Virus record (IMG/VR): IMGVR_UViG_3300024509_000012
Source of the DNA: an uncultured virus (IMG/VR IMGVR_UViG_3300024509_000012)
Lineage: Duplodnaviria; Heunggongvirae; Uroviricota; Caudoviricetes
Reading direction: 5' to 3' (one strand)
Length of the DNA: 64,000 bases
The stretch's first letter is position 1, and every line of letters begins with the position of its first letter. Shown piece after piece: positions 1 to 64,000 of the stretch. The notes below the pieces were generated by a model. The model made no database searches and was not told where the DNA came from. It saw only the letters and a list, made by a program, of their open reading frames with translations. A program made the translations under genes and the position numbers.

Positions 1-9
1 AATTTTTAA

Positions 10-1485
10 ATGCAAGATAATACTTTATACATATCTAAACTAAATGAAAACTATATTAAAATAGATTCTGAAGCTGGTATTTTGTATGAATTAAATGAAC
101 ATTTTACATTTCTTGTTCCTGGACATACATTTATGCCAGCTTTTAGAATGAAGACATGGGATGGTAAAATAAGATTATTTTCACTTTATGAAAAGAAAAT
201 ATACTTAGGACTTCTAAAAAAAGTTTTAGAATTTGCCAAAAAAAGAGATTATAAAGTAGTAATAGAGAGTTTAGATTTAAAACCAAAACAAAATATATCA
301 CTAGAAGAGGCAACAAATTTTGTTGCCTCTTTAGATATTCCAGACATAACACCACATGATTATCAGTTAAACGCATTTATTCATTGTGTTAACAATAATC
401 GTGGTGTATTGTTGTCTCCAACTTCTAGTGGAAAATCATTAATCATTTATCTTATAACAAGATATTATCAACAGCTAGGTAAAAAAATATTAATTATTGT
501 TCCAACAACTTCTCTTGTTGAACAAATGGCTGGAGATTTCCAGAGTTATACAAAAACACCTAAATGGTCTGATAAAAATTGTCATAAAATTTACTCTGGT
601 CATGAGAAAATTAACAACTCAAATATTGTTATTTCTACATGGCAGAGTATTTATAAATTAAACAAAAATTGGTTTAAAGATTTTGATGTTCTTATTGGTG
701 ATGAGTGTCATTTATTTTCTGCCAAGTCACTTCAGGATATCACACTTAAATGTGAAAAAGCAAGTGTTAGAGTAGGAACAACAGGAACTTTAAATGGAAC
801 TAAGACACACGAATTAGTTTTAACTGGTTTGTTTGGTCCGGTCGAAAAAGTTATTACAACTAAAGAATTAATAGAAAAGAAAAAAATATCTGACATTAAT
901 ATTAACTGTTGCATCATCGAATATAGTGAGGAAGAACGTAAGATTGTAAAAAAGATGAAGTATTCCGAAGAAATTGATTATATTGTAGCACATAAAGGTA
1001 GAAATAATTTCCTCGTTAATTTAACTACATCTTGTGAAGGTAATACATTATTACTTTTCAATCTTGTTGAAAAACATGGAAAAGTATTATTTGAAATGAT
1101 TAAACAGAAAGCAAAAAATAAAAAAATATTCTTTGTTTCTGGTGAAATTTCTGCTGAAGATAGAGAAAAAGTTAGAAAAGTTTCTGAAGAAAATAATAAT
1201 GTAATTATTGTTGCTTCTTATGGAACATTCTCAACTGGTGTTTCTATCAAGAATCTACATAATGTTATATTCGCATCACCTAGTAAGTCTAGAATTAGAA
1301 ATCTACAAAGTATAGGTAGAGCATTAAGAAAAAATCATAACAAAACAACAGCAGTTTTATATGATATCGCAGATGATTTTTCATTAAAAAAACATAAAAA
1401 TTTTACTTTACAACACTTCATTGAACGTGTTAAAATATATAATGAGGAGAAATTTAAACACAAGATTTATCAAATAAAATTATGA
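10..1485 (+). CDS. uvsW: UvsW-like SF2 DNA/RNA helicase
   Basis: Walker A SPTSSGKS, DECH box, motif VI QSIGRALR; T4-like context. Confidence 0.95.
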   Translation: MQDNTLYISKLNENYIKIDSEAGILYELNEHFTFLVPGHTFMPAFRMKTWDGKIRLFSLYEKKIYLGLLKKVLEFAKKRDYKVVIESLDLKPKQNISLEEATNFVASLDIPDITPHDYQLNAFIHCVNNNRGVLLSPTSSGKSLIIYLITRYYQQLGKKILIIVPTTSLVEQMAGDFQSYTKTPKWSDKNCHKIYSGHEKINNSNIVISTWQSIYKLNKNWFKDFDVLIGDECHLFSAKSLQDITLKCEKASVRVGTTGTLNGTKTHELVLTGLFGPVEKVITTKELIEKKKISDININCCIIEYSEEERKIVKKMKYSEEIDYIVAHKGRNNFLVNLTTSCEGNTLLLFNLVEKHGKVLFEMIKQKAKNKKIFFVSGEISAEDREKVRKVSEENNNVIIVASYGTFSTGVSIKNLHNVIFASPSKSRIRNLQSIGRALRKNHNKTTAVLYDIADDFSLKKHKNFTLQHFIERVKIYNEEKFKHKIYQIKL

Positions 1486-1811
1486 TTAAACAAATTAAAT
1501 TAACAAATGGCGAAGATGTTGTATGTGATTTAGAAGAAATTCAATTGTCTGAAAATAAAGTAGCTTATATGATAAAAAATGCATATAAGATTCTACAGAT
1601 GGTTAATGAGAGAGGAGATATGAATATTGGGTTCTCCCCTTGGTTTTTATATACAGACGAAGATCAAGCAATATTTTTATCAACACAACATATAGTTGCT
1701 TATACAATACCTTCATCTAAAATTATGAGTTTTTATACTAAGACTATTAATAATGAAATGGACGATGAATTTGAAGAATTAAACGATACAATAGGAGATG
1801 TTATCCACTAA
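1482..1811 (+). CDS. conserved T4-like hypothetical protein between uvsW and gp55
   Basis: IKLTNGED N-terminus; overlapping start/stop with both neighbours. Confidence 0.7.
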   Translation: MIKQIKLTNGEDVVCDLEEIQLSENKVAYMIKNAYKILQMVNERGDMNIGFSPWFLYTDEDQAIFLSTQHIVAYTIPSSKIMSFYTKTINNEMDDEFEELNDTIGDVIH

Positions 1812-2353
1812 TGAAAAGAAAACATTATGTTGACAATACTAAACTTTTAGAATCACTTGTTGAATACAAAGAACAAGTTTTAAAAGCTCAGGAAAATAAT
1901 GAACAGAAACCAAAAATTCCAGAGTATGTTGGTGAGTGTATTTTATTAATCAGTGAACATTTGTCATACAAACCAAATTTTATTAATTATACATTTAAAG
2001 ATGACATGGTTGGTGATGCTATTGAAAATTGTTTGATGTATATTGATAACTTCGATCCAGACAAATCAAAAAATCCATTCGCATATTTAACACAAATAAT
2101 TTACTATGCTTTCCTAAGAAGAATAGAAAAAGAAAGCAAACAATCTTACATTAAATGTAAGTTATTAGAAAAAATGGAAGTGATTGGTTTAGATAGACAA
2201 GATCACGACAATAAAGAATATACTAATAATTATATTGGTTATATGCAAGAAAATATCGGTGATATTATCAAAAATTTTGAACAAAAAGAAACTAACAAGA
2301 AGAAAAAAACTACTAAGCATAAAGAACTTAATTTGGGAGCAATCTTCGATTAG
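1811..2353 (+). CDS. gp55: late-transcription sigma factor gp55
   Basis: HYVDN, NYTFKDDMVGDAIEN and NPFAYLTQIIYYAFLRRIEKE motifs; upstream of gp47/gp46. Confidence 0.95.
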   Translation: MKRKHYVDNTKLLESLVEYKEQVLKAQENNEQKPKIPEYVGECILLISEHLSYKPNFINYTFKDDMVGDAIENCLMYIDNFDPDKSKNPFAYLTQIIYYAFLRRIEKESKQSYIKCKLLEKMEVIGLDRQDHDNKEYTNNYIGYMQENIGDIIKNFEQKETNKKKKTTKHKELNLGAIFD

Positions 2354-2383
2354 CTGAGCGACGAAAATAAAGCTTTAATTACT

Positions 2384-2761
2384 ATGGAGAATAAAAGAAA
2401 AAGTGATTTTTCATATATTAATAAAATGAAGGAGGTGTCTAGAAATAATATTATGACAATAAATGATCCAAACCATTCAAAATTTTTAGTTGGTAGAAAA
2501 AAAGCAGCAGATCCAAATAATCCAAATAGTGTTAATAATCCAAATCATCCAGATTATGGTAAGGGTGCTAGGATAGCAAATACAAATAGACGTAAAAATT
2601 CACCAAAATATAATTTTATAAACATAGTTTCTAATATAATAGAACTAAATGCTGATGCAATATACATGGCTGAAAAATATAATTTAACAGCACATTATTT
2701 TAGAATGTTGGGGAAAGGGAAAATAATTATTTACAAAGATTGGGAACTTTATAATGAATAA
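2384..2761 (+). CDS. hypothetical basic protein, possibly a homing-endonuclease DNA-binding remnant
   Basis: Inserted between gp55 and gp47; NPNHP-type motifs and C-terminal Y-K-x-W end; no catalytic motif seen. Confidence 0.4.
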   Translation: MENKRKSDFSYINKMKEVSRNNIMTINDPNHSKFLVGRKKAADPNNPNSVNNPNHPDYGKGARIANTNRRKNSPKYNFINIVSNIIELNADAIYMAEKYNLTAHYFRMLGKGKIIIYKDWELYNE

Positions 2762-3815
2762 AAAAATAGCAATCATTACGGACACTCACTTTGGTGTCCG
2801 TAATGACAACATATATTTCATGAAAAATATGAAAATGTTCTTTGAGGACATTTTCTTTCCTTATTTACTAGAAAACAATATTGATGTACTTATTCATATG
2901 GGGGATGTTTGGGATAGGCGTAAATATATCAATTTCCATACACTAAATTTCTTTAAAGAACACTTTTTTGATAAGTTAAGAGAGTATGGAATTGAGATGT
3001 TTGTTTGTGTTGGTAATCATGATGTTTATTATAAAAATACCAATACAGTCAATTCTGTTAGTGGATTATTAAAAGAATATGATAACATTCACATTTATGA
3101 TGGTGTTGCTTCAGAAGTTAACATTAAAGGAAAAGATTTTCTTTTTATTCCTTGGTTAACTTCTGATAATGGTCAACAATCATATGAAGTTATAAATAAA
3201 ACCAAATGTAAAATTGCTTTTGGACATCTTGAAATTTCTGGTTATGAAATGCACAAAGGTGCAATTTGTGAACATGGAGAAGATAAAGATGTTTATAAAA
3301 AATTTGAAATGGTTTACACTGGACACTTTCACACAAAAAATTCTCATGGAAATATATCATATCTTGGAACTCCATATGAGATGACTTTTGCTGATTGTGG
3401 TGAAGAAAAAGGTTTTCATGTACTGGATGTTCAAACTAATGAATTAAAATATATTGTAAATCCTCATAGAATGTTCTATAGAGCAGTTTATGTTGAAGGT
3501 AATACATACAGTAAGGAATACTTTAATAAGTTTGCTTCTTCTTATGTTAAGGTTATTGTCGGTGAAGCAATTAATCCAAAGAAGTTTAGTACATTCTTAG
3601 ATTCAATTTATGCAGTTACTCCATTAGATGTTACTGTTGTTGAAGAAAAGAAAATAGAACTAGAAAATAATACAGTTGAAGTTAAGATGTCAGAAGACAC
3701 TTTAACCATTTTAAATGCTTATGTAGATGATTTAGTTTTGGATATGGATAAAAACAGACTAAAAAATTTACTAAAAGAAATATATCTTGATGCTACAGTT
3801 GAGGAAAAAGAATGA
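2754..3815 (+). CDS. gp47: recombination endonuclease subunit gp47 (Mre11/SbcD-like)
   Basis: DTHFG, GDVWD, GNHD and GHFH metallophosphoesterase motifs. Confidence 0.95.
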   Translation: MNKKIAIITDTHFGVRNDNIYFMKNMKMFFEDIFFPYLLENNIDVLIHMGDVWDRRKYINFHTLNFFKEHFFDKLREYGIEMFVCVGNHDVYYKNTNTVNSVSGLLKEYDNIHIYDGVASEVNIKGKDFLFIPWLTSDNGQQSYEVINKTKCKIAFGHLEISGYEMHKGAICEHGEDKDVYKKFEMVYTGHFHTKNSHGNISYLGTPYEMTFADCGEEKGFHVLDVQTNELKYIVNPHRMFYRAVYVEGNTYSKEYFNKFASSYVKVIVGEAINPKKFSTFLDSIYAVTPLDVTVVEEKKIELENNTVEVKMSEDTLTILNAYVDDLVLDMDKNRLKNLLKEIYLDATVEEKE

Positions 3816-5518
3816 TAAAATTTGAAACAGTAAGATGGAAGAACTTCTTATCTACAGGTAATAATTTTACTGAAATTGATTTAAACACAAAGAAAACATG
3901 GTTGATTGTTGGTGTTAATGGTTCAGGTAAATCAACTCTCCTAGATGCTATTACCTTTGGTTTATTTGGTAAGCCATTTAGAAAGATTAACAAACCACAA
4001 TTAGTAAATTCCATCAACCAGAAAGATTGTGTTGTTGAAATTGAATTTGTGGTTAACAACAACAAATATAAAGTTGTTCGTGGTTTAAAACCAAACATCT
4101 TTGAAATTTATGATAAAAATAGATTAATTGAACAGTCTGCTGATTCAAAAGATTATCAATCTTTCTTAGAAGAACAAATTTTAAATGTTAATTATAAATC
4201 TTTTATTCAAGTAGTTATTCTTGGTTCTGGAAACTATGTTCCTTTTATGCAATTATCTGCTGCTGATAGAAGATTTATTATTGAAGACTTACTTGATATT
4301 CAAATATTTTCTTCAATGAATGTTGCTTTAAAATCTAGGATGTCTGAGTTAGTTTCCGAAACAAATGTTTATCTAACACAATCTGAAATCTTAAAAGAAA
4401 GAGTTAGAATTGTTCAAAAGCATATAAATGAACTTGAAGAAAACAGTGAGAAGAAGTTACAAGAATTAAAAAATACTTTAGATAAAAATAATAGTAAAAT
4501 TTCAGAACATGAAGAAAATATTCTGAAATTAAAAGAAAAGATAACAGAATACAAAAAGAAATTGAATCCATTAAAGTCTTTAGATAAAAAGTCAAGAGAT
4601 TTTCAAACTATTATTGCTAAGTTAGAACAGAATATTCTAAAAATCAAGTCCGATATATCATTCTTTGATAAGAATACATCTTGTCCAACTTGTTCTCAAG
4701 TTATTGATGAAGATTTCAAAAAAGAAATACAAGAAACTAAAAATCAAAAGTTGAAGGAAATGTATGATGGATTCAAAGAAGCTACTTCTGAATTCAATAA
4801 AATTGAACTAAAGATAAAAGAATTAACTGAATATGCAGAAGTATTAACACAATTAAATGATGACATAAGAGAACAATCTAGTTATATTTTAGCATTAAAT
4901 GAATATAACTCAAAACTTACAGTTGACTTGGACAGTATCAAAATAGAAAAAGAGCAACCATTCAAAAAAGAAGAATTGGAAGAAACTAAAACTGAACTTG
5001 AAGATTGTTTAAAAACACTGATTAAGTTAAGGGAAGATGAAAGTTATTACCATGTGATTGGTGAGATGCTGAAAGATAGCGGGATTAAAACTAAAATTAT
5101 CAACAATTATATTCCAGTTATTAACAAGCTAATTAACCAATATTTGGATATGCTTGATTTCTTTATTTCGTTTGAGTTTGATGAGAACTTCAAAGAAAAA
5201 ATGAAATCAAGAGGTAGAGATGATTTTAGTTATGAATCATTCTCTGAAGGTGAAAAGAATAAGATTGATCTTGCAATTCTGTTTGCTTTTAGAGAAATAG
5301 CAAAGAAAAAGAATTCCACCAATACCAATTTATTGATATTTGATGAAATTCTTGATGGTTCACTTGATGTTGAAGGAACAGAAAACTTCCTTAAAATCTT
5401 GAATAAGAGTATAAAAGGAATGACTATCTACATCATATCACATAAAGATCAAGTTGTAGATAAGTTTAATAATTCAATTAGATTCCAAAAAGTTAAGAAC
5501 TTTTCACAGATTGTCTAA
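3812..5518 (+). CDS. gp46: recombination ATPase subunit gp46 (Rad50/SbcC-like)
   Basis: GVNGSGKS, coiled coil with CPTC hook, FSEGE signature, LIFDE Walker B. Confidence 0.95.
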   Translation: MIKFETVRWKNFLSTGNNFTEIDLNTKKTWLIVGVNGSGKSTLLDAITFGLFGKPFRKINKPQLVNSINQKDCVVEIEFVVNNNKYKVVRGLKPNIFEIYDKNRLIEQSADSKDYQSFLEEQILNVNYKSFIQVVILGSGNYVPFMQLSAADRRFIIEDLLDIQIFSSMNVALKSRMSELVSETNVYLTQSEILKERVRIVQKHINELEENSEKKLQELKNTLDKNNSKISEHEENILKLKEKITEYKKKLNPLKSLDKKSRDFQTIIAKLEQNILKIKSDISFFDKNTSCPTCSQVIDEDFKKEIQETKNQKLKEMYDGFKEATSEFNKIELKIKELTEYAEVLTQLNDDIREQSSYILALNEYNSKLTVDLDSIKIEKEQPFKKEELEETKTELEDCLKTLIKLREDESYYHVIGEMLKDSGIKTKIINNYIPVINKLINQYLDMLDFFISFEFDENFKEKMKSRGRDDFSYESFSEGEKNKIDLAILFAFREIAKKKNSTNTNLLIFDEILDGSLDVEGTENFLKILNKSIKGMTIYIISHKDQVVDKFNNSIRFQKVKNFSQIV

Positions 5519-6149
5519 AATTAAGAATAACCTGGAGCAACTTCTCACGATAGTTGCTCCTTTTTTCTATGTATGGTATTGTTCCACCATAATCATCTGC
5601 AATTAAAATAACAATCTGAGGAATCTTAATTCCTGTTCTTTCTTCAAACATATAGCTGTAGCATGATGCCTGAAGGAAATAATTCATAATATCATCTTTT
5701 TCCTTTATTCTTCTACTAGTCTTGAAGTCGATAATAGAAGGTTTTCCACTATAATCTGCAATACAGTCTGTACGTCCAGCAATCTGCAAATAATCGCTAT
5801 ATAATGGCACTTCTAGGCCATAAACGTTGTTTACCATATCCAGATATGGTTTAAGCTGTAAAAACGTCATGTTGGGGCTTATAGGGCGATTTAAGAGGTA
5901 TTGTTCAGCCATACCATGAATCAAGGTACCACGTTCATTAGCTCTTTTTAAAACTCTAGCTGCTTCCTCTTCACCTACACGTTTTTTCCATTCTTCAATT
6001 CCACTTTTTTCAACTGAAGACAATACTGTTGTGACAGATGGGTAAAATTTACCTTCTGGTGTTTTATAATGTCTTTTTTCGTTTATTGTTGTTTCTTCAA
6101 TTTGTGGTAATGATATAAATTTATGGGTAAATGTTTTTTGTGTTTTCAT
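5493..6149 (-). CDS. PD-(D/E)XK exonuclease
   Basis: YPSVTTVL, RGTLIH, AGRTDC, IIDFKTS, QASCY motifs. Confidence 0.88.
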   Translation of the reverse strand: MKTQKTFTHKFISLPQIEETTINEKRHYKTPEGKFYPSVTTVLSSVEKSGIEEWKKRVGEEEAARVLKRANERGTLIHGMAEQYLLNRPISPNMTFLQLKPYLDMVNNVYGLEVPLYSDYLQIAGRTDCIADYSGKPSIIDFKTSRRIKEKDDIMNYFLQASCYSYMFEERTGIKIPQIVILIADDYGGTIPYIEKRSNYREKLLQVILNFRQSVKSS

Positions 6150-6156
6150 AATTTTA

Positions 6157-6180
6157 AGGGGGGATTTCTCCCCCCATTTT
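6157..6180. terminator. GC hairpin, probable intrinsic terminator
   Basis: G-run/C-run stem (gggggg atttct cccccc) flanked by A/T between phoH and the exonuclease. Confidence 0.5.
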
Positions 6181-6913
6181 ATCCTTCAAAAGCTGAACCG
6201 TATCCTAATTTCTTCTTCTGTATTATATAGTCTTTAACTAAAGAGCTTCTAACAATATCATCAGTTTGGAATTCAATGAAGTCAAAAATTTCCATATTGT
6301 CAATGATGTTCATGAATTTTGGAAGTCCAGTTAAATCATTTCTACTCTTAATTAAATCTGTTTGGTCAATATCACCACAGAAAATAATCTTACAATTTGG
6401 ACCAACTCTGCTGATTAGTGTATCAGCTTCAGCAAATGTATAATTTTGGGCTTCATCTGCAATAACAATTGCATCATTTAAGGTGATGCCTCTTAAAAAT
6501 GAGGTAGAAACAAATTCAATTGTACCTTTTCCTTTTAGAATATCATAAGCATCACCACGTTGGAATAAGGTATTGCAAATAACTTGATAAGGCATTTCAT
6601 ACATCATCATTTTTTCTTTTGCTGTTCCAGGTAAGAATCCAATATCTCTGGATGGAACTGCTGAACGAATAATAACAATCTTTTTATATTCTTTTGAAGT
6701 AAGAATTGTTTTTAAGGCTAGATATAAAGAAATAAAGGTTTTACCTGTACCTGCTACACCATGTAAAAACAGATGATAACCTTCATTAAACGCATCAAAT
6801 ACATCTTGTTGAGCTTGTGTTTTTGGAGTGATGTTTTGAATTCTTAAACCTTGTAATGATGTAGATTTTTCAACAGGTTCTGCGTTATTTCTTCTTTTCT
6901 TATTCTGTGACAT
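6179..6913 (-). CDS. phoH: PhoH-like ATPase
   Basis: GVAGTGKT, IGFLPG, FLRGITL, DEAQN, GDIDQTD; start placed at MSQNK after AGGAG. Confidence 0.93.
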   Translation of the reverse strand: MSQNKKRRNNAEPVEKSTSLQGLRIQNITPKTQAQQDVFDAFNEGYHLFLHGVAGTGKTFISLYLALKTILTSKEYKKIVIIRSAVPSRDIGFLPGTAKEKMMMYEMPYQVICNTLFQRGDAYDILKGKGTIEFVSTSFLRGITLNDAIVIADEAQNYTFAEADTLISRVGPNCKIIFCGDIDQTDLIKSRNDLTGLPKFMNIIDNMEIFDFIEFQTDDIVRSSLVKDYIIQKKKLGYGSAFEG

Positions 6914-7003
6914 AGATCTCCTAATGTTAGGGCTAAAAATAAAAAGCACAGTTTTACACTGTGCTTTTGGAAGGATTAATGATGTTAGAGAAAATACTCA
7001 TCA

Positions 7004-7261
7004 CTAATATTTATTTTTTAGCGTATTTTTGGGTACACTATGTTTAATTCTATCTAAAACACCTTCTTTGAAGGCTTGTGGAACCTTTCTGACACCAATT
7101 CTAACTGGATCTGCAATTCTGATAGAATGTGCTACCCTTTCAATATCTTTCTGTCCACAAATTGGACAGTCTGATTGTACATAAGCTTCTAAATCATCAT
7201 AATTAACTCTTTTTTCAAAAACTTCTTCTGTTGAACTACATTTAAAATCATAAAAAGGCAT
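7004..7261 (-). CDS. FmdB-like zinc-ribbon protein
   Basis: MPFYDFKC...CPICG. Confidence 0.75.
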   Translation of the reverse strand: MPFYDFKCSSTEEVFEKRVNYDDLEAYVQSDCPICGQKDIERVAHSIRIADPVRIGVRKVPQAFKEGVLDRIKHSVPKNTLKNKY

Positions 7262-8277
7262 TATAATAAATCCTCTGGTTCAATCTTATAAAATTTAAAA
7301 TCATCATCATAATCTACTTTTACAATATCATATTGTTCAATTTGTTTACTAGCTATTAGATTACTTAAACTAATCTTTACACTTCTATCTATAATTCTCT
7401 TTAAATCTCTTGCACCATATTCTTTACTAATACCTTTTGCCAAGATATACTCTTTTGACTTATCTGTAAACTCAATAAAGATATTTTGCTTAGTTTTATA
7501 CATTATTAGATCTTGTAATAATGCTAATTCAATATTAAGAATTTTAATATAATCATCATGATTTAATTCTCTAAAATAAATCATTCTATCGAGACGATTA
7601 ATGAATTCTGGTGTAAACTTTTTCTTTACTTCAGAAATAGAAAAATTTCTCATGTCAGAGACAGAATTTAATTTATCAGTTTGTGTAAATCCTAGATCTC
7701 TTTTTTTCTTCAATTGTGCTAATTTCTGAGCACCAATATTACTTGTCATAATAATAAAACAAGAAGACATATCTACCTGTTTATTATCACCTAATGTTAA
7801 TGTACCTTTATCAAGAATACCAAGCAATAAATTCCATAGTGCATCAGAAGATTTTTCAATTTCATCAAACAAAACAATTGTAAATTTATTTTGTTCTGTT
7901 TGATGTTGCTTTATCTTTTCTTCAGAAAAAATTGGATGTGTTTCTCTATGTCCAAGATATCCAGGTGGAGAACCAACAAGTTTAGAAATTTCATGACTAT
8001 GTTGAAATTCCCCACAATCTATCTTAATAAACGCTTTATCAGAACCAAAAACACTTTCTGCAAAAGCTTCAACTACTCTTGTTTTACCAGTGCCTGTAGG
8101 ACCAATCATTAAAAGATTGGCAATCGGGCGATTAGTTGGAATTAATTTAGTTTTATATAATTGGTAATATTCACAAATAATTTCTATTGGCTCCGTTTGA
8201 CCAATAATCTTATTATACAACTTAGTTCTTAATTCCTGGGTGAAATCACCCTTGATGTTCTGATCTAATAGTTTCAT
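7261..8277 (-). CDS. stand-alone ClpA/B-type AAA+ ATPase (NBD2 only)
   Basis: IIGQ, GPTGTGKT, pore loop GSPPGYLG, VLFDEIEK, PEFINRLD, YGARDLKR; no NBD1 or N-domain. Confidence 0.9.
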   Translation of the reverse strand: MKLLDQNIKGDFTQELRTKLYNKIIGQTEPIEIICEYYQLYKTKLIPTNRPIANLLMIGPTGTGKTRVVEAFAESVFGSDKAFIKIDCGEFQHSHEISKLVGSPPGYLGHRETHPIFSEEKIKQHQTEQNKFTIVLFDEIEKSSDALWNLLLGILDKGTLTLGDNKQVDMSSCFIIMTSNIGAQKLAQLKKKRDLGFTQTDKLNSVSDMRNFSISEVKKKFTPEFINRLDRMIYFRELNHDDYIKILNIELALLQDLIMYKTKQNIFIEFTDKSKEYILAKGISKEYGARDLKRIIDRSVKISLSNLIASKQIEQYDIVKVDYDDDFKFYKIEPEDLL

Positions 8278-8282
8278 AATCC

Positions 8283-8717
8283 CTATTGATATTTAGAAGA
8301 GGCATAAAACACATGATTTTGAATTCTCACAATTTTCTTCACTTTTTTCGTCCAAGGTGGTTTGATTGAAATTTCATGGAAATATATTGATCCTTTTGTT
8401 GGATCTTTTGTCATTTTGAAGTGTCTAGCAACGAAAACACTATCGTGCCATCTCCAATCATTAACTAATTTTAGTTTTTTATTTCTTGTCCATGAAAACT
8501 GATTTTTTTGATATACTACAGCACAATATGTTTTTGGGTATTTGGGATGAAGTTTTCTATTATAGGTGACCCAGGCAACCGCCATTTTTCCTTCAAGAGC
8601 TTGATTACCAGCTTCAAAAAAGATATTTTTAGCTAAACACATAGTTTCTTTGTCAATTTTTTGCGCTGCCATTGGGAACACACATAACATTGCTGTTACT
8701 ATAATTCTTACTAGCAT
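8283..8717 (-). CDS. SleB/Hydrolase_2-like cell-wall hydrolase
   Basis: N-terminal signal peptide; CLAKNIFFEA, AVAWVTYNR, VVYQKNQFSW, HVFY. Confidence 0.88.
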   Translation of the reverse strand: MLVRIIVTAMLCVFPMAAQKIDKETMCLAKNIFFEAGNQALEGKMAVAWVTYNRKLHPKYPKTYCAVVYQKNQFSWTRNKKLKLVNDWRWHDSVFVARHFKMTKDPTKGSIYFHEISIKPPWTKKVKKIVRIQNHVFYASSKYQ

Positions 8718-8728
8718 TGTTTTTTAAA

Positions 8729-8823
8729 ATAAAAAAGGCGCAGAATCTGCGCCGATTAGATTCTCCTTAAATTTTTATCTAACTATACAATACAATTGTA
8801 ACATAATTTAAATTTATTGTCAA
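8729..8823 (-). ncRNA. candidate ~60-nt small RNA or attenuator with its own promoter and terminator
   Basis: TTGACA (8818-8823)-17-TACAAT (8795-8800), hairpin TTAGAT...ATCTAA, then GC-rich hairpin ggcgcagattctgcgcc followed by T6. Confidence 0.45.
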
Positions 8824-8829
8824 GTTAAA

Positions 8830-9165
8830 TTGCAACTTTTCTGTTGCAAGGAAAGTTGCCAACCCCGTCTGAAACTGTTTAGGCAGCAGCAGACATTGCT
8901 AATACGTTAGTATTTGCGTTTATAGTTCCCGATTTTACAGTAGTCGGCTACTGGATAGATTCCCCTTCTCTAGCTCATCCCGTCGAAACCATTTCGTCCC
9001 CCCCAAAAGCACACTGCTCAAGATTTTTATGTACACTATTATATCTTGGGTTGCACTTTGTTCGAATTTGCCATGCAACTAGCTCCTCACAATGTGCTTT
9101 TGGTGGAGACGCTGGGAGTCGAACCCAGGTCCGAAATGCATTCAATCCAGATCAACACCTATCAT
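8830..9165 (-). ncRNA. ssrA: circularly permuted (two-piece) tmRNA
   Basis: T-arm and acceptor 3' end (GGTTCGACTCC...CGTCTCCACCA, ending 9101) precede the 5' GGGGACG...TTCGAC piece (starting 9001); G3.U70 pair; tag ORF 8879-8917 ANTNVLAMSAAA-stop; outer ends approximate. Confidence 0.92.
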
Positions 9166-9169
9166 TTAA

Positions 9170-9177
9170 TATTTATA
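9170..9177 (-). promoter_or_regulatory. T4-type late promoter upstream of the tmRNA
   Basis: Exact TATAAATA on the minus strand; gp55 is in the window. Confidence 0.7.
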
Positions 9178-9188
9178 TGGTTTAATCA

Positions 9189-9653
9189 TTAATCATGATC
9201 ATATCCATCTACTGTTACACCATCATTTCGTGATACTGTAACTTCAGCATGATCACCAAACATCTCTTCTAGATCCGAATCATCAAAGATATTCATTAGT
9301 TCGTCAATGTCGTTATATGCTTTCTTAAGTGATTCAAGTGAATCAAAACCCAGTTCTTCTAAATCTAGATCTTGTCTGTATACCTCGTGGTTTAAAGTCC
9401 AAGAATCTATCGTATCATCAGAGTTATTAATCTTGTAATAATCTCGATTCACTGAAAAATAACAAGTTTCACCATCATTGAAATAAGGTGTATATTGGTT
9501 CCAAGAAAACGAGTTAAGTTGAGGGTTATTTGTAAAGATATCTTTTGAGATTTCAGTAAAGACGTTCTTTGCATTCTCCTTCATCATAATCTTGTGTTCT
9601 TCCATAACACGCTTGAACTCACGAATCTTATCTAGAAAAACATTCTTATCCAT
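9189..9653 (-). CDS. hypothetical phage protein
   Basis: Open frame with W-x-QYTPYFNDG motif; co-oriented operon. Confidence 0.7.
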   Translation of the reverse strand: MDKNVFLDKIREFKRVMEEHKIMMKENAKNVFTEISKDIFTNNPQLNSFSWNQYTPYFNDGETCYFSVNRDYYKINNSDDTIDSWTLNHEVYRQDLDLEELGFDSLESLKKAYNDIDELMNIFDDSDLEEMFGDHAEVTVSRNDGVTVDGYDHD

Positions 9654-9654
9654 A

Positions 9655-10050
9655 TTAATCAATCCTCATTTTTGTATTAAAAGTTTTTGCAATTTTCTTG
9701 TGAGAAGAAGGGATAGTGTCTTTACCAGCATTCATCCAAGACTTATATTCCATTTCTTCCAAATAATCAGAAGCATTAGGGATATAGCGATTACCAAAAT
9801 CTTCAAGAATATGTTGTTCACCAACATCCCTAACTGATACATCACGTCCATCAGAATTCTTGATATTCACACCAAACACCTTTTCTAAGATATTTGAAAG
9901 AAACCAAGAGTTATGAGTCAAAGCACGATGACGATTATCAGACATCGCACCCTTTGAAGAATCCATTAATTGATGGATATCCAAATAATCTTCTGGAACA
10001 CCACCAAACTTTCTAGCAGAAGAAACTGCATGAATCCAAGGTTTTGCCAT
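9655..10050 (-). CDS. conserved His-rich phage protein
   Basis: Start placed at MAKPWIHAVSSARKFGG; DSSK, RHRALTH and EQHILED motifs. Confidence 0.7.
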   Translation of the reverse strand: MAKPWIHAVSSARKFGGVPEDYLDIHQLMDSSKGAMSDNRHRALTHNSWFLSNILEKVFGVNIKNSDGRDVSVRDVGEQHILEDFGNRYIPNASDYLEEMEYKSWMNAGKDTIPSSHKKIAKTFNTKMRID

Positions 10051-10051
10051 A

Positions 10052-10183
10052 TTAATCCCTATCCCAAGGATATCGTTCAGTAATAACAAGACCGATAAAA
10101 GTAATAGCTGTTGCAGCAGCAGACAAAGCAGCAACACAAAGAACTACAGCTTGCGGCCAAGAGATTTGTAATAGATTTTCCAT
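10052..10183 (-). CDS. small membrane protein (43 aa, not in ORF track)
   Basis: MENLLQISWPQAVVLCVAALSAAATAITFIGLVITERYPWDRD; fills the gap between neighbours exactly. Confidence 0.55.
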   Translation of the reverse strand: MENLLQISWPQAVVLCVAALSAAATAITFIGLVITERYPWDRD

Positions 10184-10596
10184 TATGTCTCCAGATATAC
10201 AATACACTCTTTTACGAAATCCGATAATTCAGTTCCTTCTTGTTCATACCAGGAATGTCCACCTTCCCAATCATGTTCCTTGAAGAACTTCAACATTTCT
10301 TCTCTAGAAATCCATCTAATTGAATTACGAAGACTTTCGTATAATTCAACTAATTCATTAATGTTATTACATCCTTGAAGAGCATCACATCCAGAACAAG
10401 ACCCCCATCCAAATTCAAGTAGACCATAGAGATTATCCTTTTGTAAGAGAGCAGTCGTGTCTCCTTGATAGGACCCAAGTTCCACTTGGTTAAGGACTTC
10501 TCCAAAAGAATCAATCATAGGTTGATAATCATACAACCAATGTCCATCTTCATTTAATGCTGGATAAATTTTCATTAAAATTTCAGTTGTTGTCAT
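10183..10596 (-). CDS. hypothetical phage protein
   Basis: YQG...GWGSCSGCD motif. Confidence 0.7.
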   Translation of the reverse strand: MTTTEILMKIYPALNEDGHWLYDYQPMIDSFGEVLNQVELGSYQGDTTALLQKDNLYGLLEFGWGSCSGCDALQGCNNINELVELYESLRNSIRWISREEMLKFFKEHDWEGGHSWYEQEGTELSDFVKECIVYLET

Positions 10597-10651
10597 TTCT
10601 CACCATTTGCATTATGTAGTTTCCACTCACAATTATAGTATAACCTATTGT

Positions 10652-10834
10652 TTAGGATTTGTCAAGTTTACCCCAATCAACTTTTAACCAAATTCTTTCA
10701 TGAATATAATGAACAAAAGTCATGGCTATGTTCATAAGAATAGCTGATTCTATTCCCGTCCACATAGCCGTGACTATTGTTGCTGTTATTCTCCAACTTG
10801 CTGATCTTGCTATTGTTCTTTTGTGTTGTTCCAC
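10652..10834 (-). CDS. small membrane protein (DUF2061-like)
   Basis: RTIARSASWRI...YIHERIW..VDWG pattern. Confidence 0.7.
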   Translation of the reverse strand: MEQHKRTIARSASWRITATIVTAMWTGIESAILMNIAMTFVHYIHERIWLKVDWGKLDKS

Positions 10835-11946
10835 GATTTAAATATACTTAATATAGTTTTATTGTTTAAATTTAATAACCATTCTTTAGAATTTTTTACT
10901 TTACCATCTAACATAGCAAAAAAGAACCCTTGAATCTCATGAATATATGAATGAGTTACATGTAAAGCAAATTCTTTTCTTGATACTGTTTTAATATCAA
11001 GTGGAAAAAATTCCCAAAAAATTTCTAAATGTCCTTGTAATTCATAATAATATGATTTAAATTTGTCAAATTTTTTCTTTAAATCTGGAAAATAAGCCAT
11101 TACTTCAGAATCTTCGCCAGATTTAATCAAATCAATAATTTTATCATCATTCAGTGAATCTTTCAAATGATGAATTAAAACATATTTTTCAGATTTAACT
11201 TTAACACGATTGAAATTTTTATCAACTAAGACGAAACCTTCCTGTTTAGAAGGATCTAACTCCTTAGCAGAAGAAAGAATTTCTTCAATTGTAGACATTG
11301 AAAAAGAACGAACAACATCAAAATACTCACGATATATAACGGATAGAATTTCACGTCCATTTTCATTATCACGAACACCAATTAAAGTTAATTTTCCATC
11401 ATTGTTACTTTGAGATGTAACAACTCTGTTATACTTAGAAGTCAACTCAAACAAATATGTACTTCTAGGATTCAAGTCAGAAATAAAATACATCTGATTA
11501 TTAAAAGTTTTCCAAAATAATTCTGCAAAAGAAAAATCCATATTACCAACAGGACCATGTGCTGAAGCCATTCCTTTTGTTGCAACATGCCATTCATTTC
11601 GATAATGATAAACAATCATCAAAGAACCATCAACTTTTTCTTGTGCTACAAATGAAGTCCAATCAAATTTATCTTCATCTACATTTTCGCCATAATTAAA
11701 AAATCTATCAAATGGACGTGCAACAACTTTCCAATTGTCAGCAGAATCTAAAATAATACCACGGGATTCCCTAACAATAGGATGTGCTTTTACCTTATAA
11801 GAATCAATTTGATTGTATGTGAATTGAATTAAATTATTATATTTTTTATGAACGTTTGTATCAATACCAAACTGTTCTTTAAGAAGAACTAGATTTCCGT
11901 TGTTTTCGATTAGGAATTTTTGTAGATTCAACATTTTTTTCACCAT
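10810..11946 (-). CDS. RNA ligase, T4 Rnl1-like
   Basis: ESRGIILD, PFDRFFNYGE, motif I EKVDGS, FEL, EGFVL, KVKSEKY. Confidence 0.9.
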   Translation of the reverse strand: MVKKMLNLQKFLIENNGNLVLLKEQFGIDTNVHKKYNNLIQFTYNQIDSYKVKAHPIVRESRGIILDSADNWKVVARPFDRFFNYGENVDEDKFDWTSFVAQEKVDGSLMIVYHYRNEWHVATKGMASAHGPVGNMDFSFAELFWKTFNNQMYFISDLNPRSTYLFELTSKYNRVVTSQSNNDGKLTLIGVRDNENGREILSVIYREYFDVVRSFSMSTIEEILSSAKELDPSKQEGFVLVDKNFNRVKVKSEKYVLIHHLKDSLNDDKIIDLIKSGEDSEVMAYFPDLKKKFDKFKSYYYELQGHLEIFWEFFPLDIKTVSRKEFALHVTHSYIHEIQGFFFAMLDGKVKNSKEWLLNLNNKTILSIFKSWNNTKEQ

Positions 11947-12193
11947 GATTTAAATGAATCAATAAAATAATATTATGGATAGCCTTGTAAAGATCTTTTA
12001 CATTCTTTCCATCTTTCTTTCCATAACGTGCGAGATATTCAATAGCATTTGAAATGTATGAACCTTCACCATGTCCAATAGCCATGATTAAATCATTTAC
12101 TTGAATATCATTTCCACGAACATAATGTTCATTATATGTACTTTCAATATAACCTTCAACTTCTGCTAGAATTTCTTTTTCTTCATATTTCAT
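11879..12193 (-). CDS. conserved phage protein (DUF3310-like)
   Basis: TYNEHY...NAIEYLARYGKKDG..DLYKAIH. Confidence 0.7.
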   Translation of the reverse strand: MKYEEKEILAEVEGYIESTYNEHYVRGNDIQVNDLIMAIGHGEGSYISNAIEYLARYGKKDGKNVKDLYKAIHNIILLIHLNHGEKNVESTKIPNRKQRKSSSS

Positions 12194-12408
12194 ACACGAA
12201 TAGTTCCTTTAAGTTCCTTAATTTCTTCCTTATACTTTTTCTTTGATGTCTCAATCCAAAATGGGATTGAATTAAAAATTCCCTTTTGAAATGCTTCCAG
12301 TACCAACATTAGCTTTGAAAGCCAAAAAAATGTTGAATAACCAGTCACAAAAACAAAAAGAAGATGTACAATAGTTAGTGATAGAATAATTCCAGTTGTC
12401 ATTTCCAT
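12190..12408 (-). CDS. hypothetical membrane protein
   Basis: Hydrophobic N-terminal half; overlaps the next gene. Confidence 0.55.
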   Translation of the reverse strand: MEMTTGIILSLTIVHLLFVFVTGYSTFFWLSKLMLVLEAFQKGIFNSIPFWIETSKKKYKEEIKELKGTIRV

Positions 12409-12420
12409 AATCCAAGTATA

Positions 12421-12906
12421 CTATACTGCCCATTCATTGTCAACATTTAAAGGTAAAATATCAAACATCACACCACATGAATTGAAAATTTCAATAGTTT
12501 TATTTTCATGTTCAAAATATTTTGAAGTCTGATGTCTAAAATGATGAAGATTTTCCTTCATTAAAACAACTCTTAAAATACCAGACTGTACAATTCCTCT
12601 AGCACAGTCCACACACGGGAAATGAGAAGCATACATAGTACAGCCATAAGTACTAGTACCCATTCTTGATGCATTATAGATCGCATTTCTTTCAGCATGT
12701 TCCACCCAATAATATTTCTCTGGTTTTTCCCATTTATTTAAATCTAAATCATTAAAACCTCTTGGCATACCATTATATCCAGTTGATCTTATTGCGTGAT
12801 CTGGACCTACAATGATAGCAGAGGTTTTCGTTGTGTCTTTTGATTTTTTTGAAATATGGGGTAATAAATTTAAAAAATAATTATCCCATTCAATTGTTTC
12901 TATCAT
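12421..12906 (-). CDS. dCMP deaminase
   Basis: TGYNG, HAERNAI and PCVDC zinc motifs. Confidence 0.92.
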   Translation of the reverse strand: MIETIEWDNYFLNLLPHISKKSKDTTKTSAIIVGPDHAIRSTGYNGMPRGFNDLDLNKWEKPEKYYWVEHAERNAIYNASRMGTSTYGCTMYASHFPCVDCARGIVQSGILRVVLMKENLHHFRHQTSKYFEHENKTIEIFNSCGVMFDILPLNVDNEWAV

Positions 12907-12940
12907 ATAAAAAAGGGGGGCTTTTACACCCCCCTGTTAT

Positions 12941-13174
12941 TTAGCCTAGAGTATAAAATGCCTTACGAGTACCATCATTATAGGTCTTGTAATTTGTAAC
13001 AATGTTAACACCCTTACTACGCATCTCACGAACACGGGCAGAAACGTTGGTAATACCAAAACGTGAACGTGCCTGAGAAGCAGAAATCTTCTGACCTCTT
13101 GTTAGAGCGTTTAGAAGACGTGAGTTCTGTGAACCCTTACGGAAGGGAGTTGTAGTTGTTGCAGTTGTATTCAT
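12941..13174 (-). CDS. small winged-HTH DNA-binding protein
   Basis: RFGITNVSARVREMRSKG; own promoter (13231-13259), SD and downstream terminator. Confidence 0.7.
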   Translation of the reverse strand: MNTTATTTTPFRKGSQNSRLLNALTRGQKISASQARSRFGITNVSARVREMRSKGVNIVTNYKTYNDGTRKAFYTLG

Positions 13175-13230
13175 TTTTTTGTTTTTCCTTTGTTATAAGT
13201 TTAATTGTGGTGTTCAACCACTATGATACC

Positions 13231-13423
13231 AGTATAGCATCAGAATACGAGTTTGTCAAGAACTTTTTTATATTTTTTATATATTTTTTTGCTACTAATA
13301 TTAAATATATTATCTCTGTCAACGACACTCTTATTATAGCACAGAAAATGTAAGTTGTCAAGTGTTTAGTCAAAAAAGTTTAAAAATATTTTTCTTGACA
13401 ACCTAAATAGTCTTTGCTATAAT
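13231..13423. promoter_or_regulatory. divergent sigma70-type promoter cluster
   Basis: Minus strand: TTGACA-17-TATACT (13231-13259) and TTGACA-17-TATAAT (13333-13361); plus strand: TTGACA-17-TATAAT (13395-13423). Confidence 0.85.
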
Positions 13424-13429
13424 GAGCTT

Positions 13430-14557
13430 ATGGTTGAAGAAGACATCCTAGAAAAACGAGAACGTGTACAGGACATCATCAATCCTTTTGGTACAAAGGA
13501 ACCAAAGTGGAATGACATTGATGTAACTGTACTTCATAATAAAGCAAGACTATCAATTCTTGGCTCTGCATATAATTGGTATAGCTATAATGCTACACCT
13601 ATGCAACATAAGAAATGGGTTTTGGAATACTGTAAGAATAATCCTGGTTTCACACAGGATGATACTGATATTCTAGAATCAGTTAATGAAAAGAGATTTA
13701 TTCCTTATGGACCAACATTAAGAATTTTCATGAACAATGGTCCTATTCAGAAATCTTCTTTATCAAAGATTAATATTCATATTAAAGATTTAATTGAAGA
13801 ACATTCTTTAATCCATGAAGAAAAAGTAAAGCAGAACAAAATTAAGCAGCTTTATAAAATTGAAAAAGAACATGAACACACTTCTAATTTAATTAGTGAG
13901 TTTGAAGAAAAAGTTCATTCTTTCATTATAGATAAATCATACAAGTTTAATTTTAATTATAATGATTGGGTAGCAAAAAATAACGTACCAAAAAAAGTTC
14001 ACCTACATATTATAGAGAGATGGAATCAGGTAAAAGATGAATTAACATCAACTGAGCCTGATTGTATTGAGGCATATAGCCATATTCCATACAAAAAGAA
14101 GTTAGAGTTAATTTCATTTCTTGAAAGTCTAGCTGTAACTGAACAGGTTGAAGAAGTTCCTGTTAAAAGAACACGAACAAAGAAACCAAAATCCGCTGCA
14201 AAGCAAATTAAAAAACTAAAATATATGGATAATTTCCAGGAATTAAATCTAAAAAGTATTAATCCTGAAAAAATTATTGGTGCAACAAATCTATGGGTTT
14301 ACAACACTCAGTACAAAATTTTATTTAATTATGTTGCTGAGAAAGATAAATCTTTTGAAATCAAAGGCACAACTCTTTTAAATTTTGATGAAAATCTTTC
14401 TGTGGGAAAACGTCTCAGAAAACCAGAAGAGGTATTGACAACAATCCTCAATGGTGGTAAGATTGTATTCAGAAAGACTTTTGAAGGTCTAAAAACCAAA
14501 CCAATTAAAACAACCGGAAGGATAAACGAACACTGCATTCTTTTAAAGGCATTTTAA
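13430..14557 (+). CDS. conserved T4-like hypothetical protein (leaderless)
   Basis: Long ORF; C-terminal SINPEKIIGA, IKGTTL, LRKPEE, GRINE motifs. Confidence 0.8.
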   Translation: MVEEDILEKRERVQDIINPFGTKEPKWNDIDVTVLHNKARLSILGSAYNWYSYNATPMQHKKWVLEYCKNNPGFTQDDTDILESVNEKRFIPYGPTLRIFMNNGPIQKSSLSKINIHIKDLIEEHSLIHEEKVKQNKIKQLYKIEKEHEHTSNLISEFEEKVHSFIIDKSYKFNFNYNDWVAKNNVPKKVHLHIIERWNQVKDELTSTEPDCIEAYSHIPYKKKLELISFLESLAVTEQVEEVPVKRTRTKKPKSAAKQIKKLKYMDNFQELNLKSINPEKIIGATNLWVYNTQYKILFNYVAEKDKSFEIKGTTLLNFDENLSVGKRLRKPEEVLTTILNGGKIVFRKTFEGLKTKPIKTTGRINEHCILLKAF

Positions 14558-14560
14558 AGT

Positions 14561-14800
14561 ATGAGTCACTTAACTAAGGAACAAGAATTTCTTATTATGA
14601 ATGGATGGGAAATTAACCCACATCGTAAGAACGGCGAAATTTGCAAGATCCCAATTTACAAGCAAGATGGGAACATTGATGAAAAGACATGGTATACACT
14701 ATCTGAGGCTTTAGATATCGAACGACAGTCAGATCCAGATGGATATACAAACTATGTTTACTACGGCGATTATGCCAGAGATTATGATTTCGAGGATTAA
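14561..14800 (+). CDS. hypothetical protein
   Basis: Tightly packed ORF in operon. Confidence 0.6.
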   Translation: MSHLTKEQEFLIMNGWEINPHRKNGEICKIPIYKQDGNIDEKTWYTLSEALDIERQSDPDGYTNYVYYGDYARDYDFED

Positions 14801-15106
14801 ATGTTTACTAGTGAAGAACTTGGTGTTGAGCGTTTAGAAATTGATGATGCTGTTTATCGTTTTGATTGGTCAAAACCATTAACAGAACAACTATGTCTTG
14901 GTGTCATTACAGAAATTATTTCTACAAATGAACTAAGAGAAGGCTACAAAGTAGAAAGTATTTATGATATTTCTAAGTTTGATGAAACTAAAGTCTATAC
15001 AAGACTAGACTTAGAAAAAGCTCCAAAAGATCCAGACAAAACAATTAAACGTCATATTAAAGACCTGGAAAGTTATGCACTTCGTAATTTAGGAAGAACA
15101 GAATGA
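14801..15106 (+). CDS. hypothetical protein
   Basis: Tightly packed ORF with GAGG SD. Confidence 0.6.
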   Translation: MFTSEELGVERLEIDDAVYRFDWSKPLTEQLCLGVITEIISTNELREGYKVESIYDISKFDETKVYTRLDLEKAPKDPDKTIKRHIKDLESYALRNLGRTE

Positions 15107-15960
15107 TTTTATTAGATTTCAATCAGGTGGCAATTTCAAATTTATTTCAGAATTTGAATATCAACAAGTCTTCTTCTACTATTAAGGTAGAGGAGGACTT
15201 GTTGCGTCATATGATTTTAAATACCATTAGAGGCATTGTTCAGTACAACAAAGCAGAATATGGTGAGCTAGTTATTTGTTGTGACAACAAAGTTTATTGG
15301 CGCAAGGAATTTTATCCACATTACAAGGCAAACAGAAAAAAGGATAGAGATAACTCCGGACTGGATTGGGAAAGTTTCTTTGTTTCTTTAAACAAAATTA
15401 AGGCAGAAATCATGGAGTTCATGCCTTATAAGGTGATTGATGTTTATGGTGCCGAAGCAGATGATGTAATTGCAGTTCTTGTAAAGCAACTTCATGAGAA
15501 TGAAAAGATTTTAATTGTCTCTGCTGATAAAGATTTAAGTCAATTGCAGAAATATAAGAATGTAAAGCAATTAAATCCAATCGCAAAAAAACTAATCAAT
15601 ATTGATGATCCAGAAGAATTTCTTTATGAACATATTATTCGTGGAGATTCTGGTGATGGTATTCCTAACTTCCTGTCAGATGATGACACATTTGTTACAT
15701 CAAAACGACAAAAACCAATTTCATCAAACAAACTTCAGGCTTGGCTAAAACAAAAGCCTGAAGATTATTGTGATGAAAAGATGATTGCTGGTTTCATTAG
15801 AAACCGCAAGTTAATTGATTTTGATTACATTCCAGATTTAATCAAGAAAAATGTTTTAGAAAGCTATAACAGAGAATTTGTGAAAGATAAGAATAAAATG
15901 TTTAATTACTTTGTTAGTGCTAAGTTAAAAAATCTAATGGAAAACATTCAGGATTTTTAA
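15103..15960 (+). CDS. rnh: T4 RNase H (5'-3' flap exonuclease)
   Basis: MILLDFNQ, YWRK..YPHYKANRK, EADDVIA, SADKD, GDSGDGIPN. Confidence 0.95.
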   Translation: MILLDFNQVAISNLFQNLNINKSSSTIKVEEDLLRHMILNTIRGIVQYNKAEYGELVICCDNKVYWRKEFYPHYKANRKKDRDNSGLDWESFFVSLNKIKAEIMEFMPYKVIDVYGAEADDVIAVLVKQLHENEKILIVSADKDLSQLQKYKNVKQLNPIAKKLINIDDPEEFLYEHIIRGDSGDGIPNFLSDDDTFVTSKRQKPISSNKLQAWLKQKPEDYCDEKMIAGFIRNRKLIDFDYIPDLIKKNVLESYNREFVKDKNKMFNYFVSAKLKNLMENIQDF

Positions 15961-16007
15961 AAATAAATAGTGATTAAATTCACTTAATTCCCACCTCAAG
16001 GATAATT

Positions 16008-16538
16008 ATGACATTGATGTTATCAGAAGTATTTGATGCAGTTAATAAGGCTGCATCATTAGATGATAAAAAGAAAATTCTACTCCAAAATAAAACTCCT
16101 GCCCTATTAACCATTTTACGTTATGGTTTAGATAATAGAATTCAGTTTGATACAGAAATTCCAACATACAAACCAGATTCTAGTCCTATTGGTTTAAGTT
16201 ATGGTTCTCTTCAAAAAGAATATAGACGTTTATATATTTTCACAAGAATTTATAGAAACGTTAATATCAACAGAAAGAAAATGATTCTAGCACAAATTCT
16301 AGAGTCAATTAGCCCATCGGAAGCAAAGCTTTTGGAAAGTGTTTTGACTAAGAAATTTTCTTTGAAAGATGTTGATAATGTATTTTTAAATTCTGTTTTT
16401 CCTGAACTAATGCTTCCTGTGCCATTAAAGGAACAAAATGGAAAGGAAGAATCTGTACAAATACCAACTGAAAAAGCAGTTGAAGTCGAAACCAAGGTTG
16501 TACCACCCAACAGAAAGAAAAATAAAAAAGTGGTTTAA
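16008..16538 (+). CDS. conserved T4-like hypothetical protein
   Basis: Follows rnh; L..EYRRLY...ILES motif. Confidence 0.7.
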   Translation: MTLMLSEVFDAVNKAASLDDKKKILLQNKTPALLTILRYGLDNRIQFDTEIPTYKPDSSPIGLSYGSLQKEYRRLYIFTRIYRNVNINRKKMILAQILESISPSEAKLLESVLTKKFSLKDVDNVFLNSVFPELMLPVPLKEQNGKEESVQIPTEKAVEVETKVVPPNRKKNKKVV

Positions 16539-16842
16539 AAAACTGAACACATTATTCTTCAATGATACTTTACCTGAATTTAATAAAATAAACATTAAGT
16601 CAGATAAGTATCATTGGGGATTGTGTAAAGGTGAATGTAAGAAAGAAAAAATATTAAATTTGGAATTGTCCAAATCATTTCCCAGTTTTTGTTTTTTCAT
16701 CAGTATTTTAGCTCATGAAATGATTCATGCCTATCAGTATATGACAATAGGTAAAATGAGTCACTCAGAAAGTTTTGAAAGATGGAATGATGTATTTTTA
16801 GAATATGGATTGGAGATAAAAGATTATGATGAACTTGAATGA
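16438..16842 (+). CDS. SprT-like zinc metalloprotease
   Basis: LAHEMIHAYQ...H motif. Confidence 0.8.
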   Translation: MERKNLYKYQLKKQLKSKPRLYHPTERKIKKWFKKLNTLFFNDTLPEFNKINIKSDKYHWGLCKGECKKEKILNLELSKSFPSFCFFISILAHEMIHAYQYMTIGKMSHSESFERWNDVFLEYGLEIKDYDELE

Positions 16843-17128
16843 TGTTAAGAAGTTAACAGAACAAGATTTAGAAGATATTAGAACAAAAGCATTAACCAAA
16901 TTTATTGGAATGCTTTTTAAGCATTGTTTAATGTCAGCTTTAACAACAGCTATTTTAATGGTAATTATTCTAAAAGAAAATTCTGCATTATTAATTGGAT
17001 GTTTAATTGTTAATATAATTTGTTTAATTGGCGTATTTATTTCATACTTCAGTGTAGAGGTTGAAACTGTAGATTATGAAATTGAAGTTTTAAGAGAAAT
17101 GAAAAAGATTAATTTTGATGTAAATTAG
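16826..17128 (+). CDS. hypothetical two-TM membrane protein
   Basis: Two hydrophobic segments. Confidence 0.6.
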   Translation: MMNLNDVKKLTEQDLEDIRTKALTKFIGMLFKHCLMSALTTAILMVIILKENSALLIGCLIVNIICLIGVFISYFSVEVETVDYEIEVLREMKKINFDVN

Positions 17129-17333
17129 TTCTTCCCATTGTGATGTTGTTTTGAATTCTAATTTCTTGATTTCTAAAAGTCCAACATTCACCTGAACTAT
17201 CAATAAAAACCACCCATTCCAAATCATGTTCTTGGGAACGATCAATTAGGAAATATGCCCAACCTTTTCCTTTTGGTGTGATTAATGGAATGGGTGGATT
17301 TAGTTGTATTGTCATATTAGTTATGACTATCAA
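17109..17333 (-). CDS. hypothetical protein
   Basis: QLNPPIPL.TPKG.G.A...ID...W pattern; true start probably MTIQLNPP. Confidence 0.65.
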   Translation of the reverse strand: MIVITNMTIQLNPPIPLITPKGKGWAYFLIDRSQEHDLEWVVFIDSSGECWTFRNQEIRIQNNITMGRTNLHQN

Positions 17334-18489
17334 TAATTTTTTTCATATTATTAGTTAGTTCTTTTATCAGAAAAGAACTTATTTCAATTTTAACATCATT
17401 ACCGATAAATTTTATTTGATAAAGTAAATTTGAATTATAATTTATGTTATAAGAATTTTCTTTTTTTGTGTAAGAAAGTTTATTGATGTCATTTAGTTTT
17501 TTCATATAATCTATAAAACTATTAAATGAAAATTCTTTAATATAATTTTTCTGATTTTTATCTAGATTAATATTTTTTTTAACTATATTTATTTTTAATG
17601 AATTATATATTATGTTGTCTATAGAAATACCAAATAAAAAATATTGCAATTTTGATAGCCACAATGATCTAGTTTCATTTAATATTTCATCAAAAGATTT
17701 AGATAAATTGTTACTATAACCAAAATCTTTATATAATTGTTTTTTATTTGTATTGTGTATTCTCTTATTCAAAGAAGAACTGGAAGTTAGTTTTAAAGAA
17801 ACTTCAATTTCATCTAACAATGAATCTTTTGATAAAATATTAAATAATTGATTTAATTTATAAGATGGTGCTTCCTCACTCAAATTCATACTTGTTAATT
17901 TATAACCTTTATTTGTCTTAAAATTCACCACTAAATCTGATTTTTTTAAAAGTTTATTAATATTATTTTCTTCATTTTTAATTTTTTGTATATTTCCGGT
18001 AGTTGAAATATGTATCTCAACTAAATTTATCATTTCATCCTCAACGTAAGAAATTAAAGTATTTTTAATTTTGTTTGAAATAATACTTGATGGAAATCTG
18101 TTAATTAAGAAATTAAATATTTCTTCTTTTGCATAACTCATTGACTTTCTTAATTTTTTATTTTTAGCAAAAAAGATAGTTCCTTTAGGTAATTTGATTT
18201 TTAACTTACAGCGTAAATATTTGTTATCTGTAAGCTCAGTTCCTTTTTTCTTAACAAGAAAGTTATCAGTTAAAATTAATCCTTGTCCGGTGTATTCTTC
18301 AACATTATTTGATAAAAATTTTAAAGTTTCCAAAATAGAATTTTTATTATAACCACCATCTAGTGTAGTTTTTGGTGAAAGATTAATTATTTCATAATCA
18401 TTTTCGAAAACTAAATTACTTGTACTATAATGTGCCGCACAAACAGCATATAAACCTTCGTATATAAATCCTAGTTCGTTAAAGGCCAT
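17317..18489 (-). CDS. hypothetical protein, extremely AT-rich, possible nuclease
   Basis: 390-aa ORF with SD; late promoter TATAAATA at 18515-18522 (minus). Confidence 0.6.
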   Translation of the reverse strand: MAFNELGFIYEGLYAVCAAHYSTSNLVFENDYEIINLSPKTTLDGGYNKNSILETLKFLSNNVEEYTGQGLILTDNFLVKKKGTELTDNKYLRCKLKIKLPKGTIFFAKNKKLRKSMSYAKEEIFNFLINRFPSSIISNKIKNTLISYVEDEMINLVEIHISTTGNIQKIKNEENNINKLLKKSDLVVNFKTNKGYKLTSMNLSEEAPSYKLNQLFNILSKDSLLDEIEVSLKLTSSSSLNKRIHNTNKKQLYKDFGYSNNLSKSFDEILNETRSLWLSKLQYFLFGISIDNIIYNSLKINIVKKNINLDKNQKNYIKEFSFNSFIDYMKKLNDINKLSYTKKENSYNINYNSNLLYQIKFIGNDVKIEISSFLIKELTNNMKKIIDSHN

Positions 18490-18531
18490 CTAATCCCCTT
18501 TTTGTTATACTAAATATTTATAAACCTAACT

Positions 18532-19575
18532 ATGAAAAATGAACTACAAAATTACCTAGCTGATACTGAAACTAACTTTAAGCAGAAACTAGACTTCTTT
18601 CAAAATAGAAATGTATCTGTTCAAAGTCATAATGATTATTCTAACTTATTTCAGTTTTGTCTCTATGATAATAATTCAGAACCAAATGAAATTATTGATA
18701 ATTGTTCTGGAATAATTCTTGATGTTGATGATAAAAATTTTCCAATCATAGCAGCAACACCTAAAGTAATTCATGCAAAACCTATTTTCTCATCTAAACG
18801 TTTAAGATATGAAGAGAAAATTGATGGTACAACTGTTTATCTGTGGAACCATAAAGAAAAATGGCACTTATCAACAAAATATGATGTCCAAGAACCAAAA
18901 ATAGAAAAATTATTCTTTAAATACTTTCCACAAAAATATATTAGTTTACTTGATCCTTGTTACACCTACACATTTGAAATAATATCACCATTCAACAAAA
19001 AAATTGTAAACACAAACACTGTTAAAATATATTTCATAACAGCTATTAATAAAGTTACATTGGAAGAAACTAGATTTGAATGTTTTGAACACATGCTTCC
19101 AAAAACATTTAAATTTAATACAATACAAGAAGCACAAGAATTTGTACAAAATTCAGATCCAAAAGAAATTGAAGGATTAATTGTAATAGATTCAAAAAAC
19201 AGAAAAATTAAAATTAAAAATAAAAACTTTAGAAAACTGCAAGACTTTGTTGAATCATTTGATTTCAAAAAAGGTATTGTGATGGCAATAAAAGAAAAAG
19301 ATGAATTTGTCGAAGAATTTCCGGAAATTTCAGATTTATATAGAGAAATGAAAAAAATGATAAATTCAATTTGTTCTAAGTATGACAAGATATTTGAAGT
19401 TTGTATGAAAAATACATCAACAAAAGCAGAATTTGTATCAAAAGTAATGTCACATACAAAGTTTACTTCACCTCTATATGCCATGTATGACAAAAAAGTA
19501 AAAAATATGAAAGATTATCTGCAAAAGATGAATCCAGATAAACTTGCCATGATGCTTGAGAAGGGTGAAATTTAA
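18532..19575 (+). CDS. second, divergent Rnl1-like RNA ligase
   Basis: NCSGIILD, EEKIDGT, FEI, EGLIV, KIKNK. Confidence 0.8.
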   Translation: MKNELQNYLADTETNFKQKLDFFQNRNVSVQSHNDYSNLFQFCLYDNNSEPNEIIDNCSGIILDVDDKNFPIIAATPKVIHAKPIFSSKRLRYEEKIDGTTVYLWNHKEKWHLSTKYDVQEPKIEKLFFKYFPQKYISLLDPCYTYTFEIISPFNKKIVNTNTVKIYFITAINKVTLEETRFECFEHMLPKTFKFNTIQEAQEFVQNSDPKEIEGLIVIDSKNRKIKIKNKNFRKLQDFVESFDFKKGIVMAIKEKDEFVEEFPEISDLYREMKKMINSICSKYDKIFEVCMKNTSTKAEFVSKVMSHTKFTSPLYAMYDKKVKNMKDYLQKMNPDKLAMMLEKGEI

Positions 19576-19626
19576 ACTATTATAAATAATGAAAGATTGT
19601 AAATTAGACATAAACTAAAATAACTC

Positions 19627-19657
19627 AGCGGAGGAAGATGTTTTCCTCCGCTTTTTT
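19627..19657 (+). terminator. intrinsic terminator
   Basis: gcggaggaa...ttcctccgc followed by T6. Confidence 0.8.
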
Positions 19658-19693
19658 ATTGACAAATTCAAAAATTTGTGATATTATGTATTC

Positions 19694-20629
19694 ATGAACA
19701 CTCAATTTGGTTACTGCTGCATTAATCTGGAACTATCCGACAAAGGTATTACTACCAATCGCACCATGCGAGAAGCTACGTTTAATGAGCGTGGTATTGC
19801 CTATGCATCTGAGCTTGCATACAAGAATACTCTTGATCTTATCCAGATCATGCTTTGGAATCAACGCAACAACATCAAGGTGTTTCGTTTGTCTTCCGAT
19901 CTATTTCCTTGGAACTCCAAGTACAAGCTAGAAGATCTTCCTGATTTTGCTGAAATTTCTTACAATCTTCGTTTTGCTGGTGATATTGCTAAACGTGCTG
20001 GTATTCGTGTAACTGCACATCCAGATCATTTTGTCAAGCTAGGTTCTGACAAGCAGAATGTTGTTGACAATTCCATTCATGATCTTCATCATCACAACGA
20101 AGTTTTTGAGTTGATGGGTTTTCCTGCCAATCATTATCACTGCCTCAACATCCATGTTGGTATGAATTTTTCTCAGAAAGTTATCGACAACTTCATTACT
20201 AATTTTTATCGTCTTAACGAAAAGACCAAGAAGCGTCTTGTTGTTGAGAATGATGACAAAGCTTCTGCATTTTCTGTTAATCAGTTGTTCAAGCATATTT
20301 TTTCTTATATTCATACTCCAATCACATTTGACTATTTCCACCATAGTTTTCATCAAGATAATTTGTCTGAATCTCTTGCATTTCATCTTTCTTATGCTAC
20401 ATGGGGTGAGACTAAGCCACTATTCCATTACAGCGAATCTAAAGCTTTGCATGAAAGTATTTCCTGCAATCCACGGGCGCATTCTGATTATGCAACATCT
20501 ATCATGAACACCTATGAAATGCCTCTTGACATTGATCTTGAACTCAAGTCTAAGGAAAAAGCTTTGTTTGCTTATCAAAAAATGTATGAAGAGAGCTTGA
20601 CAAAGCTTTCTGATTCTGCTACAATGTAA
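19694..20629 (+). CDS. uvsE: UV damage endonuclease UvdE/UvsE
   Basis: GYCCIN, FRLSSDLFP, HPDHF, NIHVG, ENDDK, FDYFHH, HYSES, AHSDY. Confidence 0.93.
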   Translation: MNTQFGYCCINLELSDKGITTNRTMREATFNERGIAYASELAYKNTLDLIQIMLWNQRNNIKVFRLSSDLFPWNSKYKLEDLPDFAEISYNLRFAGDIAKRAGIRVTAHPDHFVKLGSDKQNVVDNSIHDLHHHNEVFELMGFPANHYHCLNIHVGMNFSQKVIDNFITNFYRLNEKTKKRLVVENDDKASAFSVNQLFKHIFSYIHTPITFDYFHHSFHQDNLSESLAFHLSYATWGETKPLFHYSESKALHESISCNPRAHSDYATSIMNTYEMPLDIDLELKSKEKALFAYQKMYEESLTKLSDSATM

Positions 20630-20631
20630 GT

Positions 20632-20838
20632 ATGAAATACAGAATCGCAGACAAAGTAAAAGTAATTCCTAAAGTAGCAAGTACAATGCTGATGAATCCT
20701 CATAGCGTTTACATTGTTGTAAAAACAAAACAAATTCCAGGTACAGAAAAGTCAGAAAATTTTTATTGTCTTCGTGATGATTTTAATCTACAATTTTGTT
20801 GGATACTTGAGGAAGAATTAATTCCAGTGGAGATTTAA
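20632..20838 (+). CDS. hypothetical protein (SH3-like pattern), leaderless
   Basis: MKYRIADKVKV...EEEL; ATG 6 nt after TACAAT. Confidence 0.65.
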   Translation: MKYRIADKVKVIPKVASTMLMNPHSVYIVVKTKQIPGTEKSENFYCLRDDFNLQFCWILEEELIPVEI

Positions 20839-21005
20839 ATGAAACGATCAAAACCTAAAAATATACTTCATTTTACTAAATCAAAATCTGGTACAGATTC
20901 AAGAAAAACTTCACGCACACCTGAAGGAAAATTTATATCTTCTTCTGGAGAAGATTGTATGGTACTATCAAGATCAAATAATTATTACATGAGTAGGATT
21001 AAACA

Positions 21006-21377
21006 ATGAACCACGACACAATTTTAAGTTTTATTGAAGATGTAAAAAATTCATCTTTTGCTCACAAGTTTGACGATTATAATTTTGCACAGAATTTTTA
21101 TGCAGCACTTTGTAATACTGTATGGGATTACAAGAATCAGGATTTCTCAGTTTCCTGGAGAACTGCTGGTAATGTTGTAGCTGAAATTAGAAATAGTCTT
21201 TTTAACTATAAAGAAGATTATATGGACTATTATTGCACTGGTATTCCTTCAACATATGATATTGAAAAAAATGATGATGTATATATTATTGAGGGGTTGG
21301 TAACACCAGAAATTTCAGAGTGCTTTTGTGAACTAAATATGGTCATGGTTTCCTGTCAAGAATTTATTGATGAATAG
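21006..21377 (+). CDS. conserved phage hypothetical protein
   Basis: AQNFYAALCN...SWRTAG..VA.IR...DYMDYYC motif. Confidence 0.7.
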   Translation: MNHDTILSFIEDVKNSSFAHKFDDYNFAQNFYAALCNTVWDYKNQDFSVSWRTAGNVVAEIRNSLFNYKEDYMDYYCTGIPSTYDIEKNDDVYIIEGLVTPEISECFCELNMVMVSCQEFIDE

Positions 21378-21412
21378 TTGACAAACTTATATTTTTGTGA
21401 TATACTGATATT

Positions 21413-21643
21413 ATGTTAACAGTTAAATTTTTCAAAAACACGGAACTTCTCACAGAGAGAAAGTTCACAATTACAAATTTTGACGCTGTTAAGAATTTTA
21501 TCAACAATCACAAGTATGATTATTCAAAAGCAAGTGAATGTGAAGATTTACCATTTAATTATGTTTCTTTTGACTGGTTAGATGATAATAATTATTATTT
21601 TGCTGATTGGGATGTTAATGATGAACAGGTTTTAAAATTATGA
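21413..21643 (+). CDS. hypothetical protein, leaderless
   Basis: ATG 6 nt after TATACT. Confidence 0.65.
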   Translation: MLTVKFFKNTELLTERKFTITNFDAVKNFINNHKYDYSKASECEDLPFNYVSFDWLDDNNYYFADWDVNDEQVLKL

Positions 21644-21867
21644 TGTATTCAAAAACTAAAAAATATTTTTACAAAGATTTTCAAACTAAGCGTAAAAGTT
21701 CTAGTGGTGTTAATCTAAGATACGAAAAAATTGGACAAAATTATTCATATTCCGGTCGATATGGAAAAAGAAAGTCAGAAGTAAATAATTTAACATCAAA
21801 TTCCTATTCAGGTTTTTCATCAATGGCTTGGTCGAAAATCACTAGTGACAAACAAAAATATTTGTGA
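21640..21867 (+). CDS. basic Ser-rich hypothetical protein
   Basis: Overlaps the upstream stop. Confidence 0.5.
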   Translation: MMYSKTKKYFYKDFQTKRKSSSGVNLRYEKIGQNYSYSGRYGKRKSEVNNLTSNSYSGFSSMAWSKITSDKQKYL

Positions 21868-21879
21868 TACAATAAAAGT

Positions 21880-22299
21880 ATGAAGTCGGAACAGAAAATC
21901 ATTAAAGTTTTTTCTCTCTTGAAAGAAGTTGCTATTGCAACGCCCAAGATTGCTGGTGCTAAAATTGCTGCTGCAATTGTCCACAAAAACAAGATTATTT
22001 CTGTTGGTGTAAATTCAAATAAATCATCTCCTTTACAGGCTAAATATGCAACTAATAAAGATTTATCTATTTTCCTTCATGCTGAAATTGCAGCAATTAA
22101 AAATGCGTTACGCTATTTGGATGTAGAAGATTTCAATAAAGTTTCTTTGTTTGTGTGCAGGGCAAAAACTGACGTGAAAACGAACAAAATGATTTATGGA
22201 ATGTCAAAACCTTGTCCTGGCTGCATGAGAGCAATTGTTGAATTTGAAATTAAAAATGTTTTCTACACTCTTGACAATGAAGGTTGGGAAGTGTTATAA
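21880..22299 (+). CDS. cytidine/deoxycytidylate deaminase-fold protein
   Basis: LHAEIAAI...SKPCPGC. Confidence 0.85.
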   Translation: MKSEQKIIKVFSLLKEVAIATPKIAGAKIAAAIVHKNKIISVGVNSNKSSPLQAKYATNKDLSIFLHAEIAAIKNALRYLDVEDFNKVSLFVCRAKTDVKTNKMIYGMSKPCPGCMRAIVEFEIKNVFYTLDNEGWEVL

Positions 22300-22306
22300 T
22301 AATTAT

Positions 22307-22516
22307 ATGACAGAAAAAGAAAAATTCATTATTAATTACGCTACAACATTTCTTGCAGCTAAAGCAGCACAAGAATACACATATTGTTGCATGACAGACA
22401 ACCATGTAAATCTTGTTGAAACTGCTCCAATTGAAGATGCATTTTTCATTGCTAATGAAATTTGGCAAAATGAAACATTTAAAGAAGAATACAAGAAACT
22501 ACTTAATGGACTATAA
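22307..22516 (+). CDS. hypothetical protein, leaderless
   Basis: ATG (MTEKEK) 6 nt after TATAAT at 22295-22300. Confidence 0.65.
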   Translation: MTEKEKFIINYATTFLAAKAAQEYTYCCMTDNHVNLVETAPIEDAFFIANEIWQNETFKEEYKKLLNGL

Positions 22517-22657
22517 GATGAAAATCTCAACACTGAAAAGAAATCCAACATCACAATCTGGAAAAAATTCTTGGACAACATCAACATTACATTCATGGAC
22601 AAATTCCAAGTGTGGTGCAGTTTTTTCATCTTTCACTGCACATTACACTTTTAGATC

Positions 22658-23020
22658 ATGGACGTAATCAATAATTTAAAAACTATGTTCACACCACAAA
22701 ATATCATTGATTCCGGCTACAAGCATTTCCCTTTCAAGGACAAGCAAATGTTCAAATATGCTGATTTGTTTTTCCAAAAGAAAGTAAAGGAAAATGATAA
22801 AACAAAGTATTTCATCAACATTTACTACTACATATTTACAGATCTATATAACAAGGTAGGTCCCGCCACCACATTTGAAGTAGCTTTCTATCTACAAAAC
22901 AATACATGTGTAAATGTGTCATTTTCCGGTGAAACATTTTCTTCAATTGTAGAGATAGAAGAATTTTTTGAGAATTTCTATAAAAACAACAATTTTGTTC
23001 CGGACATTCACAATGAATAA
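22658..23020 (+). CDS. hypothetical protein
   Basis: Co-oriented ORF. Confidence 0.55.
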   Translation: MDVINNLKTMFTPQNIIDSGYKHFPFKDKQMFKYADLFFQKKVKENDKTKYFINIYYYIFTDLYNKVGPATTFEVAFYLQNNTCVNVSFSGETFSSIVEIEEFFENFYKNNNFVPDIHNE

Positions 23021-23096
23021 TGCAATGTTAATTATTATCATTTTAATTATTTTGTACTTTATCTATCAGTCCGAAGATTAAAATTAAAGGGGTATT

Positions 23097-23357
23097 ATGG
23101 TATTATGTAAAAATTGCAAACATTTTGATTCACAATTCGTTGAATGTAATCATCCACAATTCTACAAAATTGAATATTCACCAGTAAATGGTGCAAGAAA
23201 ATCTCTTAATATGGAAGTTTACACTAAACTTTCAAAAGAAAATCCAGACAATCCATGTTCTTCAATTTGTTATTTACAAAACAAAGATTGTAATTGTTCG
23301 CTTTATGAACCAAATTTATTAACAAAAATTCTCAACAAAATTTCAAAATTATTCTAA
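23097..23357 (+). CDS. Cys-rich hypothetical protein
   Basis: CKNCKH...C.HP...C...C pattern; SD aagggg. Confidence 0.65.
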   Translation: MVLCKNCKHFDSQFVECNHPQFYKIEYSPVNGARKSLNMEVYTKLSKENPDNPCSSICYLQNKDCNCSLYEPNLLTKILNKISKLF

Positions 23358-23358
23358 T

Positions 23359-24222
23359 ATGTCCTGTTATCACTACATTTACAAACTAGAACTACTTGAT
23401 GAAAACAATGTAGAAATTCATAATTATTTCGGCAAGAGATCCTGCTCAGTTAACCCTGAGCAGGATTGTCGTTATATGGGATCACCAAAAACAGCAAAAG
23501 AAATTATAAAAAACTGGCCCAAAGAACGTAAGAAAAAAATAATTCTCGAACATCACAAAAATAGAATTAGTTTGGGTATTGCAGAAGAAAAAATTATCAG
23601 AGAAAATATCCACGACAAACCAAAAAACTTAAACTATGCAATAAGTGGAAAAAATTATTATTTAACACCAGAACAATTAAGTGAAATTGGTAAAAAAGCA
23701 TATGCAACAGCATTAGCTAAATTAACTCCAGAACAAAGAAGTGAAAATGGTAAAAAGGGATATGAATCATCATTAGCTAAATTAACACCAGAACAATTAA
23801 GTGAAATTGGTAAAAAAGGGGGTAAAAAGGGATATGAATCATCATTAGCTAAATTAACACCAGAACAAAAAAGTAAAATTGGTAAAAAAGGAGCAACAAA
23901 ATGGTTGGAGAGTAGCACACCAGAAGAAAGAAGTGAAATTGCTAAAAAAAGAGCAACAAAATGGTTGGAGAGTAGCACACCAGAAGAAAGAAGTGAAATT
24001 GCTAAAAAAGGACATATAACAAGAAAATTAAAAAGGATGTCAGCAAACTATACATTAGAGACACCACAAACAAAAATTTGCTCAATGTGTAAAAAAGAAA
24101 AATTATTTTCCCAATATAATAAAAAGAAAGATGGAAAATATAATCTAAGTGCAGAATGTAAAGAATGTCACAATATAAAAAATAAAATTTATTACTACAA
24201 TAAAAAAGAAAAGTTATGGTAA
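23359..24222 (+). CDS. GIY-YIG/Seg-like homing endonuclease with internal helical repeats and C-terminal Zn finger
   Basis: YIY...YFGKRS...YMGS...E...N N-terminus; six TPE[QE]xS[EK]xxKK repeats; CSMC...CKEC. Confidence 0.7.
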   Translation: MSCYHYIYKLELLDENNVEIHNYFGKRSCSVNPEQDCRYMGSPKTAKEIIKNWPKERKKKIILEHHKNRISLGIAEEKIIRENIHDKPKNLNYAISGKNYYLTPEQLSEIGKKAYATALAKLTPEQRSENGKKGYESSLAKLTPEQLSEIGKKGGKKGYESSLAKLTPEQKSKIGKKGATKWLESSTPEERSEIAKKRATKWLESSTPEERSEIAKKGHITRKLKRMSANYTLETPQTKICSMCKKEKLFSQYNKKKDGKYNLSAECKECHNIKNKIYYYNKKEKLW

Positions 24223-24591
24223 GATAGAATGACAGGGTATTTCGACAGGATAAAAAAGTAGAATAAATAGTGACCCATCTCTAATAGTCGATAGAAATGG
24301 TGGGGTGTTGTTTTGTTTGGGTATCTATTTATGTGGAAAAAAAGACACAATGTGTCAAAAATGACACATTTGTGAAAATAGTTGGGAAGTTGTGAAAATG
24401 GTTGAAAAGTTGTGGGTACTTTAACTGCTGCGCCATTTTTTCTGAAAATTTTTTCATATTAAAATTTTTTTTCCAACTTTTTTTCGCCAACACTTGACAT
24501 GAACACATGACTTTGCTATACTAAAAGAGTAGACGATGTGTTCCGAACACACAGAAGCTACAAAAAATCAAAAACTGAGGATAATTACATA

Positions 24592-24792
24592 ATGAACGTT
24601 AAGTTTTGCTCTTTCGACAATGAGATTCAGACCGAAAATCCGCTGGTTATTGCTGATTCCTACAATGAATGTGTTCGAGAAACGCTAAAGATTGGTGAAT
24701 TCACCGATGAAACTCTGGAAGACATGGTAACTACTCCGAATATTGAGGAAGTTATGGGTTTTTCTGTTAAGCAGATGCTGGTCCAGGGCTAG
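24592..24792 (+). CDS. acidic hypothetical protein
   Basis: ATG after GAGG SD; promoter at 24494-24522. Confidence 0.65.
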   Translation: MNVKFCSFDNEIQTENPLVIADSYNECVRETLKIGEFTDETLEDMVTTPNIEEVMGFSVKQMLVQG

Positions 24793-24810
24793 TTTTTTTC
24801 TGAACACATG

Positions 24811-24900
24811 AGAATTCTACTTGTTCCAGCCGTTTTAATCATTTTTTTGCTAATTTTAACAGATTGGTGGAATTTTGACGGCTGGAACAAGTAGAATTCT
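24811..24900. repeat. perfect 23-bp inverted repeat
   Basis: agaattctacttgttccagccgt (24811-24833) / acggctggaacaagtagaattct (24878-24900). Confidence 0.9.
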
Positions 24901-24916
24901 GGGGGATTTTGAACAC

Positions 24917-25081
24917 ATGGATGAAGAAATTGAAAAATTTGAAAAAATTATCGACGATTTAATGGATATCATCCAAAAACGGGATGAAAAAATTGCAAAA
25001 TTAAGAGAAATTAATTCTGAATTGCAAGATATGGTCGATGAATTGAAAATGCAGATTGAAGAACTTCAAAATTCAGATTAA
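24917..25081 (+). CDS. small coiled-coil protein
   Basis: MDEEIEKF... heptad pattern. Confidence 0.6.
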   Translation: MDEEIEKFEKIIDDLMDIIQKRDEKIAKLREINSELQDMVDELKMQIEELQNSD

Positions 25082-25245
25082 TAAAAATTAATTTTGACAA
25101 AATCCTGGATATGGTATACTGAACACATGACACTATCAGTTAAAAAAGAAAATTCTTTACTAAAGAAACAAATTTTAAGATTAAACTGGAATTATTTTGT
25201 TAAAAAATAGTTGACAACCTATTCTTGGACTGATATAATCAAAAC

Positions 25246-25434
25246 ATGTACATCACATTGAAAGTTCAATTTCCTAATGAAGTGATTAAATTTAAATATT
25301 CCAATTTTCATAATGAAGGAGATGTAGAAAATTTCATTTTCTTTCTTAAATGTTTATGGTTAAGATCAGAACATGATTGGGAAAAACTTTTTTTCTATAA
25401 AGGAAGAAAACTGGTTGAAACAATGATCCGGTAG
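25246..25434 (+). CDS. hypothetical protein, leaderless
   Basis: TTGACA-17-TATAAT-6-ATG. Confidence 0.6.
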   Translation: MYITLKVQFPNEVIKFKYSNFHNEGDVENFIFFLKCLWLRSEHDWEKLFFYKGRKLVETMIR

Positions 25435-25450
25435 TGATATACTGTAATCA

Positions 25451-25675
25451 ATGATTACCATTACACAACACACAAACACCGGAATTAAAGTTCATGTGAA
25501 TGCTTGGAAAGCAAACAACATTAATTTTTCAATTTTTATTGAAGATGAAGAATATGATTCCGGTACTACAATTGATAATGATATTGTCGGTGAAGCCAAA
25601 TATTGGGCAAGAGTGACTGTTGCTGATATTGAAAATGGAAGATTAAAGAAAGTTAATGGTCGCTGGTTCATTTAG
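25451..25675 (+). CDS. hypothetical protein, leaderless
   Basis: Promoter ending TATACT just before ATG. Confidence 0.6.
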   Translation: MITITQHTNTGIKVHVNAWKANNINFSIFIEDEEYDSGTTIDNDIVGEAKYWARVTVADIENGRLKKVNGRWFI

Positions 25676-25716
25676 TTGTTGACAGTCTGATATTCAGTTT
25701 GCTATACTGGTTTCAT

Positions 25717-26382
25717 ATGACGATCTGGAACATCGACGCAAACGCAAAAACGGTCAAGGGTCAGAAGCTTGGATATCAGACCGGAATCATTTATCTGGCT
25801 CCTGGTGATTTGTCTGGTCATCAGGTCTGTGCTGGTGCTTCTAAAGAATGTTTGGCATTCTGCCTGAACACTTCTGGCATGGGTGCATTCTCTAATGTCC
25901 AGAATGGACGCATCAACAAGACCAAGAAGTTGTTTGAAAATCGTGAAAAATTTATTGCCCAGGCTTTGAAAGAACTTGACAAAGCTTGTGCTGCTGCGGT
26001 AAAATCTAATCTGGTTCCTGTTTTTCGTCCGAATGGAACTTCTGATCTGCCTTGGTTGGCTAAGGCATTGCACACTGCACGTCCTAATGTCCAGTTCTAT
26101 GATTACACTAAACTGGATCGCCCTTGGGAGCGTGTTTCTGAAAATTACCACTTGACTTATTCTTTCAGTGGTGATAATATGGAGAAGTGCTTGGAAGCGT
26201 TGAAGCATGGTGTTAATGTCGCTGTTGTTTTCGACAAGTTGCCCAAAACTCATTGGGGCTATCCTGTGGTAAATGGCGACGAAACTGATCTTCGCTTCTT
26301 GGATGCCAAAGGCGTGATTGTTGGATTGAAAGCCAAAGGCAAAGCACGAAACAAAAAATCTGAATTTATTCAGATTGGCTAG
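25717..26382 (+). CDS. phage gp88-like protein (Cys-motif, radical-SAM-like fold by inference)
   Basis: C...S..C...CL..SG.G, RPNGTSD, QFYDYTK, YHLTYS, GDETDLRFLD, GLKAKG. Confidence 0.75.
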   Translation: MTIWNIDANAKTVKGQKLGYQTGIIYLAPGDLSGHQVCAGASKECLAFCLNTSGMGAFSNVQNGRINKTKKLFENREKFIAQALKELDKACAAAVKSNLVPVFRPNGTSDLPWLAKALHTARPNVQFYDYTKLDRPWERVSENYHLTYSFSGDNMEKCLEALKHGVNVAVVFDKLPKTHWGYPVVNGDETDLRFLDAKGVIVGLKAKGKARNKKSEFIQIG

Positions 26383-26417
26383 TTGACAACCTGACCAAAC
26401 TGTGAGATACTAACAAT

Positions 26418-27419
26418 ATGAACATCACGAACTTCGTTGACCAGATGACTGAAAAGCACGGCGGCACCATTCTTCGTGCTAAGACTATTAAGCAGGAAGC
26501 TGAAATTTTCAATGTTCGCATTCCTGTTAAGTTTTGGACTCTTGGTAAGATTTCTCGTGGCATCTTCGATCTGAACGTGCTGCGAAATGTTAATGGTGTT
26601 GCTGAAGCTCCTGGTGAAGTTGTTCCTCTTGTTGTGGAAACTGACGAGGAAATTCTGGAGCGTCAGCGTGATGGTTTCTCTTCGATGGATCGCATGGTGG
26701 AAGCTGTTATTGAAGGCAAGGTCACGTCGATGATTGTTTCCGGCAATCCTGGCATCGGCAAGACCTACAACATCGAAATGATGTTGGAGAATGCTTTCCT
26801 TGATGAGAAGATTAACTACACTCCTGTTAAGGGCTTTGTTCGTCCTACTGGCATTTTCCGGATGTTGTGGGAAAATCGTCATGAAAACAGTGTTTTGCTG
26901 ATTGATGACGCTGATTCTGTTTTCGATGATGAAGTTGGTCTGAACATCTGGAAAGCTGCTTTGGATAGCACCAAACGCCGCATGATTTCCTGGAAAACGG
27001 AAAAGAAGTGGGAAGATGATGCTGGCGATGAAATTCCTTCCACGTTTGAATTTCGTGGTTCTGTGATTTTCGTCACCAATCGGGATTTTGATGCCATGAT
27101 CCAGCAGGGCAACAAAATGTCACCTCACTATCAGGCACTGATTTCCCGTTCGTTCTACTTGGATTTGAATTTGCGAAATACCCGTGAGTTCCTGATCCGA
27201 ATCAAGGACGTGGTTCAGAACACCGATATGCTTCACACTCTGGGACTGGAAGAAAACCAGCAGCAGACGTTGATGCAGTTTGTGGAGGACAACCACAAGA
27301 AGCTGCGGGAATTGTCGCTTCGCATGGTGTTGAAGTTGGCGAAAATTCTGAAGTTTGCGAAGTCTGATGAAGATTTCGTGAAAGTTGCGAAATCCACTTG
27401 TTTCAAGGTGGCCCGTTAA
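26418..27419 (+). CDS. AAA+ ATPase
   Basis: GNPGIGKT Walker A, LLIDDAD Walker B, IFVTN, ALISR. Confidence 0.85.
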   Translation: MNITNFVDQMTEKHGGTILRAKTIKQEAEIFNVRIPVKFWTLGKISRGIFDLNVLRNVNGVAEAPGEVVPLVVETDEEILERQRDGFSSMDRMVEAVIEGKVTSMIVSGNPGIGKTYNIEMMLENAFLDEKINYTPVKGFVRPTGIFRMLWENRHENSVLLIDDADSVFDDEVGLNIWKAALDSTKRRMISWKTEKKWEDDAGDEIPSTFEFRGSVIFVTNRDFDAMIQQGNKMSPHYQALISRSFYLDLNLRNTREFLIRIKDVVQNTDMLHTLGLEENQQQTLMQFVEDNHKKLRELSLRMVLKLAKILKFAKSDEDFVKVAKSTCFKVAR

Positions 27420-27444
27420 GGGCCACCTGTGGTATAATATAATC

Positions 27445-27630
27445 ATGAAGAAATCAATCTACAAAAGAAATATTTGGTCTGCGTCTAGGTCTATGTCTTG
27501 GTCTATGTCTGGGTCTTGGTCTGGGTCTGGATCTAGGTCTAGGTCTTGGTATGGGTTTGGGTCTAGGTCTTGGTCTGGGTCTAGGTCTGAGTCTAGGTCT
27601 GGGTCTAGGTCTTATTCTGAAACTGGTTAA
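27445..27630 (+). CDS. (Ser-X)n repeat microprotein, copy 1
   Basis: MKKSIYKRNIW + (SX)n + YSETG; ATG 6 nt after TATAAT. Confidence 0.7.
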   Translation: MKKSIYKRNIWSASRSMSWSMSGSWSGSGSRSRSWYGFGSRSWSGSRSESRSGSRSYSETG

Positions 27631-27636
27631 TAAACT

Positions 27637-27828
27637 ATGATCAAGAAATCAATCTACAAAAGAAATATTTGGTCTGGGACTGGGTCTTGGTCTTGGTCTT
27701 GGTCTTGGTCTGGGTCTAGGTCTAGGTCTATGTCTGGGTCTGAGTCTGGGTCTTGGTCTGGGTCTTGGTCTAGGTCTGGGTCTATGTCTGGGTCTAGGTC
27801 TTGGTCTTGGTCTGGGTCTGGGTCTTGA
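27637..27828 (+). CDS. (Ser-X)n repeat microprotein, copy 2
   Basis: MIKKSIYKRNIW + (SX)n. Confidence 0.7.
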   Translation: MIKKSIYKRNIWSGTGSWSWSWSWSGSRSRSMSGSESGSWSGSWSRSGSMSGSRSWSWSGSGS

Positions 27829-27859
27829 CGAACACATCAGCCTGTGGTATGATATAATC

Positions 27860-28027
27860 ATGAAGAAATCAAGAACACAAAAATTTAAGTCTTGGTCTGA
27901 GTCTATGTCTATGTCTATGTCTGGGTCTTGGTCTGGATCTTGGTCTGAGTCTGAGTCTATGTCTAGGTCTGGATCTTGGTCTGAGTCTGAGTCTATGTCT
28001 AGGTCTTGGTCTGGGTCTAGGTCTTGA
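27860..28027 (+). CDS. (Ser-X)n repeat microprotein, copy 3 (55 aa, not in ORF track)
   Basis: MKKSRTQKFK + (SX)n; TTGACG-17-TATGAT-6-ATG. Confidence 0.7.
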   Translation: MKKSRTQKFKSWSESMSMSMSGSWSGSWSESESMSRSGSWSESESMSRSWSGSRS

Positions 28028-28058
28028 CAAACACACAGAAAGGTGCTAATATAGTTTC

Positions 28059-28268
28059 ATGATGAAATCACGCATTTCAAGAGTGTGGACTGCATCCAGG
28101 TCTGGGGAAAAATCAATCCCTTGTTCCGGTATTAGAACTGGTTCTTGTTATCGACAAATCACTTTCACCGGAAAGTGGGCAAGAGTCCGTTCTTATATGA
28201 AATTGTGGTATGGATTGAAAACTTCAAAAATTGAGTTGACAACTAACCTGAAAGGTGCTAAGATATAA
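28059..28268 (+). CDS. basic hypothetical protein, leaderless
   Basis: Own promoter starting 28024. Confidence 0.5.
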   Translation: MMKSRISRVWTASRSGEKSIPCSGIRTGSCYRQITFTGKWARVRSYMKLWYGLKTSKIELTTNLKGAKI

Positions 28269-28270
28269 TC

Positions 28271-28480
28271 ATGAGTAACGAACAACTGCACGACCTCATT
28301 AACGAATATGTAGAATTGATTGTTGATACAATGGACATGGAGGATCTCATCAATCATGCCTATGAATCCATTCATGCACGTTTGGAGCAGATGGGGACTG
28401 AAGATATTCTGGCAGAAATCACAGAAGTTGCCCCTGAACTCTTGACAGACGACATGGAATCTGGTACACTGGAACAGTAG
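28271..28480 (+). CDS. acidic hypothetical protein
   Basis: Own promoter; D/E-rich helical pattern. Confidence 0.65.
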   Translation: MSNEQLHDLINEYVELIVDTMDMEDLINHAYESIHARLEQMGTEDILAEITEVAPELLTDDMESGTLEQ

Positions 28481-28488
28481 AGGAAAAC

Positions 28489-28707
28489 ATGATTAACGAT
28501 CTGACTGTAAAAGAATTGGATTTGCTGACTCAGGTTTATGCAACCAAGTTGGTTGAATCTATGAGTGAATGGGAACTGGCAGAAATTGTTGAAGGTTCCT
28601 TCGTTGATGAATTTCGGAAAATGCCGCTGGATGAATACAAGGAACATTTTGATATTCCTGCATTCAAAACTGCTGTTGATATCGACAAGGGCTTGCGTAA
28701 GAAGTAA
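28489..28707 (+). CDS. hypothetical protein
   Basis: GAGG SD; co-oriented. Confidence 0.6.
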   Translation: MINDLTVKELDLLTQVYATKLVESMSEWELAEIVEGSFVDEFRKMPLDEYKEHFDIPAFKTAVDIDKGLRKK

Positions 28708-28769
28708 TTCTGTGGTATACTAGGGTTGTGAGTGAGAGAAACTCACAACCCACAAAAAAGGATATAAAT

Positions 28770-28967
28770 ATGGTAAAGCTTGAAAGTTCCGCTGTTTCTG
28801 GTGTTGGTTATGACCACATCAATCAGATTCTCACTGTGAAGTTTACTTCCGGTAAGAAGTATGACTACAAGGACGTTCCTGTTCAGGTCTATGAGGATCT
28901 GGTGAACGCACCTTCTTCTGGAAAGTTTCTGAACAAGGAAGTCAAGGGCAAGTATCAGACTGCCTAA
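28770..28967 (+). CDS. KTSC-domain protein
   Basis: SSAVSGVGYD....L.V.F.SG..Y.Y..VP..VY..L..A.S.GKF. Confidence 0.9.
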   Translation: MVKLESSAVSGVGYDHINQILTVKFTSGKKYDYKDVPVQVYEDLVNAPSSGKFLNKEVKGKYQTA

Positions 28968-28975
28968 AAGTTTTT

Positions 28976-29050
28976 GGCCCTGTCGTTCAATGGATAGGAC
29001 ATAGGTCTTCTAAACCTAGAATCGGGGTTCGAATCCCTGCGGGGCTACCA
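28976..29050 (+). tRNA. tRNA-Arg (UCU)
   Basis: Cloverleaf; anticodon arm TAGGT-CT TCT AA-ACCTA; GTTCGAATC T-loop; encoded CCA. Confidence 0.93.
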
Positions 29051-29060
29051 AATTTAATGT

Positions 29061-29136
29061 GCGCTCATAGCTCAGTTGGTAGAGCATCTGACTTTTAATC
29101 AGAGGGTCGCAGGTTCGAACCCTGCTGGGCGCACCA
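29061..29136 (+). tRNA. tRNA-Lys (UUU)
   Basis: Cloverleaf; TCTGA-CT TTT AA-TCAGA; GTTCGAACC; encoded CCA. Confidence 0.95.
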
Positions 29137-29180
29137 AAATTCTTCTTGACAAACATCCTGAATGGTGATAAGATTTAATC

Positions 29181-29642
29181 ATGGGACTTGATCAATACAT
29201 CAACCGCAAGAGCTACATTCAGAATTGGTCTTTCGACAAGGAAAACAAGTATGAAGTTGTTGTGACCAACAACGGACAACCTACCCACATCAAGAAGGAT
29301 AAAGTCACCTATGTGACTGAGGAACTTGGTTATTTCCGCAAGTTCAATGCACTCCACAACTGGTTTGTGCAGCTTGCTGATGGTAGGGATGAATGTCAAG
29401 AAATTATTTTCTATGAGGAAAATGTTGACAATCTTCTTTTAACCATGAAAGAAGTCCTGATCTCTAAGAGAGAAGATATTGCTCTTGAAATGTTTCCTCC
29501 TGTTTCTGGGTTTTTCTTTGGTTCCATTCAAATTGATGAGTGGTACTGGAACGACCTAGAAAGTGCCATCAAACTTTTCCAGGAAATCAAGGATGAATGG
29601 GTTGATGGTCGAACGACCTATTACTACCAAGCATCCTGGTAG
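29181..29642 (+). CDS. conserved phage hypothetical protein
   Basis: MGLDQY...YFRKFNALHNWF...GFFFGS...YQASW; own promoter. Confidence 0.75.
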   Translation: MGLDQYINRKSYIQNWSFDKENKYEVVVTNNGQPTHIKKDKVTYVTEELGYFRKFNALHNWFVQLADGRDECQEIIFYEENVDNLLLTMKEVLISKREDIALEMFPPVSGFFFGSIQIDEWYWNDLESAIKLFQEIKDEWVDGRTTYYYQASW

Positions 29643-29701
29643 TTTGCAGGGGGAAGAAATTCCCCCTTGACATTTCACCTAGAATGTGAGAGAATAAAAA
29701 C

Positions 29702-29896
29702 ATGACCAAGAAATCAATCTACAAAAGAAATATTTGGTCTAGGTCTGGGTCTGAGTCTCAGTTTGCGTCTTGGTCTGGGTCTAGGTCTTGGTCTAGGTCT
29801 GAGTCTGGGTCTTGGTCTGTGTCTTGGTCTGGGTCTGGGTCTTGGTCTGGGTCTTGGTCTGCGTCTGGGTCTGGGTCTAGGTCTGAGTCAAAATAA
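29702..29896 (+). CDS. (Ser-X)n repeat microprotein, copy 4
   Basis: MTKKSIYKRNIW + (SX)n; TTGACA-17-GAGAAT-6-ATG. Confidence 0.7.
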   Translation: MTKKSIYKRNIWSRSGSESQFASWSGSRSWSRSESGSWSVSWSGSGSWSGSWSASGSGSRSESK

Positions 29897-29934
29897 ACCT
29901 TGACATTCTGATCAGAATGTGAGAGAATAAAAAC

Positions 29935-30285
29935 ATGAGAGTTAAAGTCTACTTCAACCTTCACAAGAAAGTTTTCTCTGTCATGGACAAAAAAACCCGC
30001 AAGGTTATTGCCCACACCGACACCATCATCCTGAAAAATGCCAAGTTCACTGTTTCCAAGTCTGGACGGGAACGTGTTCTTCGTGAAAAAAAGAAAAATG
30101 TTCATGCCTTTGTTGAAGGTGATTGGCAAAAAGACCAAGAGCTTTTCCTGAAAAGGAACACGGTTCGTTACAATCCCTATGAGGCAGATTACTTCATCAA
30201 TGTCCTCACCGGAAAGAAAATTGAAACTTCCGCCTGGTGTGACCTCTTCATCGAAAACGGAAAGGCAAATATCTATGCTTATTAA
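29935..30285 (+). CDS. conserved phage hypothetical protein
   Basis: VYFNLHK..FSV...GRERVLREKKKNVHAFV.G...YNPY. Confidence 0.75.
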   Translation: MRVKVYFNLHKKVFSVMDKKTRKVIAHTDTIILKNAKFTVSKSGRERVLREKKKNVHAFVEGDWQKDQELFLKRNTVRYNPYEADYFINVLTGKKIETSAWCDLFIENGKANIYAY

Positions 30286-30509
30286 CTGGAACGACTACAA
30301 AGATCATGACGACTACCAGGAGTATGACTGGGACGACTAATATAGAATAGCATTTCTTGGGCCGGAAACGGCCCTTCCTGCCCTTAAAATTTCTAGCAGG
30401 TAGTTGGAGGCTAGAAAAACAAAAAACAAAAAACTTGACAAATCACACAGGGTGTGAGATACTAAAAGAGTCAGAGGAAATCTGACAAGAAAAAAGGAGA
30501 AAACTGATT

Positions 30510-30776
30510 ATGAAGAAGATTGTGACTGAGGTTCAGGGTGAAGGTCTTGTGGCCCTTCTTGGTGAGCACGTGATGTTGTTCTGTGCGAACTACATCTATG
30601 CTGGTACGCTCACTGGAGTGAACGATACCTGTGTCCTTCTGGACGATGCCAAGATTGTTTATGAGACTGGTGCGTTCAGCGATTCGAAGTACAAGGACGC
30701 TCAGAACCTTCCCACGAAGACTTGGTATGTGCAGACTTCTGCAATTGAGTCTTTCGGCATCGGTAAGAAGGGTTAG
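30510..30776 (+). CDS. Sm/LSm-like fold protein (predicted)
   Basis: LVALLGEHVMLF...YAGTLTGVND..VLLDDA (Sm1-like) and WYVQTSAIESF (Sm2-like); promoter, leader hairpin, SD and terminator. Confidence 0.6.
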   Translation: MKKIVTEVQGEGLVALLGEHVMLFCANYIYAGTLTGVNDTCVLLDDAKIVYETGAFSDSKYKDAQNLPTKTWYVQTSAIESFGIGKKG

Positions 30777-30812
30777 TGGTTTGGGGGAGAAATCCCCCAA
30801 ACTTTTTTGTTT

Positions 30813-30971
30813 ATGATCAAGAAATCAATCTACAAAAGAAATATTTGGTCTATGTCTAGGTCTGGGTCTTGGTCTTTGTATGGGTCTAGGTCTGGGTCTA
30901 GGACTTGGTCTAGGTCTTGGTCTGGGTCTAGGTCTTGGTCTGTGTCTAGGACTTATTCTGAAATTGGATAA
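30813..30971 (+). CDS. (Ser-X)n repeat microprotein, copy 5 (52 aa, not in ORF track)
   Basis: MIKKSIYKRNIW + (SX)n + YSEIG. Confidence 0.65.
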   Translation: MIKKSIYKRNIWSMSRSGSWSLYGSRSGSRTWSRSWSGSRSWSVSRTYSEIG

Positions 30972-30977
30972 TAAACT

Positions 30978-31175
30978 ATGATCAAGAAATCAATCTACAA
31001 AAGAAATATTTGGTCTTGGTCTATGTCTGGGTCTAGATCTAGGTCTTGGTCTAGGTCTGGGTCTGGGTCTTGGTCTGGGTCTGGGTCTGGGTCTTGGTCT
31101 GGGTCTGGGTCTTGGTCTGCGTCTGGGTCTTGGTCTAGGTCTATGTCTAGGTCTTGGTTTAGGTCTACAAAATAA
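30978..31175 (+). CDS. (Ser-X)n repeat microprotein, copy 6
   Basis: MIKKSIYKRNIW + (SX)n. Confidence 0.7.
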   Translation: MIKKSIYKRNIWSWSMSGSRSRSWSRSGSGSWSGSGSGSWSGSGSWSASGSWSRSMSRSWFRSTK

Positions 31176-31388
31176 TGCTTGACAACCGAAAAGAAAGGTG
31201 CGATAATAATATCATGATGAACGATGTGATTGACGATCTGATTAGCGGAAACATGAAGGTAATCGGTCTGATGAACCTGATTATTAGCAGGTTCGATGAA
31301 AACGACGATGATTACCTGAACGCTCAGGCTATTATCGACTTTGTGACGATGCAGATTTTGGTTTTGTCTACGTTAAAGGATAATCAAA

Positions 31389-31508
31389 ATGCTGCAAAAG
31401 CTTAGTGTTTGGTTTTGTCGGGAATTCCACACAAAGATGACCAGACCTGTTAATGGTCATTACAGTTGCCTTGAATGTGGTAAGAAATACAAATCACCTT
31501 TTAACTAG
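31389..31508 (+). CDS. 39-aa putative Zn-binding microprotein (not in ORF track)
   Basis: MLQKLSVWFCREFHTKMTRPVNGHYSCLECGKKYKSPFN; AAGGA SD. Confidence 0.6.
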   Translation: MLQKLSVWFCREFHTKMTRPVNGHYSCLECGKKYKSPFN

Positions 31509-31516
31509 GAGAAAAA

Positions 31517-31720
31517 ATGCGGCACAGTATGGAAATTTGCTACAGAATTTGGAATGATGACACAGGTGACCATATTGCAGTCACAGATGATGCTGATGGA
31601 CTTGGGTTGTTTGAGATTCGCCAACATGACGATCAAGGAAAAATTATGAGTAGAATCACCTTGTCGAAAGAAGAATTACCTTTAATTATCAGTGCCTTAC
31701 AAAAAAAACTTGAAGAGTAG
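31517..31720 (+). CDS. hypothetical protein
   Basis: AGGAG SD. Confidence 0.65.
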   Translation: MRHSMEICYRIWNDDTGDHIAVTDDADGLGLFEIRQHDDQGKIMSRITLSKEELPLIISALQKKLEE

Positions 31721-31755
31721 TTGACATTGTGAAGAACACATGGGATAATAACAGT

Positions 31756-31893
31756 ATGGTTGAACACATCAAGCTGCCCAAGTTTAATCCTGCTAAGATC
31801 CGGTCTGGTGTAAAGACCGGATCTATTATCCAGGACAAGAAAACCAAAAGCAAGAATTATCGCAAGCGCAAGCACAAGAAGGAGGAAGAATAA
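31756..31893 (+). CDS. 45-aa basic microprotein, leaderless (not in ORF track)
   Basis: TTGACA-17-GATAAT-6-ATG; ends DKKTKSKNYRKRKHKKEEE. Confidence 0.65.
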   Translation: MVEHIKLPKFNPAKIRSGVKTGSIIQDKKTKSKNYRKRKHKKEEE

Positions 31894-32108
31894 TGCTTTA
31901 CAATGAGTATGAAGCAAAAACTCTTGAAGGTCAACAACTTGCGGATGAAGTGTATGAAGCATTGAAACCCATTGTAATCAATTGGCAACAAAAGGGTTAC
32001 AAGTTGCGGGAAATCCAGACTGTGATTGATTCTGAAGTTTTTTTAATGATTTCTGAAGCTGTTCTGGTTGCCGCAACAAAAAAGAAAAAACTTGGTTCTT
32101 GGGGTTGA
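31893..32108 (+). CDS. hypothetical protein
   Basis: TAATG coupling with GGAGG SD. Confidence 0.65.
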   Translation: MLYNEYEAKTLEGQQLADEVYEALKPIVINWQQKGYKLREIQTVIDSEVFLMISEAVLVAATKKKKLGSWG

Positions 32109-32602
32109 CAAACCCCTCAGACTGTGAGATGATGGATTCATGACAAGAAAAGAACTTCGACTCAAATATCTTACGTTTTTCATGGCGGGTTATCTTTTCG
32201 GTGTGATTATTATTTTTTTCGCCATGAAAGCAGATTGTGCAATTAAGTAGTTGACAAATTCCCCAGACTGTGAGATGATGGATTCATGAAACGGCTTATC
32301 AGTGATTCGATGTTTGACATTCTGTTGATTGTCCTGGTTGTTTCTTTGTTTTCTATTGCATTTCCGACTGTGCTGGATTTTTCGAAAGAGTTGAAAAAAA
32401 CTCTTGACATCCCCAAAACTTCTGTGGTAAAGTAAAAACATGAGCAAACAACACCTGATGCTTTCGATTCTGAACTGCCCCAACTGCAAACGGAACGTTT
32501 GTGACTTTCACAAAAACTTGAAAAATTCTGTTGACAACCGGAAAAAGGTTGTGGTAAAGTAAAAGAGTCAGGGCAAGAGCCAGGACAAAAGGAGAAAAGA
32601 CC

Positions 32603-32866
32603 ATGTTTCTGAAGAAAGTTAAGTTTTCGACCCTCCCTATCAAGCGTTTCCTGGTTGGTGACCTTCCTGGGAATTTCAATCCTGAAAATGTTGTAGAATC
32701 TGAGACTTACGCTGGTGCTGTTGGTGACTGGATTGACTTGGGTATGAATGAAACTGAAGTTTATGCTCAGATTGGTGAAGACTACTTCCCCATCACGTTC
32801 CACACTGATGGTTCTGACACTGCCACTCTGGAACGTGGGGTGTTTGAACGCCGAATCGCTGAATAG
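32603..32866 (+). CDS. acidic hypothetical protein
   Basis: Promoter, leader hairpin and AAGGAG SD. Confidence 0.7.
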   Translation: MFLKKVKFSTLPIKRFLVGDLPGNFNPENVVESETYAGAVGDWIDLGMNETEVYAQIGEDYFPITFHTDGSDTATLERGVFERRIAE

Positions 32867-32923
32867 CAAAAAAACTTCAAGTGGGGGGTTGACAAACCCC
32901 CCAGAATGTGAGAAACTAAAAGT

Positions 32924-33247
32924 ATGAAATTCTTCCATTTTTCTCAAAATAATTCAGGTGGTCATTTCACCGGACCAGCAAAACACGTTGTTGTTGAGGC
33001 TGAAAACGCCGAAGATGCGAACAATCGTGTTTTAGAAGTAGAGGGTGTTTACTTCGATGGTTGTGATTCTGGCGTTGACTGCCCTTGTTGCGGTGATCGC
33101 TGGTCCAGCAAATGGTCTGGTGAAGTTGGCGATGATGTCCCGTCTACTTATGGTGATCCTGTTGTTTTTGGTGATGGTGATGGTGATGGTGATGTTTTAG
33201 TGGTTTACGCAAACGGTGAAAAAAAGAGGGGACTTTTTCACTGGTAA
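32924..33247 (+). CDS. conserved phage hypothetical protein
   Basis: F.QNNSGG...YFDG...DCPCCGDRW; leaderless. Confidence 0.75.
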   Translation: MKFFHFSQNNSGGHFTGPAKHVVVEAENAEDANNRVLEVEGVYFDGCDSGVDCPCCGDRWSSKWSGEVGDDVPSTYGDPVVFGDGDGDGDVLVVYANGEKKRGLFHW

Positions 33248-33285
33248 CTGTTGACAAACCCCCCAGAATGTGAGATACTAACAAT

Positions 33286-33522
33286 ATGAAGAATCCATTC
33301 GGCAAAACTGCCAAGATTGACAATCCTCATATGATTTTCAAGAGTTTTGATGGTTCCTGGGAATGGCGTGTTCTCAAGACCTATCAGACTCCGGAAAAGG
33401 AAAAGCAAAACCCCTTCGCTCGCTGGTACTGTGCGGTGAAGTCTCCAATGACATATGGAACGTTTGATGTGGGCGATGTCTATGTTGCTGAAATCAAACA
33501 GGTTGCGGTTCAGGTGAAGTAA
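33286..33522 (+). CDS. conserved phage hypothetical protein
   Basis: WEWRVLKTYQ...ARWYCAVKSP.T.G..D.GDVY; leaderless. Confidence 0.75.
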   Translation: MKNPFGKTAKIDNPHMIFKSFDGSWEWRVLKTYQTPEKEKQNPFARWYCAVKSPMTYGTFDVGDVYVAEIKQVAVQVK

Positions 33523-33637
33523 AGTGTGGGGGGCGAAAATCCCCCACAAAAAAACAAAAAAAGTTGTTGACTTCCCTGCTACAACGTGCGATACTAAAAG
33601 AGTCAGGGCAAGAGCCAAGACAAAAGGAGAAAACGGA

Positions 33638-33856
33638 ATGTTTGAAGACTACGACACCTACGAGTTCTACGAAAACGACCTGGAAGAAATGGGTCGGAAT
33701 GAAGCCTGGGAAGATGCTCAGGCTGAAATGGCCGACATCTATGATTCTGACGATTTCCAGGACTATCCTGAAGATCCTAGTTTTGAGCTGGAGGACCAGC
33801 ACCTGGATTCGATGTATGAATCGCAGTATGAGTCTTACGACTACTACGGGGAATAG
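33638..33856 (+). CDS. highly acidic 72-aa protein
   Basis: 27 D/E residues, one R, no K; promoter, leader hairpin and SD. Confidence 0.7.
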   Translation: MFEDYDTYEFYENDLEEMGRNEAWEDAQAEMADIYDSDDFQDYPEDPSFELEDQHLDSMYESQYESYDYYGE

Positions 33857-33894
33857 GTGATTCCTGGGCCGGAAACGGCCCTTCCTGGGGTTTT

Positions 33895-33987
33895 GGGTGT
33901 CAGGGGTACCCCTGACACCCCTCAGAGAATGGCAACAGAAAAAACTTCTAGTTTTCATCATTTTTCTGTTGCCATTCTCTGAGGGGT
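33895..33987. repeat. 26-bp perfect palindrome overlapping a 27-bp inverted repeat
   Basis: gggtgtcaggggtacccctgacaccc (33895-33920); arms 33917-33943 / 33961-33987. Confidence 0.9.
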
Positions 33988-34003
33988 CGTGGTAATATAA
34001 ATC

Positions 34004-34219
34004 ATGGTTGAAAAACAGAAACTTGAAATCAACACCTTTGACCGTGGCAGCATCTACTGCTTCACTGAGTTTTTGCTGAATGGCACACTGGTTGCTGATT
34101 GGAACCCTAAGAAAAAAGAACTGATGTTGTTTTCTGAAGAGAAGATTTCCTTAGTTCCCTGCAAAACTTTGCAGTCTGCGATTTCCAAAGTTGTGAAATT
34201 TCACAAAAAGTTGTTCTAG
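34004..34219 (+). CDS. hypothetical protein, leaderless
   Basis: TTGCCA...TAATAT-6-ATG. Confidence 0.6.
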   Translation: MVEKQKLEINTFDRGSIYCFTEFLLNGTLVADWNPKKKELMLFSEEKISLVPCKTLQSAISKVVKFHKKLF

Positions 34220-34257
34220 GGGTTGACAAACCCCTTCCAGTATGGGAGAATAAAATC

Positions 34258-34539
34258 ATGAAAAGCGATTTGCAGGAATTTCTCGAAGATTGTGGTTTTG
34301 AGTGCAGGGGCTATTCTGGCCGTTATATGGGTGGCAAATCTTGCCTTGCCATTGTGGTTGACACAATGGCTGAGATTTTGGATGTGATGTATGAAATGGG
34401 ACGTAGAAACGTTTACGTCCCAACCAATGTGAAATGGGATAACATGGGTTATGGATATGTTTTCTACTGGCCGGGAGTTGAGTTTGTGGGTGATGTAGAA
34501 AATGAGGATGGTGGCGATGAGGGGATGGGGGAGGAATAA
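34258..34539 (+). CDS. hypothetical protein, leaderless
   Basis: YSGRYM.GK.CL...DNMG...V.YWP; own promoter. Confidence 0.7.
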   Translation: MKSDLQEFLEDCGFECRGYSGRYMGGKSCLAIVVDTMAEILDVMYEMGRRNVYVPTNVKWDNMGYGYVFYWPGVEFVGDVENEDGGDEGMGEE

Positions 34540-34641
34540 CCTCCCCCAAGAAAAAAAGTTCTGAAAACTGTTGACAAGCAACCGAACCTGTGAGATACTA
34601 AAAGAGTCAGGGCAAGCCTGATAGAAAAGGAAAAAACGAAA

Positions 34642-34905
34642 ATGCAGATGACCTTCAACTTCCAGACCGCTTCCTTCCAGAATGAGAAGGGTGCGATTCA
34701 GAACACCCCCAACACTGGCTACCAGATTCAAGTTGGTGTGGACAAGTCCAAGTACACCACGATCAATCTGGTGGACTCCAATCTTGGGGCTGTTATGTAC
34801 CTCTACAACCAGATTGTTGCTGAGAATGGCAATAAGAAGCGTGTTCGCAATCAGGTGACGGGCAAGATTATCGCCCGTCACATCAGCAAGAAGGTGGGGC
34901 AGTAG
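34642..34905 (+). CDS. hypothetical protein
   Basis: Promoter, leader hairpin, SD and terminator. Confidence 0.7.
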   Translation: MQMTFNFQTASFQNEKGAIQNTPNTGYQIQVGVDKSKYTTINLVDSNLGAVMYLYNQIVAENGNKKRVRNQVTGKIIARHISKKVGQ

Positions 34906-34910
34906 CCCCA

Positions 34911-35014
34911 CCTTTTAATTAAGTCCTTTTCCGTCAATGCGTAAGGGTCGTTTGTACCCCTCCAAAAGTATTGATGACCTACGCATAATGCCGGAAAAGG
35001 ACTTAATTAAAAGG
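34911..35014. repeat. perfect 23-bp inverted repeat with imperfect inner extension
   Basis: ccttttaattaagtccttttccg (34911-34933) / cggaaaaggacttaattaaaagg (34992-35014). Confidence 0.9.
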
Positions 35015-35069
35015 AAATTTGAACACATCAGGTTGACAACCTGAACACATCGTGCTAAGATAGGAACAT

Positions 35070-35264
35070 ATGACACCCACGCCTGAGATTGTCGCCTCAA
35101 TTCAAGAGAAGTTCAGATCATATGATGCGAAGATTATTCTCGCAAACATGCGTTGGTCTAACTTGTGGGAACATTGGTTGTTTGATTGGGCCGGAATGAG
35201 TTGGCAAGTTGACCAATGGGGGCAAGTTAAGTTAAATTCTGCGAAGTTTGTTTGGGAAGATTAA
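35070..35264 (+). CDS. Trp-rich hypothetical protein
   Basis: Own promoter 35033-35061. Confidence 0.6.
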   Translation: MTPTPEIVASIQEKFRSYDAKIILANMRWSNLWEHWLFDWAGMSWQVDQWGQVKLNSAKFVWED

Positions 35265-35280
35265 CTGGTAGTTCCTTTGC

Positions 35281-35450
35281 CTACCAGTACCACTAGTACC
35301 GTCTGGTCAACGGTACTAGTACTGCGGATGGGCGCATTAGTACTAACTGGTCACTAGTACTAGTACGCCCATCCCCTTCCGATAGTACCACCAGGACCAA
35401 TAGTACCAGACCTGGCGAGGTACTAGTACTGGCACCAGGACCGATAGTAC
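35281..35450. repeat. GTAC/TAGTAC motif cluster
   Basis: 12 GTAC tetramers in 170 nt, including three GTACTAGTAC palindromes. Confidence 0.85.
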
Positions 35451-35507
35451 CAAAATTTTTTTTGTTTTTTTCTTGACATTTTTTTCTGACCTTGATACCA
35501 TTGACTC

Positions 35508-35723
35508 ATGGAACAAAATTACATTGAAGAAAAAATCATGACGGTCTATCACAACGGGAATGAATATAATTTAATCCATTCCCGTTGGGAGTGGAACGGT
35601 GAAAAATATGAGCATTTCGATTTGATGTTGGGACATCATGTTGGTCACTGGAACTATTGCCCGTTGTACCGTGAGATGATTGAAGTCATTGAAGATATGG
35701 AAAATAATGAAAATGGGGATTGA
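35508..35723 (+). CDS. hypothetical protein, leaderless
   Basis: TTGACA...TACCAT-6-ATG. Confidence 0.6.
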   Translation: MEQNYIEEKIMTVYHNGNEYNLIHSRWEWNGEKYEHFDLMLGHHVGHWNYCPLYREMIEVIEDMENNENGD

Positions 35724-35923
35724 CAATCCCCATTTTTTCATGAGAGAATAACAGTATGAAAAACAACGTTATCAATATGATTTTGGATGCGCTATCATTC
35801 GTTTTCCTTATGGGGGGTATTTATGGAATTTATGTAGTTTTTTCGTGGTAGGGTATTGCAGTTTAGTTCTGGCCTATGGTAATCTATAAGAGTTGAGGCC
35901 AGCGCCAAACAGAAAAGGAAAAA

Positions 35924-36544
35924 ATGACCATTTTTCGTATGACCAACGATTTCATGACCAACATCCTCGCCGTCTACAATATGGCGACGCCGGAAGAAAA
36001 ACGCTCCGGGGGTGCATGGTACACCGCCGCCCACGAACAATTACGGGTTATTGCCCGTGTTTCTAACTTTTCGTTCGATGCGGTAGTTGATGCAACTGCC
36101 GCATTATCGCCGGGTATCCGTTGGACTTCAAATTTGAATGGAATTGATATTTTGGCCGACGCTATCGCTAACGATAAGCCGTTATCGTTAGTGTCCGGTG
36201 TTGCGGGCTATCGTCGCAACATCGACAAGGCAGCTGCTATCCTGTTAGCAGACAAACGGAACGAACCGTTTCGCCATATTTTGAGCGGTCCCAAGGTTAC
36301 GGCTTTTGCTGATAACCTCCGCAACGGTGATAAGAACGGTGACGATAAGGTTACCGTAGACGTTCATGCCTATAGCGTTGCGGTAGGCTATCGCTACACT
36401 GTAGCGACAATGCCGCATATCGCAGAACGGGAACGTTCTGCGATTATTTCCGCATACCGGATGGTAGCGGGAATTGTTGGTTTGTCCGCATCTCAGGTTC
36501 AAGCTATTACTTGGGTGACGTGGAAACGAATCCACGGGATCTAA
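35924..36544 (+). CDS. conserved phage protein, GC-richer (HhH-glycosylase-like by inference)
   Basis: G..WY..A, AALSP...W..N, GPKVTAF..N, VTVDVHA, QAITW. Confidence 0.7.
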   Translation: MTIFRMTNDFMTNILAVYNMATPEEKRSGGAWYTAAHEQLRVIARVSNFSFDAVVDATAALSPGIRWTSNLNGIDILADAIANDKPLSLVSGVAGYRRNIDKAAAILLADKRNEPFRHILSGPKVTAFADNLRNGDKNGDDKVTVDVHAYSVAVGYRYTVATMPHIAERERSAIISAYRMVAGIVGLSASQVQAITWVTWKRIHGI

Positions 36545-36670
36545 TCCCGTCATGACGGGAAACGAAAAAAATATCGTTTCCCGTCATTTTTCGTTTGATT
36601 CTGTCCGATAGTGTGGTAATCTATAGGTGTAGGGGATACACCACTACAGAAAAGGAAAAGGAAAAGGAAA

Positions 36671-36877
36671 ATGACCAACAATTTCGAATTTGACGATTTC
36701 GACACGCAGATTAACTGCGAGGAAATGTCCGGTCCTACGGATCAGGAATTGCAGGAAATGATGGCTGAGGGGGAATGGAACTTTCCGGAGTTTGAGCCGG
36801 AATGGGACGGTGAATCGGTCGAAGAATTGACCGATATTTTCAAGGCGTTGGGTTTCAACGTTATCACGTTTGAGTAG
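36671..36877 (+). CDS. acidic hypothetical protein
   Basis: Promoter, leader hairpin, repeated AAGGA SD and terminator. Confidence 0.7.
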   Translation: MTNNFEFDDFDTQINCEEMSGPTDQELQEMMAEGEWNFPEFEPEWDGESVEELTDIFKALGFNVITFE

Positions 36878-36942
36878 AAAAAAAGGGGGGAAACCCCCTT
36901 TTTTTCATTGACAGAAACCACGTTTTCATGGGAGAATGAATT

Positions 36943-37179
36943 ATGGAAAAGTTACTGAAGATGTTGAATGACCGCAACTCCGCCAGCAAAATTTTGCTGG
37001 CGTATGCTGATTTAATTGTGGGGAACGAAAACAATCCCGAATTTTTTCAAACGATTCTGGATAATCTCCGGATTGATCCTTACTATAAGATGAGCGACGA
37101 TCACCGTGATTGGGTTTTGGGTGAGGCCCAAACTATACTCAAACAATCATGCGACTGGTGGCTGGCAAAAGGGGCTTAA
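36943..37179 (+). CDS. hypothetical protein, leaderless; last gene of the + array
   Basis: Own promoter; ggggc-ttaa-gcccc-tttt terminator. Confidence 0.65.
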   Translation: MEKLLKMLNDRNSASKILLAYADLIVGNENNPEFFQTILDNLRIDPYYKMSDDHRDWVLGEAQTILKQSCDWWLAKGA

Positions 37180-37419
37180 GCCCCTTTTGGTACTAGTACT
37201 AACACAACCTTAAAGTGGGAGTACTAGTACTCCCCCGGTAGGGTATTATGTATTATCCCCCACTTTAAAAAACTTTATTTCTTTTCCCCAGAAAACACAC
37301 CCAACCTAACACAATCTAAAAAAATAAAAAAATTCCCCCCAAAATTTTTCCCGCCAAAAATTTTTCCCCCAGAATTTTTTCCCCAGATGTTTTTATTCTG
37401 GTGGAAACACCAGATGTTT

Positions 37420-37992
37420 TTATTCTGGTGGAAACACCAGATATTTACACAAGTAATAACTATCTACCAAATCTGATACAGGTGAAGATATTTTAATTTT
37501 CTTTTTTGAGAATGTTTCTTTTAGCTTTAACTGTGTTTCTTCAAAAAATTTATCATACATATCATCTTTATTGCTTCTACCTGAACTTGTTGCATATTTC
37601 TTTAATGTGGTAGGAGCAATTTTTTGATATTTGTAATTTTCCACTTCTAACATATATTTCATTATTCCACAATTTTCTGCTAATTCAAATATCTTACCTT
37701 TTGATCCAAATGAATAATCTTCTATGATTATCATAGTTTCTGGATAATCATATGCTTGTTTTGTTATATCAATGCATCTAATTGTCCAGTTTGCTATTAA
37801 GGTAAATCTGTTGATTGGGGATTTGTAATTTTCTGGTGGTGTTGTTTGGTGTACAAATTCAAGAGGAGAAATTTGTTTTGTTTTGTTGTAATAAAAGAAA
37901 TTGCACATTCTAGGATCAAAAGATTTTTTGTCTCCATAGAATGTGCAAATTGAGGGTGATGTTATAGAATAATCAATTCCAATATAAAGCAT
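37420..37992 (-). CDS. RuvC-like Holliday-junction resolvase
   Basis: IGIDYS, IEDYSF, PTTLKKYAT..G..NKD, SDLVDSY. Confidence 0.82.
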   Translation of the reverse strand: MLYIGIDYSITSPSICTFYGDKKSFDPRMCNFFYYNKTKQISPLEFVHQTTPPENYKSPINRFTLIANWTIRCIDITKQAYDYPETMIIIEDYSFGSKGKIFELAENCGIMKYMLEVENYKYQKIAPTTLKKYATSSGRSNKDDMYDKFFEETQLKLKETFSKKKIKISSPVSDLVDSYYLCKYLVFPPE

Positions 37993-38007
37993 TGATGTAC
38001 TTCGTCA

Positions 38008-38181
38008 TTAATATTCATCTTCAGGTTCTTCTGGATAATCGTCTTCGTCATCTTTTAGAAAATCAAAAGATTCTTCGTCGTGTGTGCCGCAGAAAGGGCA
38101 GAATTTTACTGGCACTGATGTGTTTTTTGCATTTACTGTAAATTCTAAATCACACACTTCGCAATAAAGTTTTGTTTTCAT
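38008..38181 (-). CDS. small zinc-ribbon protein with acidic tail (not in ORF track)
   Basis: CEVC...FCPFCG, D/E-rich end. Confidence 0.65.
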   Translation of the reverse strand: MKTKLYCEVCDLEFTVNAKNTSVPVKFCPFCGTHDEESFDFLKDDEDDYPEEPEDEY

Positions 38182-38350
38182 TTTTCTTCCTTGTATACTT
38201 TGTGTATTGATCTTGATTTATCCAATCAAACTGCAAAAGATATTTATACTTTTGTGTTATGGTTTTCTTTTTTTGAAAATCTATAATTTGTGCTGGTGAA
38301 GCGTTGTTCAAAAAATAATTTAAAATTTTCTCATCCATGTTTTTACCTCT

Positions 38351-39703
38351 TTAATATATTTCTCTCCATTGCATCCCAACACCAACACCTGTTGAATTTA
38401 CTGTTGAAAGATTTTTTGCTACAACAACATAAATTTCTGAATCTGTTGATGTATAATTTTGCACAATATAATTCTTTTTTGCTGTTGGACCTATTTTTGC
38501 TGGAGAAGATGTTCCATATAGTTTGTTTGCGTTTTGTGATGCTGCTGAAACATAACCATTATCTATTTCTTCGCCATCTGTATATGATGTAGCTGTTGCA
38601 TTATATTCAATTCCACTGTTTGTATGTACATCGTTCCAAGATCCACCACTTAAATTAGAAACATTAGGTAGTTTTATAATTTTATAATGTATATTTTCAC
38701 CATCACTAAAAACATTTGTTGCCATTAATCTAACAATCATTCTATTCTCATATGTATTAAATGTATTTTTTAAACGAATTGCTAATATTGGAAGTGTTGA
38801 TGATGCACTAAGAGTTCTTAGTGAAGGTGAAGCAGTTGCCCAATCTTGACCAACTTCAGCATAACCACCTTCTGCGACAACAGTTGAACAAATTTGATCC
38901 ATATATGCAGCAGAAGAACCATTTACATTTTCTATTTCACATCTAATTGGTAGATTTGGATTTGACATGTAAACTGTTGGTTTGTTGTTTGAATTATAAT
39001 ATTCATGTGCAACTATAATTTTACCATCATGTACAAATCCACAACGAACTCTACCAACACCCAACCATTGGAAATCTGTGAAGAAAATTTGTGTTTTGGT
39101 TATGTCTAAGTTAAAACCACTTCTTCCTGTTCCATCACATTTATCTATGTTCCAATTTTGTTGCGTAACTCTATTTGTAGAATCGTCAGTAGATCCTGAA
39201 ACATAAGTTCTAATATTAAAAGCTAATTCACCAGTTCCTGTTTGTTCAAAAAATATTCCGTTATTGGCATCGAAATAACCTGTTCTTTTTCTTACTCCAG
39301 CAGTTGCTGCATAAAAATTAAAAGTCGTTTTAATTAATTGACTTTTTCCTGGCATGTAATGATGATAAAATTTTGTTTGATGGATTATTTTACTGCCTGG
39401 AGTTGAAGTAACAGCTAATCTGGCACAAGCTTGATTTGGAAGATGTGTAATAGTAGCACTTGAAGTTATTACATCAAGAAAATTTGGATCAATTCCATAA
39501 AGATGTTTATAATCACCTAATGTAAATTGATCTGAAATTCTTATTCTACCAAATGCATCTATTTGACCATTAGAAATATTAATATCTAATGGATTATAAT
39601 TATCAATTTGTGATCCTTTTTCATCAGCAAGAACAACTATTTCATATCTCGGTTCTTGTGCAATTGCTTCTACTTGTTGTAATGTTTTATTATATTGTGC
39701 CAT
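38351..39703 (-). CDS. conserved phage protein, probably beta-rich virion component
   Basis: DAFGRIR, Y.PGKSQ, QWLGVGRVR.GF, NLPIR.EI motifs. Confidence 0.65.
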   Translation of the reverse strand: MAQYNKTLQQVEAIAQEPRYEIVVLADEKGSQIDNYNPLDINISNGQIDAFGRIRISDQFTLGDYKHLYGIDPNFLDVITSSATITHLPNQACARLAVTSTPGSKIIHQTKFYHHYMPGKSQLIKTTFNFYAATAGVRKRTGYFDANNGIFFEQTGTGELAFNIRTYVSGSTDDSTNRVTQQNWNIDKCDGTGRSGFNLDITKTQIFFTDFQWLGVGRVRCGFVHDGKIIVAHEYYNSNNKPTVYMSNPNLPIRCEIENVNGSSAAYMDQICSTVVAEGGYAEVGQDWATASPSLRTLSASSTLPILAIRLKNTFNTYENRMIVRLMATNVFSDGENIHYKIIKLPNVSNLSGGSWNDVHTNSGIEYNATATSYTDGEEIDNGYVSAASQNANKLYGTSSPAKIGPTAKKNYIVQNYTSTDSEIYVVVAKNLSTVNSTGVGVGMQWREIY

Positions 39704-39932
39704 TTATTTCTTCCAATTTATAAATTTTATCCCAACTAAAAGCTATCCATTTTTCATTTTCTATGTCCCACACAGTTGCAAATTTTGTTTCTGGACCAAT
39801 AGTTAAAAATGCTTCTTTTGGTATTATATCTTTATTTAGTGTTATCTTGTAACTTCTTACTTTTTTATCACAAAATTTAAAAGAAATAAGAAATGATTTT
39901 GTTTTTAATTCTTCTTGCAAATATTCTTTCAT
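39690..39932 (-). CDS. small WYL/SH3-barrel-like protein
   Basis: F.F....R....TL...VWDIE...W.AF.W pattern; start placed at MKEYL. Confidence 0.55.
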   Translation of the reverse strand: MKEYLQEELKTKSFLISFKFCDKKVRSYKITLNKDIIPKEAFLTIGPETKFATVWDIENEKWIAFSWDKIYKLEEINGTI

Positions 39933-39963
39933 ATCTCTTATATATAGTTTCAGGAGAAAATTA

Positions 39964-40116
39964 ATGGCAAGATTGAAATTTGATGAAGGTACAAGATTAG
40001 AAAGCAGATCAAAATGGAAAAAGACCGCCCAGGACATTCGTGATCCTAAGCGGTCTTCAATGAATAAAAGTAAGAAAAGAAGTTTTAAAAAATATCGTGG
40101 ACAGGGAAGACCTTAG
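39964..40116 (+). CDS. 50-aa basic protein ending KKYRGQGRP (not in ORF track)
   Basis: AGGAG SD; SSMNK..KR.FKKYRGQG motif recalled from T4-like phages. Confidence 0.65.
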   Translation: MARLKFDEGTRLESRSKWKKTAQDIRDPKRSSMNKSKKRSFKKYRGQGRP

Positions 40117-40245
40117 TTATTTAAGGTCTTCTTTAGTTTTTCCAAAGATTTTTCTAATTTAGCAATTTTTTCTTCTATTTTTGTAATTTTTTCTTTTGTT
40201 TCTGTTGCTTTTTTATCTTCGTTTTCCATTCTTACCTCTTTAAAT

Positions 40246-40542
40246 TTAAATTACTAATTTTGAATTTTTTGGTGCAACTAAACCACTTGTTGCTTCCATC
40301 CATGCAGACATCATTTCATCTCTAGATTTTGCGTGAATTGCAATTGCAGACTTATTGATTCTAATTTCATTATCTAAGTTCACAGTGACTAAAGATGGAA
40401 TTAAAGATAATCCCTGTTGTGTTTGAAAAAGTGTAAGTGGCTTTTCAACAATATAAGAATTATCTAATTCCGATATAAATCGTGAAATCATTTCTTCACC
40501 ATTAATTAATTTAAATGATACAATGTCATTTTTATTATACAT
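40246..40542 (-). CDS. conserved T4-like hypothetical protein
   Basis: KLINGEE motif; AAGGA SD. Confidence 0.7.
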   Translation of the reverse strand: MYNKNDIVSFKLINGEEMISRFISELDNSYIVEKPLTLFQTQQGLSLIPSLVTVNLDNEIRINKSAIAIHAKSRDEMMSAWMEATSGLVAPKNSKLVI

Positions 40543-40807
40543 ATTATTCCTTTTTAAAAATTAGTTTCAATATCAAAATTATCTGGATATGTTCCAATTG
40601 GTATTAGTGACATATTATAATGCTTGTAAATCCTTTATATCTCATCGTCAATTTCTTTACCTGATAATTTGATTATCCTAGTCCAATTAATTAACTCGTT
40701 TCTATAAAATTCATCTGTCACTCTAATAATATTACCATTCTCGTCTTCAATATACCAAACATGTTCAATCGCATCAAATACAGGCGGCTTTTGAATATTC
40801 ATACGAA

Positions 40808-41788
40808 TTATCCCCACACATCTTCCCAAGATCCAGTTAACGCACCCTTTGCATAATCTGTAACTCTTTGCTCAAAGAAATTACCATGAATTGGCGCATT
40901 GATCATTTCTTCAACCCAAGGTAATGGATTTTTCTTAACTTTGAAAATACCTTTCATACCAAGAGAAATTAATCTTCTGTCAGCAATATAACGAATATAC
41001 TTCTTTACATCATCTGCTGTTAAATTCTGCATTTCTCCCATTTGGAAAGAAAGATCAATAAATTTATCTTCTAATTCAACCATTTTTGTTGCGATGGTAT
41101 AAATTGATGATTTTAATTCATCAGTCCAAATATCTGGATTTTCTGAGATATAAGTTCTGAACAACTTAATCATTGATTCTGTGTGCATTGTTTCGTCAAC
41201 GATAGACCATGTTACAATCTGACCCATGCCCTTCATCTTACCATGTCTTGGAAAATTTAGTAACATAATAAATGAAGAAAATAATTGCATTCCTTCAGTA
41301 AATGCAGAGAAACATGCAATTTGTTTTGCAATTTCATTTGGTTCTAAATCAGAAATTTCTTGAATATATTCGTGCTTTTCAGCCATTTCCTTATATTCAA
41401 GAAATTCATTATAAGTGGTTTCTGGTAAACCAAGAGTTTCTACAAGATGCGAATATGCAGCAACATGTAAAGCTTCTCTTGCACCAAAACCAAGCAACAT
41501 CATTCTTATCTCAGGCTGCGGAAATAATGGTAAGTAGTTGTTGACATAAGCAGATGCAACGTCGATATCACCTTGCGTGAAAAAGCGGAAAATTTGTGTA
41601 AGAAAGTATTTTTCATTTTCTGTTAATTTTTGTTTCCAATCCTTTACATCCTGAAGCATTTCTACTTCTGTATGTAACCAATGAGACTGCTCATGTTTTA
41701 ACCAAGCTTCATATGCCCAAGGATAAGTAAAAGGTTTAAAATAACTTCTTTCATCTGTTAATTTTAACTGATTCTTTTTCTTAGTCAT
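40808..41788 (-). CDS. nrdB: ribonucleotide reductase class Ia beta subunit
   Basis: FFTQGD, EALHVAAYS, EGMQLFSSF, DETMH, NFFE. Confidence 0.96.
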   Translation of the reverse strand: MTKKKNQLKLTDERSYFKPFTYPWAYEAWLKHEQSHWLHTEVEMLQDVKDWKQKLTENEKYFLTQIFRFFTQGDIDVASAYVNNYLPLFPQPEIRMMLLGFGAREALHVAAYSHLVETLGLPETTYNEFLEYKEMAEKHEYIQEISDLEPNEIAKQIACFSAFTEGMQLFSSFIMLLNFPRHGKMKGMGQIVTWSIVDETMHTESMIKLFRTYISENPDIWTDELKSSIYTIATKMVELEDKFIDLSFQMGEMQNLTADDVKKYIRYIADRRLISLGMKGIFKVKKNPLPWVEEMINAPIHGNFFEQRVTDYAKGALTGSWEDVWG

Positions 41789-41789
41789 A

Positions 41790-42047
41790 TTAGTCCTTTG
41801 ATATAGTTTCGAAAATTGCTGTTTTCTTGATATGGATTTTTTCTAAACCCATATCAAATAATTGAATAAATTTTTCTTTTGGATAAGATTTTGATAAATT
41901 AATACAGATTGATGAATCATACCAATCAAATTCAATATCGTCTATATCTTCGTCTGGAAATAGATGAAATACCATTTCCTCTAATGTTGCCAGTTTTGTT
42001 TCATAAGAAAGTTTTGCGCTAATTAATTCTTGAATAAATGATGCCAT
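41790..42047 (-). CDS. hypothetical protein between nrdA and nrdB
   Basis: ORF exactly fills the gap. Confidence 0.6.
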   Translation of the reverse strand: MASFIQELISAKLSYETKLATLEEMVFHLFPDEDIDDIEFDWYDSSICINLSKSYPKEKFIQLFDMGLEKIHIKKTAIFETISKD

Positions 42048-42049
42048 AT

Positions 42050-43831
42050 TTAACCTTCACACATAATGCAACTTTCACCATCTGCTAGTTGCTTCATGTC
42101 AATTTCTTCAATTCTCTTTCTTTCAATTTTTTCTGATACTTTATCTGCTTTTGCAATCTTTTCTGATCTGCAATAATAAAGTGTTTTTAACTTTTGCTTC
42201 CATGCTAAGAAATGAATAGCATGAAGATATTTAACATTTACGTCAGGCTTAAAGAATAAATTAATAGATTGTCCTTGATCAATATATTCTTGTCTAACTG
42301 ATGCATGTTCAATAATCCAACGCTGATCAATTTCAATAGCAGTTTTAAATACAAGTTTTTCATCATCTGAAAGAATATCTAAATGTTGAACTGATCCACC
42401 ATTAGCAATAATAGATGACCAGATTTCTTGTGAATCTTCACTAACTCTTTCTTTGATAATTTTATTCAAGAACTTATTTTTAGTTAAATAAGATCCAGAA
42501 AGTGTATCTTGTCTATAAGCATTTGCTTTGTATGGTTCAACTGAAGGTGAAGTATTTCCCATGATAATTGAAGAAGAAGCATTTGGAGCAATTGCAATTG
42601 TATGGGAAAATCTCTTTCCTGTTCCAACAGCATCAGGAGCTTCACCACGAATAGTACCAAGAGCAAAGTTTGCTTTGTCTAATTCGTCATGAATATGCTT
42701 CGCAATCATTTTATTTGCAATTCTAGCAGCAACTGATTCAAAAGGAATCATCTTCGACTGTAGAAATGCATGGAAACCTAATTGACCAACACCAATAGAA
42801 CGTTCTTGTTTTGCTGAATAGATTGCTCTGGAAATTGTCTTTGGAGCATTATCTATAAAATATTGTAGCACATTATCAAGCATCTCCGCAACATCTGCAA
42901 GAAATAATTTATCATTTTTCCATTCATCAAAATATTCATCATTTACAGATGATAAACAACAAACAGCAGTTCTTTTATAAGATGTTGGAAGAATAACTTC
43001 TGAACAAAGATTTGATTGATTAATTTTCAAACCTTTTTCTTTTAAGAATTCTGGTAACTTTCTATTTGATTCATCAATAAAGTGAAAATATGGTTCGCCT
43101 GTTTGCATACGCATTTCAAGTAAACGCTGCCAAAGTTCTCTTGCAGAAATTGTTTCCTTCACTTCATTTGTATTTGGATCTTTTAATTCCCATGTATCAT
43201 CGAAATTTGGATCTTTCATACAATTTTCAATAATTTCCATAAATGCATCTGGAATATTTACACCATGATGCATATTAAGACAACGGAGATTAGGATCTCC
43301 GGTTGGCTTTCTCATCTCAATAAAATTAATAATATCGGGATGAGAAATGTCAAGATAAGCAGCATAACTACCCCTGCGAGTAGTCCCTTGACGATATGCA
43401 AGACAAGACGCATCATAAATTTTAAGATGAGGCATAACCCCAGTAGACTTGTCACTAGCAGAACGAATCCCAAAACCAATTCCAACGCCGCCTCCTAACA
43501 TGGATAACCAATTTGTTTCAGTTAACGTATCTGATAATCCTTCAGATGTGTCATTAATATAATTTAAAAAGCAAGAAATTGGTAAGCCTTTCTTTGTGCG
43601 ACCAAATGAAAGAATTGGTGTAGAAAAACTTAACCAATGTTTAGATGCATAATCATATAGTCTTTGTGCATGTTCTGGATTAGAACCAAATTTATTAGCA
43701 ACAAATGCAAATCTTTCTTGTGGAGAAGTTTCATCTTCTCTCATATAGGATTCTTTTAATCTCTTTAGACCTAATTCATCAAAGAGAGAATCTCTTGAAT
43801 AATCAATATTAATACCTAGATATTCTGGCAT
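42050..43831 (-). CDS. nrdA: ribonucleotide reductase class I alpha subunit
   Basis: PISCF, SNLCSE, IAPNASSS, LKTLYY, C-terminal CIMC. Confidence 0.96.
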   Translation of the reverse strand: MPEYLGINIDYSRDSLFDELGLKRLKESYMREDETSPQERFAFVANKFGSNPEHAQRLYDYASKHWLSFSTPILSFGRTKKGLPISCFLNYINDTSEGLSDTLTETNWLSMLGGGVGIGFGIRSASDKSTGVMPHLKIYDASCLAYRQGTTRRGSYAAYLDISHPDIINFIEMRKPTGDPNLRCLNMHHGVNIPDAFMEIIENCMKDPNFDDTWELKDPNTNEVKETISARELWQRLLEMRMQTGEPYFHFIDESNRKLPEFLKEKGLKINQSNLCSEVILPTSYKRTAVCCLSSVNDEYFDEWKNDKLFLADVAEMLDNVLQYFIDNAPKTISRAIYSAKQERSIGVGQLGFHAFLQSKMIPFESVAARIANKMIAKHIHDELDKANFALGTIRGEAPDAVGTGKRFSHTIAIAPNASSSIIMGNTSPSVEPYKANAYRQDTLSGSYLTKNKFLNKIIKERVSEDSQEIWSSIIANGGSVQHLDILSDDEKLVFKTAIEIDQRWIIEHASVRQEYIDQGQSINLFFKPDVNVKYLHAIHFLAWKQKLKTLYYCRSEKIAKADKVSEKIERKRIEEIDMKQLADGESCIMCEG

Positions 43832-44043
43832 CTAAAACTCCTATCTAAAATAAACCCAATAACCATCTGTTTCTGCTTGCAGCAAACCATATGATTCATA
43901 TATTCTTTTTGAAATATTTTTAAAATCGTTTCTAAGTTCATCACAAATCATATGTCTAGCGACAGGTCTATTATTTTCTCTAATTGTTTGGAATGCTCCG
44001 TGTTCAGGAAACCATTCTTTTGAATTTATGAACTTCATATTAT

Positions 44044-44757
44044 CTACTTAATATAAGGGAAAATTTTATTTATTGCTTCAGCACAAGCATGAGCAACCAA
44101 CATATGTTCTTTCTGTGTACCATTACCATCACGAACTTCAATGTAATGAATCCAAGAACGAATTGTGCCGTTAATATAAACTCTTGAAACTGTATTACCT
44201 TCTGGTAAAAGAACTCTTGCTACTTCTTTAGCAACACCCTGAGAAATTGCATATTCATAGTTTAATTTTGCAATACTAATTACTTCTGTCTGTAATTGTT
44301 CCCAAGTGTTAGCCAATTGATAATTTGTAAATTCATCATCAAGTGAAATTGAATTTTGTCTATTCTTTGTATCTTGAAGTCTACATTCTCTTAAACAAAA
44401 TTCTAATTCTTTTGTTGGATCTGCATATCTTTGTGAAAATTCTTGGAAAGAAAAAGATCTATGTCTTAGAATCTGTCTAACAATATCTCTTGTTGATGTA
44501 ACTTCAAGACAAACATTGGTCATTTCAAATGGCGACCAGTGTTTATTTTTGATTAGATAATTGATTAACTTGTCAGATGTTTCAATATTATTTTGATTGG
44601 ATGGATTAGAAACTCTTGCACAATATGTAATTAAGTTTGTGATTCCATCTTGAAGAAATTTGTTGTTAAAAAATTGATCGTCTGGTTGTGTGTAGGAAAT
44701 TAAGTTAACGGAAAGAATATCTTCATAATTCTTATACATTCTTTTTTCCTCCATCAT
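44044..44757 (-). CDS. thyX: flavin-dependent thymidylate synthase
   Basis: ARVS, HWSPFE, RHRSFSFQEFSQRY, KEVAR. Confidence 0.95.
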   Translation of the reverse strand: MMEEKRMYKNYEDILSVNLISYTQPDDQFFNNKFLQDGITNLITYCARVSNPSNQNNIETSDKLINYLIKNKHWSPFEMTNVCLEVTSTRDIVRQILRHRSFSFQEFSQRYADPTKELEFCLRECRLQDTKNRQNSISLDDEFTNYQLANTWEQLQTEVISIAKLNYEYAISQGVAKEVARVLLPEGNTVSRVYINGTIRSWIHYIEVRDGNGTQKEHMLVAHACAEAINKIFPYIK

Positions 44758-45100
44758 AAATGTAAGCTAATCCTTCATTAATTAACTTATCATTAAATGA
44801 TTGATTATTATCCAAATCATTTTTTGTTTCGAAAATATAACCTAAAACACGTCCATACTTATCATTATCATCTAGTCTTGTTTTGATAAACACAATTTTG
44901 TTTTCTAAAGTATATTTTGTTCTTGCTGTTGCTTTAGCTGCTTTTTCCCTTTCGGAAACAACTCTTGAATTTTTTTCTGGTGTATCAATTCCATCCAATC
45001 TAACAGACTTTCTGATATTAACATGAAATCCCAAATCAATATCACAAAGAATGGTATCACCATCAACCACTCTTACAACTTTTGCGTTATATGTATACAT
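44732..45100 (-). CDS. SNase/thermonuclease-like nuclease
   Basis: RVVDGDT, RLDGIDTPE, DKYGRVLG. Confidence 0.88.
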   Translation of the reverse strand: MYTYNAKVVRVVDGDTILCDIDLGFHVNIRKSVRLDGIDTPEKNSRVVSEREKAAKATARTKYTLENKIVFIKTRLDDNDKYGRVLGYIFETKNDLDNNQSFNDKLINEGLAYIYDGGKKNV

Positions 45101-45101
45101 A

Positions 45102-45344
45102 TTAAATCCCTTTTGTTTTTTTATATTCTTCTTCTGTAATTTCAAATGCCCAATTAATTACTACCCAATCATCAATACAATTTTCTCTACTAATTTCTTC
45201 TTCAAGTTCCTGACAAATCATTTTATCTTTCCAATAATCCCAATATTCATTAATAATGTCATCATCAGAATATGTTTCAACACCATAATTATAATGACCA
45301 TCAGAAGGATAAACATATTGCCAATATTTCATATTTTTCTCCAC
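45102..45344 (-). CDS. hypothetical protein
   Basis: YWDYW...CIDDWVVINWA motif. Confidence 0.6.
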   Translation of the reverse strand: MEKNMKYWQYVYPSDGHYNYGVETYSDDDIINEYWDYWKDKMICQELEEEISRENCIDDWVVINWAFEITEEEYKKTKGI

Positions 45345-46360
45345 TTATTAAATTCAACTCTAGCACGAAGTCCAGAAAATGTATTTTGTTTAATAAAATT
45401 AAACACTTCTTCTTTCGACTTACCATCTAAAATCATTGCATTAATGTCTTTTTTGTCAGAAAAAGATTCATTCCAAATAACAATTTTATGATTGTTACCA
45501 ATTAGTTTAAAATAATTATCGACTACTTCTTTATTTCTAGGTTGGTTATCAAGAACACAAACATAATCAAATGTGAAATTTTTGATAGCACTTTGGAATT
45601 CGGAACCAGCTACAGCAATTGCATTATCAATAAACATTGAATCAATTGGTCCTTCTAATATGTAGACAGTCTTTAGAATATCTACTTTATTCATGCCATA
45701 AATTTTATGTTCATCTTTTACTTTAATTGTAATATAACGATTACCAACATTCGAGAAACTTCTACCTTGAAAACAAATTAAATCATTATCAGCATTGAAA
45801 AATGGAATAATAAGTCTTTGTTCTTTTTCTTGTAGTTTTGTTTCAGTGTTTCCAAAATGATTTGCAAATTTCTTGAAATCATCAGTGAAATATAATTCAG
45901 AAAATTTATCAGATGAAATTTTCCTATCTTGTAAATAAGTTTTACAAAAATGATTATCAGATAATTCTGAGCATGGTGTAGAAAATTTTAAAAATTCTTG
46001 TTTAATTGTGTCAACTTTATTCTCACGATAAATCTGATTGTAATCAAATTCAGGTTTAGTTTTAGCAATTACAATAGAAGACACAACATTAGTTTTATAT
46101 CGCTCCATTACATATTCGTTATATAGATATGGATCAATTAATTCAATAAAACGTTTTAATGAATGAGATACACCACAATTATGACACTTATAGTAAAAGT
46201 ATCCTTCACGTTCGTAAAGATAACCACGCTTTTTATTCGGATTTTTTTTGGAATCACCGCAGATTGGGCATCTGCATGTTGCTGTATTTGAGCTAGTCCA
46301 CGAGAATTTCGGCAGATTGCCGCTCATCATATCAATATACTTTTTATCAATAAGAAACAT
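45329..46360 (-). CDS. gp61: DNA primase gp61
   Basis: RCPICGDS, CHNC, FQGR, EGPIDS, DNQPRN, KDIN; promoter at 46372-46400. Confidence 0.95.
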   Translation of the reverse strand: MFLIDKKYIDMMSGNLPKFSWTSSNTATCRCPICGDSKKNPNKKRGYLYEREGYFYYKCHNCGVSHSLKRFIELIDPYLYNEYVMERYKTNVVSSIVIAKTKPEFDYNQIYRENKVDTIKQEFLKFSTPCSELSDNHFCKTYLQDRKISSDKFSELYFTDDFKKFANHFGNTETKLQEKEQRLIIPFFNADNDLICFQGRSFSNVGNRYITIKVKDEHKIYGMNKVDILKTVYILEGPIDSMFIDNAIAVAGSEFQSAIKNFTFDYVCVLDNQPRNKEVVDNYFKLIGNNHKIVIWNESFSDKKDINAMILDGKSKEEVFNFIKQNTFSGLRARVEFNKWRKI

Positions 46361-46415
46361 AATCTATCACTAGTATAGCATGACAAAAAAGGTTTGTCAA
46401 GTGGGAGACAAACTT

Positions 46416-46865
46416 TTATTGAAAAAACAATTTAATTTTGTCTATGTTGTATAAAATTAAATAAAGACCGCCACATATGCTAGAAATTAACCACAAATAT
46501 TTTTCCAAATTTGAAATTCTTTTTTCTAAATCTGTTTTTAGAGAATTTACATCGGTGGATATACAATCAATTTTTTTCTCAAAATTATCTAATTTAATAT
46601 CTATGGTAGTAAATGTATTTGATGTGGTCAATTCATTTTTTATAATTTTTGCATCTAAATCATCAATTTGAGTTTGAATTTGATTATCGGTAGTTGTGTG
46701 TAAATCTAATTTTTGTTCATGTAGAGCAATAATTTTAACAGTGTTTGCTGAAATTTCTTCTAACTTTTCAATAGCAATATCAATTCTATCTAGATATTTT
46801 TGTTGATGTTCCTGCTCTTTTTCCAAAATTCCGACTTTGACTTGAAGTTCTGCTGCTGAATCCAT
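46416..46865 (-). CDS. coiled-coil protein with C-terminal TM helix
   Basis: Heptads followed by a hydrophobic tail. Confidence 0.65.
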   Translation of the reverse strand: MDSAAELQVKVGILEKEQEHQQKYLDRIDIAIEKLEEISANTVKIIALHEQKLDLHTTTDNQIQTQIDDLDAKIIKNELTTSNTFTTIDIKLDNFEKKIDCISTDVNSLKTDLEKRISNLEKYLWLISSICGGLYLILYNIDKIKLFFQ

Positions 46866-47240
46866 TTATTTGCCTTTCTTTGGATGTCTTAAATAGACCA
46901 TAGCACCAGTTAATTCATCTTGAATAATTATAGCTTTATTTGGATTTTCATTTGCATATTCTTTTATTTGTTGACCAACTTCATCATTACCTACAAATGT
47001 TGTCCACCATCTTCTAGCAACTTTTCCTAGAAGAGAACGATTATAAACTGTGGAATTAACTTGAAAAACTTTATGTCCAGCGAACGGTTTTGGGGCTGCT
47101 TTTTTATTTCTTTTTTGGTGACGTTTTTGTGCTGATACAGAAACTCCAGGTTCGCCAGCAGCACCACCTGTTCCTGCAATTTTTCCATCACCAACATTAT
47201 TTGCTGGTGCATCTTCTAGGAATGTTTTATAGCTTTTCAT
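46866..47240 (-). CDS. hypothetical protein, probably virion-internal
   Basis: MKSYKTFLEDAPAN N-terminus typical of protease-processed T4-like head proteins. Confidence 0.6.
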   Translation of the reverse strand: MKSYKTFLEDAPANNVGDGKIAGTGGAAGEPGVSVSAQKRHQKRNKKAAPKPFAGHKVFQVNSTVYNRSLLGKVARRWWTTFVGNDEVGQQIKEYANENPNKAIIIQDELTGAMVYLRHPKKGK

Positions 47241-47617
47241 ATATTTTTTAACCTATTAACTATATATAAATCAATTGGGATTTCTGATGACAACAGAGGC
47301 AAGTCAGAAATCCCATCAATTTTATCTGGCATATAATTTAAAAATAATAAAAATGTTTTTAATGATGACCAATATTCTTTTTCAACACCGAAAAATAATA
47401 TTTTTACTGCTGCGTCATGATTAAAAACATTAAATAAAATTACCAAATGATTTAATATTAATCGTTCTTTTAATATTTTTTTTGCTTTATATCTTTTAAA
47501 TAACTTTCTAAGATATTTAATTCGTTCTAAATCTTCTCGAAACTCTTTTTCATCTAATGCTACATTTTCATAATTCTTGATGCAGTACATCAAGAAATTA
47601 TTCTTATTCAGAACCAC
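47237..47617 (-). CDS. conserved T4-like hypothetical protein
   Basis: EF.EDL.RIKY...ERLILNHL..LFNVF...LKTFL.FL. Confidence 0.75.
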   Translation of the reverse strand: MVLNKNNFLMYCIKNYENVALDEKEFREDLERIKYLRKLFKRYKAKKILKERLILNHLVILFNVFNHDAAVKILFFGVEKEYWSSLKTFLLFLNYMPDKIDGISDLPLLSSEIPIDLYIVNRLKNI

Positions 47618-47618
47618 G

Positions 47619-47879
47619 TTACTGTATTTCTACACCCTTTGTTTTATAAGCATTAACAAAGTCCATAGCTAATTTCTTTGCTTCTGCTTCTTTATATTTT
47701 AAGAAAGGGTAATTGGCGATAGTTTTTGATGTGTTAGATTTCTTATTGTTTGCTTGAACGTGATAACCCTTTTGGCTTCTGAATACAACTAATTCTCCAC
47801 CCTTTAAGGATTTCTTTGTAATTTGTGAACCAGCTTCTTTAAGATATTTACGTTCTAAAATGTAACTTAGAAGACTCAT
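47619..47879 (-). CDS. hypothetical protein
   Basis: AAGGA SD; co-oriented. Confidence 0.55.
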   Translation of the reverse strand: MSLLSYILERKYLKEAGSQITKKSLKGGELVVFRSQKGYHVQANNKKSNTSKTIANYPFLKYKEAEAKKLAMDFVNAYKTKGVEIQ

Positions 47880-48057
47880 TTCTTTATCCTACTGTAAAAT
47901 TCTATCTGTATGATATTTATTTGCTGATAAATTTGGTTGTGGATTTATGATAATTTCTTCTTTTTCACCACTTAGTTTGTTATCATCTTTTTTTTGTTTT
48001 TTATTGATAACTTCTTTTACGGCGTCGATTAGTGTTTGTGGTAAATCTTTTATCATA

Positions 48058-48285
48058 TTACTTTTTGAAAATTCTTCTGTAATCGTTTGAGTCTAGTGGT
48101 CTAGAACCTTTTGTTTTAGCTACCTGAAGCATTCTTTCCATAGCTAAATGTAAGTCAAGATCAGATTTTGCATCTTCTCTTGCATATTCCATACAGCGAA
48201 TCATCAAAGGAACTGAAATCATAATAGCATCAATTCCTTGTACACCTTCTGATAAATTTTGACGAATTTCTTTAAATGATTTCAT
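48058..48285 (-). CDS. hypothetical protein
   Basis: MKSFKEIR N-terminus; VPL.IR..EYAREDA..D.DLH. Confidence 0.65.
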   Translation of the reverse strand: MKSFKEIRQNLSEGVQGIDAIMISVPLMIRCMEYAREDAKSDLDLHLAMERMLQVAKTKGSRPLDSNDYRRIFKK

Positions 48286-48297
48286 ATAACTATTTAT

Positions 48298-48729
48298 CTA
48301 TTCTGGTTCTTCTGTTGCTTTCTTTAACATCTTTTGTAAGTCACTAGTGGAACCAACGAAAACGTTTTGTTGTGTAATCTGAGTTTTGTTCACATGTTGA
48401 ACATTTTCTATTTTTGATTTAGCTGTATGTATTTCAATTAAATCTTTATTAAGTGTAGATAATGTTGATATTAGTCCAGATAAAACTTCATATGTTCTTG
48501 GGTGTTCAGTTTCTTTAGCTAATTCTAAAAGATCATTCAATGTTTCTGATCCTTTTAAGATTAGATTCATATAATTTTTACGAACAATTTCAAAATCTGT
48601 GTCTAATTTTTCATGTGAAGTTTCTTCTCCCGAGAGAATAACTTCTACTTGTTTTGGTTTCATAACTTGAGTATTCTCAATTTCTTCAGCTATTTCAAAT
48701 AGCTCAGTTAGTTTTTTATCTGAGTTCAT
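48298..48729 (-). CDS. gp16: terminase small subunit gp16
   Basis: DFE..R.N, EHPRTYEV, NVFVGSTSDLQKML. Confidence 0.88.
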   Translation of the reverse strand: MNSDKKLTELFEIAEEIENTQVMKPKQVEVILSGEETSHEKLDTDFEIVRKNYMNLILKGSETLNDLLELAKETEHPRTYEVLSGLISTLSTLNKDLIEIHTAKSKIENVQHVNKTQITQQNVFVGSTSDLQKMLKKATEEPE

Positions 48730-48763
48730 GTAAAGTATTTATTGTAAATATGATTACACAATT

Positions 48764-49132
48764 CTAATTATATTCAATAAGAGTCCATGCAAATTTAACT
48801 CTAGCTTCATATGAAGGGGTTCCAATACCATCATAAGTATATGCTACTGTTGATCCACTAGTCCAAGTGATAGTTGTGCCATTTGTTAGCACAGCTTGAA
48901 CACCAAGATATGGTAGTGGATATGTTGAACCACCATAACTTCCCCCTAAAGCTGGACCGACTTTATAATGACTAGCATTTTCTATTATTAAAAAAGCTTT
49001 TGAAGTGGTTACAGAAGTAACAGTTATAGTTCCTGTATGTGGTCCTGCTGCTGATGTATTTGTTGTGTCAACAGTGCCACGTTGAATAGATTTAATTCCG
49101 CCACCGCTTGTAAATGAACTTAAATTTGCCAT
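48764..49132 (-). CDS. tail-fibre-associated protein
   Basis: GIKSIQRG...W..IEY; directly downstream of the fibre gene. Confidence 0.6.
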   Translation of the reverse strand: MANLSSFTSGGGIKSIQRGTVDTTNTSAAGPHTGTITVTSVTTSKAFLIIENASHYKVGPALGGSYGGSTYPLPYLGVQAVLTNGTTITWTSGSTVAYTYDGIGTPSYEARVKFAWTLIEYN

Positions 49133-49148
49133 ATATTTATCCTATTTT

Positions 49149-51254
49149 TTATCCTAAGACCCATCTTGTATTTGTTCCATTCCAAATTAAATCAAAAGGA
49201 ACAGCTAAATCTATTGTCAGTGATGTATCTGTATTCATAATAGCATTTCCGTTTCCGGAAATTGTATAACTGTTAATTAAATTGCTTCCTGGAATAAACG
49301 AAATTCTATCACCATCAGATAAACTGGTATTTGGTAAAGTTAATGTTATTGAATTTGCATTAACTGTATAACCATATCCAACTGAAACTGAAGCACTAAC
49401 ACTTGTAGGAACATAATCTACAATTATTGTTTTATTTCCTTGTGGACCAGAAGAAATAACTCCAGAAATAGTTGGTGAACTTAATGTCGGTGTAGTTAAT
49501 GATAAAGATGATGCTAATTTAGCTGAAGTAACTGTACCGTTTCCAATTGTTGTTGATAATTGAACGTCACCTGATCCGTTAAATGAAACAGCAGATGCAG
49601 TAACATCACCAGTTAATGAAAATGTTCTACTTGTTTGTAAGACAGTTGCTGTTGCTGCATTTCCTGTGCATGATGCAGATGAACCAGTTACAGAAATTCC
49701 CCATGAACCTGAAGCATTTGTACCTGTTGTTGATGGTGCGCCAATTGTATTATAACTAATTGTTTGTGCAGCAGATCCATTAAAAGTTGAACCAGAAACA
49801 GCACCAGTTCCTAAATTATCAAATGTTATTGAATTTGTTGTATTTGCGGTAACTGTTCCAGAACCACCTAATGAAATTACAGTTCCATTTACCGTAATTG
49901 ATGAATTAGTTAATGCGCCATTTGGAATATTTGTTAGTGAAGCACCTGAACCTGAAAATGTTGTAGCAAAAACTGTTCCACTTGCATCTCTTGCTACAAC
50001 TTTGCTTGCTGTAGCTGCTGTTGTTGCATCAACAGCAATTGTTCTTGCAGCAGATCCATTATAAGAAGTTCCTGTTAAGTATGAGCCAAATGTTAATGTA
50101 TTTAAATTATTTCCAAGAGAAACACCAGAAATTGTAGATGCTGCTAATTTAGTAATTGCAATTGCTGCTGTTGTACTAATATCAGCATTTACAATTGAAT
50201 TTGATAATGATAATTTAGAATAAGCAATTGCGGCAGTAGTTGCGATGTCTGCATTTACAATTGAATTTGATAATGATAATTTAGAATAAGCAATTGCGGC
50301 ACCAGTTGCTATATCATTATTTACAATTGAATTTGATAATGATAATTTAGAATAAGCAATTGCGGCACCAGTTGCTATATCATTATTTACAATTGTTCCT
50401 GAAAGTGATAATTTAGAATAAGCAATTGCGGCACCAGTTGCTATATCAGCATTAACAATTGAACCAGATAATACTAATGTTCCAGATGTAGCTGGTAATG
50501 TAATTGTTGTAGTTCCAGCAATTGCTGTTGCTTGTAATGTTATTGTGCCTGATGTTGAACCTGGAAATTGTACACTAGAAATACCAGTTAATGCCAAATT
50601 AGCAGATGCTCGATTTAATGCAACAGCAGTAGATCCAATATTAACTGTAGAATTACCCAAAACACCAGATGGAATTGTTCCAGTTAATGTGCTTGCTGGT
50701 GTGGAAGAAATTGTAGCAGTAATTTGTGTTGAACCACTAGTTCCAAAAGTAATATTTCCATCAACGAATGTTAATGCTCCAGTTAAACCTTCTAATGATG
50801 TTACACCGGAAATTCCAGTTGCACCACCCCCAGTAGCACTAATAGTTATTGAACCAGTAGACCCTGTAATTGAAATACCAGTACCAGCAGTAATACTTGT
50901 TACACCAGTATTTGCTACAGTAAATGTATTTGTTGGTGATTCTGTAATTGAAATTGCAGTTCCAGCAACTAAATTACCAGAATGAAATGCTTTATAGGTG
51001 TTAATTAATAAGTTTGGACTTGTCCATTTTAAATTAGAACTAGTCTGTAAAACACCTTGGGTGCCGTTTGAAAACGGCACCTCCCCTGATGTTATTGCAC
51101 TAGATGTGTTGTATCTAAATAAACAAAATCCACCAGTAGTTGAACCATCATGAATATAGAGAGTTTTATCAGTTGTGTTAATTGTTAGTTCACCAACTTT
51201 ACCAATTAAAGTGTTCGCTGTGACTCTATTTTTTCTTAAAACTATATTACCCAT
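49149..51254 (-). CDS. tail fibre / adhesin with internal 22-aa repeats
   Basis: N-terminal GE.T..T...T..IHDG.T.GG (Mtd-N-like); G/S/T-rich; five IVNxDIxTxAAIAxxKL repeats. Confidence 0.8.
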   Translation of the reverse strand: MGNIVLRKNRVTANTLIGKVGELTINTTDKTLYIHDGSTTGGFCLFRYNTSSAITSGEVPFSNGTQGVLQTSSNLKWTSPNLLINTYKAFHSGNLVAGTAISITESPTNTFTVANTGVTSITAGTGISITGSTGSITISATGGGATGISGVTSLEGLTGALTFVDGNITFGTSGSTQITATISSTPASTLTGTIPSGVLGNSTVNIGSTAVALNRASANLALTGISSVQFPGSTSGTITLQATAIAGTTTITLPATSGTLVLSGSIVNADIATGAAIAYSKLSLSGTIVNNDIATGAAIAYSKLSLSNSIVNNDIATGAAIAYSKLSLSNSIVNADIATTAAIAYSKLSLSNSIVNADISTTAAIAITKLAASTISGVSLGNNLNTLTFGSYLTGTSYNGSAARTIAVDATTAATASKVVARDASGTVFATTFSGSGASLTNIPNGALTNSSITVNGTVISLGGSGTVTANTTNSITFDNLGTGAVSGSTFNGSAAQTISYNTIGAPSTTGTNASGSWGISVTGSSASCTGNAATATVLQTSRTFSLTGDVTASAVSFNGSGDVQLSTTIGNGTVTSAKLASSLSLTTPTLSSPTISGVISSGPQGNKTIIVDYVPTSVSASVSVGYGYTVNANSITLTLPNTSLSDGDRISFIPGSNLINSYTISGNGNAIMNTDTSLTIDLAVPFDLIWNGTNTRWVLG

Positions 51255-51279
51255 GTATTTACCTACTGGTGGATTTTAA

Positions 51280-51678
51280 TTAAACTGTAGCGGTATCAGC
51301 TACTTCGTCTACAAACTCAACATTATCTAACCAAGGTTCAAGTGAACTTAGTTCAATTGGAGTTAGCTTTACATCTTCTAAAAGGTTAATATCAATCTTA
51401 TGATCAAACTTAAAATCTACTTCTTCATTTAGAAGAGATGTTAAATCTGCAAAAAATTGCTGTTGATATTCATCCTTAATTTTTCGTGTTCCATCTTCTT
51501 GATCTACACCATACTTATCAAAAAGCTTCATTCTAGAATCTTCAAAATACTTTATTTCTTCCGCAAAAGCTTTTGCAATTCTGGTAAATCTATAAGACAC
51601 CTTAATTGGTAGCTCAACATTTAGTAGCTTGGCTACGACAGGTTCTGCATTCTTAATTTGTGCAAGTGATAGTTTCAT
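51280..51678 (-). CDS. hypothetical protein
   Basis: LPIK.SY...L..KYG motif; AAGGA SD. Confidence 0.65.
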   Translation of the reverse strand: MKLSLAQIKNAEPVVAKLLNVELPIKVSYRFTRIAKAFAEEIKYFEDSRMKLFDKYGVDQEDGTRKIKDEYQQQFFADLTSLLNEEVDFKFDHKIDINLLEDVKLTPIELSSLEPWLDNVEFVDEVADTATV

Positions 51679-51736
51679 TATTTTATCCTTTTCATTTAAT
51701 ATAAATTATGCTCTTTTAGACACATAGTTTCAAGTT

Positions 51737-52078
51737 TTATTTTACTACAATTTTTCCAGTTGTTGCACCAGAAAAAACTACTGTGCAACTATTACTAGTA
51801 TTTATAGTTACTGAAGATGGTGTAATTTGTACGTTAGAACCATTATAACAAGCAACTATAATATCTGATGTATTTAAATTATGATTAACAGTTACTGTTG
51901 TTTGAGCAGTAAATGTAACACTATATGTTCTATTTAGTGGGAATCCACCAGCAGTTGAACCATCATGAACAACTAAAACTTTTTTAGTTGTATCAACAGT
52001 TACTTCACCTGATGCGCCAGTAAAAGATGAATGCTCTGTTGTGGTTCCTCTGCGTTGTTTTATTGTAATTCCAGCCAT
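51737..52078 (-). CDS. short Mtd-N-like fibre-associated protein
   Basis: RRGTT.EH..FTGA.GEVTVDT.K...VVHDG.TAGG. Confidence 0.75.
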   Translation of the reverse strand: MAGITIKQRRGTTTEHSSFTGASGEVTVDTTKKVLVVHDGSTAGGFPLNRTYSVTFTAQTTVTVNHNLNTSDIIVACYNGSNVQITPSSVTINTSNSCTVVFSGATTGKIVVK

Positions 52079-52422
52079 TATTTTTTACCTAAAAGTGAAG
52101 ATACTGTTTTACTTTTTTGCCAAAACTTACAAGCCCAATATTTTGCCTTGGTTTTTGGTTTTGGAACTGAAGGATCATCACAACCATGTCTTGATCTAAA
52201 AGCTTTTCTTCTTTCTGGATTATCTCTTTTAATTGACATGTTTGGATCACCAAATTCAACTTTTTTGATATTTCCAGTTTTTGGATCTTTGACGTATACT
52301 TTATACTTTTTGCGATCACCCCTCATAGGTTTATTTAGAGGAGGATTTTTTTTCTTTTCCTCTTCAGTTAAGTCTTCTAATTCGTTTTCTAGTAAGTGAA
52401 AAAATTCTTTTAATGATAGCAT
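52078..52422 (-). CDS. conserved phage protein
   Basis: KKY.VYV......KKV.FGD.......P.RRK.FR.RH.C......A.YW.C..W. Confidence 0.7.
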   Translation of the reverse strand: MLSLKEFFHLLENELEDLTEEEKKKNPPLNKPMRGDRKKYKVYVKDPKTGNIKKVEFGDPNMSIKRDNPERRKAFRSRHGCDDPSVPKPKTKAKYWACKFWQKSKTVSSLLGKK

Positions 52423-52427
52423 GTTAG

Positions 52428-53279
52428 TTACTTCTTATGTTTCTTATTATACATATCCCATGCTTTAGCGTAAAGAACTTCTGTTCCTTTCTTTTCACCA
52501 TATTCTTTCTTGAATCTTGCTTTGTTTGACTTGATCCATTTTTCAATTTCTGGATCATTTGGTGACTTCTCTACAATAACACTATCACAACCACATTCAT
52601 TCAAACTTTCTCTAAACTCTTTAAATGTTTTCATTTTTGTGCCTTTTATGAATTGTTCAGATTTTGTTTTCCAAGTTCCACCTTTAGATTTATACCATTT
52701 AGCTGCCCATCCATTAGCATATGCTGATGGATAAACATCAAACTTTTGTTTAGCTAAAGCTTTTGCTCTAGCCCATAATTTAGCATTGGAAGGAACATTC
52801 TTTTCTTCTAAATATTCAACTTCTTCTGTTTTTACGTTTATTGGTTTATTTCCGGTTCCTGGTCTATCTGCTTGTGGATCTAATCTGCGCTTTCTTCTAG
52901 CAGCTTTTGCTCTATCTTCTTTACTCATAGAGTCTGCTTTTTGTTTGGGTAAACATTTTGGTTTACCTTCACCTTCTTCTCTAGCACAATCTCCTTTAAT
53001 TTCACCATCGGTTCCAATTCTAACCCAATTACCTTTTGGATCAGTTTTACTAAACCATTTACGCAAATCTTCATTAACATCTTCAGAAACTGAATCAGAA
53101 TTATATGTCATATAATCATATACTGTTTGAATATAATCTTCTGCCAAATCAATTTTATTTTGAACCCAACCTTCTAAGTCATCAGAATCAGAAATTTTAT
53201 CCATTAATGCTGCTGATAACTTAGAAATTTTTTCCAGTTGAGCTAATATCATTCTACCTTCAGCTTCTTCTTTGAACAT
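52428..53279 (-). CDS. multidomain conserved phage protein, probably virion-internal
   Basis: EDLRKWF, KPKCLP, KFDVYPSAYANGW; start placed at MFKEEAEG after AGGAG. Confidence 0.7.
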   Translation of the reverse strand: MFKEEAEGRMILAQLEKISKLSAALMDKISDSDDLEGWVQNKIDLAEDYIQTVYDYMTYNSDSVSEDVNEDLRKWFSKTDPKGNWVRIGTDGEIKGDCAREEGEGKPKCLPKQKADSMSKEDRAKAARRKRRLDPQADRPGTGNKPINVKTEEVEYLEEKNVPSNAKLWARAKALAKQKFDVYPSAYANGWAAKWYKSKGGTWKTKSEQFIKGTKMKTFKEFRESLNECGCDSVIVEKSPNDPEIEKWIKSNKARFKKEYGEKKGTEVLYAKAWDMYNKKHKK

Positions 53280-53313
53280 TCGCAAACTCCTTGAAATATT
53301 TATTAAATATTTA

Positions 53314-54711
53314 TTAGAATTTAAAATCAGAAAATTTATTTTTGAATTTGAATGGAGATTTAACAATTGTTTCTTCTAAATCATCTTCTTCATCATCATG
53401 TCCAGAATCAACTAAATCTTGTGCTGATTGATCGACATCATAAAGTTTCATTCTTGATCTATCAATACCAACAACAAACTTTCTATACATGGCTGGATCA
53501 TTATAACGATTTTTCAATTGCTTCACCATTATCTGATTTAACTTTTCAAGTTCCTCAGTACTAATAAGAGCAAACATTAAATCTGCTGTAGCTGGAAGAC
53601 CGAAACTTTCTGATGTATCTTCTAAACCAACATCTGAATTTGAATAACCTGAACGAGTGGTTTGTGTTGCTGTAACAATTGGAACTGAATATTCAACAGC
53701 TAAACCACGAATCTCTTCTGCAATAGATTTAACATAAGTGTAACTATTTACATTAGAACCAACTTTAAGTCTTGAACTTGAACAAATATTTAGATAATCA
53801 ATAAAGATAATATCTGGAACAAAATTCTTTTTCATAGCTAATTCATTCAATAGAACACGAAAATGATTAGCATTAGCTGATGCGGTTGGATATTCTTTTA
53901 CAACAAATTTTCCAGTTGTTTTACTTCTAACTGCTGTTAACTTTTTGTTGAAATTATCTTCAGATAATTTTCTCATTTCAACAATTGGAACATTTAAAAG
54001 ATTAGAATCAATTCTTTCAGCAATTCTTTCTTCTGCCATTTCAAGTGTGATATAAAGGACATTCTTACCCATCATAAAAACTGATGAAGCCATATCACAC
54101 ATGAACAAGGATTTACCTACGCCAGTTCCAGCAAGAATAACAGTAAGAGTTTTTTCACTAATACCACCAGAAGTAATTCTATTAAAATAGTCTAATGCAA
54201 ATGGAATTTTGTTTTCTTTGCGATGATAAAATTCAAATCTTTCATCGGAATTTTCAAGATAATCATGACCAACATTTCTATCAAAAGAAACACCTAAAGC
54301 ATCACTGAGAAGTTTTGGTAAAGCACCTTTATCTAACTTATCATCTTTACCTTCAATAATATTTACAGACTTAATGATTGCATTATAAATTGCTCTATCT
54401 TTACAAAACTGTTCGGTCTTGTCAATTAAAAATTGTGTGTTGGTTTCGTCTGTGTCATTAGAAATTTCTTCTAAAGTTTCTTTAATAGATTCAAAGTCTC
54501 TCTCATTAATATTCTTATCGTTACTTACAAGAATAGCTAATGCTTCTTTTGTAGGTAAACTATTATATTGATTGAAATAGTTCTTCACATGAGAGAAAAA
54601 AATTCTCTCATGTGAATTACTAAAATATTCCTCTTCAATGAAAGGAATAGTCTTTCTTGTGAAATCATCATTCTTTACTAAGTTCTTCAGAATTATGTTC
54701 TCTAACGTCAT
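53314..54711 (-). CDS. gp41: replicative DNA helicase gp41
   Basis: AGTGVGKS, YITLEMAEE, IDYLNI, ATQTTR, SESFGLPATAD, QLKNRY. Confidence 0.96.
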   Translation of the reverse strand: MTLENIILKNLVKNDDFTRKTIPFIEEEYFSNSHERIFFSHVKNYFNQYNSLPTKEALAILVSNDKNINERDFESIKETLEEISNDTDETNTQFLIDKTEQFCKDRAIYNAIIKSVNIIEGKDDKLDKGALPKLLSDALGVSFDRNVGHDYLENSDERFEFYHRKENKIPFALDYFNRITSGGISEKTLTVILAGTGVGKSLFMCDMASSVFMMGKNVLYITLEMAEERIAERIDSNLLNVPIVEMRKLSEDNFNKKLTAVRSKTTGKFVVKEYPTASANANHFRVLLNELAMKKNFVPDIIFIDYLNICSSSRLKVGSNVNSYTYVKSIAEEIRGLAVEYSVPIVTATQTTRSGYSNSDVGLEDTSESFGLPATADLMFALISTEELEKLNQIMVKQLKNRYNDPAMYRKFVVGIDRSRMKLYDVDQSAQDLVDSGHDDEEDDLEETIVKSPFKFKNKFSDFKF

Positions 54712-54985
54712 TTAATGCATCATTCTCCATCTGAGATTTTAATAAATAAACTAAGTACTCACCAACAAAATCTGAAAATTCTTTATTAGATATAACTTCT
54801 TCAGAAATATTGTTTGGATTATCTACAACATTAATTTCAAATGAAAGTACATCATCCACTACTTCTAGTTTATCATACTTGTAGACTAAATTCAAGTACT
54901 TTTCATCTAAAATTTTAATAGCAAAATTATCTTCGCCATTAATTCTTACAATACTGACATTAAAATTATTCATCTCCATCTTCAT
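54668..54985 (-). CDS. hypothetical protein at the gp40-like position
   Basis: Lies between uvsX and gp41 as T4 gp40 does. Confidence 0.55.
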   Translation of the reverse strand: MKMEMNNFNVSIVRINGEDNFAIKILDEKYLNLVYKYDKLEVVDDVLSFEINVVDNPNNISEEVISNKEFSDFVGEYLVYLLKSQMENDALNDVREHNSEELSKE

Positions 54986-56054
54986 AATCCTCTTCTGTTT
55001 CTCCGGTTTCTACATCATTGAAATTCTTTTTCTTTAAACCATAATAAAATTCATTTCTAGCACATACATCTAATTTATCTAAAATATCTTTTGTAAAGAA
55101 TTTTTCTGGATTTTTTAGAATATGTTTTTCAAATGCTTGTACACCATTAACTTCATACTTATTTGAAACTTTTTTGAATAAACCATATTTCTCACCAAGT
55201 TCTAATAAACCATAATATGGATTCATTCCGGTTTCATAATTTAAACTAATTTTAATTTGAGCATTTTCTTTTGTTAATCTGCCTTTTTTATTAGTTACTG
55301 TGATAATATTACCTACAACACCTTGAGCATCTTTATCTTTTGCTTTTGAAAGGAAAAGAATTGATGATGCTGCATACTTCAAACCAGAACCACCCGACAT
55401 AACTTTTTGAGAAAACATTTTACCTTGTTCATCATATGTGTGATTTGTTACTACAAGAGGAATACCAGCACGTCCAAGTTTCAATGTAATTGTTCTGAAA
55501 GCAGCTTTAATAATTCCTGCTCTTGTCATATCTTTTGTTTCTGATCCAGCAACAGAATCTTCCATTTCTTTGGTTGTAGATAACATTCCTAATGAATCTA
55601 AAACAAACATAATAGGTTTACGTTCAGACTTAGATTGTGTTAGATACTTTTCAATAATTTTTAACATTTGTGTTCTAAATTCTTGAACTGTAGTTACAGG
55701 AATAATTGCTACTCTAGAAGTATCAATACCTCTTTCTTCTAGTGTTTGTTTTGTAATTGCAGATTCAGTTTCAAAATAAAGAACACCAGCTTCTGGATTT
55801 TGATTTAAGAAAAACTTACAAATATCTAATACAAGATAAGTTTTACCTGTTGCTTCTTCACCAGCAATTGCTGTGATTTTATTATCTGGAAGTCCACCAT
55901 AAATTGAACCTGAAAGAATTGCATTTAGCATATATGAACCAGTTGGAATGAAGCCGTTTATATCTCCAGCTTCAATTCCTTCTGATGCTAATGCAGCGTA
56001 ACTATTTCCTGTTGTTTTAACTAAATCTGTAAAATAATTATCTTTTTTTGCCAT
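54966..56054 (-). CDS. uvsX: RecA-like recombinase UvsX
   Basis: TGSYMLN, AGEEATGKT, LDSLGML, DMTRA, MSGGSG. Confidence 0.96.
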   Translation of the reverse strand: MAKKDNYFTDLVKTTGNSYAALASEGIEAGDINGFIPTGSYMLNAILSGSIYGGLPDNKITAIAGEEATGKTYLVLDICKFFLNQNPEAGVLYFETESAITKQTLEERGIDTSRVAIIPVTTVQEFRTQMLKIIEKYLTQSKSERKPIMFVLDSLGMLSTTKEMEDSVAGSETKDMTRAGIIKAAFRTITLKLGRAGIPLVVTNHTYDEQGKMFSQKVMSGGSGLKYAASSILFLSKAKDKDAQGVVGNIITVTNKKGRLTKENAQIKISLNYETGMNPYYGLLELGEKYGLFKKVSNKYEVNGVQAFEKHILKNPEKFFTKDILDKLDVCARNEFYYGLKKKNFNDVETGETEEDYEDGDE

Positions 56055-56057
56055 ATG

Positions 56058-58553
56058 TTAACCGAATAAATCCTCTAATGTGATTGTTTTTTCTAATTCC
56101 CATCCAATTGTATCTAAGATACTCTTTAATGGTTCAATAAATGTCTTCTCAAATTGTTTTTCATAATCAATATACTTATGAAGACCTAATTCTTTTGGAA
56201 GTTTTGTGTTAAATGAAATAACAGAATCTGAAGTTGGATTTTGTTTTTTCAAATGAATAAATTTAATTTTCTCACCTTCATTAATTAAAGGATATGTATT
56301 ATATAACTTTTTCTCTGTTAATAAGTTATTATAAATTAACGCACCCTTTACATGAATTGGAGTTCCTTTTGTAAAAATATTTGATTTATCAGAATACTTC
56401 TCAAGACCATTAACTGATCTTGGAAATGATATTTCTTCAACTGAACAAGAATTAAATCTATTTCTTACATCAATGATATATTTCTGTAATGTTTCTTCAT
56501 TACTTGTCATAATTAGTTTTACGCAGTTTTTCATTTCTTCTCTGCAAAACTTTGGAGTTGAAGATTTAACAATCTCCATTCCCATGACTTTTAGTTTAGG
56601 TGTTTCATATCTTAACCCTTCAACATCATAGGTGTTTAAAATATATCTCTTTTTTGCTTGCCAAATACCTTTATCAGCAATAACTTCTCGTTTCATTTTT
56701 AAGATTTCTGGATTCATTCCGTTTAAGAAATTATCAGAAATATCTTTAAAAATATTTTCAATTTCTGTTTCAATTACATTAACACAAAAATCATCAATAT
56801 AATCTACAATCTTTTTATTATCTGTTTCTTTAGGAAACATTTTGGATACAAGAGGATCTAATGTAATGTAGTTTGAATCAGTATCAATATAAATCACATA
56901 TTCATAATTTTCTGTTCCAATTTTTTTGTTTAAGAAATCATTTAGCTTATTACCGACATAACGAATAATAAACTGACCAGTCATTGTAACAGCTTGAGCA
57001 TTTTCTAAATCAAAAAATCTAAAATATTCATTACCCATAGCTCCGTATAATGAATTTAATTGAATCTTCATTGTTTTCTGTTTTAAGTCATACTTACTTT
57101 GAAGATTATTAATATTTTCAATATCTGGATCGTTGGGATTTTCTTTTGCTTTCTTCTCCATTTCCTTAGCTAATTTTCTAAACTTAATTCTATCATTAAA
57201 TAGTTTTTCAACAAGTTCAGAATAAAAACTAATAAAATCTTTTCTATACATTACACCATTTGCACCAATAGTATAATCTTTATCAAAAGAAAAGTCATTA
57301 CTTTCTAATACCTGTTCAATATTAAAAAATTTCTTATTTGGGGATTTTGTCTCAACACCGATATTTAAGAAACGAATAATAGAAGGGTAGAGTGAGTTAA
57401 CGTCAAAACTAACAACCCATTTATGGAAACCAACTTTTGGATTTTTAACATATGCTCCAACAAATTGATCACTCTTTGATGAATTTTTCTTCTGTGAAAC
57501 AATAATGTTTTTGTTTTTTAGATAATTATAAATTGTGGTATCCCAAGTTCTGACCTGAGATAAGACATCAACGTAATTAACATGACCAAAGTAAGCAACA
57601 CTTAAAGTTAATTCGATTAGTTTTAGTTTTGCTTCTAATCTATCAACAAGAGCAACGTCTTGAATATTATATTCAACGAATGTTTGGTAATGGTTTGAAT
57701 AGAATTCTTTGAACGAACCATCGAAGGGAAGTTTATTATCACCAAGTTCTACTTGAGCAATAAAATCTAGTTTATATGATTCTCTTGGCTCAAGTACATT
57801 TTTCTTGTAGATTTCATAATAATCAATAATTGACGTACCATAAAGATCATAAGTTACATTTTCTTTTCCATTCATGATAACAGTTTTTTCACGAATGTAC
57901 TTCCAAAATGAAAGTCTTTTACTGGCTCCATCACCAAGAATCATATTTATACGTCTTACAAGATAAGGAATATCGAAAAATCTGACATTCCAACCAGTAA
58001 TAATATCTGGTTGCATCTTTTCCATGAAAAGTAAAAACTTATCTAAAAGTTCACTTTCATCTTCACATTGAATGTAATTTTGATATTTATTTTTTGGAGT
58101 AAATTCACCAAGTCCAAAAGTAAAATAATGTTTTGAATTAAATACTTTTACGGTAATTAAATTTACACGTTCTTGAGTGTATTCTACTTTTGGGAAACCA
58201 TGTTCAGATTCTGTCTCAATATCCAAAGTCATAATCTTGATATGTTTCATATCAAATTCAATATCATTTGGATAGTTTTCTGAGATGTATGAAAAAATAG
58301 GATTAATATCACCATAAATTGAGAAATTGGAAACATCCTTGTATTTCTCAATAAATTCATTATAATCTTTGATATTTATAAAATCTACTTTTTCTAGATA
58401 CTTATTGTCTAGAGATTTGAAGTTAGATTTATTTTTTGAAGGAATATAAAGTGATGGAGCATATTCAAACTTATAATTTGAGGGTACTCCGTTATTAACT
58501 TCACGAACATAAACAGTATTACCAATACTGGCAACATTTGTATAAAATTTCAT
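56058..58553 (-). CDS. gp43: family B DNA polymerase gp43
   Basis: DIET exonuclease motif, SFDVNSLYPS, K..LNSLYG, YIDTDS, KKRY; promoter 58560-58588 with ATG 6 nt after -10. Confidence 0.97.
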   Translation of the reverse strand: MKFYTNVASIGNTVYVREVNNGVPSNYKFEYAPSLYIPSKNKSNFKSLDNKYLEKVDFINIKDYNEFIEKYKDVSNFSIYGDINPIFSYISENYPNDIEFDMKHIKIMTLDIETESEHGFPKVEYTQERVNLITVKVFNSKHYFTFGLGEFTPKNKYQNYIQCEDESELLDKFLLFMEKMQPDIITGWNVRFFDIPYLVRRINMILGDGASKRLSFWKYIREKTVIMNGKENVTYDLYGTSIIDYYEIYKKNVLEPRESYKLDFIAQVELGDNKLPFDGSFKEFYSNHYQTFVEYNIQDVALVDRLEAKLKLIELTLSVAYFGHVNYVDVLSQVRTWDTTIYNYLKNKNIIVSQKKNSSKSDQFVGAYVKNPKVGFHKWVVSFDVNSLYPSIIRFLNIGVETKSPNKKFFNIEQVLESNDFSFDKDYTIGANGVMYRKDFISFYSELVEKLFNDRIKFRKLAKEMEKKAKENPNDPDIENINNLQSKYDLKQKTMKIQLNSLYGAMGNEYFRFFDLENAQAVTMTGQFIIRYVGNKLNDFLNKKIGTENYEYVIYIDTDSNYITLDPLVSKMFPKETDNKKIVDYIDDFCVNVIETEIENIFKDISDNFLNGMNPEILKMKREVIADKGIWQAKKRYILNTYDVEGLRYETPKLKVMGMEIVKSSTPKFCREEMKNCVKLIMTSNEETLQKYIIDVRNRFNSCSVEEISFPRSVNGLEKYSDKSNIFTKGTPIHVKGALIYNNLLTEKKLYNTYPLINEGEKIKFIHLKKQNPTSDSVISFNTKLPKELGLHKYIDYEKQFEKTFIEPLKSILDTIGWELEKTITLEDLFG

Positions 58554-58588
58554 AATTATAGTATATCACAGTTTTTTGTTGTTGTCAA

Positions 58589-59221
58589 CTAAGAAAGAAA
58601 TATTTTTGATGAAAAATCATTAACCTTTGCTAAAAGTTCAGCACCATATCCACTATTTAAATTTAATCCCCTACCACCAATTACTTGTGTAACCGCTCTA
58701 TCCGCATCTGCTTGATTAGTAAATTTTGTATTCCCATGTAAACCTACTAAAATAAATTTAACAGAAATAATAGCAGAAATAGTTTTATCACTTACCAATA
58801 AGTCCGGATTTTGAATAATATTGAATCCACACATATCACCATATGTCTTATAGTTAGCTCTACCTGTTAATTGGATATAACCTCTTCCACGATAAATCCA
58901 ACCATCACCGGGATTTATATTGCCCATCAAACGACCGATAGAATTATTAGAACCATAAATTAATTCTGCAAATTCTCTTGGATTACATTTAATTGTAGAT
59001 AATTCAGAATCAGTTAATTTAGAAACTCTAGAACCAAATATAGATTTGATTCTAGAGTTGTCAGTTTTACAATAATTTAGATTTTCTTCTCTTGGGATTA
59101 AACCACATTCTTTTTGCATGTTAGCAATTATCGCTTTCTGCAAATAAGGGTTAGTAATTCCATGTGCTACAAACGCATCTAAAATTGGTTGTAAAAGTTG
59201 TTTATCCATTTCTATGTCCAA
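58589..59221 (-). CDS. GH19 (chitinase-class) endolysin
   Basis: KE...EENLNY, GDGW.YRGRGYIQLTGRANY. Confidence 0.88.
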   Translation of the reverse strand: MDIEMDKQLLQPILDAFVAHGITNPYLQKAIIANMQKECGLIPREENLNYCKTDNSRIKSIFGSRVSKLTDSELSTIKCNPREFAELIYGSNNSIGRLMGNINPGDGWIYRGRGYIQLTGRANYKTYGDMCGFNIIQNPDLLVSDKTISAIISVKFILVGLHGNTKFTNQADADRAVTQVIGGRGLNLNSGYGAELLAKVNDFSSKIFLS

Positions 59222-59868
59222 AGAGATTTGCGAATTTTCATCAGACGAATTAACATTTTTTCATCTTCTTTTTCATATTTATTTTCGATTTTTGTTACTT
59301 TTTCAAATACTGCACTTTCTTTCTTAGTGAATGGTTTCATAGTATAAGTATTACTTCCTTCTTCTCTTATAAAATGTTCAGATAAGTTTTTATCTTTAAA
59401 AACTTCATCATAACCAGCTTCAATATATGGATCTGGTCTATTTGGTCTAGTTACTTTCCACCAAGTATAAAGTTCTAAAATTTCTTTTGCTGATTTTGTT
59501 TGATGTTCTAATTGAGATTCATTAATTTCCCAATTTAGATATGCAATTCCATCTTGGGGTGAACGGAATCTGCAAAATTTCTTTTGAAACCAAGACAACT
59601 TAGAATATGCACTATCATCAGTCCATGTATTCATCCATGCTTTTTCAATTTCAACAAAATCAACAAGAAGCTTGAAATTAACATGTAAAATGAGTTCACC
59701 TGTGTCATAATATCCAGGTTTTAAACCACTATTTACAATATAATATCTTCTAGTTGTTCTATATCTAATAGAATTCAAGATATTATGATATCTATATTTT
59801 ACACTATACATAATATCTTCAAATTTATCTTTCCAATAATTTTTTGGTTGCATTTTCAATCCTTTCAT
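59212..59868 (-). CDS. conserved phage hypothetical protein
   Basis: F.LLVDFVE.E, EI.ELY.WW...RP.R, MLIRL.KIR..LWT. Confidence 0.7.
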   Translation of the reverse strand: MKGLKMQPKNYWKDKFEDIMYSVKYRYHNILNSIRYRTTRRYYIVNSGLKPGYYDTGELILHVNFKLLVDFVEIEKAWMNTWTDDSAYSKLSWFQKKFCRFRSPQDGIAYLNWEINESQLEHQTKSAKEILELYTWWKVTRPNRPDPYIEAGYDEVFKDKNLSEHFIREEGSNTYTMKPFTKKESAVFEKVTKIENKYEKEDEKMLIRLMKIRKSLWT

Positions 59869-60040
59869 CTAACTCTTCAATTGGTGAATAACCATTTCCA
59901 ACTCTATGTGCATAGGACCATTTACAAATATTTCTTATTAAATTATTTAGTTTTTCTGAATCTAGTGTAACTTCTGCATAGAGTTGGATTCTATGCAGAA
60001 GTTCTTCGTAGATTTCTATCTTTTGTTCATTTGTCATCAT
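59825..60040 (-). CDS. hypothetical protein
   Basis: WSYAHRVGNG motif; packed in operon. Confidence 0.65.
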   Translation of the reverse strand: MMTNEQKIEIYEELLHRIQLYAEVTLDSEKLNNLIRNICKWSYAHRVGNGYSPIEELDERIENATKKLLER

Positions 60041-60041
60041 A

Positions 60042-63000
60042 TTAAAAATTGACTCTTAGACTTAACTGTAACTGTCTAGAAGTTCCCAGACCAACAGTTT
60101 TATCTAGTGTTGATTGTACTGTTCCGAATGCTGCTCCTTTTGTTGCATTTGAATAAACCTGTCCAGGTTGTAGTGTATTAGACTGACCAATTCTGGATGG
60201 AATTGCATTTGGTAATTGTGCTGGAGGATTTGCAAAATTTACATTATTAAAGATGTTATATAATTCTGTTCTGAAAATTAAATTATATTTGTCTTTAGTG
60301 TAAATCTTTTTCTGAAGAGTTAGATCTGCTTGGAAAAGCATTGGACCTCTTAATGAGTATCTAGAAGCATTTCCAAAAGTTCCAGGCATTGGTACTGAGA
60401 AAGCAGCAGGATTCAAGAAAATTGTTTTATCAGAATTCTTGATATATGGCGAAACTCCTAATACATAATCAGGTCTGCGGATTTGTCTTGTTTGACCACC
60501 ACCAGGAACATTAATAACAGCTACAGAATTAGACCCTACAGAACTATTATAGTACATTCCAGATGATTTGTCAAAGAAGATAATATCGTTTCTGACGATT
60601 AATGGATCAAGAGGAAGACCTGATCTGGTATTGATAACAGAACCGATCTGCCATGTTTTCCATTCATACAATCCAACAACATTTAAATTATGACGAATAT
60701 CCGCCGCATTATTACCATAATCAGTTCTCCAATTATAAGGATTTGCAACAGTTACAGTTTCATTTGAGCCACCAGATGAACCGATTGATCTTCCCCATGT
60801 GTATGATGCACCATAAGTTAGACCACTCTTTGTTTTTCTGTTTAGAGTTGCCTGTAAAGCATTATAATGATCATTACCACCTGATGTCTTTACGTCAACT
60901 TCAGCAAATCTATCACCCCATTGTCTCTTTACAGTTCCAGTAGGAGTTACATCTGTGATTAGATTTCCAAGAGTTCTAATAAACAGATTTCTACCAAGAG
61001 AACCAACATATGCAACAGTTAAAACATTATCTTTAATTTGTTGTTGAACTGATGCTGTATATGAGTAAACAGTTTCCGGAATATTATAACCAGAAGAATA
61101 AGCTCTTGGTTGAAATCGAAGATTTGGATCATTGATATTGTAAGAAGCAATAATTGAAGTAGGATTAATTGGATAAGTTGTATTAGTTATAGTCTTACTA
61201 ACACGATCAGATTCAAATGGTTGAATTAGATCTTCTGGTTGTCCAGGTCCAAAATAAACACCAGTTCCTACACGAAATACAGTCTTACCATTTAGAGATT
61301 TTGGACTCCAAGTTCCAGATAATCTTGGTGAAAAATTATCTTTATTTGAACGATAGACAGGAAGATTATTTGGTAAAATGTTTCCTGTTTCTGGTGACCA
61401 ATTAACTAATAGATTTCTCTTTTCTTTGAAAACTGAATAGAATTCATATCTAATTCCATAATTAACAGTAAAGTTAGAAAATACTTTCCATTCATCTTGT
61501 GCATAACCAATTAGATAATTCTGAGTAATTTGTCTTTCTCCAGTTGCTCCATTATTAAACGGAGAAGGTGCAGAAAGATCTCCCAAAAATTGAATTTGTA
61601 ATGGACGATTATTAATTAGATCTTCTACGTTTGAGAAGCTATAAGTTGTACCACCAAGACGATCTGTAAATAAACGGATAAATCTTAATTCTCCACCAAA
61701 CTTAAAATTATGAGAAGAATTAATCCATGAAAAATTATCAATCAAAGTAATTGAAGTATTAGTATAAGGTTGTCCACGTCCATTTGTAGCAGAATTTGAT
61801 CTTACTAGACCACCAGCAGTAGCAAATCCTGTGCTTGAACCTTGTGTTGTAATACCAGATAAAGCAACGCCACCAGTTAGATTAATTGAAATATCTGCTG
61901 GATTAAAGTTATTTACAATTGGTGCAGTTCCCCATGCTCTTGTTTTATAAGCATTTAATCCAATCTTGGTTTCATTAATTTTCTGTGGCGAGATAATCCA
62001 TTGAACATTTGCTACAGCATTTTGTGGGACCGCAGTAACATCAATAGAATTTCCAGTAACACCTAGTGGTTGAATTGACTTACCATTATCTCTGAAGTAA
62101 CGGAAATATCCAGAAAGATTATCTGAAATTTTTGAATCTAATCTTAGACCAAACGAATTTTCATCTACAGTCTGTTTTCTATCAATAGCAACAATAGAAG
62201 CATTTGGATCTGTTGTTGGAATATTTCCAACTGGATAAAGTGCTAGAAGATTTCTAACTTGTGGAACTGCTCTTGCTTTTGCTGATTCTGATGGAACAGC
62301 TTCTCTAAATGGAACTGATTGTCTCTGCCTTAGACCTTCATATGAAGCAAACCAAAAAGTCTTATCTTGCTTTACTGGACCGCCAATAGAGCCACCAAAT
62401 TGATTTAGACGTAAAGGATTCTTAGTAGCATCAAAGAAATTTCTAGAATCTAATACATTATTTCTAAGATATTCAAAAACACCACCATGAATCTTATTAC
62501 CACCAGACTTAGTTACAATTGTGATTTGACCACCAGTTCCTGTACCATATTCTGCTGGATAATTATTAGATTCAACACGAAATTCTTGAACATTTTCCAT
62601 TGAAGATTGTAATCTAAAAAATGAAGAAATCTGTCCATTTAGATTACCTGGAGAAGCATCAATAATAGAAGATCCTTCAATACCATCATATCTAATAGCA
62701 TTTTGCTGATTAGATCTACCGCTAAACTTAATATTATCAAATGTACCACCACCAGCAGTTGAAGCGCCTGGAGCTAATAGATATAACTGCGAAATTTGTC
62801 TACCATTTAGTGGCAGATTTGAAACTTCTCTTTCAGAAACATTAACACCAATCTTCGCTGAGGATGTATCAATAGATGTAACTTCGCCACCTTCAACAAT
62901 AATTTCAGTCTTAATAATTTGAGGTACTAAGATGAAATTAATACCAATAGATTCATTAACTAATAGTTTAATTCCTGTTTTCTGTGTATTTGCAAAACCA

Positions 63001-63227
63001 GGAGCAGAAGCTTTTACATTATAAGATGAAGCAGGTAGATTTGTGATAATGTATTCACCAACTTCATTTGTTACAACTTCTCTTACAGATCCAGTTTTTT
63101 CGTTCTGAATCTTAACAGTTGCACCAATAATTACTTCTTCATTCTTATCAAAAATCTTTCCTCTAATAGAAGCTTCTTGACTGAATAGGCTAGTCGTTAA
63201 TAAAAATAAACTTAATAAATATTTCAT
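60042..63227 (-). CDS. TonB-dependent / Oar-like outer-membrane receptor with N-terminal carboxypeptidase-regulatory-like domain
   Basis: Signal peptide; G.Y.I..L....Y.V...APGF; LPLNGR; VQEFRV..NNY.AEYG; TKSG.N..HG..FEY.RN; YAQDEWK; R.LQL..R..F C-terminus. Confidence 0.92.
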   Translation of the reverse strand: MKYLLSLFLLTTSLFSQEASIRGKIFDKNEEVIIGATVKIQNEKTGSVREVVTNEVGEYIITNLPASSYNVKASAPGFANTQKTGIKLLVNESIGINFILVPQIIKTEIIVEGGEVTSIDTSSAKIGVNVSEREVSNLPLNGRQISQLYLLAPGASTAGGGTFDNIKFSGRSNQQNAIRYDGIEGSSIIDASPGNLNGQISSFFRLQSSMENVQEFRVESNNYPAEYGTGTGGQITIVTKSGGNKIHGGVFEYLRNNVLDSRNFFDATKNPLRLNQFGGSIGGPVKQDKTFWFASYEGLRQRQSVPFREAVPSESAKARAVPQVRNLLALYPVGNIPTTDPNASIVAIDRKQTVDENSFGLRLDSKISDNLSGYFRYFRDNGKSIQPLGVTGNSIDVTAVPQNAVANVQWIISPQKINETKIGLNAYKTRAWGTAPIVNNFNPADISINLTGGVALSGITTQGSSTGFATAGGLVRSNSATNGRGQPYTNTSITLIDNFSWINSSHNFKFGGELRFIRLFTDRLGGTTYSFSNVEDLINNRPLQIQFLGDLSAPSPFNNGATGERQITQNYLIGYAQDEWKVFSNFTVNYGIRYEFYSVFKEKRNLLVNWSPETGNILPNNLPVYRSNKDNFSPRLSGTWSPKSLNGKTVFRVGTGVYFGPGQPEDLIQPFESDRVSKTITNTTYPINPTSIIASYNINDPNLRFQPRAYSSGYNIPETVYSYTASVQQQIKDNVLTVAYVGSLGRNLFIRTLGNLITDVTPTGTVKRQWGDRFAEVDVKTSGGNDHYNALQATLNRKTKSGLTYGASYTWGRSIGSSGGSNETVTVANPYNWRTDYGNNAADIRHNLNVVGLYEWKTWQIGSVINTRSGLPLDPLIVRNDIIFFDKSSGMYYNSSVGSNSVAVINVPGGGQTRQIRRPDYVLGVSPYIKNSDKTIFLNPAAFSVPMPGTFGNASRYSLRGPMLFQADLTLQKKIYTKDKYNLIFRTELYNIFNNVNFANPPAQLPNAIPSRIGQSNTLQPGQVYSNATKGAAFGTVQSTLDKTVGLGTSRQLQLSLRVNF

Positions 63228-63301
63228 AGATTCCTTTGTTACAATTTAATTAATTTTTTTACCCCTAAAACACTTATCGGGAACCATTGGTTCCCGATTT
63301 T

Positions 63302-63583
63302 TTATTTAATTTTCTTATAAAGTTCTTCATATTTTTCACACAAGTTTTTTATTTGTGTGACAGATTCAGGACTGACAATAGTTTCATCAAAATCACCAAA
63401 TATAGAACGATAACCAAATATGTATTTTATTCCATTAACTAACCTCTTATAAAAAGGAAGTGGAGATAAATGCATTGTTAAAAACAGTTCTGGTGTTTCG
63501 GTTGTATCATATGGATCTAAGTAAAGATCCATTCTAACAACATGTTGTAATGATGTGCATTCACATTCAATATATGTTTTCAC
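63302..63583 (-). CDS. hypothetical protein
   Basis: GTG start; C.C....H...R....IKYIFG motif. Confidence 0.6.
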   Translation of the reverse strand: MKTYIECECTSLQHVVRMDLYLDPYDTTETPELFLTMHLSPLPFYKRLVNGIKYIFGYRSIFGDFDETIVSPESVTQIKNLCEKYEELYKKIK

Positions 63584-63614
63584 TTTATTTTGGGGGGAGA
63601 TTCTCCCCCCCTCC

Positions 63615-64000
63615 TTATTTAGTTGAAATTGTGAACTTCTTTGGTTTCTTATGTTCAGGAACAACTAGTTCTAGACTAACATCTAGTAGTCCATCTTGAT
63701 AAGTTACATCTTTTACTTCAACATGTTCACCTAAAGTGAATGTCTTAGTAAAGACTCGTTCAGCAATTCCCTTATGTACATAAGAAATACCTTCTGGTAA
63801 ATTCTTAGGCTTCACCTTACCCTGAATGATTAATTGATTTTCTTCAATTGAAACATCCAAATCTTCAGGACCAAATCCAGCAACTGCTAGAGTAATATTG
63901 AATTTGGTTGAATCTTCATTTTTTGTGAGATTGTAAGGAGGATAAGTTCCAGTTTGTTTGGCCTGTTCTGCCCAAAAACTGGTTAAATTATCATAAGAAG
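63615..64000 (-). CDS. small heat-shock protein Hsp20 (5' end outside the window)
   Basis: YPPYNL, LAVAGF, HKGIAER.F...F.L, DGLL...L...VPE..KP; frame open to the window edge. Confidence 0.9.
   Translation of the reverse strand, partial: SYDNLTSFWAEQAKQTGTYPPYNLTKNEDSTKFNITLAVAGFGPEDLDVSIEENQLIIQGKVKPKNLPEGISYVHKGIAERVFTKTFTLGEHVEVKDVTYQDGLLDVSLELVVPEHKKPKKFTISTK

Follow-up and report, generated by a model that had tools for sequence, protein, structure and literature searches.

Six serine-alternating microproteins of a T4-like river phage are best read as real protein genes and copies of the small half of an Sm-like two-gene module

Introduction

Several eukaryotic Sm and LSm proteins carry basic low-complexity tails, with Arg-Gly repeats in SmD1, SmD3 and SmB and an RGG repeat in LSm4. 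The locus described here lies in an uncultured T4-like river phage (IMG/VR record IMGVR_UViG_3300024509_000012; the whole stretch of 64,000 nucleotides analysed is called the window), and it combines the same two ingredients, an Sm-fold core and a basic, Gly/Arg-rich dipeptide-repeat segment that is probably disordered. Unlike in the eukaryotic proteins, the phage core and tail each have a gene of their own; the core is acidic and lacks a match to the Pfam LSM model, and the tail, in which serine alternates with another residue (Ser-X) and Trp is abundant, is multi-copy, hypervariable and set in a phage early region. Compared by fold and sequence only, the phage protein also differs from archaeal SmAP and bacterial Hfq rings, since its pI is acidic, none of its conserved residues is basic and its sequence matches neither the LSM nor the Hfq or Phage_Hfq models.

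The repeats themselves have other parallels. The GGGGCC hexanucleotide repeat of C9orf72 gives rise to poly-GR, poly-PR and other dipeptide repeats, and here too a 6-nt DNA repeat encodes an Arg-containing dipeptide repeat while several frames are open at once. However, the phage arrays have an ATG start, a leader, a stop and one consistently used frame, their units are deliberately mixed, and the comparative evidence points to purifying selection rather than pathology. Simple-sequence contingency loci occur in bacteria and phages, and repeat-unit gain and loss likewise distinguishes otherwise near-identical genomes here; what varies in the phage arrays, however, is peptide length and composition, and because the unit is 6 nt, and thus divisible by 3, there is no on/off frameshift switch. 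The RS domains of SR proteins and the GW/WG Ago-hook repeats, including plant-virus mimics, are disordered multivalent binding modules in which, as here, Ser or Gly lies on either side of Arg or Trp. This resemblance is compositional only, and unlike SR and Ago-hook proteins the Ser-X peptides contain no folded domain, RRM or otherwise, in the same chain.

Results

Six Ser-X ORFs of 52-65 aa, predicted in an earlier note made from the letters of the window, are all present on the + strand, and the best reading is that they are real protein genes, tiny and early, encoding basic peptides. Copy 1 (27445..27630, 61 aa) has the leader MKKSIYKRNIWS and the tail YSETG, and copy 2 (27637..27828, 63 aa) begins 6 nt past its stop. 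Copy 3 (27860..28027, 55 aa) carries a divergent basic leader, MKKSRTQKFKS, with more Glu and Met in its tail, and copy 4 (29702..29896, 64 aa) has the leader MTKKSIYKRNIWS. Copy 5 (30813..30971, 52 aa; tail YSEIG) occupies the canonical place behind the Sm-like gene and is followed by copy 6 (30978..31175, 65 aa), whose net charge is +11. The leader reported to be common to five copies holds at the nucleotide level, as a 33-nt sequence found five times with zero mismatches and never in 100 dinucleotide-preserving shuffles. The junctions of pairs 1+2 and 5+6 are likewise as described, with YSETG (copy 1) or YSEIG (copy 5) leading into TAATAA-ACT-ATG of the next copy.

Tandem Repeats Finder places period-6 arrays at 27483-27825, 27889-28024, 29736-29889, 30847-30950 and 31012-31166, and the array of copy 3 has a higher-order period of 36 nt. 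The codon make-up agrees with the earlier description of TCT serines and NNG partners: TCT fills 135 of the 147 Ser positions in the six ORFs, and codons ending in G fill 132 of the 144 X positions (GGG 39, TGG 34, AGG 29, ATG 12, GAG 10). The frame is indeed preserved across the arrays, but this is weak evidence by itself because a 6-nt unit keeps frame automatically, coding or not.

An array of such units leaves four of six reading frames open by construction, and the product might instead come from another frame, as (Pro-Arg)n on the opposite strand or (Gly-Leu)n in the +1 frame. Both are open over several arrays (for example 27649-27861 on the - strand, 70 aa, and 29763-29903 on the + strand, 46 aa), and neither product changes with the most frequent variation at X, T/G/A at its first base. 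Nevertheless, arrays 1, 5 and 6 have no listed opposite-strand ORF, the opposite frame would read TGA in lineages that use TCA, and where the serine codon is AGC or TCG the other frames encode different products but Ser-X is unchanged. As leaders, promoters and neighbouring genes also indicate the + strand Ser frame, we regard a product from another frame as extremely unlikely.

Of the three leaderless promoters claimed previously, two are borne out by a consensus scan and one in part. TTGACG-17-TATGAT lies before copy 3 (27825..27853, +), its -35 element overlapping the TGA stop of copy 2, and TTGACA-17-GAGAAT before copy 4 (29667..29695, +); in both, 7 nt separate the end of the -10 hexamer from the ATG. 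Copy 1 is preceded by an extended -10 alone (TGGTATAAT; 27430..27438, +), which ends 7 nt 5' of its ATG and lacks a -35 match. The same scan gives a promoter-like site for the Sm-like gene (30435..30463, +), whose leader of about 40 nt contains AAGGAG. These calls are motif matches rather than mapped transcript starts. Metatranscriptome runs contain the stretch, as contigs only and at depths similar to a DNA run, so that DNA carry-over is possible.

The Sm-like gene (30510..30776, +) is the only one of its kind in the window and encodes an acidic protein of 88 aa (pI 5.2). Its fold is of the Sm/LSm type: a helix at the N-terminus leads into an antiparallel beta-sheet of five strands that is strongly bent. 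No family was found at E<=0.01 among Pfam models including LSM, Hfq and Phage_Hfq, no match above cut-off in PHROGs or NCBIfam, and no Sm protein at E<=1 in a PDB profile search; the protein atlas gave LSM, Hfq and Phage_Hfq only as weak leads (0.79-0.83). Of 21 aligned members of the family, 19 have a net negative charge (median pI 5.0), as do 88% of 84 representatives, and the invariant or near-invariant residues include five acidic residues and three Tyr, and no basic one. The uridine-binding pocket of Sm proteins consists of an aromatic residue and Asn in loop 3 and Arg-Gly in loop 5. In the alignment, the family conserves Tyr28, Tyr30 and Asn38, together with a stretch, Y51-E52-T53-G54, that contains no Arg.

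The Ser-X copies in the window are extra copies of the small half of a widespread two-gene module, the other half of which is this acidic Sm-fold protein. When loci were fetched through the Sm-like protein alone (the best 80 of 329 viral stretches), a Ser-X ORF, defined by at least five consecutive Ser-X dipeptides and a start -30 to +200 nt from the Sm stop, directly followed the Sm-like gene in 69 of the 80; two further loci had no room, and nine had room but no clear Ser-X ORF. These coupled ORFs comprise 56 distinct peptides, and 16 of their starts overlap the Sm stop as ATGA. When loci were fetched through the repeat alone, as (TCTNNG)8, 62 of 125 were W/G/R-type Ser-X ORFs, of which 36 had upstream room; an Sm-like gene lay directly upstream in 20 of these and none was adjacent in 16. 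Co-occurrence with the Sm-like gene, a check proposed in the earlier note, is therefore strongly positive, but with 9 of 80 and 16 of 36 loci unpaired the link is not obligate in cis. The window has six peptide genes to one Sm-like gene, and four of the six are unlinked from it. Across 49 distinct peptides the leader has median values of 10 aa in length, 4 for basic and 0 for acidic residues, and an aromatic residue stands in the last four positions in 39.

A conserved leader with a variable core, in several precursor-like copies whose leaders are identical, is also the layout of RiPP-type precursors, in which the leader would guide an enzyme that modifies the core serines. No modifying enzyme was found among the 32 proteins of the island with Pfam and PHROGs, however, nor did one recur among the 62 upstream neighbours of the pair, which are heterogeneous (the most frequent, DUF932, occurs in four), and the sole conserved neighbour has an Sm fold. 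Leader-core modification, one of the functions suggested before, thus finds no support among the conserved neighbours, and we consider it highly improbable. The other roles named in that note, RNA binding, condensate or amyloid formation and kinase decoying, are speculative.

The two-gene module also shows selection at the level of the protein. In non-duplicate arrays across lineages the Ser position is filled by TCT (579), TCG (495), AGC (88), TCA (83) and TCC (41); the codon is nearly uniform within each array and changes between lineages, while serine is kept. The ORF coupled to the Sm-like gene lacks the repeat in seven Nitrospinota loci, where it encodes 49-51 aa with mixed Gly, Arg and Ser codons, and three of the seven give pN/pS of 0.18-0.23 at pS of 0.42-0.59. 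At the Gly codons of the arrays, the third base is G in 451 cases against 21 for GGA, GGT and GGC together, a rarity of synonymous variants that could also reflect a nucleic-acid constraint. A rival reading is that the (NGG-NNN)n RNA or DNA is itself functional, for example as a G-rich structure, as a sponge for proteins or as a ligand that wraps the Sm-like ring, with the ORF incidental. The G at the third base of X in the window and in nearly all arrays elsewhere fits this possibility, as does the folding of the window arrays, which is better than that of shuffles (z -4.9 to -5.1), and TRAP is a ring protein that binds spaced short RNA repeats. Against it, the 3-nt spacer is always a Ser codon despite its change in sequence, including AGC from the other codon box, and the propensity to fold is not kept across lineages (z +0.2 for AGC; +2.1 and -3.6 for TCA; -2.5 and -3.5 for TCG; -10.6 for TCC). 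Moreover, the arrays lie between an in-frame ATG-plus-leader and a stop, the non-repetitive Nitrospinota homologues mix their Gly and Arg codons and have a pN/pS of about 0.2, and no Rfam family matches the arrays: Rfam 15 covariance models over 25500-37500 at E<=0.1 gave just two tRNAs, plus sub-threshold chance matches elsewhere. The repeat-RNA alternative raised earlier is accordingly disfavoured, and we hold a functional nucleic acid to be very unlikely.

Close relatives differ in the arrays by whole units. Where flanking genes are 98.8-100% identical to those of two related contigs (L001 and L003), the net array differences are +12, -24, +12 and -6 nt, all multiples of 6. Copy 1 is 12 nt longer in L001, where copy 4 is shorter by 24 nt and an additional copy comes after it; copy 6 is 12 nt longer in L003, and copy 2 in a further contig (L007) is 6 nt shorter and otherwise identical. 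One related contig has seven Ser-X copies against six in the window. This turnover, the near-uniform codons of each array, which are expected of young, fast-turnover repeats, and the short non-repeat Nitrospinota form would all suit mostly neutral microsatellite growth within a small real gene, in which nothing beyond the leader and a few Ser-X units would be important and variation in length, order and copy number is slippage noise. We think this rather unlikely, because arrays of 17-40 units are kept in the 56 distinct peptides and in lineages with five Ser codons, W, G and R units remain intermixed without collapse to one unit, and multi-copy expansions have arisen independently (at least 10 copies in contigs L009/L010, seven in L034). 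Taken together, the pairing with the Sm-like gene, the switch of Ser codon with serine kept and the Nitrospinota pN/pS of about 0.2 uphold the proposal of a diversified peptide family over that of a neutral microsatellite.

Discussion

Gene-pair conservation, protein-level selection, the Sm fold, opposite charges and unit-wise variability are shown for the module. We consider it somewhat probable that the six ORFs of this T4-like phage are early genes, are translated and represent copies of the small half of the module. Each peptide consists of a basic leader of about 12 residues with an aromatic residue and a tail in which serine alternates with Trp, Arg and Gly and, less often, with Met, Glu, Ala or Val. 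The hexanucleotide arrays that code the tails gain and lose 6-nt units, so that copy number, length and residue order vary between near-identical phages while the frame is kept. The acidity of the Sm-like protein (median pI 5.0) and the positive charge of the peptides (+3 to +11) suggest that the two bind each other directly. The basic peptides may dock through their leaders on the acidic, Tyr-rich Sm-like ring, and ring and peptides would then present a multivalent surface of Arg and Trp to which RNA or another polyanion binds as the phage takes over its host. Such an arrangement would resemble an Sm core whose basic tail comes as a separate peptide. This docking and polyanion binding is a tentative part of the explanation, which we rate as possible but less likely than not. 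In the window phage, a terminator-like hairpin of 11 pairs and a T run (30778..30812, +) parts the Sm-like gene from copy 5, which counts against the explanation.

The same features could describe a different kind of pair, in which Trp/Arg-rich peptides are toxic, by disrupting membranes or coating nucleic acids, and the acidic Sm-like protein serves as a chaperone or antidote to them rather than as an RNA binder. Trp/Arg-rich peptides can be membrane-active agents, the window peptides hold 5-9 Trp each besides their positive charge, the conserved residues of the acidic partner include Glu, Asp and Tyr and no basic one, and in 16 of 80 loci the peptide start overlaps the Sm stop, which suggests that the two are made together. 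However, the dosage would be odd for an antidote, as the window has a single Sm-like gene and four of the six copies have no partner gene next to them, and the window peptides have no signal peptide or hydrophobic segment. Nor was there a family match above cut-off in NCBIfam or PADLOC; PADLOC-DB 2.0 profiles returned 0 families for the Sm-like protein, two peptides, a Nitrospinota peptide and two neighbours. A toxic peptide with its antidote is thus, in our judgement, unlikely.

Returning to the docking of peptides on an Sm-like ring, a bolder version is that the pair makes condensates or ribonucleoproteins from two components, and we consider it doubtful. Trp and Arg would be the stickers and Ser and Gly the spacers, on separate peptides attached to the Sm-like hub, and hexanucleotide slippage and gene amplification would set peptide valency and dosage. 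The complex might be a rapidly evolvable means to capture or reorganise host RNA, or to jam RNA-guided or nucleic-acid-sensing defence, in the first minutes of infection. If so, viruses of prokaryotes would have their own counterpart to the Sm core and basic tails of eukaryotes, with a fixed, non-repeat version also in Nitrospinota chromosomes. Should the pair turn out to act on RNA or to build condensates, it would represent a new principle of early host take-over and a natural protein whose valency depends on a microsatellite. As both parts are small and bacterial homologues without the repeat exist, the pair is directly testable in vitro.

A search of 1.84 billion representatives at E<=0.001 gives the Sm-like family 568 clusters at 50% identity, and at least 329 viral stretches encode a member. 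Yet it occurs in only one of 50,697 deposited phage records and has no match above cut-off among Pfam, PHROGs and NCBIfam models. As the earlier note had supposed, we found no published description of the pair or the peptides, and no tested function, in the literature. The short length and low complexity of the Ser-X peptides defeat the usual gene callers and homology searches; one search gave a single match among 1,044 candidates, and the peptides are therefore a blind spot of phage annotation.

In its own right, the codon pattern is informative about how repeats evolve, since serine changes codon freely whereas X is locked to NGG. This lock may arise because units are homogenised together and Trp has only TGG, a 'Trp lock' under which a third-base change that spread through the array would give TGA or Cys codons. 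Some copies decay, as one array in L009/L010 has switched frame and lacks a leader.

Six Ser-X ORFs on the plus strand

The six ORFs of 52-65 aa described in the earlier note were all recovered on the + strand: copy 1 (27445-27630, 61 aa), copy 2 (27637-27828, 63 aa), copy 3 (27860-28027, 55 aa), copy 4 (29702-29896, 64 aa), copy 5 (30813-30971, 52 aa) and copy 6 (30978-31175, 65 aa). The invariant leader attributed to five of them holds, with the same 33-nt sequence present in five copies at zero mismatches and no match in window shuffles; copy 3 carries another basic leader, MKKSRTQKFKS. The (Ser-X)n bodies are likewise period-6 arrays, with TCT at 135/147 Ser positions and a G-ending codon at 132/144 X positions (GGG 39, TGG 34, AGG 29, ATG 12 and GAG 10 among the X codons). 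The encoded peptides are highly basic, with abundant Arg and Trp (net charge +3 to +11; 5-9 Trp per peptide). The shared junction was also found: copies 1 and 5 end in YSETG and YSEIG, respectively, followed by TAATAA-ACT and the ATG of copies 2 and 6. Of the three individual promoters proposed, those of copies 3 and 4 are matched by promoter-like motifs (TTGAC(G/A), a 17-nt spacer and a -10 element ending 7 nt before the ATG), but copy 1 has an extended -10 alone at the same distance. TAG is missing from the X positions of the window (0 seen versus 3.8 expected), a weak result and a circular one for an ORF. A homology search with copy 6, covering 1,044 candidates, returned one match (43 aa, 'hypothetical protein'), and the protein atlas gave no usable match to the same query.

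Two further features lie among these genes. A 69-aa ORF (28059-28268, +) with its own promoter motif starts with MMKSRISRVWTASRSG, after which the repeat is lost; a conserved counterpart of 71 aa is present in L001, a near relative of the window, and the ORF may belong to the Ser-X family as a diverged or decayed copy. Between copies 3 and 4 lie genes for tRNA-Arg(TCT) and tRNA-Lys(TTT) (28976-29136, +); AAA, AAG and AGA codons abound in the leaders, Arg in the tails is encoded by AGG, and the phage tRNAs may serve these genes.

Pairing with an Sm-like gene

Immediately upstream of copies 5 and 6 lies the 88-aa partner gene (30510-30776, +), which encodes an acidic Sm-like protein; a six-frame profile search of the window found no other partner gene, so that one serves as counterpart to six peptide genes. 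Scanning IMG/VR for (TCTNNG)8TCT yielded at least 125 loci. Among the 125 listed, 62 are small ORFs with W/G/R-type Ser-X tails, a class set by our own criterion, and 63 are unrelated (Ser-Leu, Ser-Ser, Ser-Pro and others); a Met occurs no more than 25 residues before the array in 47 of the 62 W/G/R-type loci listed. Of the listed Ser-X loci, 36 have 350 nt or more of sequence upstream; a partner homologue ends just before the ORF in 20 of these and not in the other 16. The pairing is stronger when sampled through the partner protein, the unbiased direction, than through the repeat. A search with an alignment of 21 partner homologues identified 329 viral stretches encoding a relative, and 69 of the best 80 have an ORF of at least five consecutive Ser-X dipeptides that starts between -30 and +200 nt from the partner stop. 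Two of the remaining 11 have no room for such an ORF and nine lack it, two of these nine having weaker Ser-X-like ORFs. The best 80 encode 56 distinct peptides, and start and stop overlap as ATGA in 16 loci. Since the neighbours upstream of the pair are heterogeneous (DUF932 in 4/62, others as single matches), the pair itself is the conserved unit.

The partner protein matched no model in Pfam, PHROGs or NCBIfam; over all proteins searched, the sole NCBIfam match was sub-threshold and of low complexity, and PADLOC returned nothing. Among 1.84 billion representatives the family comprises 568 clusters at E<=0.001, or 370 when the cut-off is E<=1e-10, and it occurs in one of 50,697 deposited phage records, that one uncultured. 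A search for longer, fused Sm-peptide proteins gave three matches among 66 candidates, two with N-terminal extensions alone and a third of 423 aa with a central Sm-like segment and unrelated sequence behind it; none of the three has a Ser-X tail, which weakly suggests that such fusions are rare.

Comparative evidence that the peptide frame is coding

An open frame is no proof of coding here, as hexamer arrays hold frame automatically and four of the six frames are open by construction. On comparative sequence grounds, coding status is decided by three results: the Ser codons, the Nitrospinota orthologues and the design of the leader. Ser positions in non-duplicate arrays behind the partner gene are encoded by TCT (579), TCG (495), AGC (88), TCA (83) and TCC (41), and the codon is nearly uniform inside each array. 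The nucleotide word thus varies between lineages, even to the other Ser codon box, and serine stays constant. The products of the opposite strand (Pro-Arg) and of the +1 frame (Gly-Leu) are not kept under these changes, TCA giving TGA on the opposite strand.

A scan of a genome collection with a close eight-sequence alignment of the partner protein led to Nitrospinota contigs (L236-L243, up to 3.36 Mb), in which the stop of a chromosomal partner gene overlaps, as ATGA, the start of an ORF for a non-repetitive 49-51 aa protein that is rich in Ser, Gly, Trp and Arg and has a basic leader; in L241 the peptide ORF is absent at the overlap position. Three orthologues of this peptide show pN/pS of 0.18-0.23 at pS 0.42-0.59. 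The pair is flanked by a divergent HTH_3 regulator gene and an Mrp/ApbC-type ATPase gene in all four loci examined. AF2 prediction of the Nitrospinota peptide from seven sequences gave a pLDDT of 51.6 and no confident fold, which fits disorder and also a shallow alignment. The leaders of 49 distinct peptides have a median of 10 residues, four basic and none acidic, and 39/49 have an aromatic residue among the final four, an internal ATG having been picked by the script in a few rows. Leader sequence differs by lineage, and its design is kept.

The earlier note had also raised a role for the arrays as repeat RNA. The window arrays give folding z values of -4.9 to -5.1, and one TCC array reaches -10.6; values elsewhere are -2.5 and -3.5 for TCG, +0.2 for AGC, and +2.1 and -3.6 for TCA. 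Because folding propensity varies in this way between arrays, an RNA role is disfavoured relative to a translated peptide; Rfam found nothing on the arrays. The region is present at 100% identity, as contigs, in three riverine metatranscriptome runs and one DNA run; contigs break at leaders and arrays alike in RNA and DNA, and RNA depth is similar to DNA depth, a pattern that DNA carry-over could also produce.

Array evolution and the NGG bias

The exact leader is present in three IMG/VR contigs. In the related loci L001-L003, flanking genes are 98.8-100% identical to those of the window (676/684, 999/1002, 208/210, 198/198, 349/351 and 267/267 nt), and the net length differences of the orthologous arrays are +12, -24 and +12 nt; a copy in L007 is 6 nt shorter than its window orthologue and otherwise identical. 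The related contig (L001-L003) has seven copies distributed as 4+2+1 over three sites, compared with six as 3+1+2 in the window. Arrays therefore change far faster than the surrounding genes, and the near-identical flanks, length differences in multiples of 6 nt and unequal copy number indicate that they evolve through gain or loss of entire 6-nt units and of genes. In other phages (L009/L010, L034), 7 to 10 or more Ser-X genes stand in tandem, with leader types of their own (MITKRTKWRR…, MRYLFEGS…); one L009/L010 array, leaderless and switching from the Gly-Leu to the Ser-X frame, looks like a decayed copy. At L190 (1449-1667; compare L069), the C-terminal residues of a Ser-X ORF are those of the Sm-like protein (…IESFCETNKS), suggesting that recombination or duplication fused an array to the 3' end of a partner-gene copy.

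Across arrays, X is nearly always an NGG codon, saturated at the first base and with very little synonymous variation at the third base of Gly (GGG 451, TGG 365, AGG 184 and CGG 147, against 21 for GGA+GGT+GGC and 6 for AGA+CGT). This bias belongs to the arrays and not to the protein family, since the non-repeat homologues use every Gly codon (GGC 13, GGA 13, GGT 11 and GGG 9 in the Nitrospinota peptide, whose Arg and Ser codons are also mixed). Units of differing X type would be homogenised together, as the array-wide Ser-codon switches indicate, and a spreading third-base change would replace TGG, the sole codon for Trp, by TGA or by a codon for Cys; homogenisation combined with a single Trp codon would thus pin all units to NGG. 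Alternatively, the uniformity may reflect a constraint at the nucleic-acid level. AGG and CGG usage appears, by eye from the codon counts, to track lineage GC content. The idea that a diversity-generating retroelement produces the first-base variation was dropped, reverse transcriptase being absent from the island.

Proposed mode of action and comparison with known systems

The partner protein is net negative in 19 of 21 aligned members (median pI 5.0) and in 88% of 84 representatives of 80-100 aa, and five Glu/Asp and three Tyr, with no Lys or Arg, are among the residues that are invariant or nearly so. Charge complementarity, the conserved leader design and frequent translational coupling together suggest that the peptides may bind the Sm-like protein. 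Either the resulting assembly or peptides set free from it would go on to engage RNA, or some other polyanion, at an early stage of infection. Complex prediction for the Sm-like protein with copy 5 scored 0.00 in both runs, which speaks neither for nor against binding. In the window phage, a terminator-like hairpin lies between the partner gene and copy 5, and four of the six copies are unlinked from the partner gene, two or three of these with their own promoter motif; the arrangement points to a peptide dosage that is probably high and separately controlled.

In structural terms, the known systems closest to the pair are Sm/LSm cores bearing basic Arg-Gly tails (SmD1, SmD3, SmB and LSm4). 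In the phage pair, core and tail come from two different genes, the core being acidic and the tail a Ser-X repeat that contains Trp. Partial analogies are dipeptide repeats whose coding sequence is a hexanucleotide repeat, RS or GW/WG repeat modules, and simple-sequence contingency loci, although the phage arrays lack an on/off frameshift. Full-text literature searching, at the level of listings and abstract openings, found no description of the pair.

Genome setting

The gene content of the window is that of a T4-like phage, including a gp55-like late sigma factor, an SbcCD-like nuclease, a UvsX-like recombinase and a family-B DNA polymerase, together with a DnaB-like helicase, primase, ribonucleotide reductase, thymidylate synthase and RNA ligases. 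The Ser-X ORFs sit in a block of ~12 kb (25700-37400) with 40-45% GC in a genome of ~30% GC, dense with small + strand genes. It contains 24 + strand promoter-like sites (TTGAC(A/G), 17/18-nt spacer, -10), and in 23 of these TG precedes the -10; such sites number 46 in all versus 18.8 expected. The majority in the block end ~7 nt before an ATG, a spacing which suggests that its early transcripts may be leaderless. Pfam matches in the block are GP88, L5 gp82, DUF7326 (twice), KTSC, DUF7296 and DUF7178, GP88 and L5 gp82 being families first known from mycobacteriophages. The left junction between low and higher GC is common to loci of three separate IMG/VR contigs and is therefore no assembly chimera; the block may be an early-gene segment gained horizontally.

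At its right edge (37333-37446), two short tandem repeats (15-nt unit x3.4 and 27-nt unit x2.4) adjoin a RuvC-like resolvase gene (37420-37992, -). Between two small genes, a long hairpin (an inverted repeat, 33917-33987) gave matches on both strands to several precursor models of plant miRNAs, all far under thresholds, and we attribute this to chance. Elsewhere, ARAGORN predicts a permuted tmRNA gene (8788-9193, -) with tag peptide ANTNVLAMSAAA adjoining an endolysin-like gene. Tandem repeats of 60-72 nt in a 287-aa ORF (23359-24222, +) encode LTPEQxSEIGKKG-type units, the C-terminus of the ORF being endonuclease VII-like or Lar-like (PHROGs), and a 66-nt tandem repeat (50179-50463, -; 4.3 copies, 90% matches) lies within a 700-aa tail-fibre-like ORF.

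Follow-up and report, generated by a model that had tools for sequence, protein, structure and literature searches.

The gene considered here lies on the minus strand, at 60042..63227, of a 64,000-nucleotide stretch of DNA from an uncultured virus (hereafter the window). Its ORF, Pfam matches, AF2 model and structural matches identify it as an Oar-type TonB-dependent transporter (TBDT) gene of 1061 codons plus stop. The first-pass annotation had described a complete ORF from signal peptide to terminal Phe, and the reading frame bears this out: it begins with ATG, contains zero internal stops and ends in ...LSLRVNF. A signal peptide (residues 1 to ~17; 63177..63227, minus strand) was predicted by eye from the translation as MKYLLSLFLLTTSLFS/QEAS, and residues 2-14 are helical in the AF2 model. 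Behind it lies an N-terminal extension (residues 20-100; 62928..63170, minus strand) that matches PF13620 CarboxypepD_reg at 65.7 bits (E 5e-18; cut-off 32.3) and is modelled as a beta-sandwich, with strands across 19-100 and pLDDT 81-87. As in Oar-type transporters, this extension precedes a candidate TonB box, TEIIVEG (residues 107-113; 62889..62909, minus strand), which falls in a disordered linker of the model (103-126) and aligns to the cellular consensus QEVTVSG in relatives. Structural alignments with BtuB begin at model residue 109-111, equivalent to BtuB residue 6, where the TonB box of BtuB begins. The predicted plug domain (residues ~127-240; 62508..62849, minus strand) was placed by conservation, by structural alignment with BtuB and by a sub-threshold match to PF07715 (15.9 bits, E 0.019; cut-off 23.9). 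The plug is modelled at low confidence (pLDDT 36-68); its column conservation is 0.92-0.99 in the phage clade, and residues 121-240 are the stretch conserved best in phage and cellular copies. The rest of the protein (residues 247-1061; 60045..62489, minus strand) matches PF25183 OMP_b-brl_4 (439.6 bits, E 3.8e-131) and is predicted to form a beta-barrel, for which a manual count in the model gave 22 long strands, with turns of 2-8 residues on the periplasmic side and long loops on the outer side. The terminal Phe 1061 is invariant among 96 sequences.

Profile searches of PDB sequences found no transporter, so a fold comparison was needed. The AF2 model (pLDDT 77.1, pTM 0.72) aligned to BtuB in VIA-align with a Z of 29.7 and an rmsd of 2.6 Å over 523 of 549 BtuB residues, and the alignment spans BtuB residues 6-594, that is, the plug and the barrel. 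Foldseek returned 256 PDB chains at E<=0.001, and the best 50 were all TBDTs. The gene is intact, and its modelled product has the TBDT fold with the features of the superfamily, namely a 22-strand barrel with the plug inside it, a signal peptide and a C-terminal aromatic residue. Homologues with >50% identity number in the thousands. Domain order (PF13620, then PF25183) and length are like those of the Oar-type transporters, whose namesake is Oar of Myxococcus xanthus; the window gene differs from these in being carried by a phage of lytic type, and in the phage clade to which it belongs the periplasmic turn that follows residue 855 is shortened.

The neighbours of the transporter are all phage genes on the same strand (Hsp20, ORF120, ORF71, ORF218 and a GH19 lysozyme-like gene), and further co-oriented T4-like replication genes encode a gp43-like DNA polymerase, UvsX and a gp41-like helicase, in agreement with the co-orientation noted at first reading. 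PhoH is also encoded in the window. The AT-rich phage codons described in the first-pass annotation are likewise evident, as the GC3 of the transporter gene (0.134) lies within the range of 12 other AT-rich window genes, core and neighbouring (0.085-0.245); its total GC is slightly higher (0.335), and the excess comes from GC2. The GC3 of the transporter follows the carrier phage, at 0.13-0.15 in AT-rich carriers and 0.47-0.58 in GC-richer carriers.

To call the gene an unusual cargo was fair, since 50,697 phage records yielded one weak match to the window protein (25% identity) and PHROG has no family for it. This rarity is the one point in favor of the idea that the gene is a functionless passenger, or host DNA that was fused to phage sequence during assembly. 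Against that idea, the 90% protein cluster of the transporter is recorded from 9 contigs, and the identical locus appears under four contig names (L002, L003, L090 and L091) and in a 124-kb virus record (G001), some of which may be one assembly. In addition, an 18,609-nt contig from a DNA run of another year and study (X9) covers 54831-64000, including both flanks. A chimeric assembly is ruled out by this repeated recovery and by the contig that spans both junctions, and the view that the gene is not host contamination holds. With carriage by four divergent phage lineages, phage codon usage and purifying selection added, the passenger or assembly explanation is hardly credible.

At least four divergent T4-like lineages (A-D) carry the transporter, in syntenic or phage contexts. 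In an unrooted neighbor-joining tree of 216 distinct sequences (1077 columns, Kimura distances, 100 bootstraps), the 18 phage-type sequences are monophyletic with a bootstrap of 100. Their sister group is P0012, P0013 and P0014 (bootstrap 92), followed by P0010 and P0011 (100); the P0012 genome is of the same order as G002, and its source assigns it to the Bryobacteraceae. By this phylogeny the phage clade is nested in the TBDTs of the Acidobacteriota (Bryobacterales), and it is 50-63% identical to the Bryobacterales subfamily. A permuted beta-type tmRNA was considered as a marker of the host; none of 5 Bryobacterales genomes gave a score above cut-off for it. The accessible part of the Melnitz paper (PMC9004378) places such tmRNAs in aquatic T4-like phages, and the clue was dropped because they are common there. 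Estimates of dN/dS were 0.11 between lineages A and B and 0.087 and 0.135 within lineage D, values of about 0.1 that indicate purifying selection on the phage copies and no decay.

The history of the window allele is more recent. In two phages of lineages A and B the transporter dS is 0.152, compared with 0.86-1.61 in five flanking genes; the DNA polymerases of these phages are only 46% identical, and a block of 95% nucleotide identity common to the window and lineage B starts at 63273. These comparisons indicate that the transporter was recently swapped between two phage lineages, and the best reading is that co-occurring phages pass it among themselves as a cassette of one gene. The long residence proposed in the first-pass annotation therefore applies to the phage clade as a whole and does not apply to the window allele. 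The contrast in dS, 0.15 against ~1, makes this a clean natural case of two highly divergent phages exchanging one gene. On this comparative evidence, the transporter is a host-derived uptake gene maintained by selection inside a bona fide phage genome.

What would a phage gain from such a gene? TonB-dependent receptors import nutrients and often double as phage receptors, and the first-pass annotation had offered both an auxiliary uptake gene and a device for receptor replacement or superinfection exclusion. In the second case, the protein would remodel the surface by replacing or outcompeting a host transporter, or would be shed as a decoy, and thereby keep competing phages with a receptor of this transporter family from adsorbing. 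TBDTs are common phage receptors, FhuA-T5 and FhuA-Llp structures are among the structural matches, and exchange of the gene among co-occurring phages is consistent with such a role. Moreover, lineages A and B differ at 35 residues, 13 of which lie in the final two outer loops, a region comprising 15% of the protein (binomial P 9e-4). The outer loops overall, however, are not enriched for changes (19/35 versus 43% expected, P 0.13), and the sole clade-specific deletion is in a periplasmic turn. A receptor on lysed debris would presumably trap the phage's own progeny as well. The dN/dS of ~0.1 and the conservation of the plug and TonB-box region above all others argue for transport rather than a passive decoy, and we consider surface remodelling improbable.

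Gene order suggests another function. The order transporter-(ORF71)-ORF218-GH19 is common to lineages A, B and C. ORF71 is a small gene (59825..60040, minus strand) that starts 1 nt past the transporter stop and lies beside the transporter in three of the four phage lineages, being absent from lineage B; its homologues adjoin the transporter in L095 (66% amino acid identity), L007/L008 (39%) and L097/L098 (42%). With no Pfam or PHROG family and no match among phage isolates, ORF71 was dropped as a known partner. Given the shared order, the barrel might serve as an export or lysis accessory that passes a phage protein, such as the GH19 lysozyme-like protein or ORF218, over the outer membrane. 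The Oar-type architecture fits this idea, as the secretion of a protease in Myxococcus reportedly depends on Oar. A CsgGF outer-membrane channel is described, in the part of the paper available, for Melnitz, a phage of the same group (PMC9004378). In lineage D, however, the transporter is not adjacent to GH19 or ORF218, and the bacterial relatives occur in uptake contexts, which together make an export or lysis role very unlikely.

The uptake contexts of the bacterial relatives point to phosphorus. Among 91 non-redundant bacterial loci, relatives adjoin pst genes in 16, PhoB/PhoR-like pairs in 26 and either in 30, while 61 have no pst or phoBR genes within the flanks covered. The adjoining genes include pstSCAB and phoBR-like genes; PstS, PstB, PstC and PstA near relatives score above NCBIfam cut-offs, and PhoB is the best match for 7/7 regulators. 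The upstream hexamer enriched most is TGTAAC, found in 34/86 regions versus 1/86 coding controls. In 29 anchored sites it resolves into three half-sites with an 11-bp phase, and the element of the subfamily takes the form of three (G/T)T(C/A)A(C/T) half-sites in this phase ~30 nt before the start codon. The same matrix matches upstream of pstS (6 loci) and of phoB-like genes (10 loci). From this sharing of a promoter element between the relatives, pstS and the phoB-like genes, we infer computationally that the family is part of the Pho regulon. Upstream of the sister gene P0012 is TTCAC-N6-GTAAT-N6-GTCAC, and the neighbourhood of this gene contains no pst or phoBR genes. Iron, glycan or peptide genes do not recur beside the relatives.

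The upstream regions of the phage copies differ in how much of this element they retain. The lineage D copies, in GC-richer phages, have 2-4 phased TGTAA[CTA] repeats, and the matrix ranks the lineage D site 1st in an 8.5-kb locus, 2nd in 20 kb and 3rd in 23 kb. The upstream region of the window copy (63228..63275, minus strand) contains the ribosome-binding site AAAGGA and, directly against it, the half-sites TTAAT-N6-GTAAC (63238-63253). This pair of half-sites occurs no more often in the window than chance predicts (6 seen versus 7.45 expected) and is outside the top 5 matrix matches of the 64 kb, so neither count nor rank supports a Pho-box for the window copy. Because the window element is degenerate, expression in this lineage is probably under phage control. 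A terminator-like hairpin with a 10-bp stem (63276..63298) lies between ORF120 and the transporter, and a 1151-nt RNA-library contig crosses the hairpin into the transporter gene. Directly upstream of the transporter there is no early-type, late-type (TATAAATA) or sigma-70 promoter. A MotA-box-like TGTTTTA occurs past the hairpin in lineages A and B. Three RNA libraries, which may contain DNA, hold contigs >=99% identical on the gene; RNA-library word depth on the transporter is low and of the same order as that on the DNA polymerase gene, with DNA carry-over possible. In run X17 one of the 30 bins has no RNA contig, which is uninformative.

Of the two functions offered by the first-pass annotation, the auxiliary uptake gene is the better supported, and the Pho-linked relatives sharpen it to phosphorus. 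We propose that the transporter is a functional auxiliary nutrient-uptake gene of an aquatic T4-like phage from fresh water, with phosphorus the likely nutrient because the bacterial relatives are predicted members of the Pho regulon; we give this proposal about an even chance of being correct. In an infected cell, the host Sec system would export the protein, BAM of the host would place it in the outer membrane, and host TonB-ExbB-ExbD, which is assumed to be present, would energize it. The added gate would import a scarce nutrient, most probably a phosphorus compound, that feeds phage DNA synthesis. Its origin would be descent from an Acidobacteriota Pho-regulon transporter subfamily, with the GC-richer phage lineages still bearing the promoter element. 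The 124-kb phage record (69% complete) contains no TonB_C, ExbB or PstS-like gene, and no neighbour gene points to the substrate.

It is also conceivable, if rather unlikely, that the transporter takes up another scarce nutrient, such as an iron complex, peptide or protein, glycan, vitamin or nucleic-acid fragments, and that the Pho link was not carried over into the phages. The window copy has no significant Pho-box, two-thirds of the bacterial loci (61/91) have no Pho genes in the flanks covered, and FusA and YddB, which import proteins, are among the best Foldseek matches. Published phage TonB-dependent receptors are, in the available parts of the reports, read as carbohydrate or iron/heme importers (PMC9723777; bioRxiv 10.64898/2026.05.02.722434). 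On the other hand, the phage clade falls inside a subfamily with Pho-box promoters, the sister gene included, and the lineage D phages retain the element; the relatives have no recurrent iron, glycan or peptide genes beside them.

Phage-encoded TonB-dependent receptors are already in print, sporadically; in the literature searched they appear in scattered genome notes, and no Oar-type genes in T4-like phages were found. A SusC-like gene is reported, in the accessible text, for the marine megaphage Mar_Mega_1 (PMC9723777), and six transporters for phages of ammonia oxidisers (bioRxiv 10.64898/2026.05.02.722434). Like the window gene, these are host-derived outer-membrane genes read as auxiliary uptake genes, as far as the available parts of both sources go; they differ in belonging to the SusC, siderophore and heme subfamilies and to other phage types. 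The evidence given here for a shared phage clade, selection and phage-to-phage exchange has no counterpart in those parts of the two sources.

The proposed uptake of phosphorus also has parallels. The cyanophage genes pstS and phoA encode a periplasmic binding protein and a phosphatase. According to the accessible portion of one study, T4-like cyanophages hold these phosphate-acquisition genes under host PhoBR control (PMC10976474). The two cases have in common a T4-like phage with a Pho-regulon uptake gene and, in lineage D, a host-type Pho-box, whereas the window product would work at the outer membrane and require TonB energy. Among cellular systems, excerpts of two papers report that phosphate depletion induces transporters and SusCD-like 'Pus' complexes in Flavobacterium (PMC8115612) and tie CC0171 with ElpS to the phosphate-starvation response in Caulobacter (PMC2996285). 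In these excerpts the transporters are likewise TonB-dependent members of a phosphate-starvation response with an unassigned substrate; they are of another phylum and subfamily and are cellular rather than viral, and no SusD-like or ElpS-like partner was found by Pfam and PHROGs among the neighbours of the phage copy. A further comparison is with the predicted Pho-regulon transporters of the Bryobacterales, among which the phage clade is nested and whose phased TGTAAC repeats lineage D retains. The window copy differs from them in having neither a recognisable Pho-box nor pst/phoBR neighbours, and in a GC3 of 0.13 compared with 0.5-0.94.

A more specific scenario can be put forward tentatively. 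It is possible that there was a single capture from the Acidobacteriota, that the gene is still driven by the Pho-box of the host in the GC-richer phages, and that it moved as a single-gene cassette into AT-rich lineages, where it was rewired to phage control, and became the first outer-membrane phosphorus tool of phages. The AT-rich recipient and the GC-richer phage lineages are 20 points of GC apart and possibly have other hosts. If this scenario is true, phages carry an energy-dependent nutrient gate from one phage lineage to another, and perhaps between host phyla.

For the bacteria, the analysis provides a concrete, testable predicted Pho-box for the Bryobacterales, and the computational placement of a large uncharacterised Oar-type subfamily in the Pho regulon bears on what these abundant transporters import. 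For the phages, the auxiliary genes for phosphorus known so far act, to our knowledge, only in the periplasm and cytoplasm (pstS, phoA and phoH). A 3.2-kb, energy-coupled outer-membrane gate that selection has kept in several T4-like lineages would extend this toolkit to the first barrier of the cell, and it would imply infections of such length that newly made outer-membrane proteins bring a benefit.

The gene at window 60042..63227 on the minus strand is an uninterrupted reading frame of 1061 codons, from an ATG start to a C-terminus of ...LSLRVNF, and encodes a member of the TonB-dependent transporter superfamily and of its Oar-type subclass. The N-terminus, judged by eye, resembles a Sec signal peptide; a CarboxypepD_reg domain spans residues 20-100 (Pfam; 65.7 bits against a cut-off of 32.3) and the Oar-type barrel model PF25183 covers the remainder of the protein (Pfam; 439.6 bits, E 3.8e-131). 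The Pfam Plug model matched at E 0.019 only, NCBIfam held no specific name for the protein, no PHROGs family matched at E<=1e-5, and a sequence-profile search of the PDB with the window protein found no transporters. An AlphaFold2 model based on an alignment of 96 homologues (pLDDT 77.1, pTM 0.72) has a confident beta-sandwich at residues 19-100, a disordered linker at 103-126 that contains the candidate TonB box TEIIVEG (107-113), a plug of low confidence at 127-240 and a confident barrel at 247-1060, in which we counted 22 long strands connected by long outer loops and by periplasmic turns of 2-8 residues. At E<=0.001, Foldseek matched the model to 256 PDB chains; the best 50 were TonB-dependent transporters without exception, with FusA first (3.8e-26), followed by YddB, PirA, FepA, Cir, PfeA, FpvA and SusC. 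Alignment with BtuB by VIA-align (Z 29.7, rmsd 2.6 A, 523/549 BtuB residues) begins where model residue 109-111 meets BtuB residue 6, the beginning of the BtuB TonB box. Since the alignment covers BtuB from that residue, the transporter has both plug and barrel.

The genes around the transporter gene are on the same strand throughout and of types usual in T4-like phages. Its nearest neighbours are Hsp20, a small structural-like ORF, ORF71, ORF218 and a GH19 lysozyme-like gene, beyond which lie a gp43-type DNA polymerase, UvsX and a gp41-type helicase; primase, NrdAB, thymidylate synthase, gp46/47, the gp55 late sigma factor, PhoH and RnlA are found farther away in the window. The polymerase shares just 45-47% identity with the polymerases of cyanomyophages and marine single-cell viruses, and thus the window represents an uncultured aquatic T4-like lineage. 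GC3 of the transporter gene is 0.134, compared with 0.085-0.245 for 12 other AT-rich core and neighbouring genes, and second codon positions account for its slightly raised total GC. The first-pass annotation was therefore correct in describing an intact gene, co-oriented with phage genes and written in phage-like AT-rich codons. The chimeric assembly that it had raised as a danger to this reading is excluded. The 90%-identity cluster of the protein is recorded from 9 contigs of up to 145,884 bases, and the window matches a 124-kb virus record with a completeness estimate of 69%. Viral and metagenome collections contain an identical locus on contigs of four names (L002, L003, L090 and L091, some perhaps one assembly), and both flanks were compared with the window in three of these. 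A 5-kb stretch with the transporter is present, whole or in part, in 20 public runs, and one DNA run (X9), from a separate study and another year, yielded an 18,609-nt contig that corresponds to 54831-64000 at 95-99% identity and crosses both junctions.

Two other features of the window deserve mention. A permuted, two-piece tmRNA with the tag ANTNVLAMSAAA lies at 8825-9210 on the minus strand (Rfam beta_tmRNA, 99.8 bits against a cut-off of 84; tmRNA_permuted, 120.8 bits), and was dropped as a host marker because this known kind of tmRNA is common in aquatic T4-like phages. A compositional island at ~26000-38000 (GC 0.40-0.45 versus ~0.30; GC3 ~0.52 versus 0.1-0.2) is crowded with small plus-strand ORFs. 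In it a conserved early-type promoter, GTTGACAAAC...TGTGAGATACT, recurs 13 times, a few bases ahead of an ATG, and there are also 12-nt periodic repeats at 27.4-28.1, 29.6-29.9 and 30.8-31.2 kb and tRNA-Arg(tct) and tRNA-Lys(ttt) genes at 28976-29136. The island looks like an early-gene module brought in from a GC-richer phage.

Homologues of the transporter form a tight group at 69-100% identity; after a gap follow bacterial proteins numbering in the thousands, none of them above 63%. Contexts on viral and metagenome contigs place the gene in at least four phage lineages. Lineage A, the window's phage (transporter 100%, GC 0.31), has the order Hsp20-transporter-ORF71-ORF218-GH19-polymerase. 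Lineage B (L004, L006, L092-94; GC 0.33-0.34) has a transporter of 96.7% amino-acid identity in the same order without ORF71, and its polymerase, UvsX and helicase are 45%, 30% and 52% identical to those of the window. Lineage C (L095; transporter 79%, polymerase 40%, GC 0.32) shares the order of A with ORF71. In lineage D (L007, L008, L009, L096-L100; transporter 70-72%, GC 0.45-0.55) the transporter adjoins an RnlA-like gene and an ORF71 homologue, with DHFR, ThyA, 2OG-oxygenase and collagen-like tail-fibre genes nearby. ORF71 (window 59825-60040, minus strand; 71 aa, motif AHRVGNG), with homologues near the transporter at L095 9885-10100, L007 7923-8141 and L098 9677-9928, is found with the transporter, downstream or upstream of it, in lineages A, C and D and is absent from B; it had no family and no match among phage isolates. 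GC3 of the transporter gene follows each carrier (0.13-0.15 in A-C, 0.47-0.58 in D), and that of bacterial homologues is 0.50-0.94.

A phylogeny with bacterial homologues, akin to the comparison with host paralogues that the first-pass annotation had proposed as a check, gave the phage copies a clade of their own. In an unrooted, distance-based neighbour-joining tree (Kimura distances, 1077 columns, 100 bootstraps) of 216 distinct sequences, taken from 232 (120 proteins from the homologue search and 112 full-length genes from loci), the phage-type sequences, 18/18, formed a single clade (bootstrap 100), five of them (P0002, P0004, P0007, P0008 and P0009) being assigned by clade and identity alone. 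The sister group is P0012/P0013/P0014 (bootstrap 92), followed by P0010/P0011 (100). P0012 is ascribed to Bryobacteraceae by its source and is located in a genome of that order, and the best 80 loci from species-representative genomes, all at 57% identity or less, are nearly all titled Acidobacteriota. The simplest history would be one capture from Acidobacteriota and subsequent spread among phages.

More recently, the transporter gene was, judging from nucleotide divergence, exchanged between the very divergent phages A and B. Their nucleotide identity is 95.2% between 63273 (46 nt ahead of the start codon) and 60041 (one base past the stop codon), and 66-76% on either side; the exchanged unit begins directly past a terminator-like hairpin (63276-63298). 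At synonymous sites the two phages diverge by 0.152 in the transporter, compared with 1.00 in Hsp20, 0.86 in ORF218, 1.03 in GH19, 1.61 in the polymerase and 1.27 in the helicase. Selection on the protein does not explain silent sites, so the low value for the transporter points to recent exchange. The A and B proteins differ at 35 residues, 13 of which lie in the last two outer loops, a region that makes up 15% of the protein (P 9e-4); the outer loops taken together show no enrichment (P 0.13). The dN/dS ratios that the first-pass annotation had suggested calculating are low (Nei-Gojobori; 0.11 for A versus B, 0.087 for L007 versus L009, 0.135 for L007 versus L008). The sole sizeable change specific to the clade is a deletion of ~12 residues after residue 855 (window about 60660-60665), where bacterial relatives have the motif ELPFGKGRKY...AADA..LGGW, from which 18/18 phage-clade proteins lack those residues; on the model the deletion falls in the periplasmic turn joining strands 846-856 and 859-868.

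What might such a gene import? Two ORFs per side were annotated in 29 of 40 bacterial loci (115 of 158 ORFs), and the recurring neighbours in these were histidine kinases (10/29), OmpR-type regulators (7/29), PstS-type binding proteins (5/29), Pst permease and ATPase genes and a putative porin. NCBIfam cut-offs were exceeded by PstS in L053, L118 and L042, the PstS family in L048 and L134, PstB and PstC in L051 and PstA in L048. PhoB was the best match of 7/7 regulators, under the equivalog cut-off, and PnpS or PhoR was within the top three for 10/10 kinases, PnpS once above cut-off. By tblastn, 16 of 91 non-redundant bacterial loci have pst genes, 26 have PhoB/PhoR-like pairs and 30 have either (17/43 among loci flanked by 4 kb or more on each side), with none within the available flanks of the remaining 61. 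One other recurring context has rpsL-rpsG upstream and an alpha/beta hydrolase downstream.

In the 250-nt regions ahead of bacterial transporter genes, no hexamer is more enriched than TGTAAC (34/86 regions versus 1/86 coding controls). The 29 sites anchored on it share further half-sites, TTCAC at -21 and (T/G)TnAT at -10, giving an element of three (G/T)T(C/A)A(C/T) units at a phase of exactly 11 bp, a hallmark of OmpR/PhoB-family binding. A matrix from these sites, scanned over the 91 loci (1.15 Mb; threshold 11 bits), gave 200 matches: 86 precede transporter genes, 7 precede pstS (in 6 loci, mostly 32-35 nt from the start), 20 precede phoB-like genes (in 10 loci), 2 precede phoR-like genes and 85 lie elsewhere, some of which, on inspection, precede transporter genes whose starts were set too far upstream. 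Since pstS, autoregulated phoB and the transporter have the element in common, its best interpretation is that of a Pho-box in these bacteria. No pst genes adjoin the sister gene of the phage clade, and upstream of it lies TTCAC-N6-GTAAT-N6-GTCAC, 11 nt, TACCGT, 8 nt and ATG. An unannotated ORF of ~600 aa, preceded by a Pho-box-like site of its own, lies between the transporter (or kinase) gene and pstS (for example, L053 9862-11701 and L152 15180-17067); it had no Pfam or NCBIfam match, a Porin_5-type gene takes a similar place in L118 and L134, and the ORF is possibly a further outer-membrane member of the regulon. Phosphate depletion is known to induce transporters in Flavobacterium (PMC8115612) and is suspected to do so in Caulobacter (PMC2996285).

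In lineage D, TGTAA[C/T/A] repeats at 11-bp phase lie ~40 nt ahead of the start, two in L099 and L100 and four in L007 and L098, the forms differing by a 22-nt indel that keeps the phase. The bacterial matrix ranks this site first in L100 (16.0 bits; runner-up 9.3), second in L098 and third in L008. Three phased units precede the gene in lineage C (rank 5), and two in A and B, abutting the ribosome-binding site there. The window's site is outside the top five matches in the window, where the two-unit pattern occurs 6 times versus 7.45 expected. These results make Pho control plausible in lineage D and leave it unsupported for the window copy. The 48 nt from hairpin to start contain no late-type TATAAATA, sigma-70 consensus or early promoter of the phage. 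Directly past the hairpin in A and B is GTGTTTTA (window 63260-63275; L004 upstream of 10001), 12-13 nt ahead of a TAnnnA/T hexamer and resembling the MotA box of T4 middle promoters. Contigs of three metatranscriptome libraries match parts of the gene at >=99% identity, with word depth comparable in magnitude to that of the polymerase gene and much lower than that of Hsp20, and one extends from Hsp20 across the hairpin and 192 nt into the transporter gene. These data are compatible with transcription; the contigs are strandless, and RNA libraries can contain DNA. Inside the gene, at 60546-60574 (minus strand), ~500 nt before ORF71, is a perfect sigma-70 consensus, TTGACA-17-TATAAT, with both hexamers unchanged in lineage B; it could drive ORF71, ORF218 and GH19.

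A phage-encoded TonB-dependent receptor is a known kind of gene: two reports describe a SusC type in a marine megaphage (PMC9723777) and receptors in phages of ammonia oxidisers (bioRxiv 10.64898/2026.05.02.722434), and one is annotated in a pelagiphage. The literature searched, to which supplementary tables might add similar genes, contained no description of an Oar-type clade common to several T4-like lineages, of descent from a Pho-regulon subfamily, of a Pho-box kept in some carriers or of recent single-gene exchange.

The first-pass annotation offered two roles, auxiliary uptake and receptor replacement for superinfection exclusion. The latter remains a rival; column conservation within the phage clade peaks in the plug (residues 121-240, 0.92-0.99), which argues for a working transporter rather than a mere surface decoy. 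An export or lysis accessory is another rival. Auxiliary outer-membrane uptake is the best-supported role. The 124-kb virus record (69% complete) has no TonB_C, ExbB or PstS-like genes; the host would provide Sec, BAM and TonB-ExbBD, and the phage transporter would act as an added gate that increases the influx of a scarce nutrient. Import of some other nutrient is a rival reading; because of the ancestry of the transporter, a phosphorus compound is most likely. Phosphorus uptake would fit the presence of PhoH in the window and the well-known phosphate genes carried by T4-like cyanophages.
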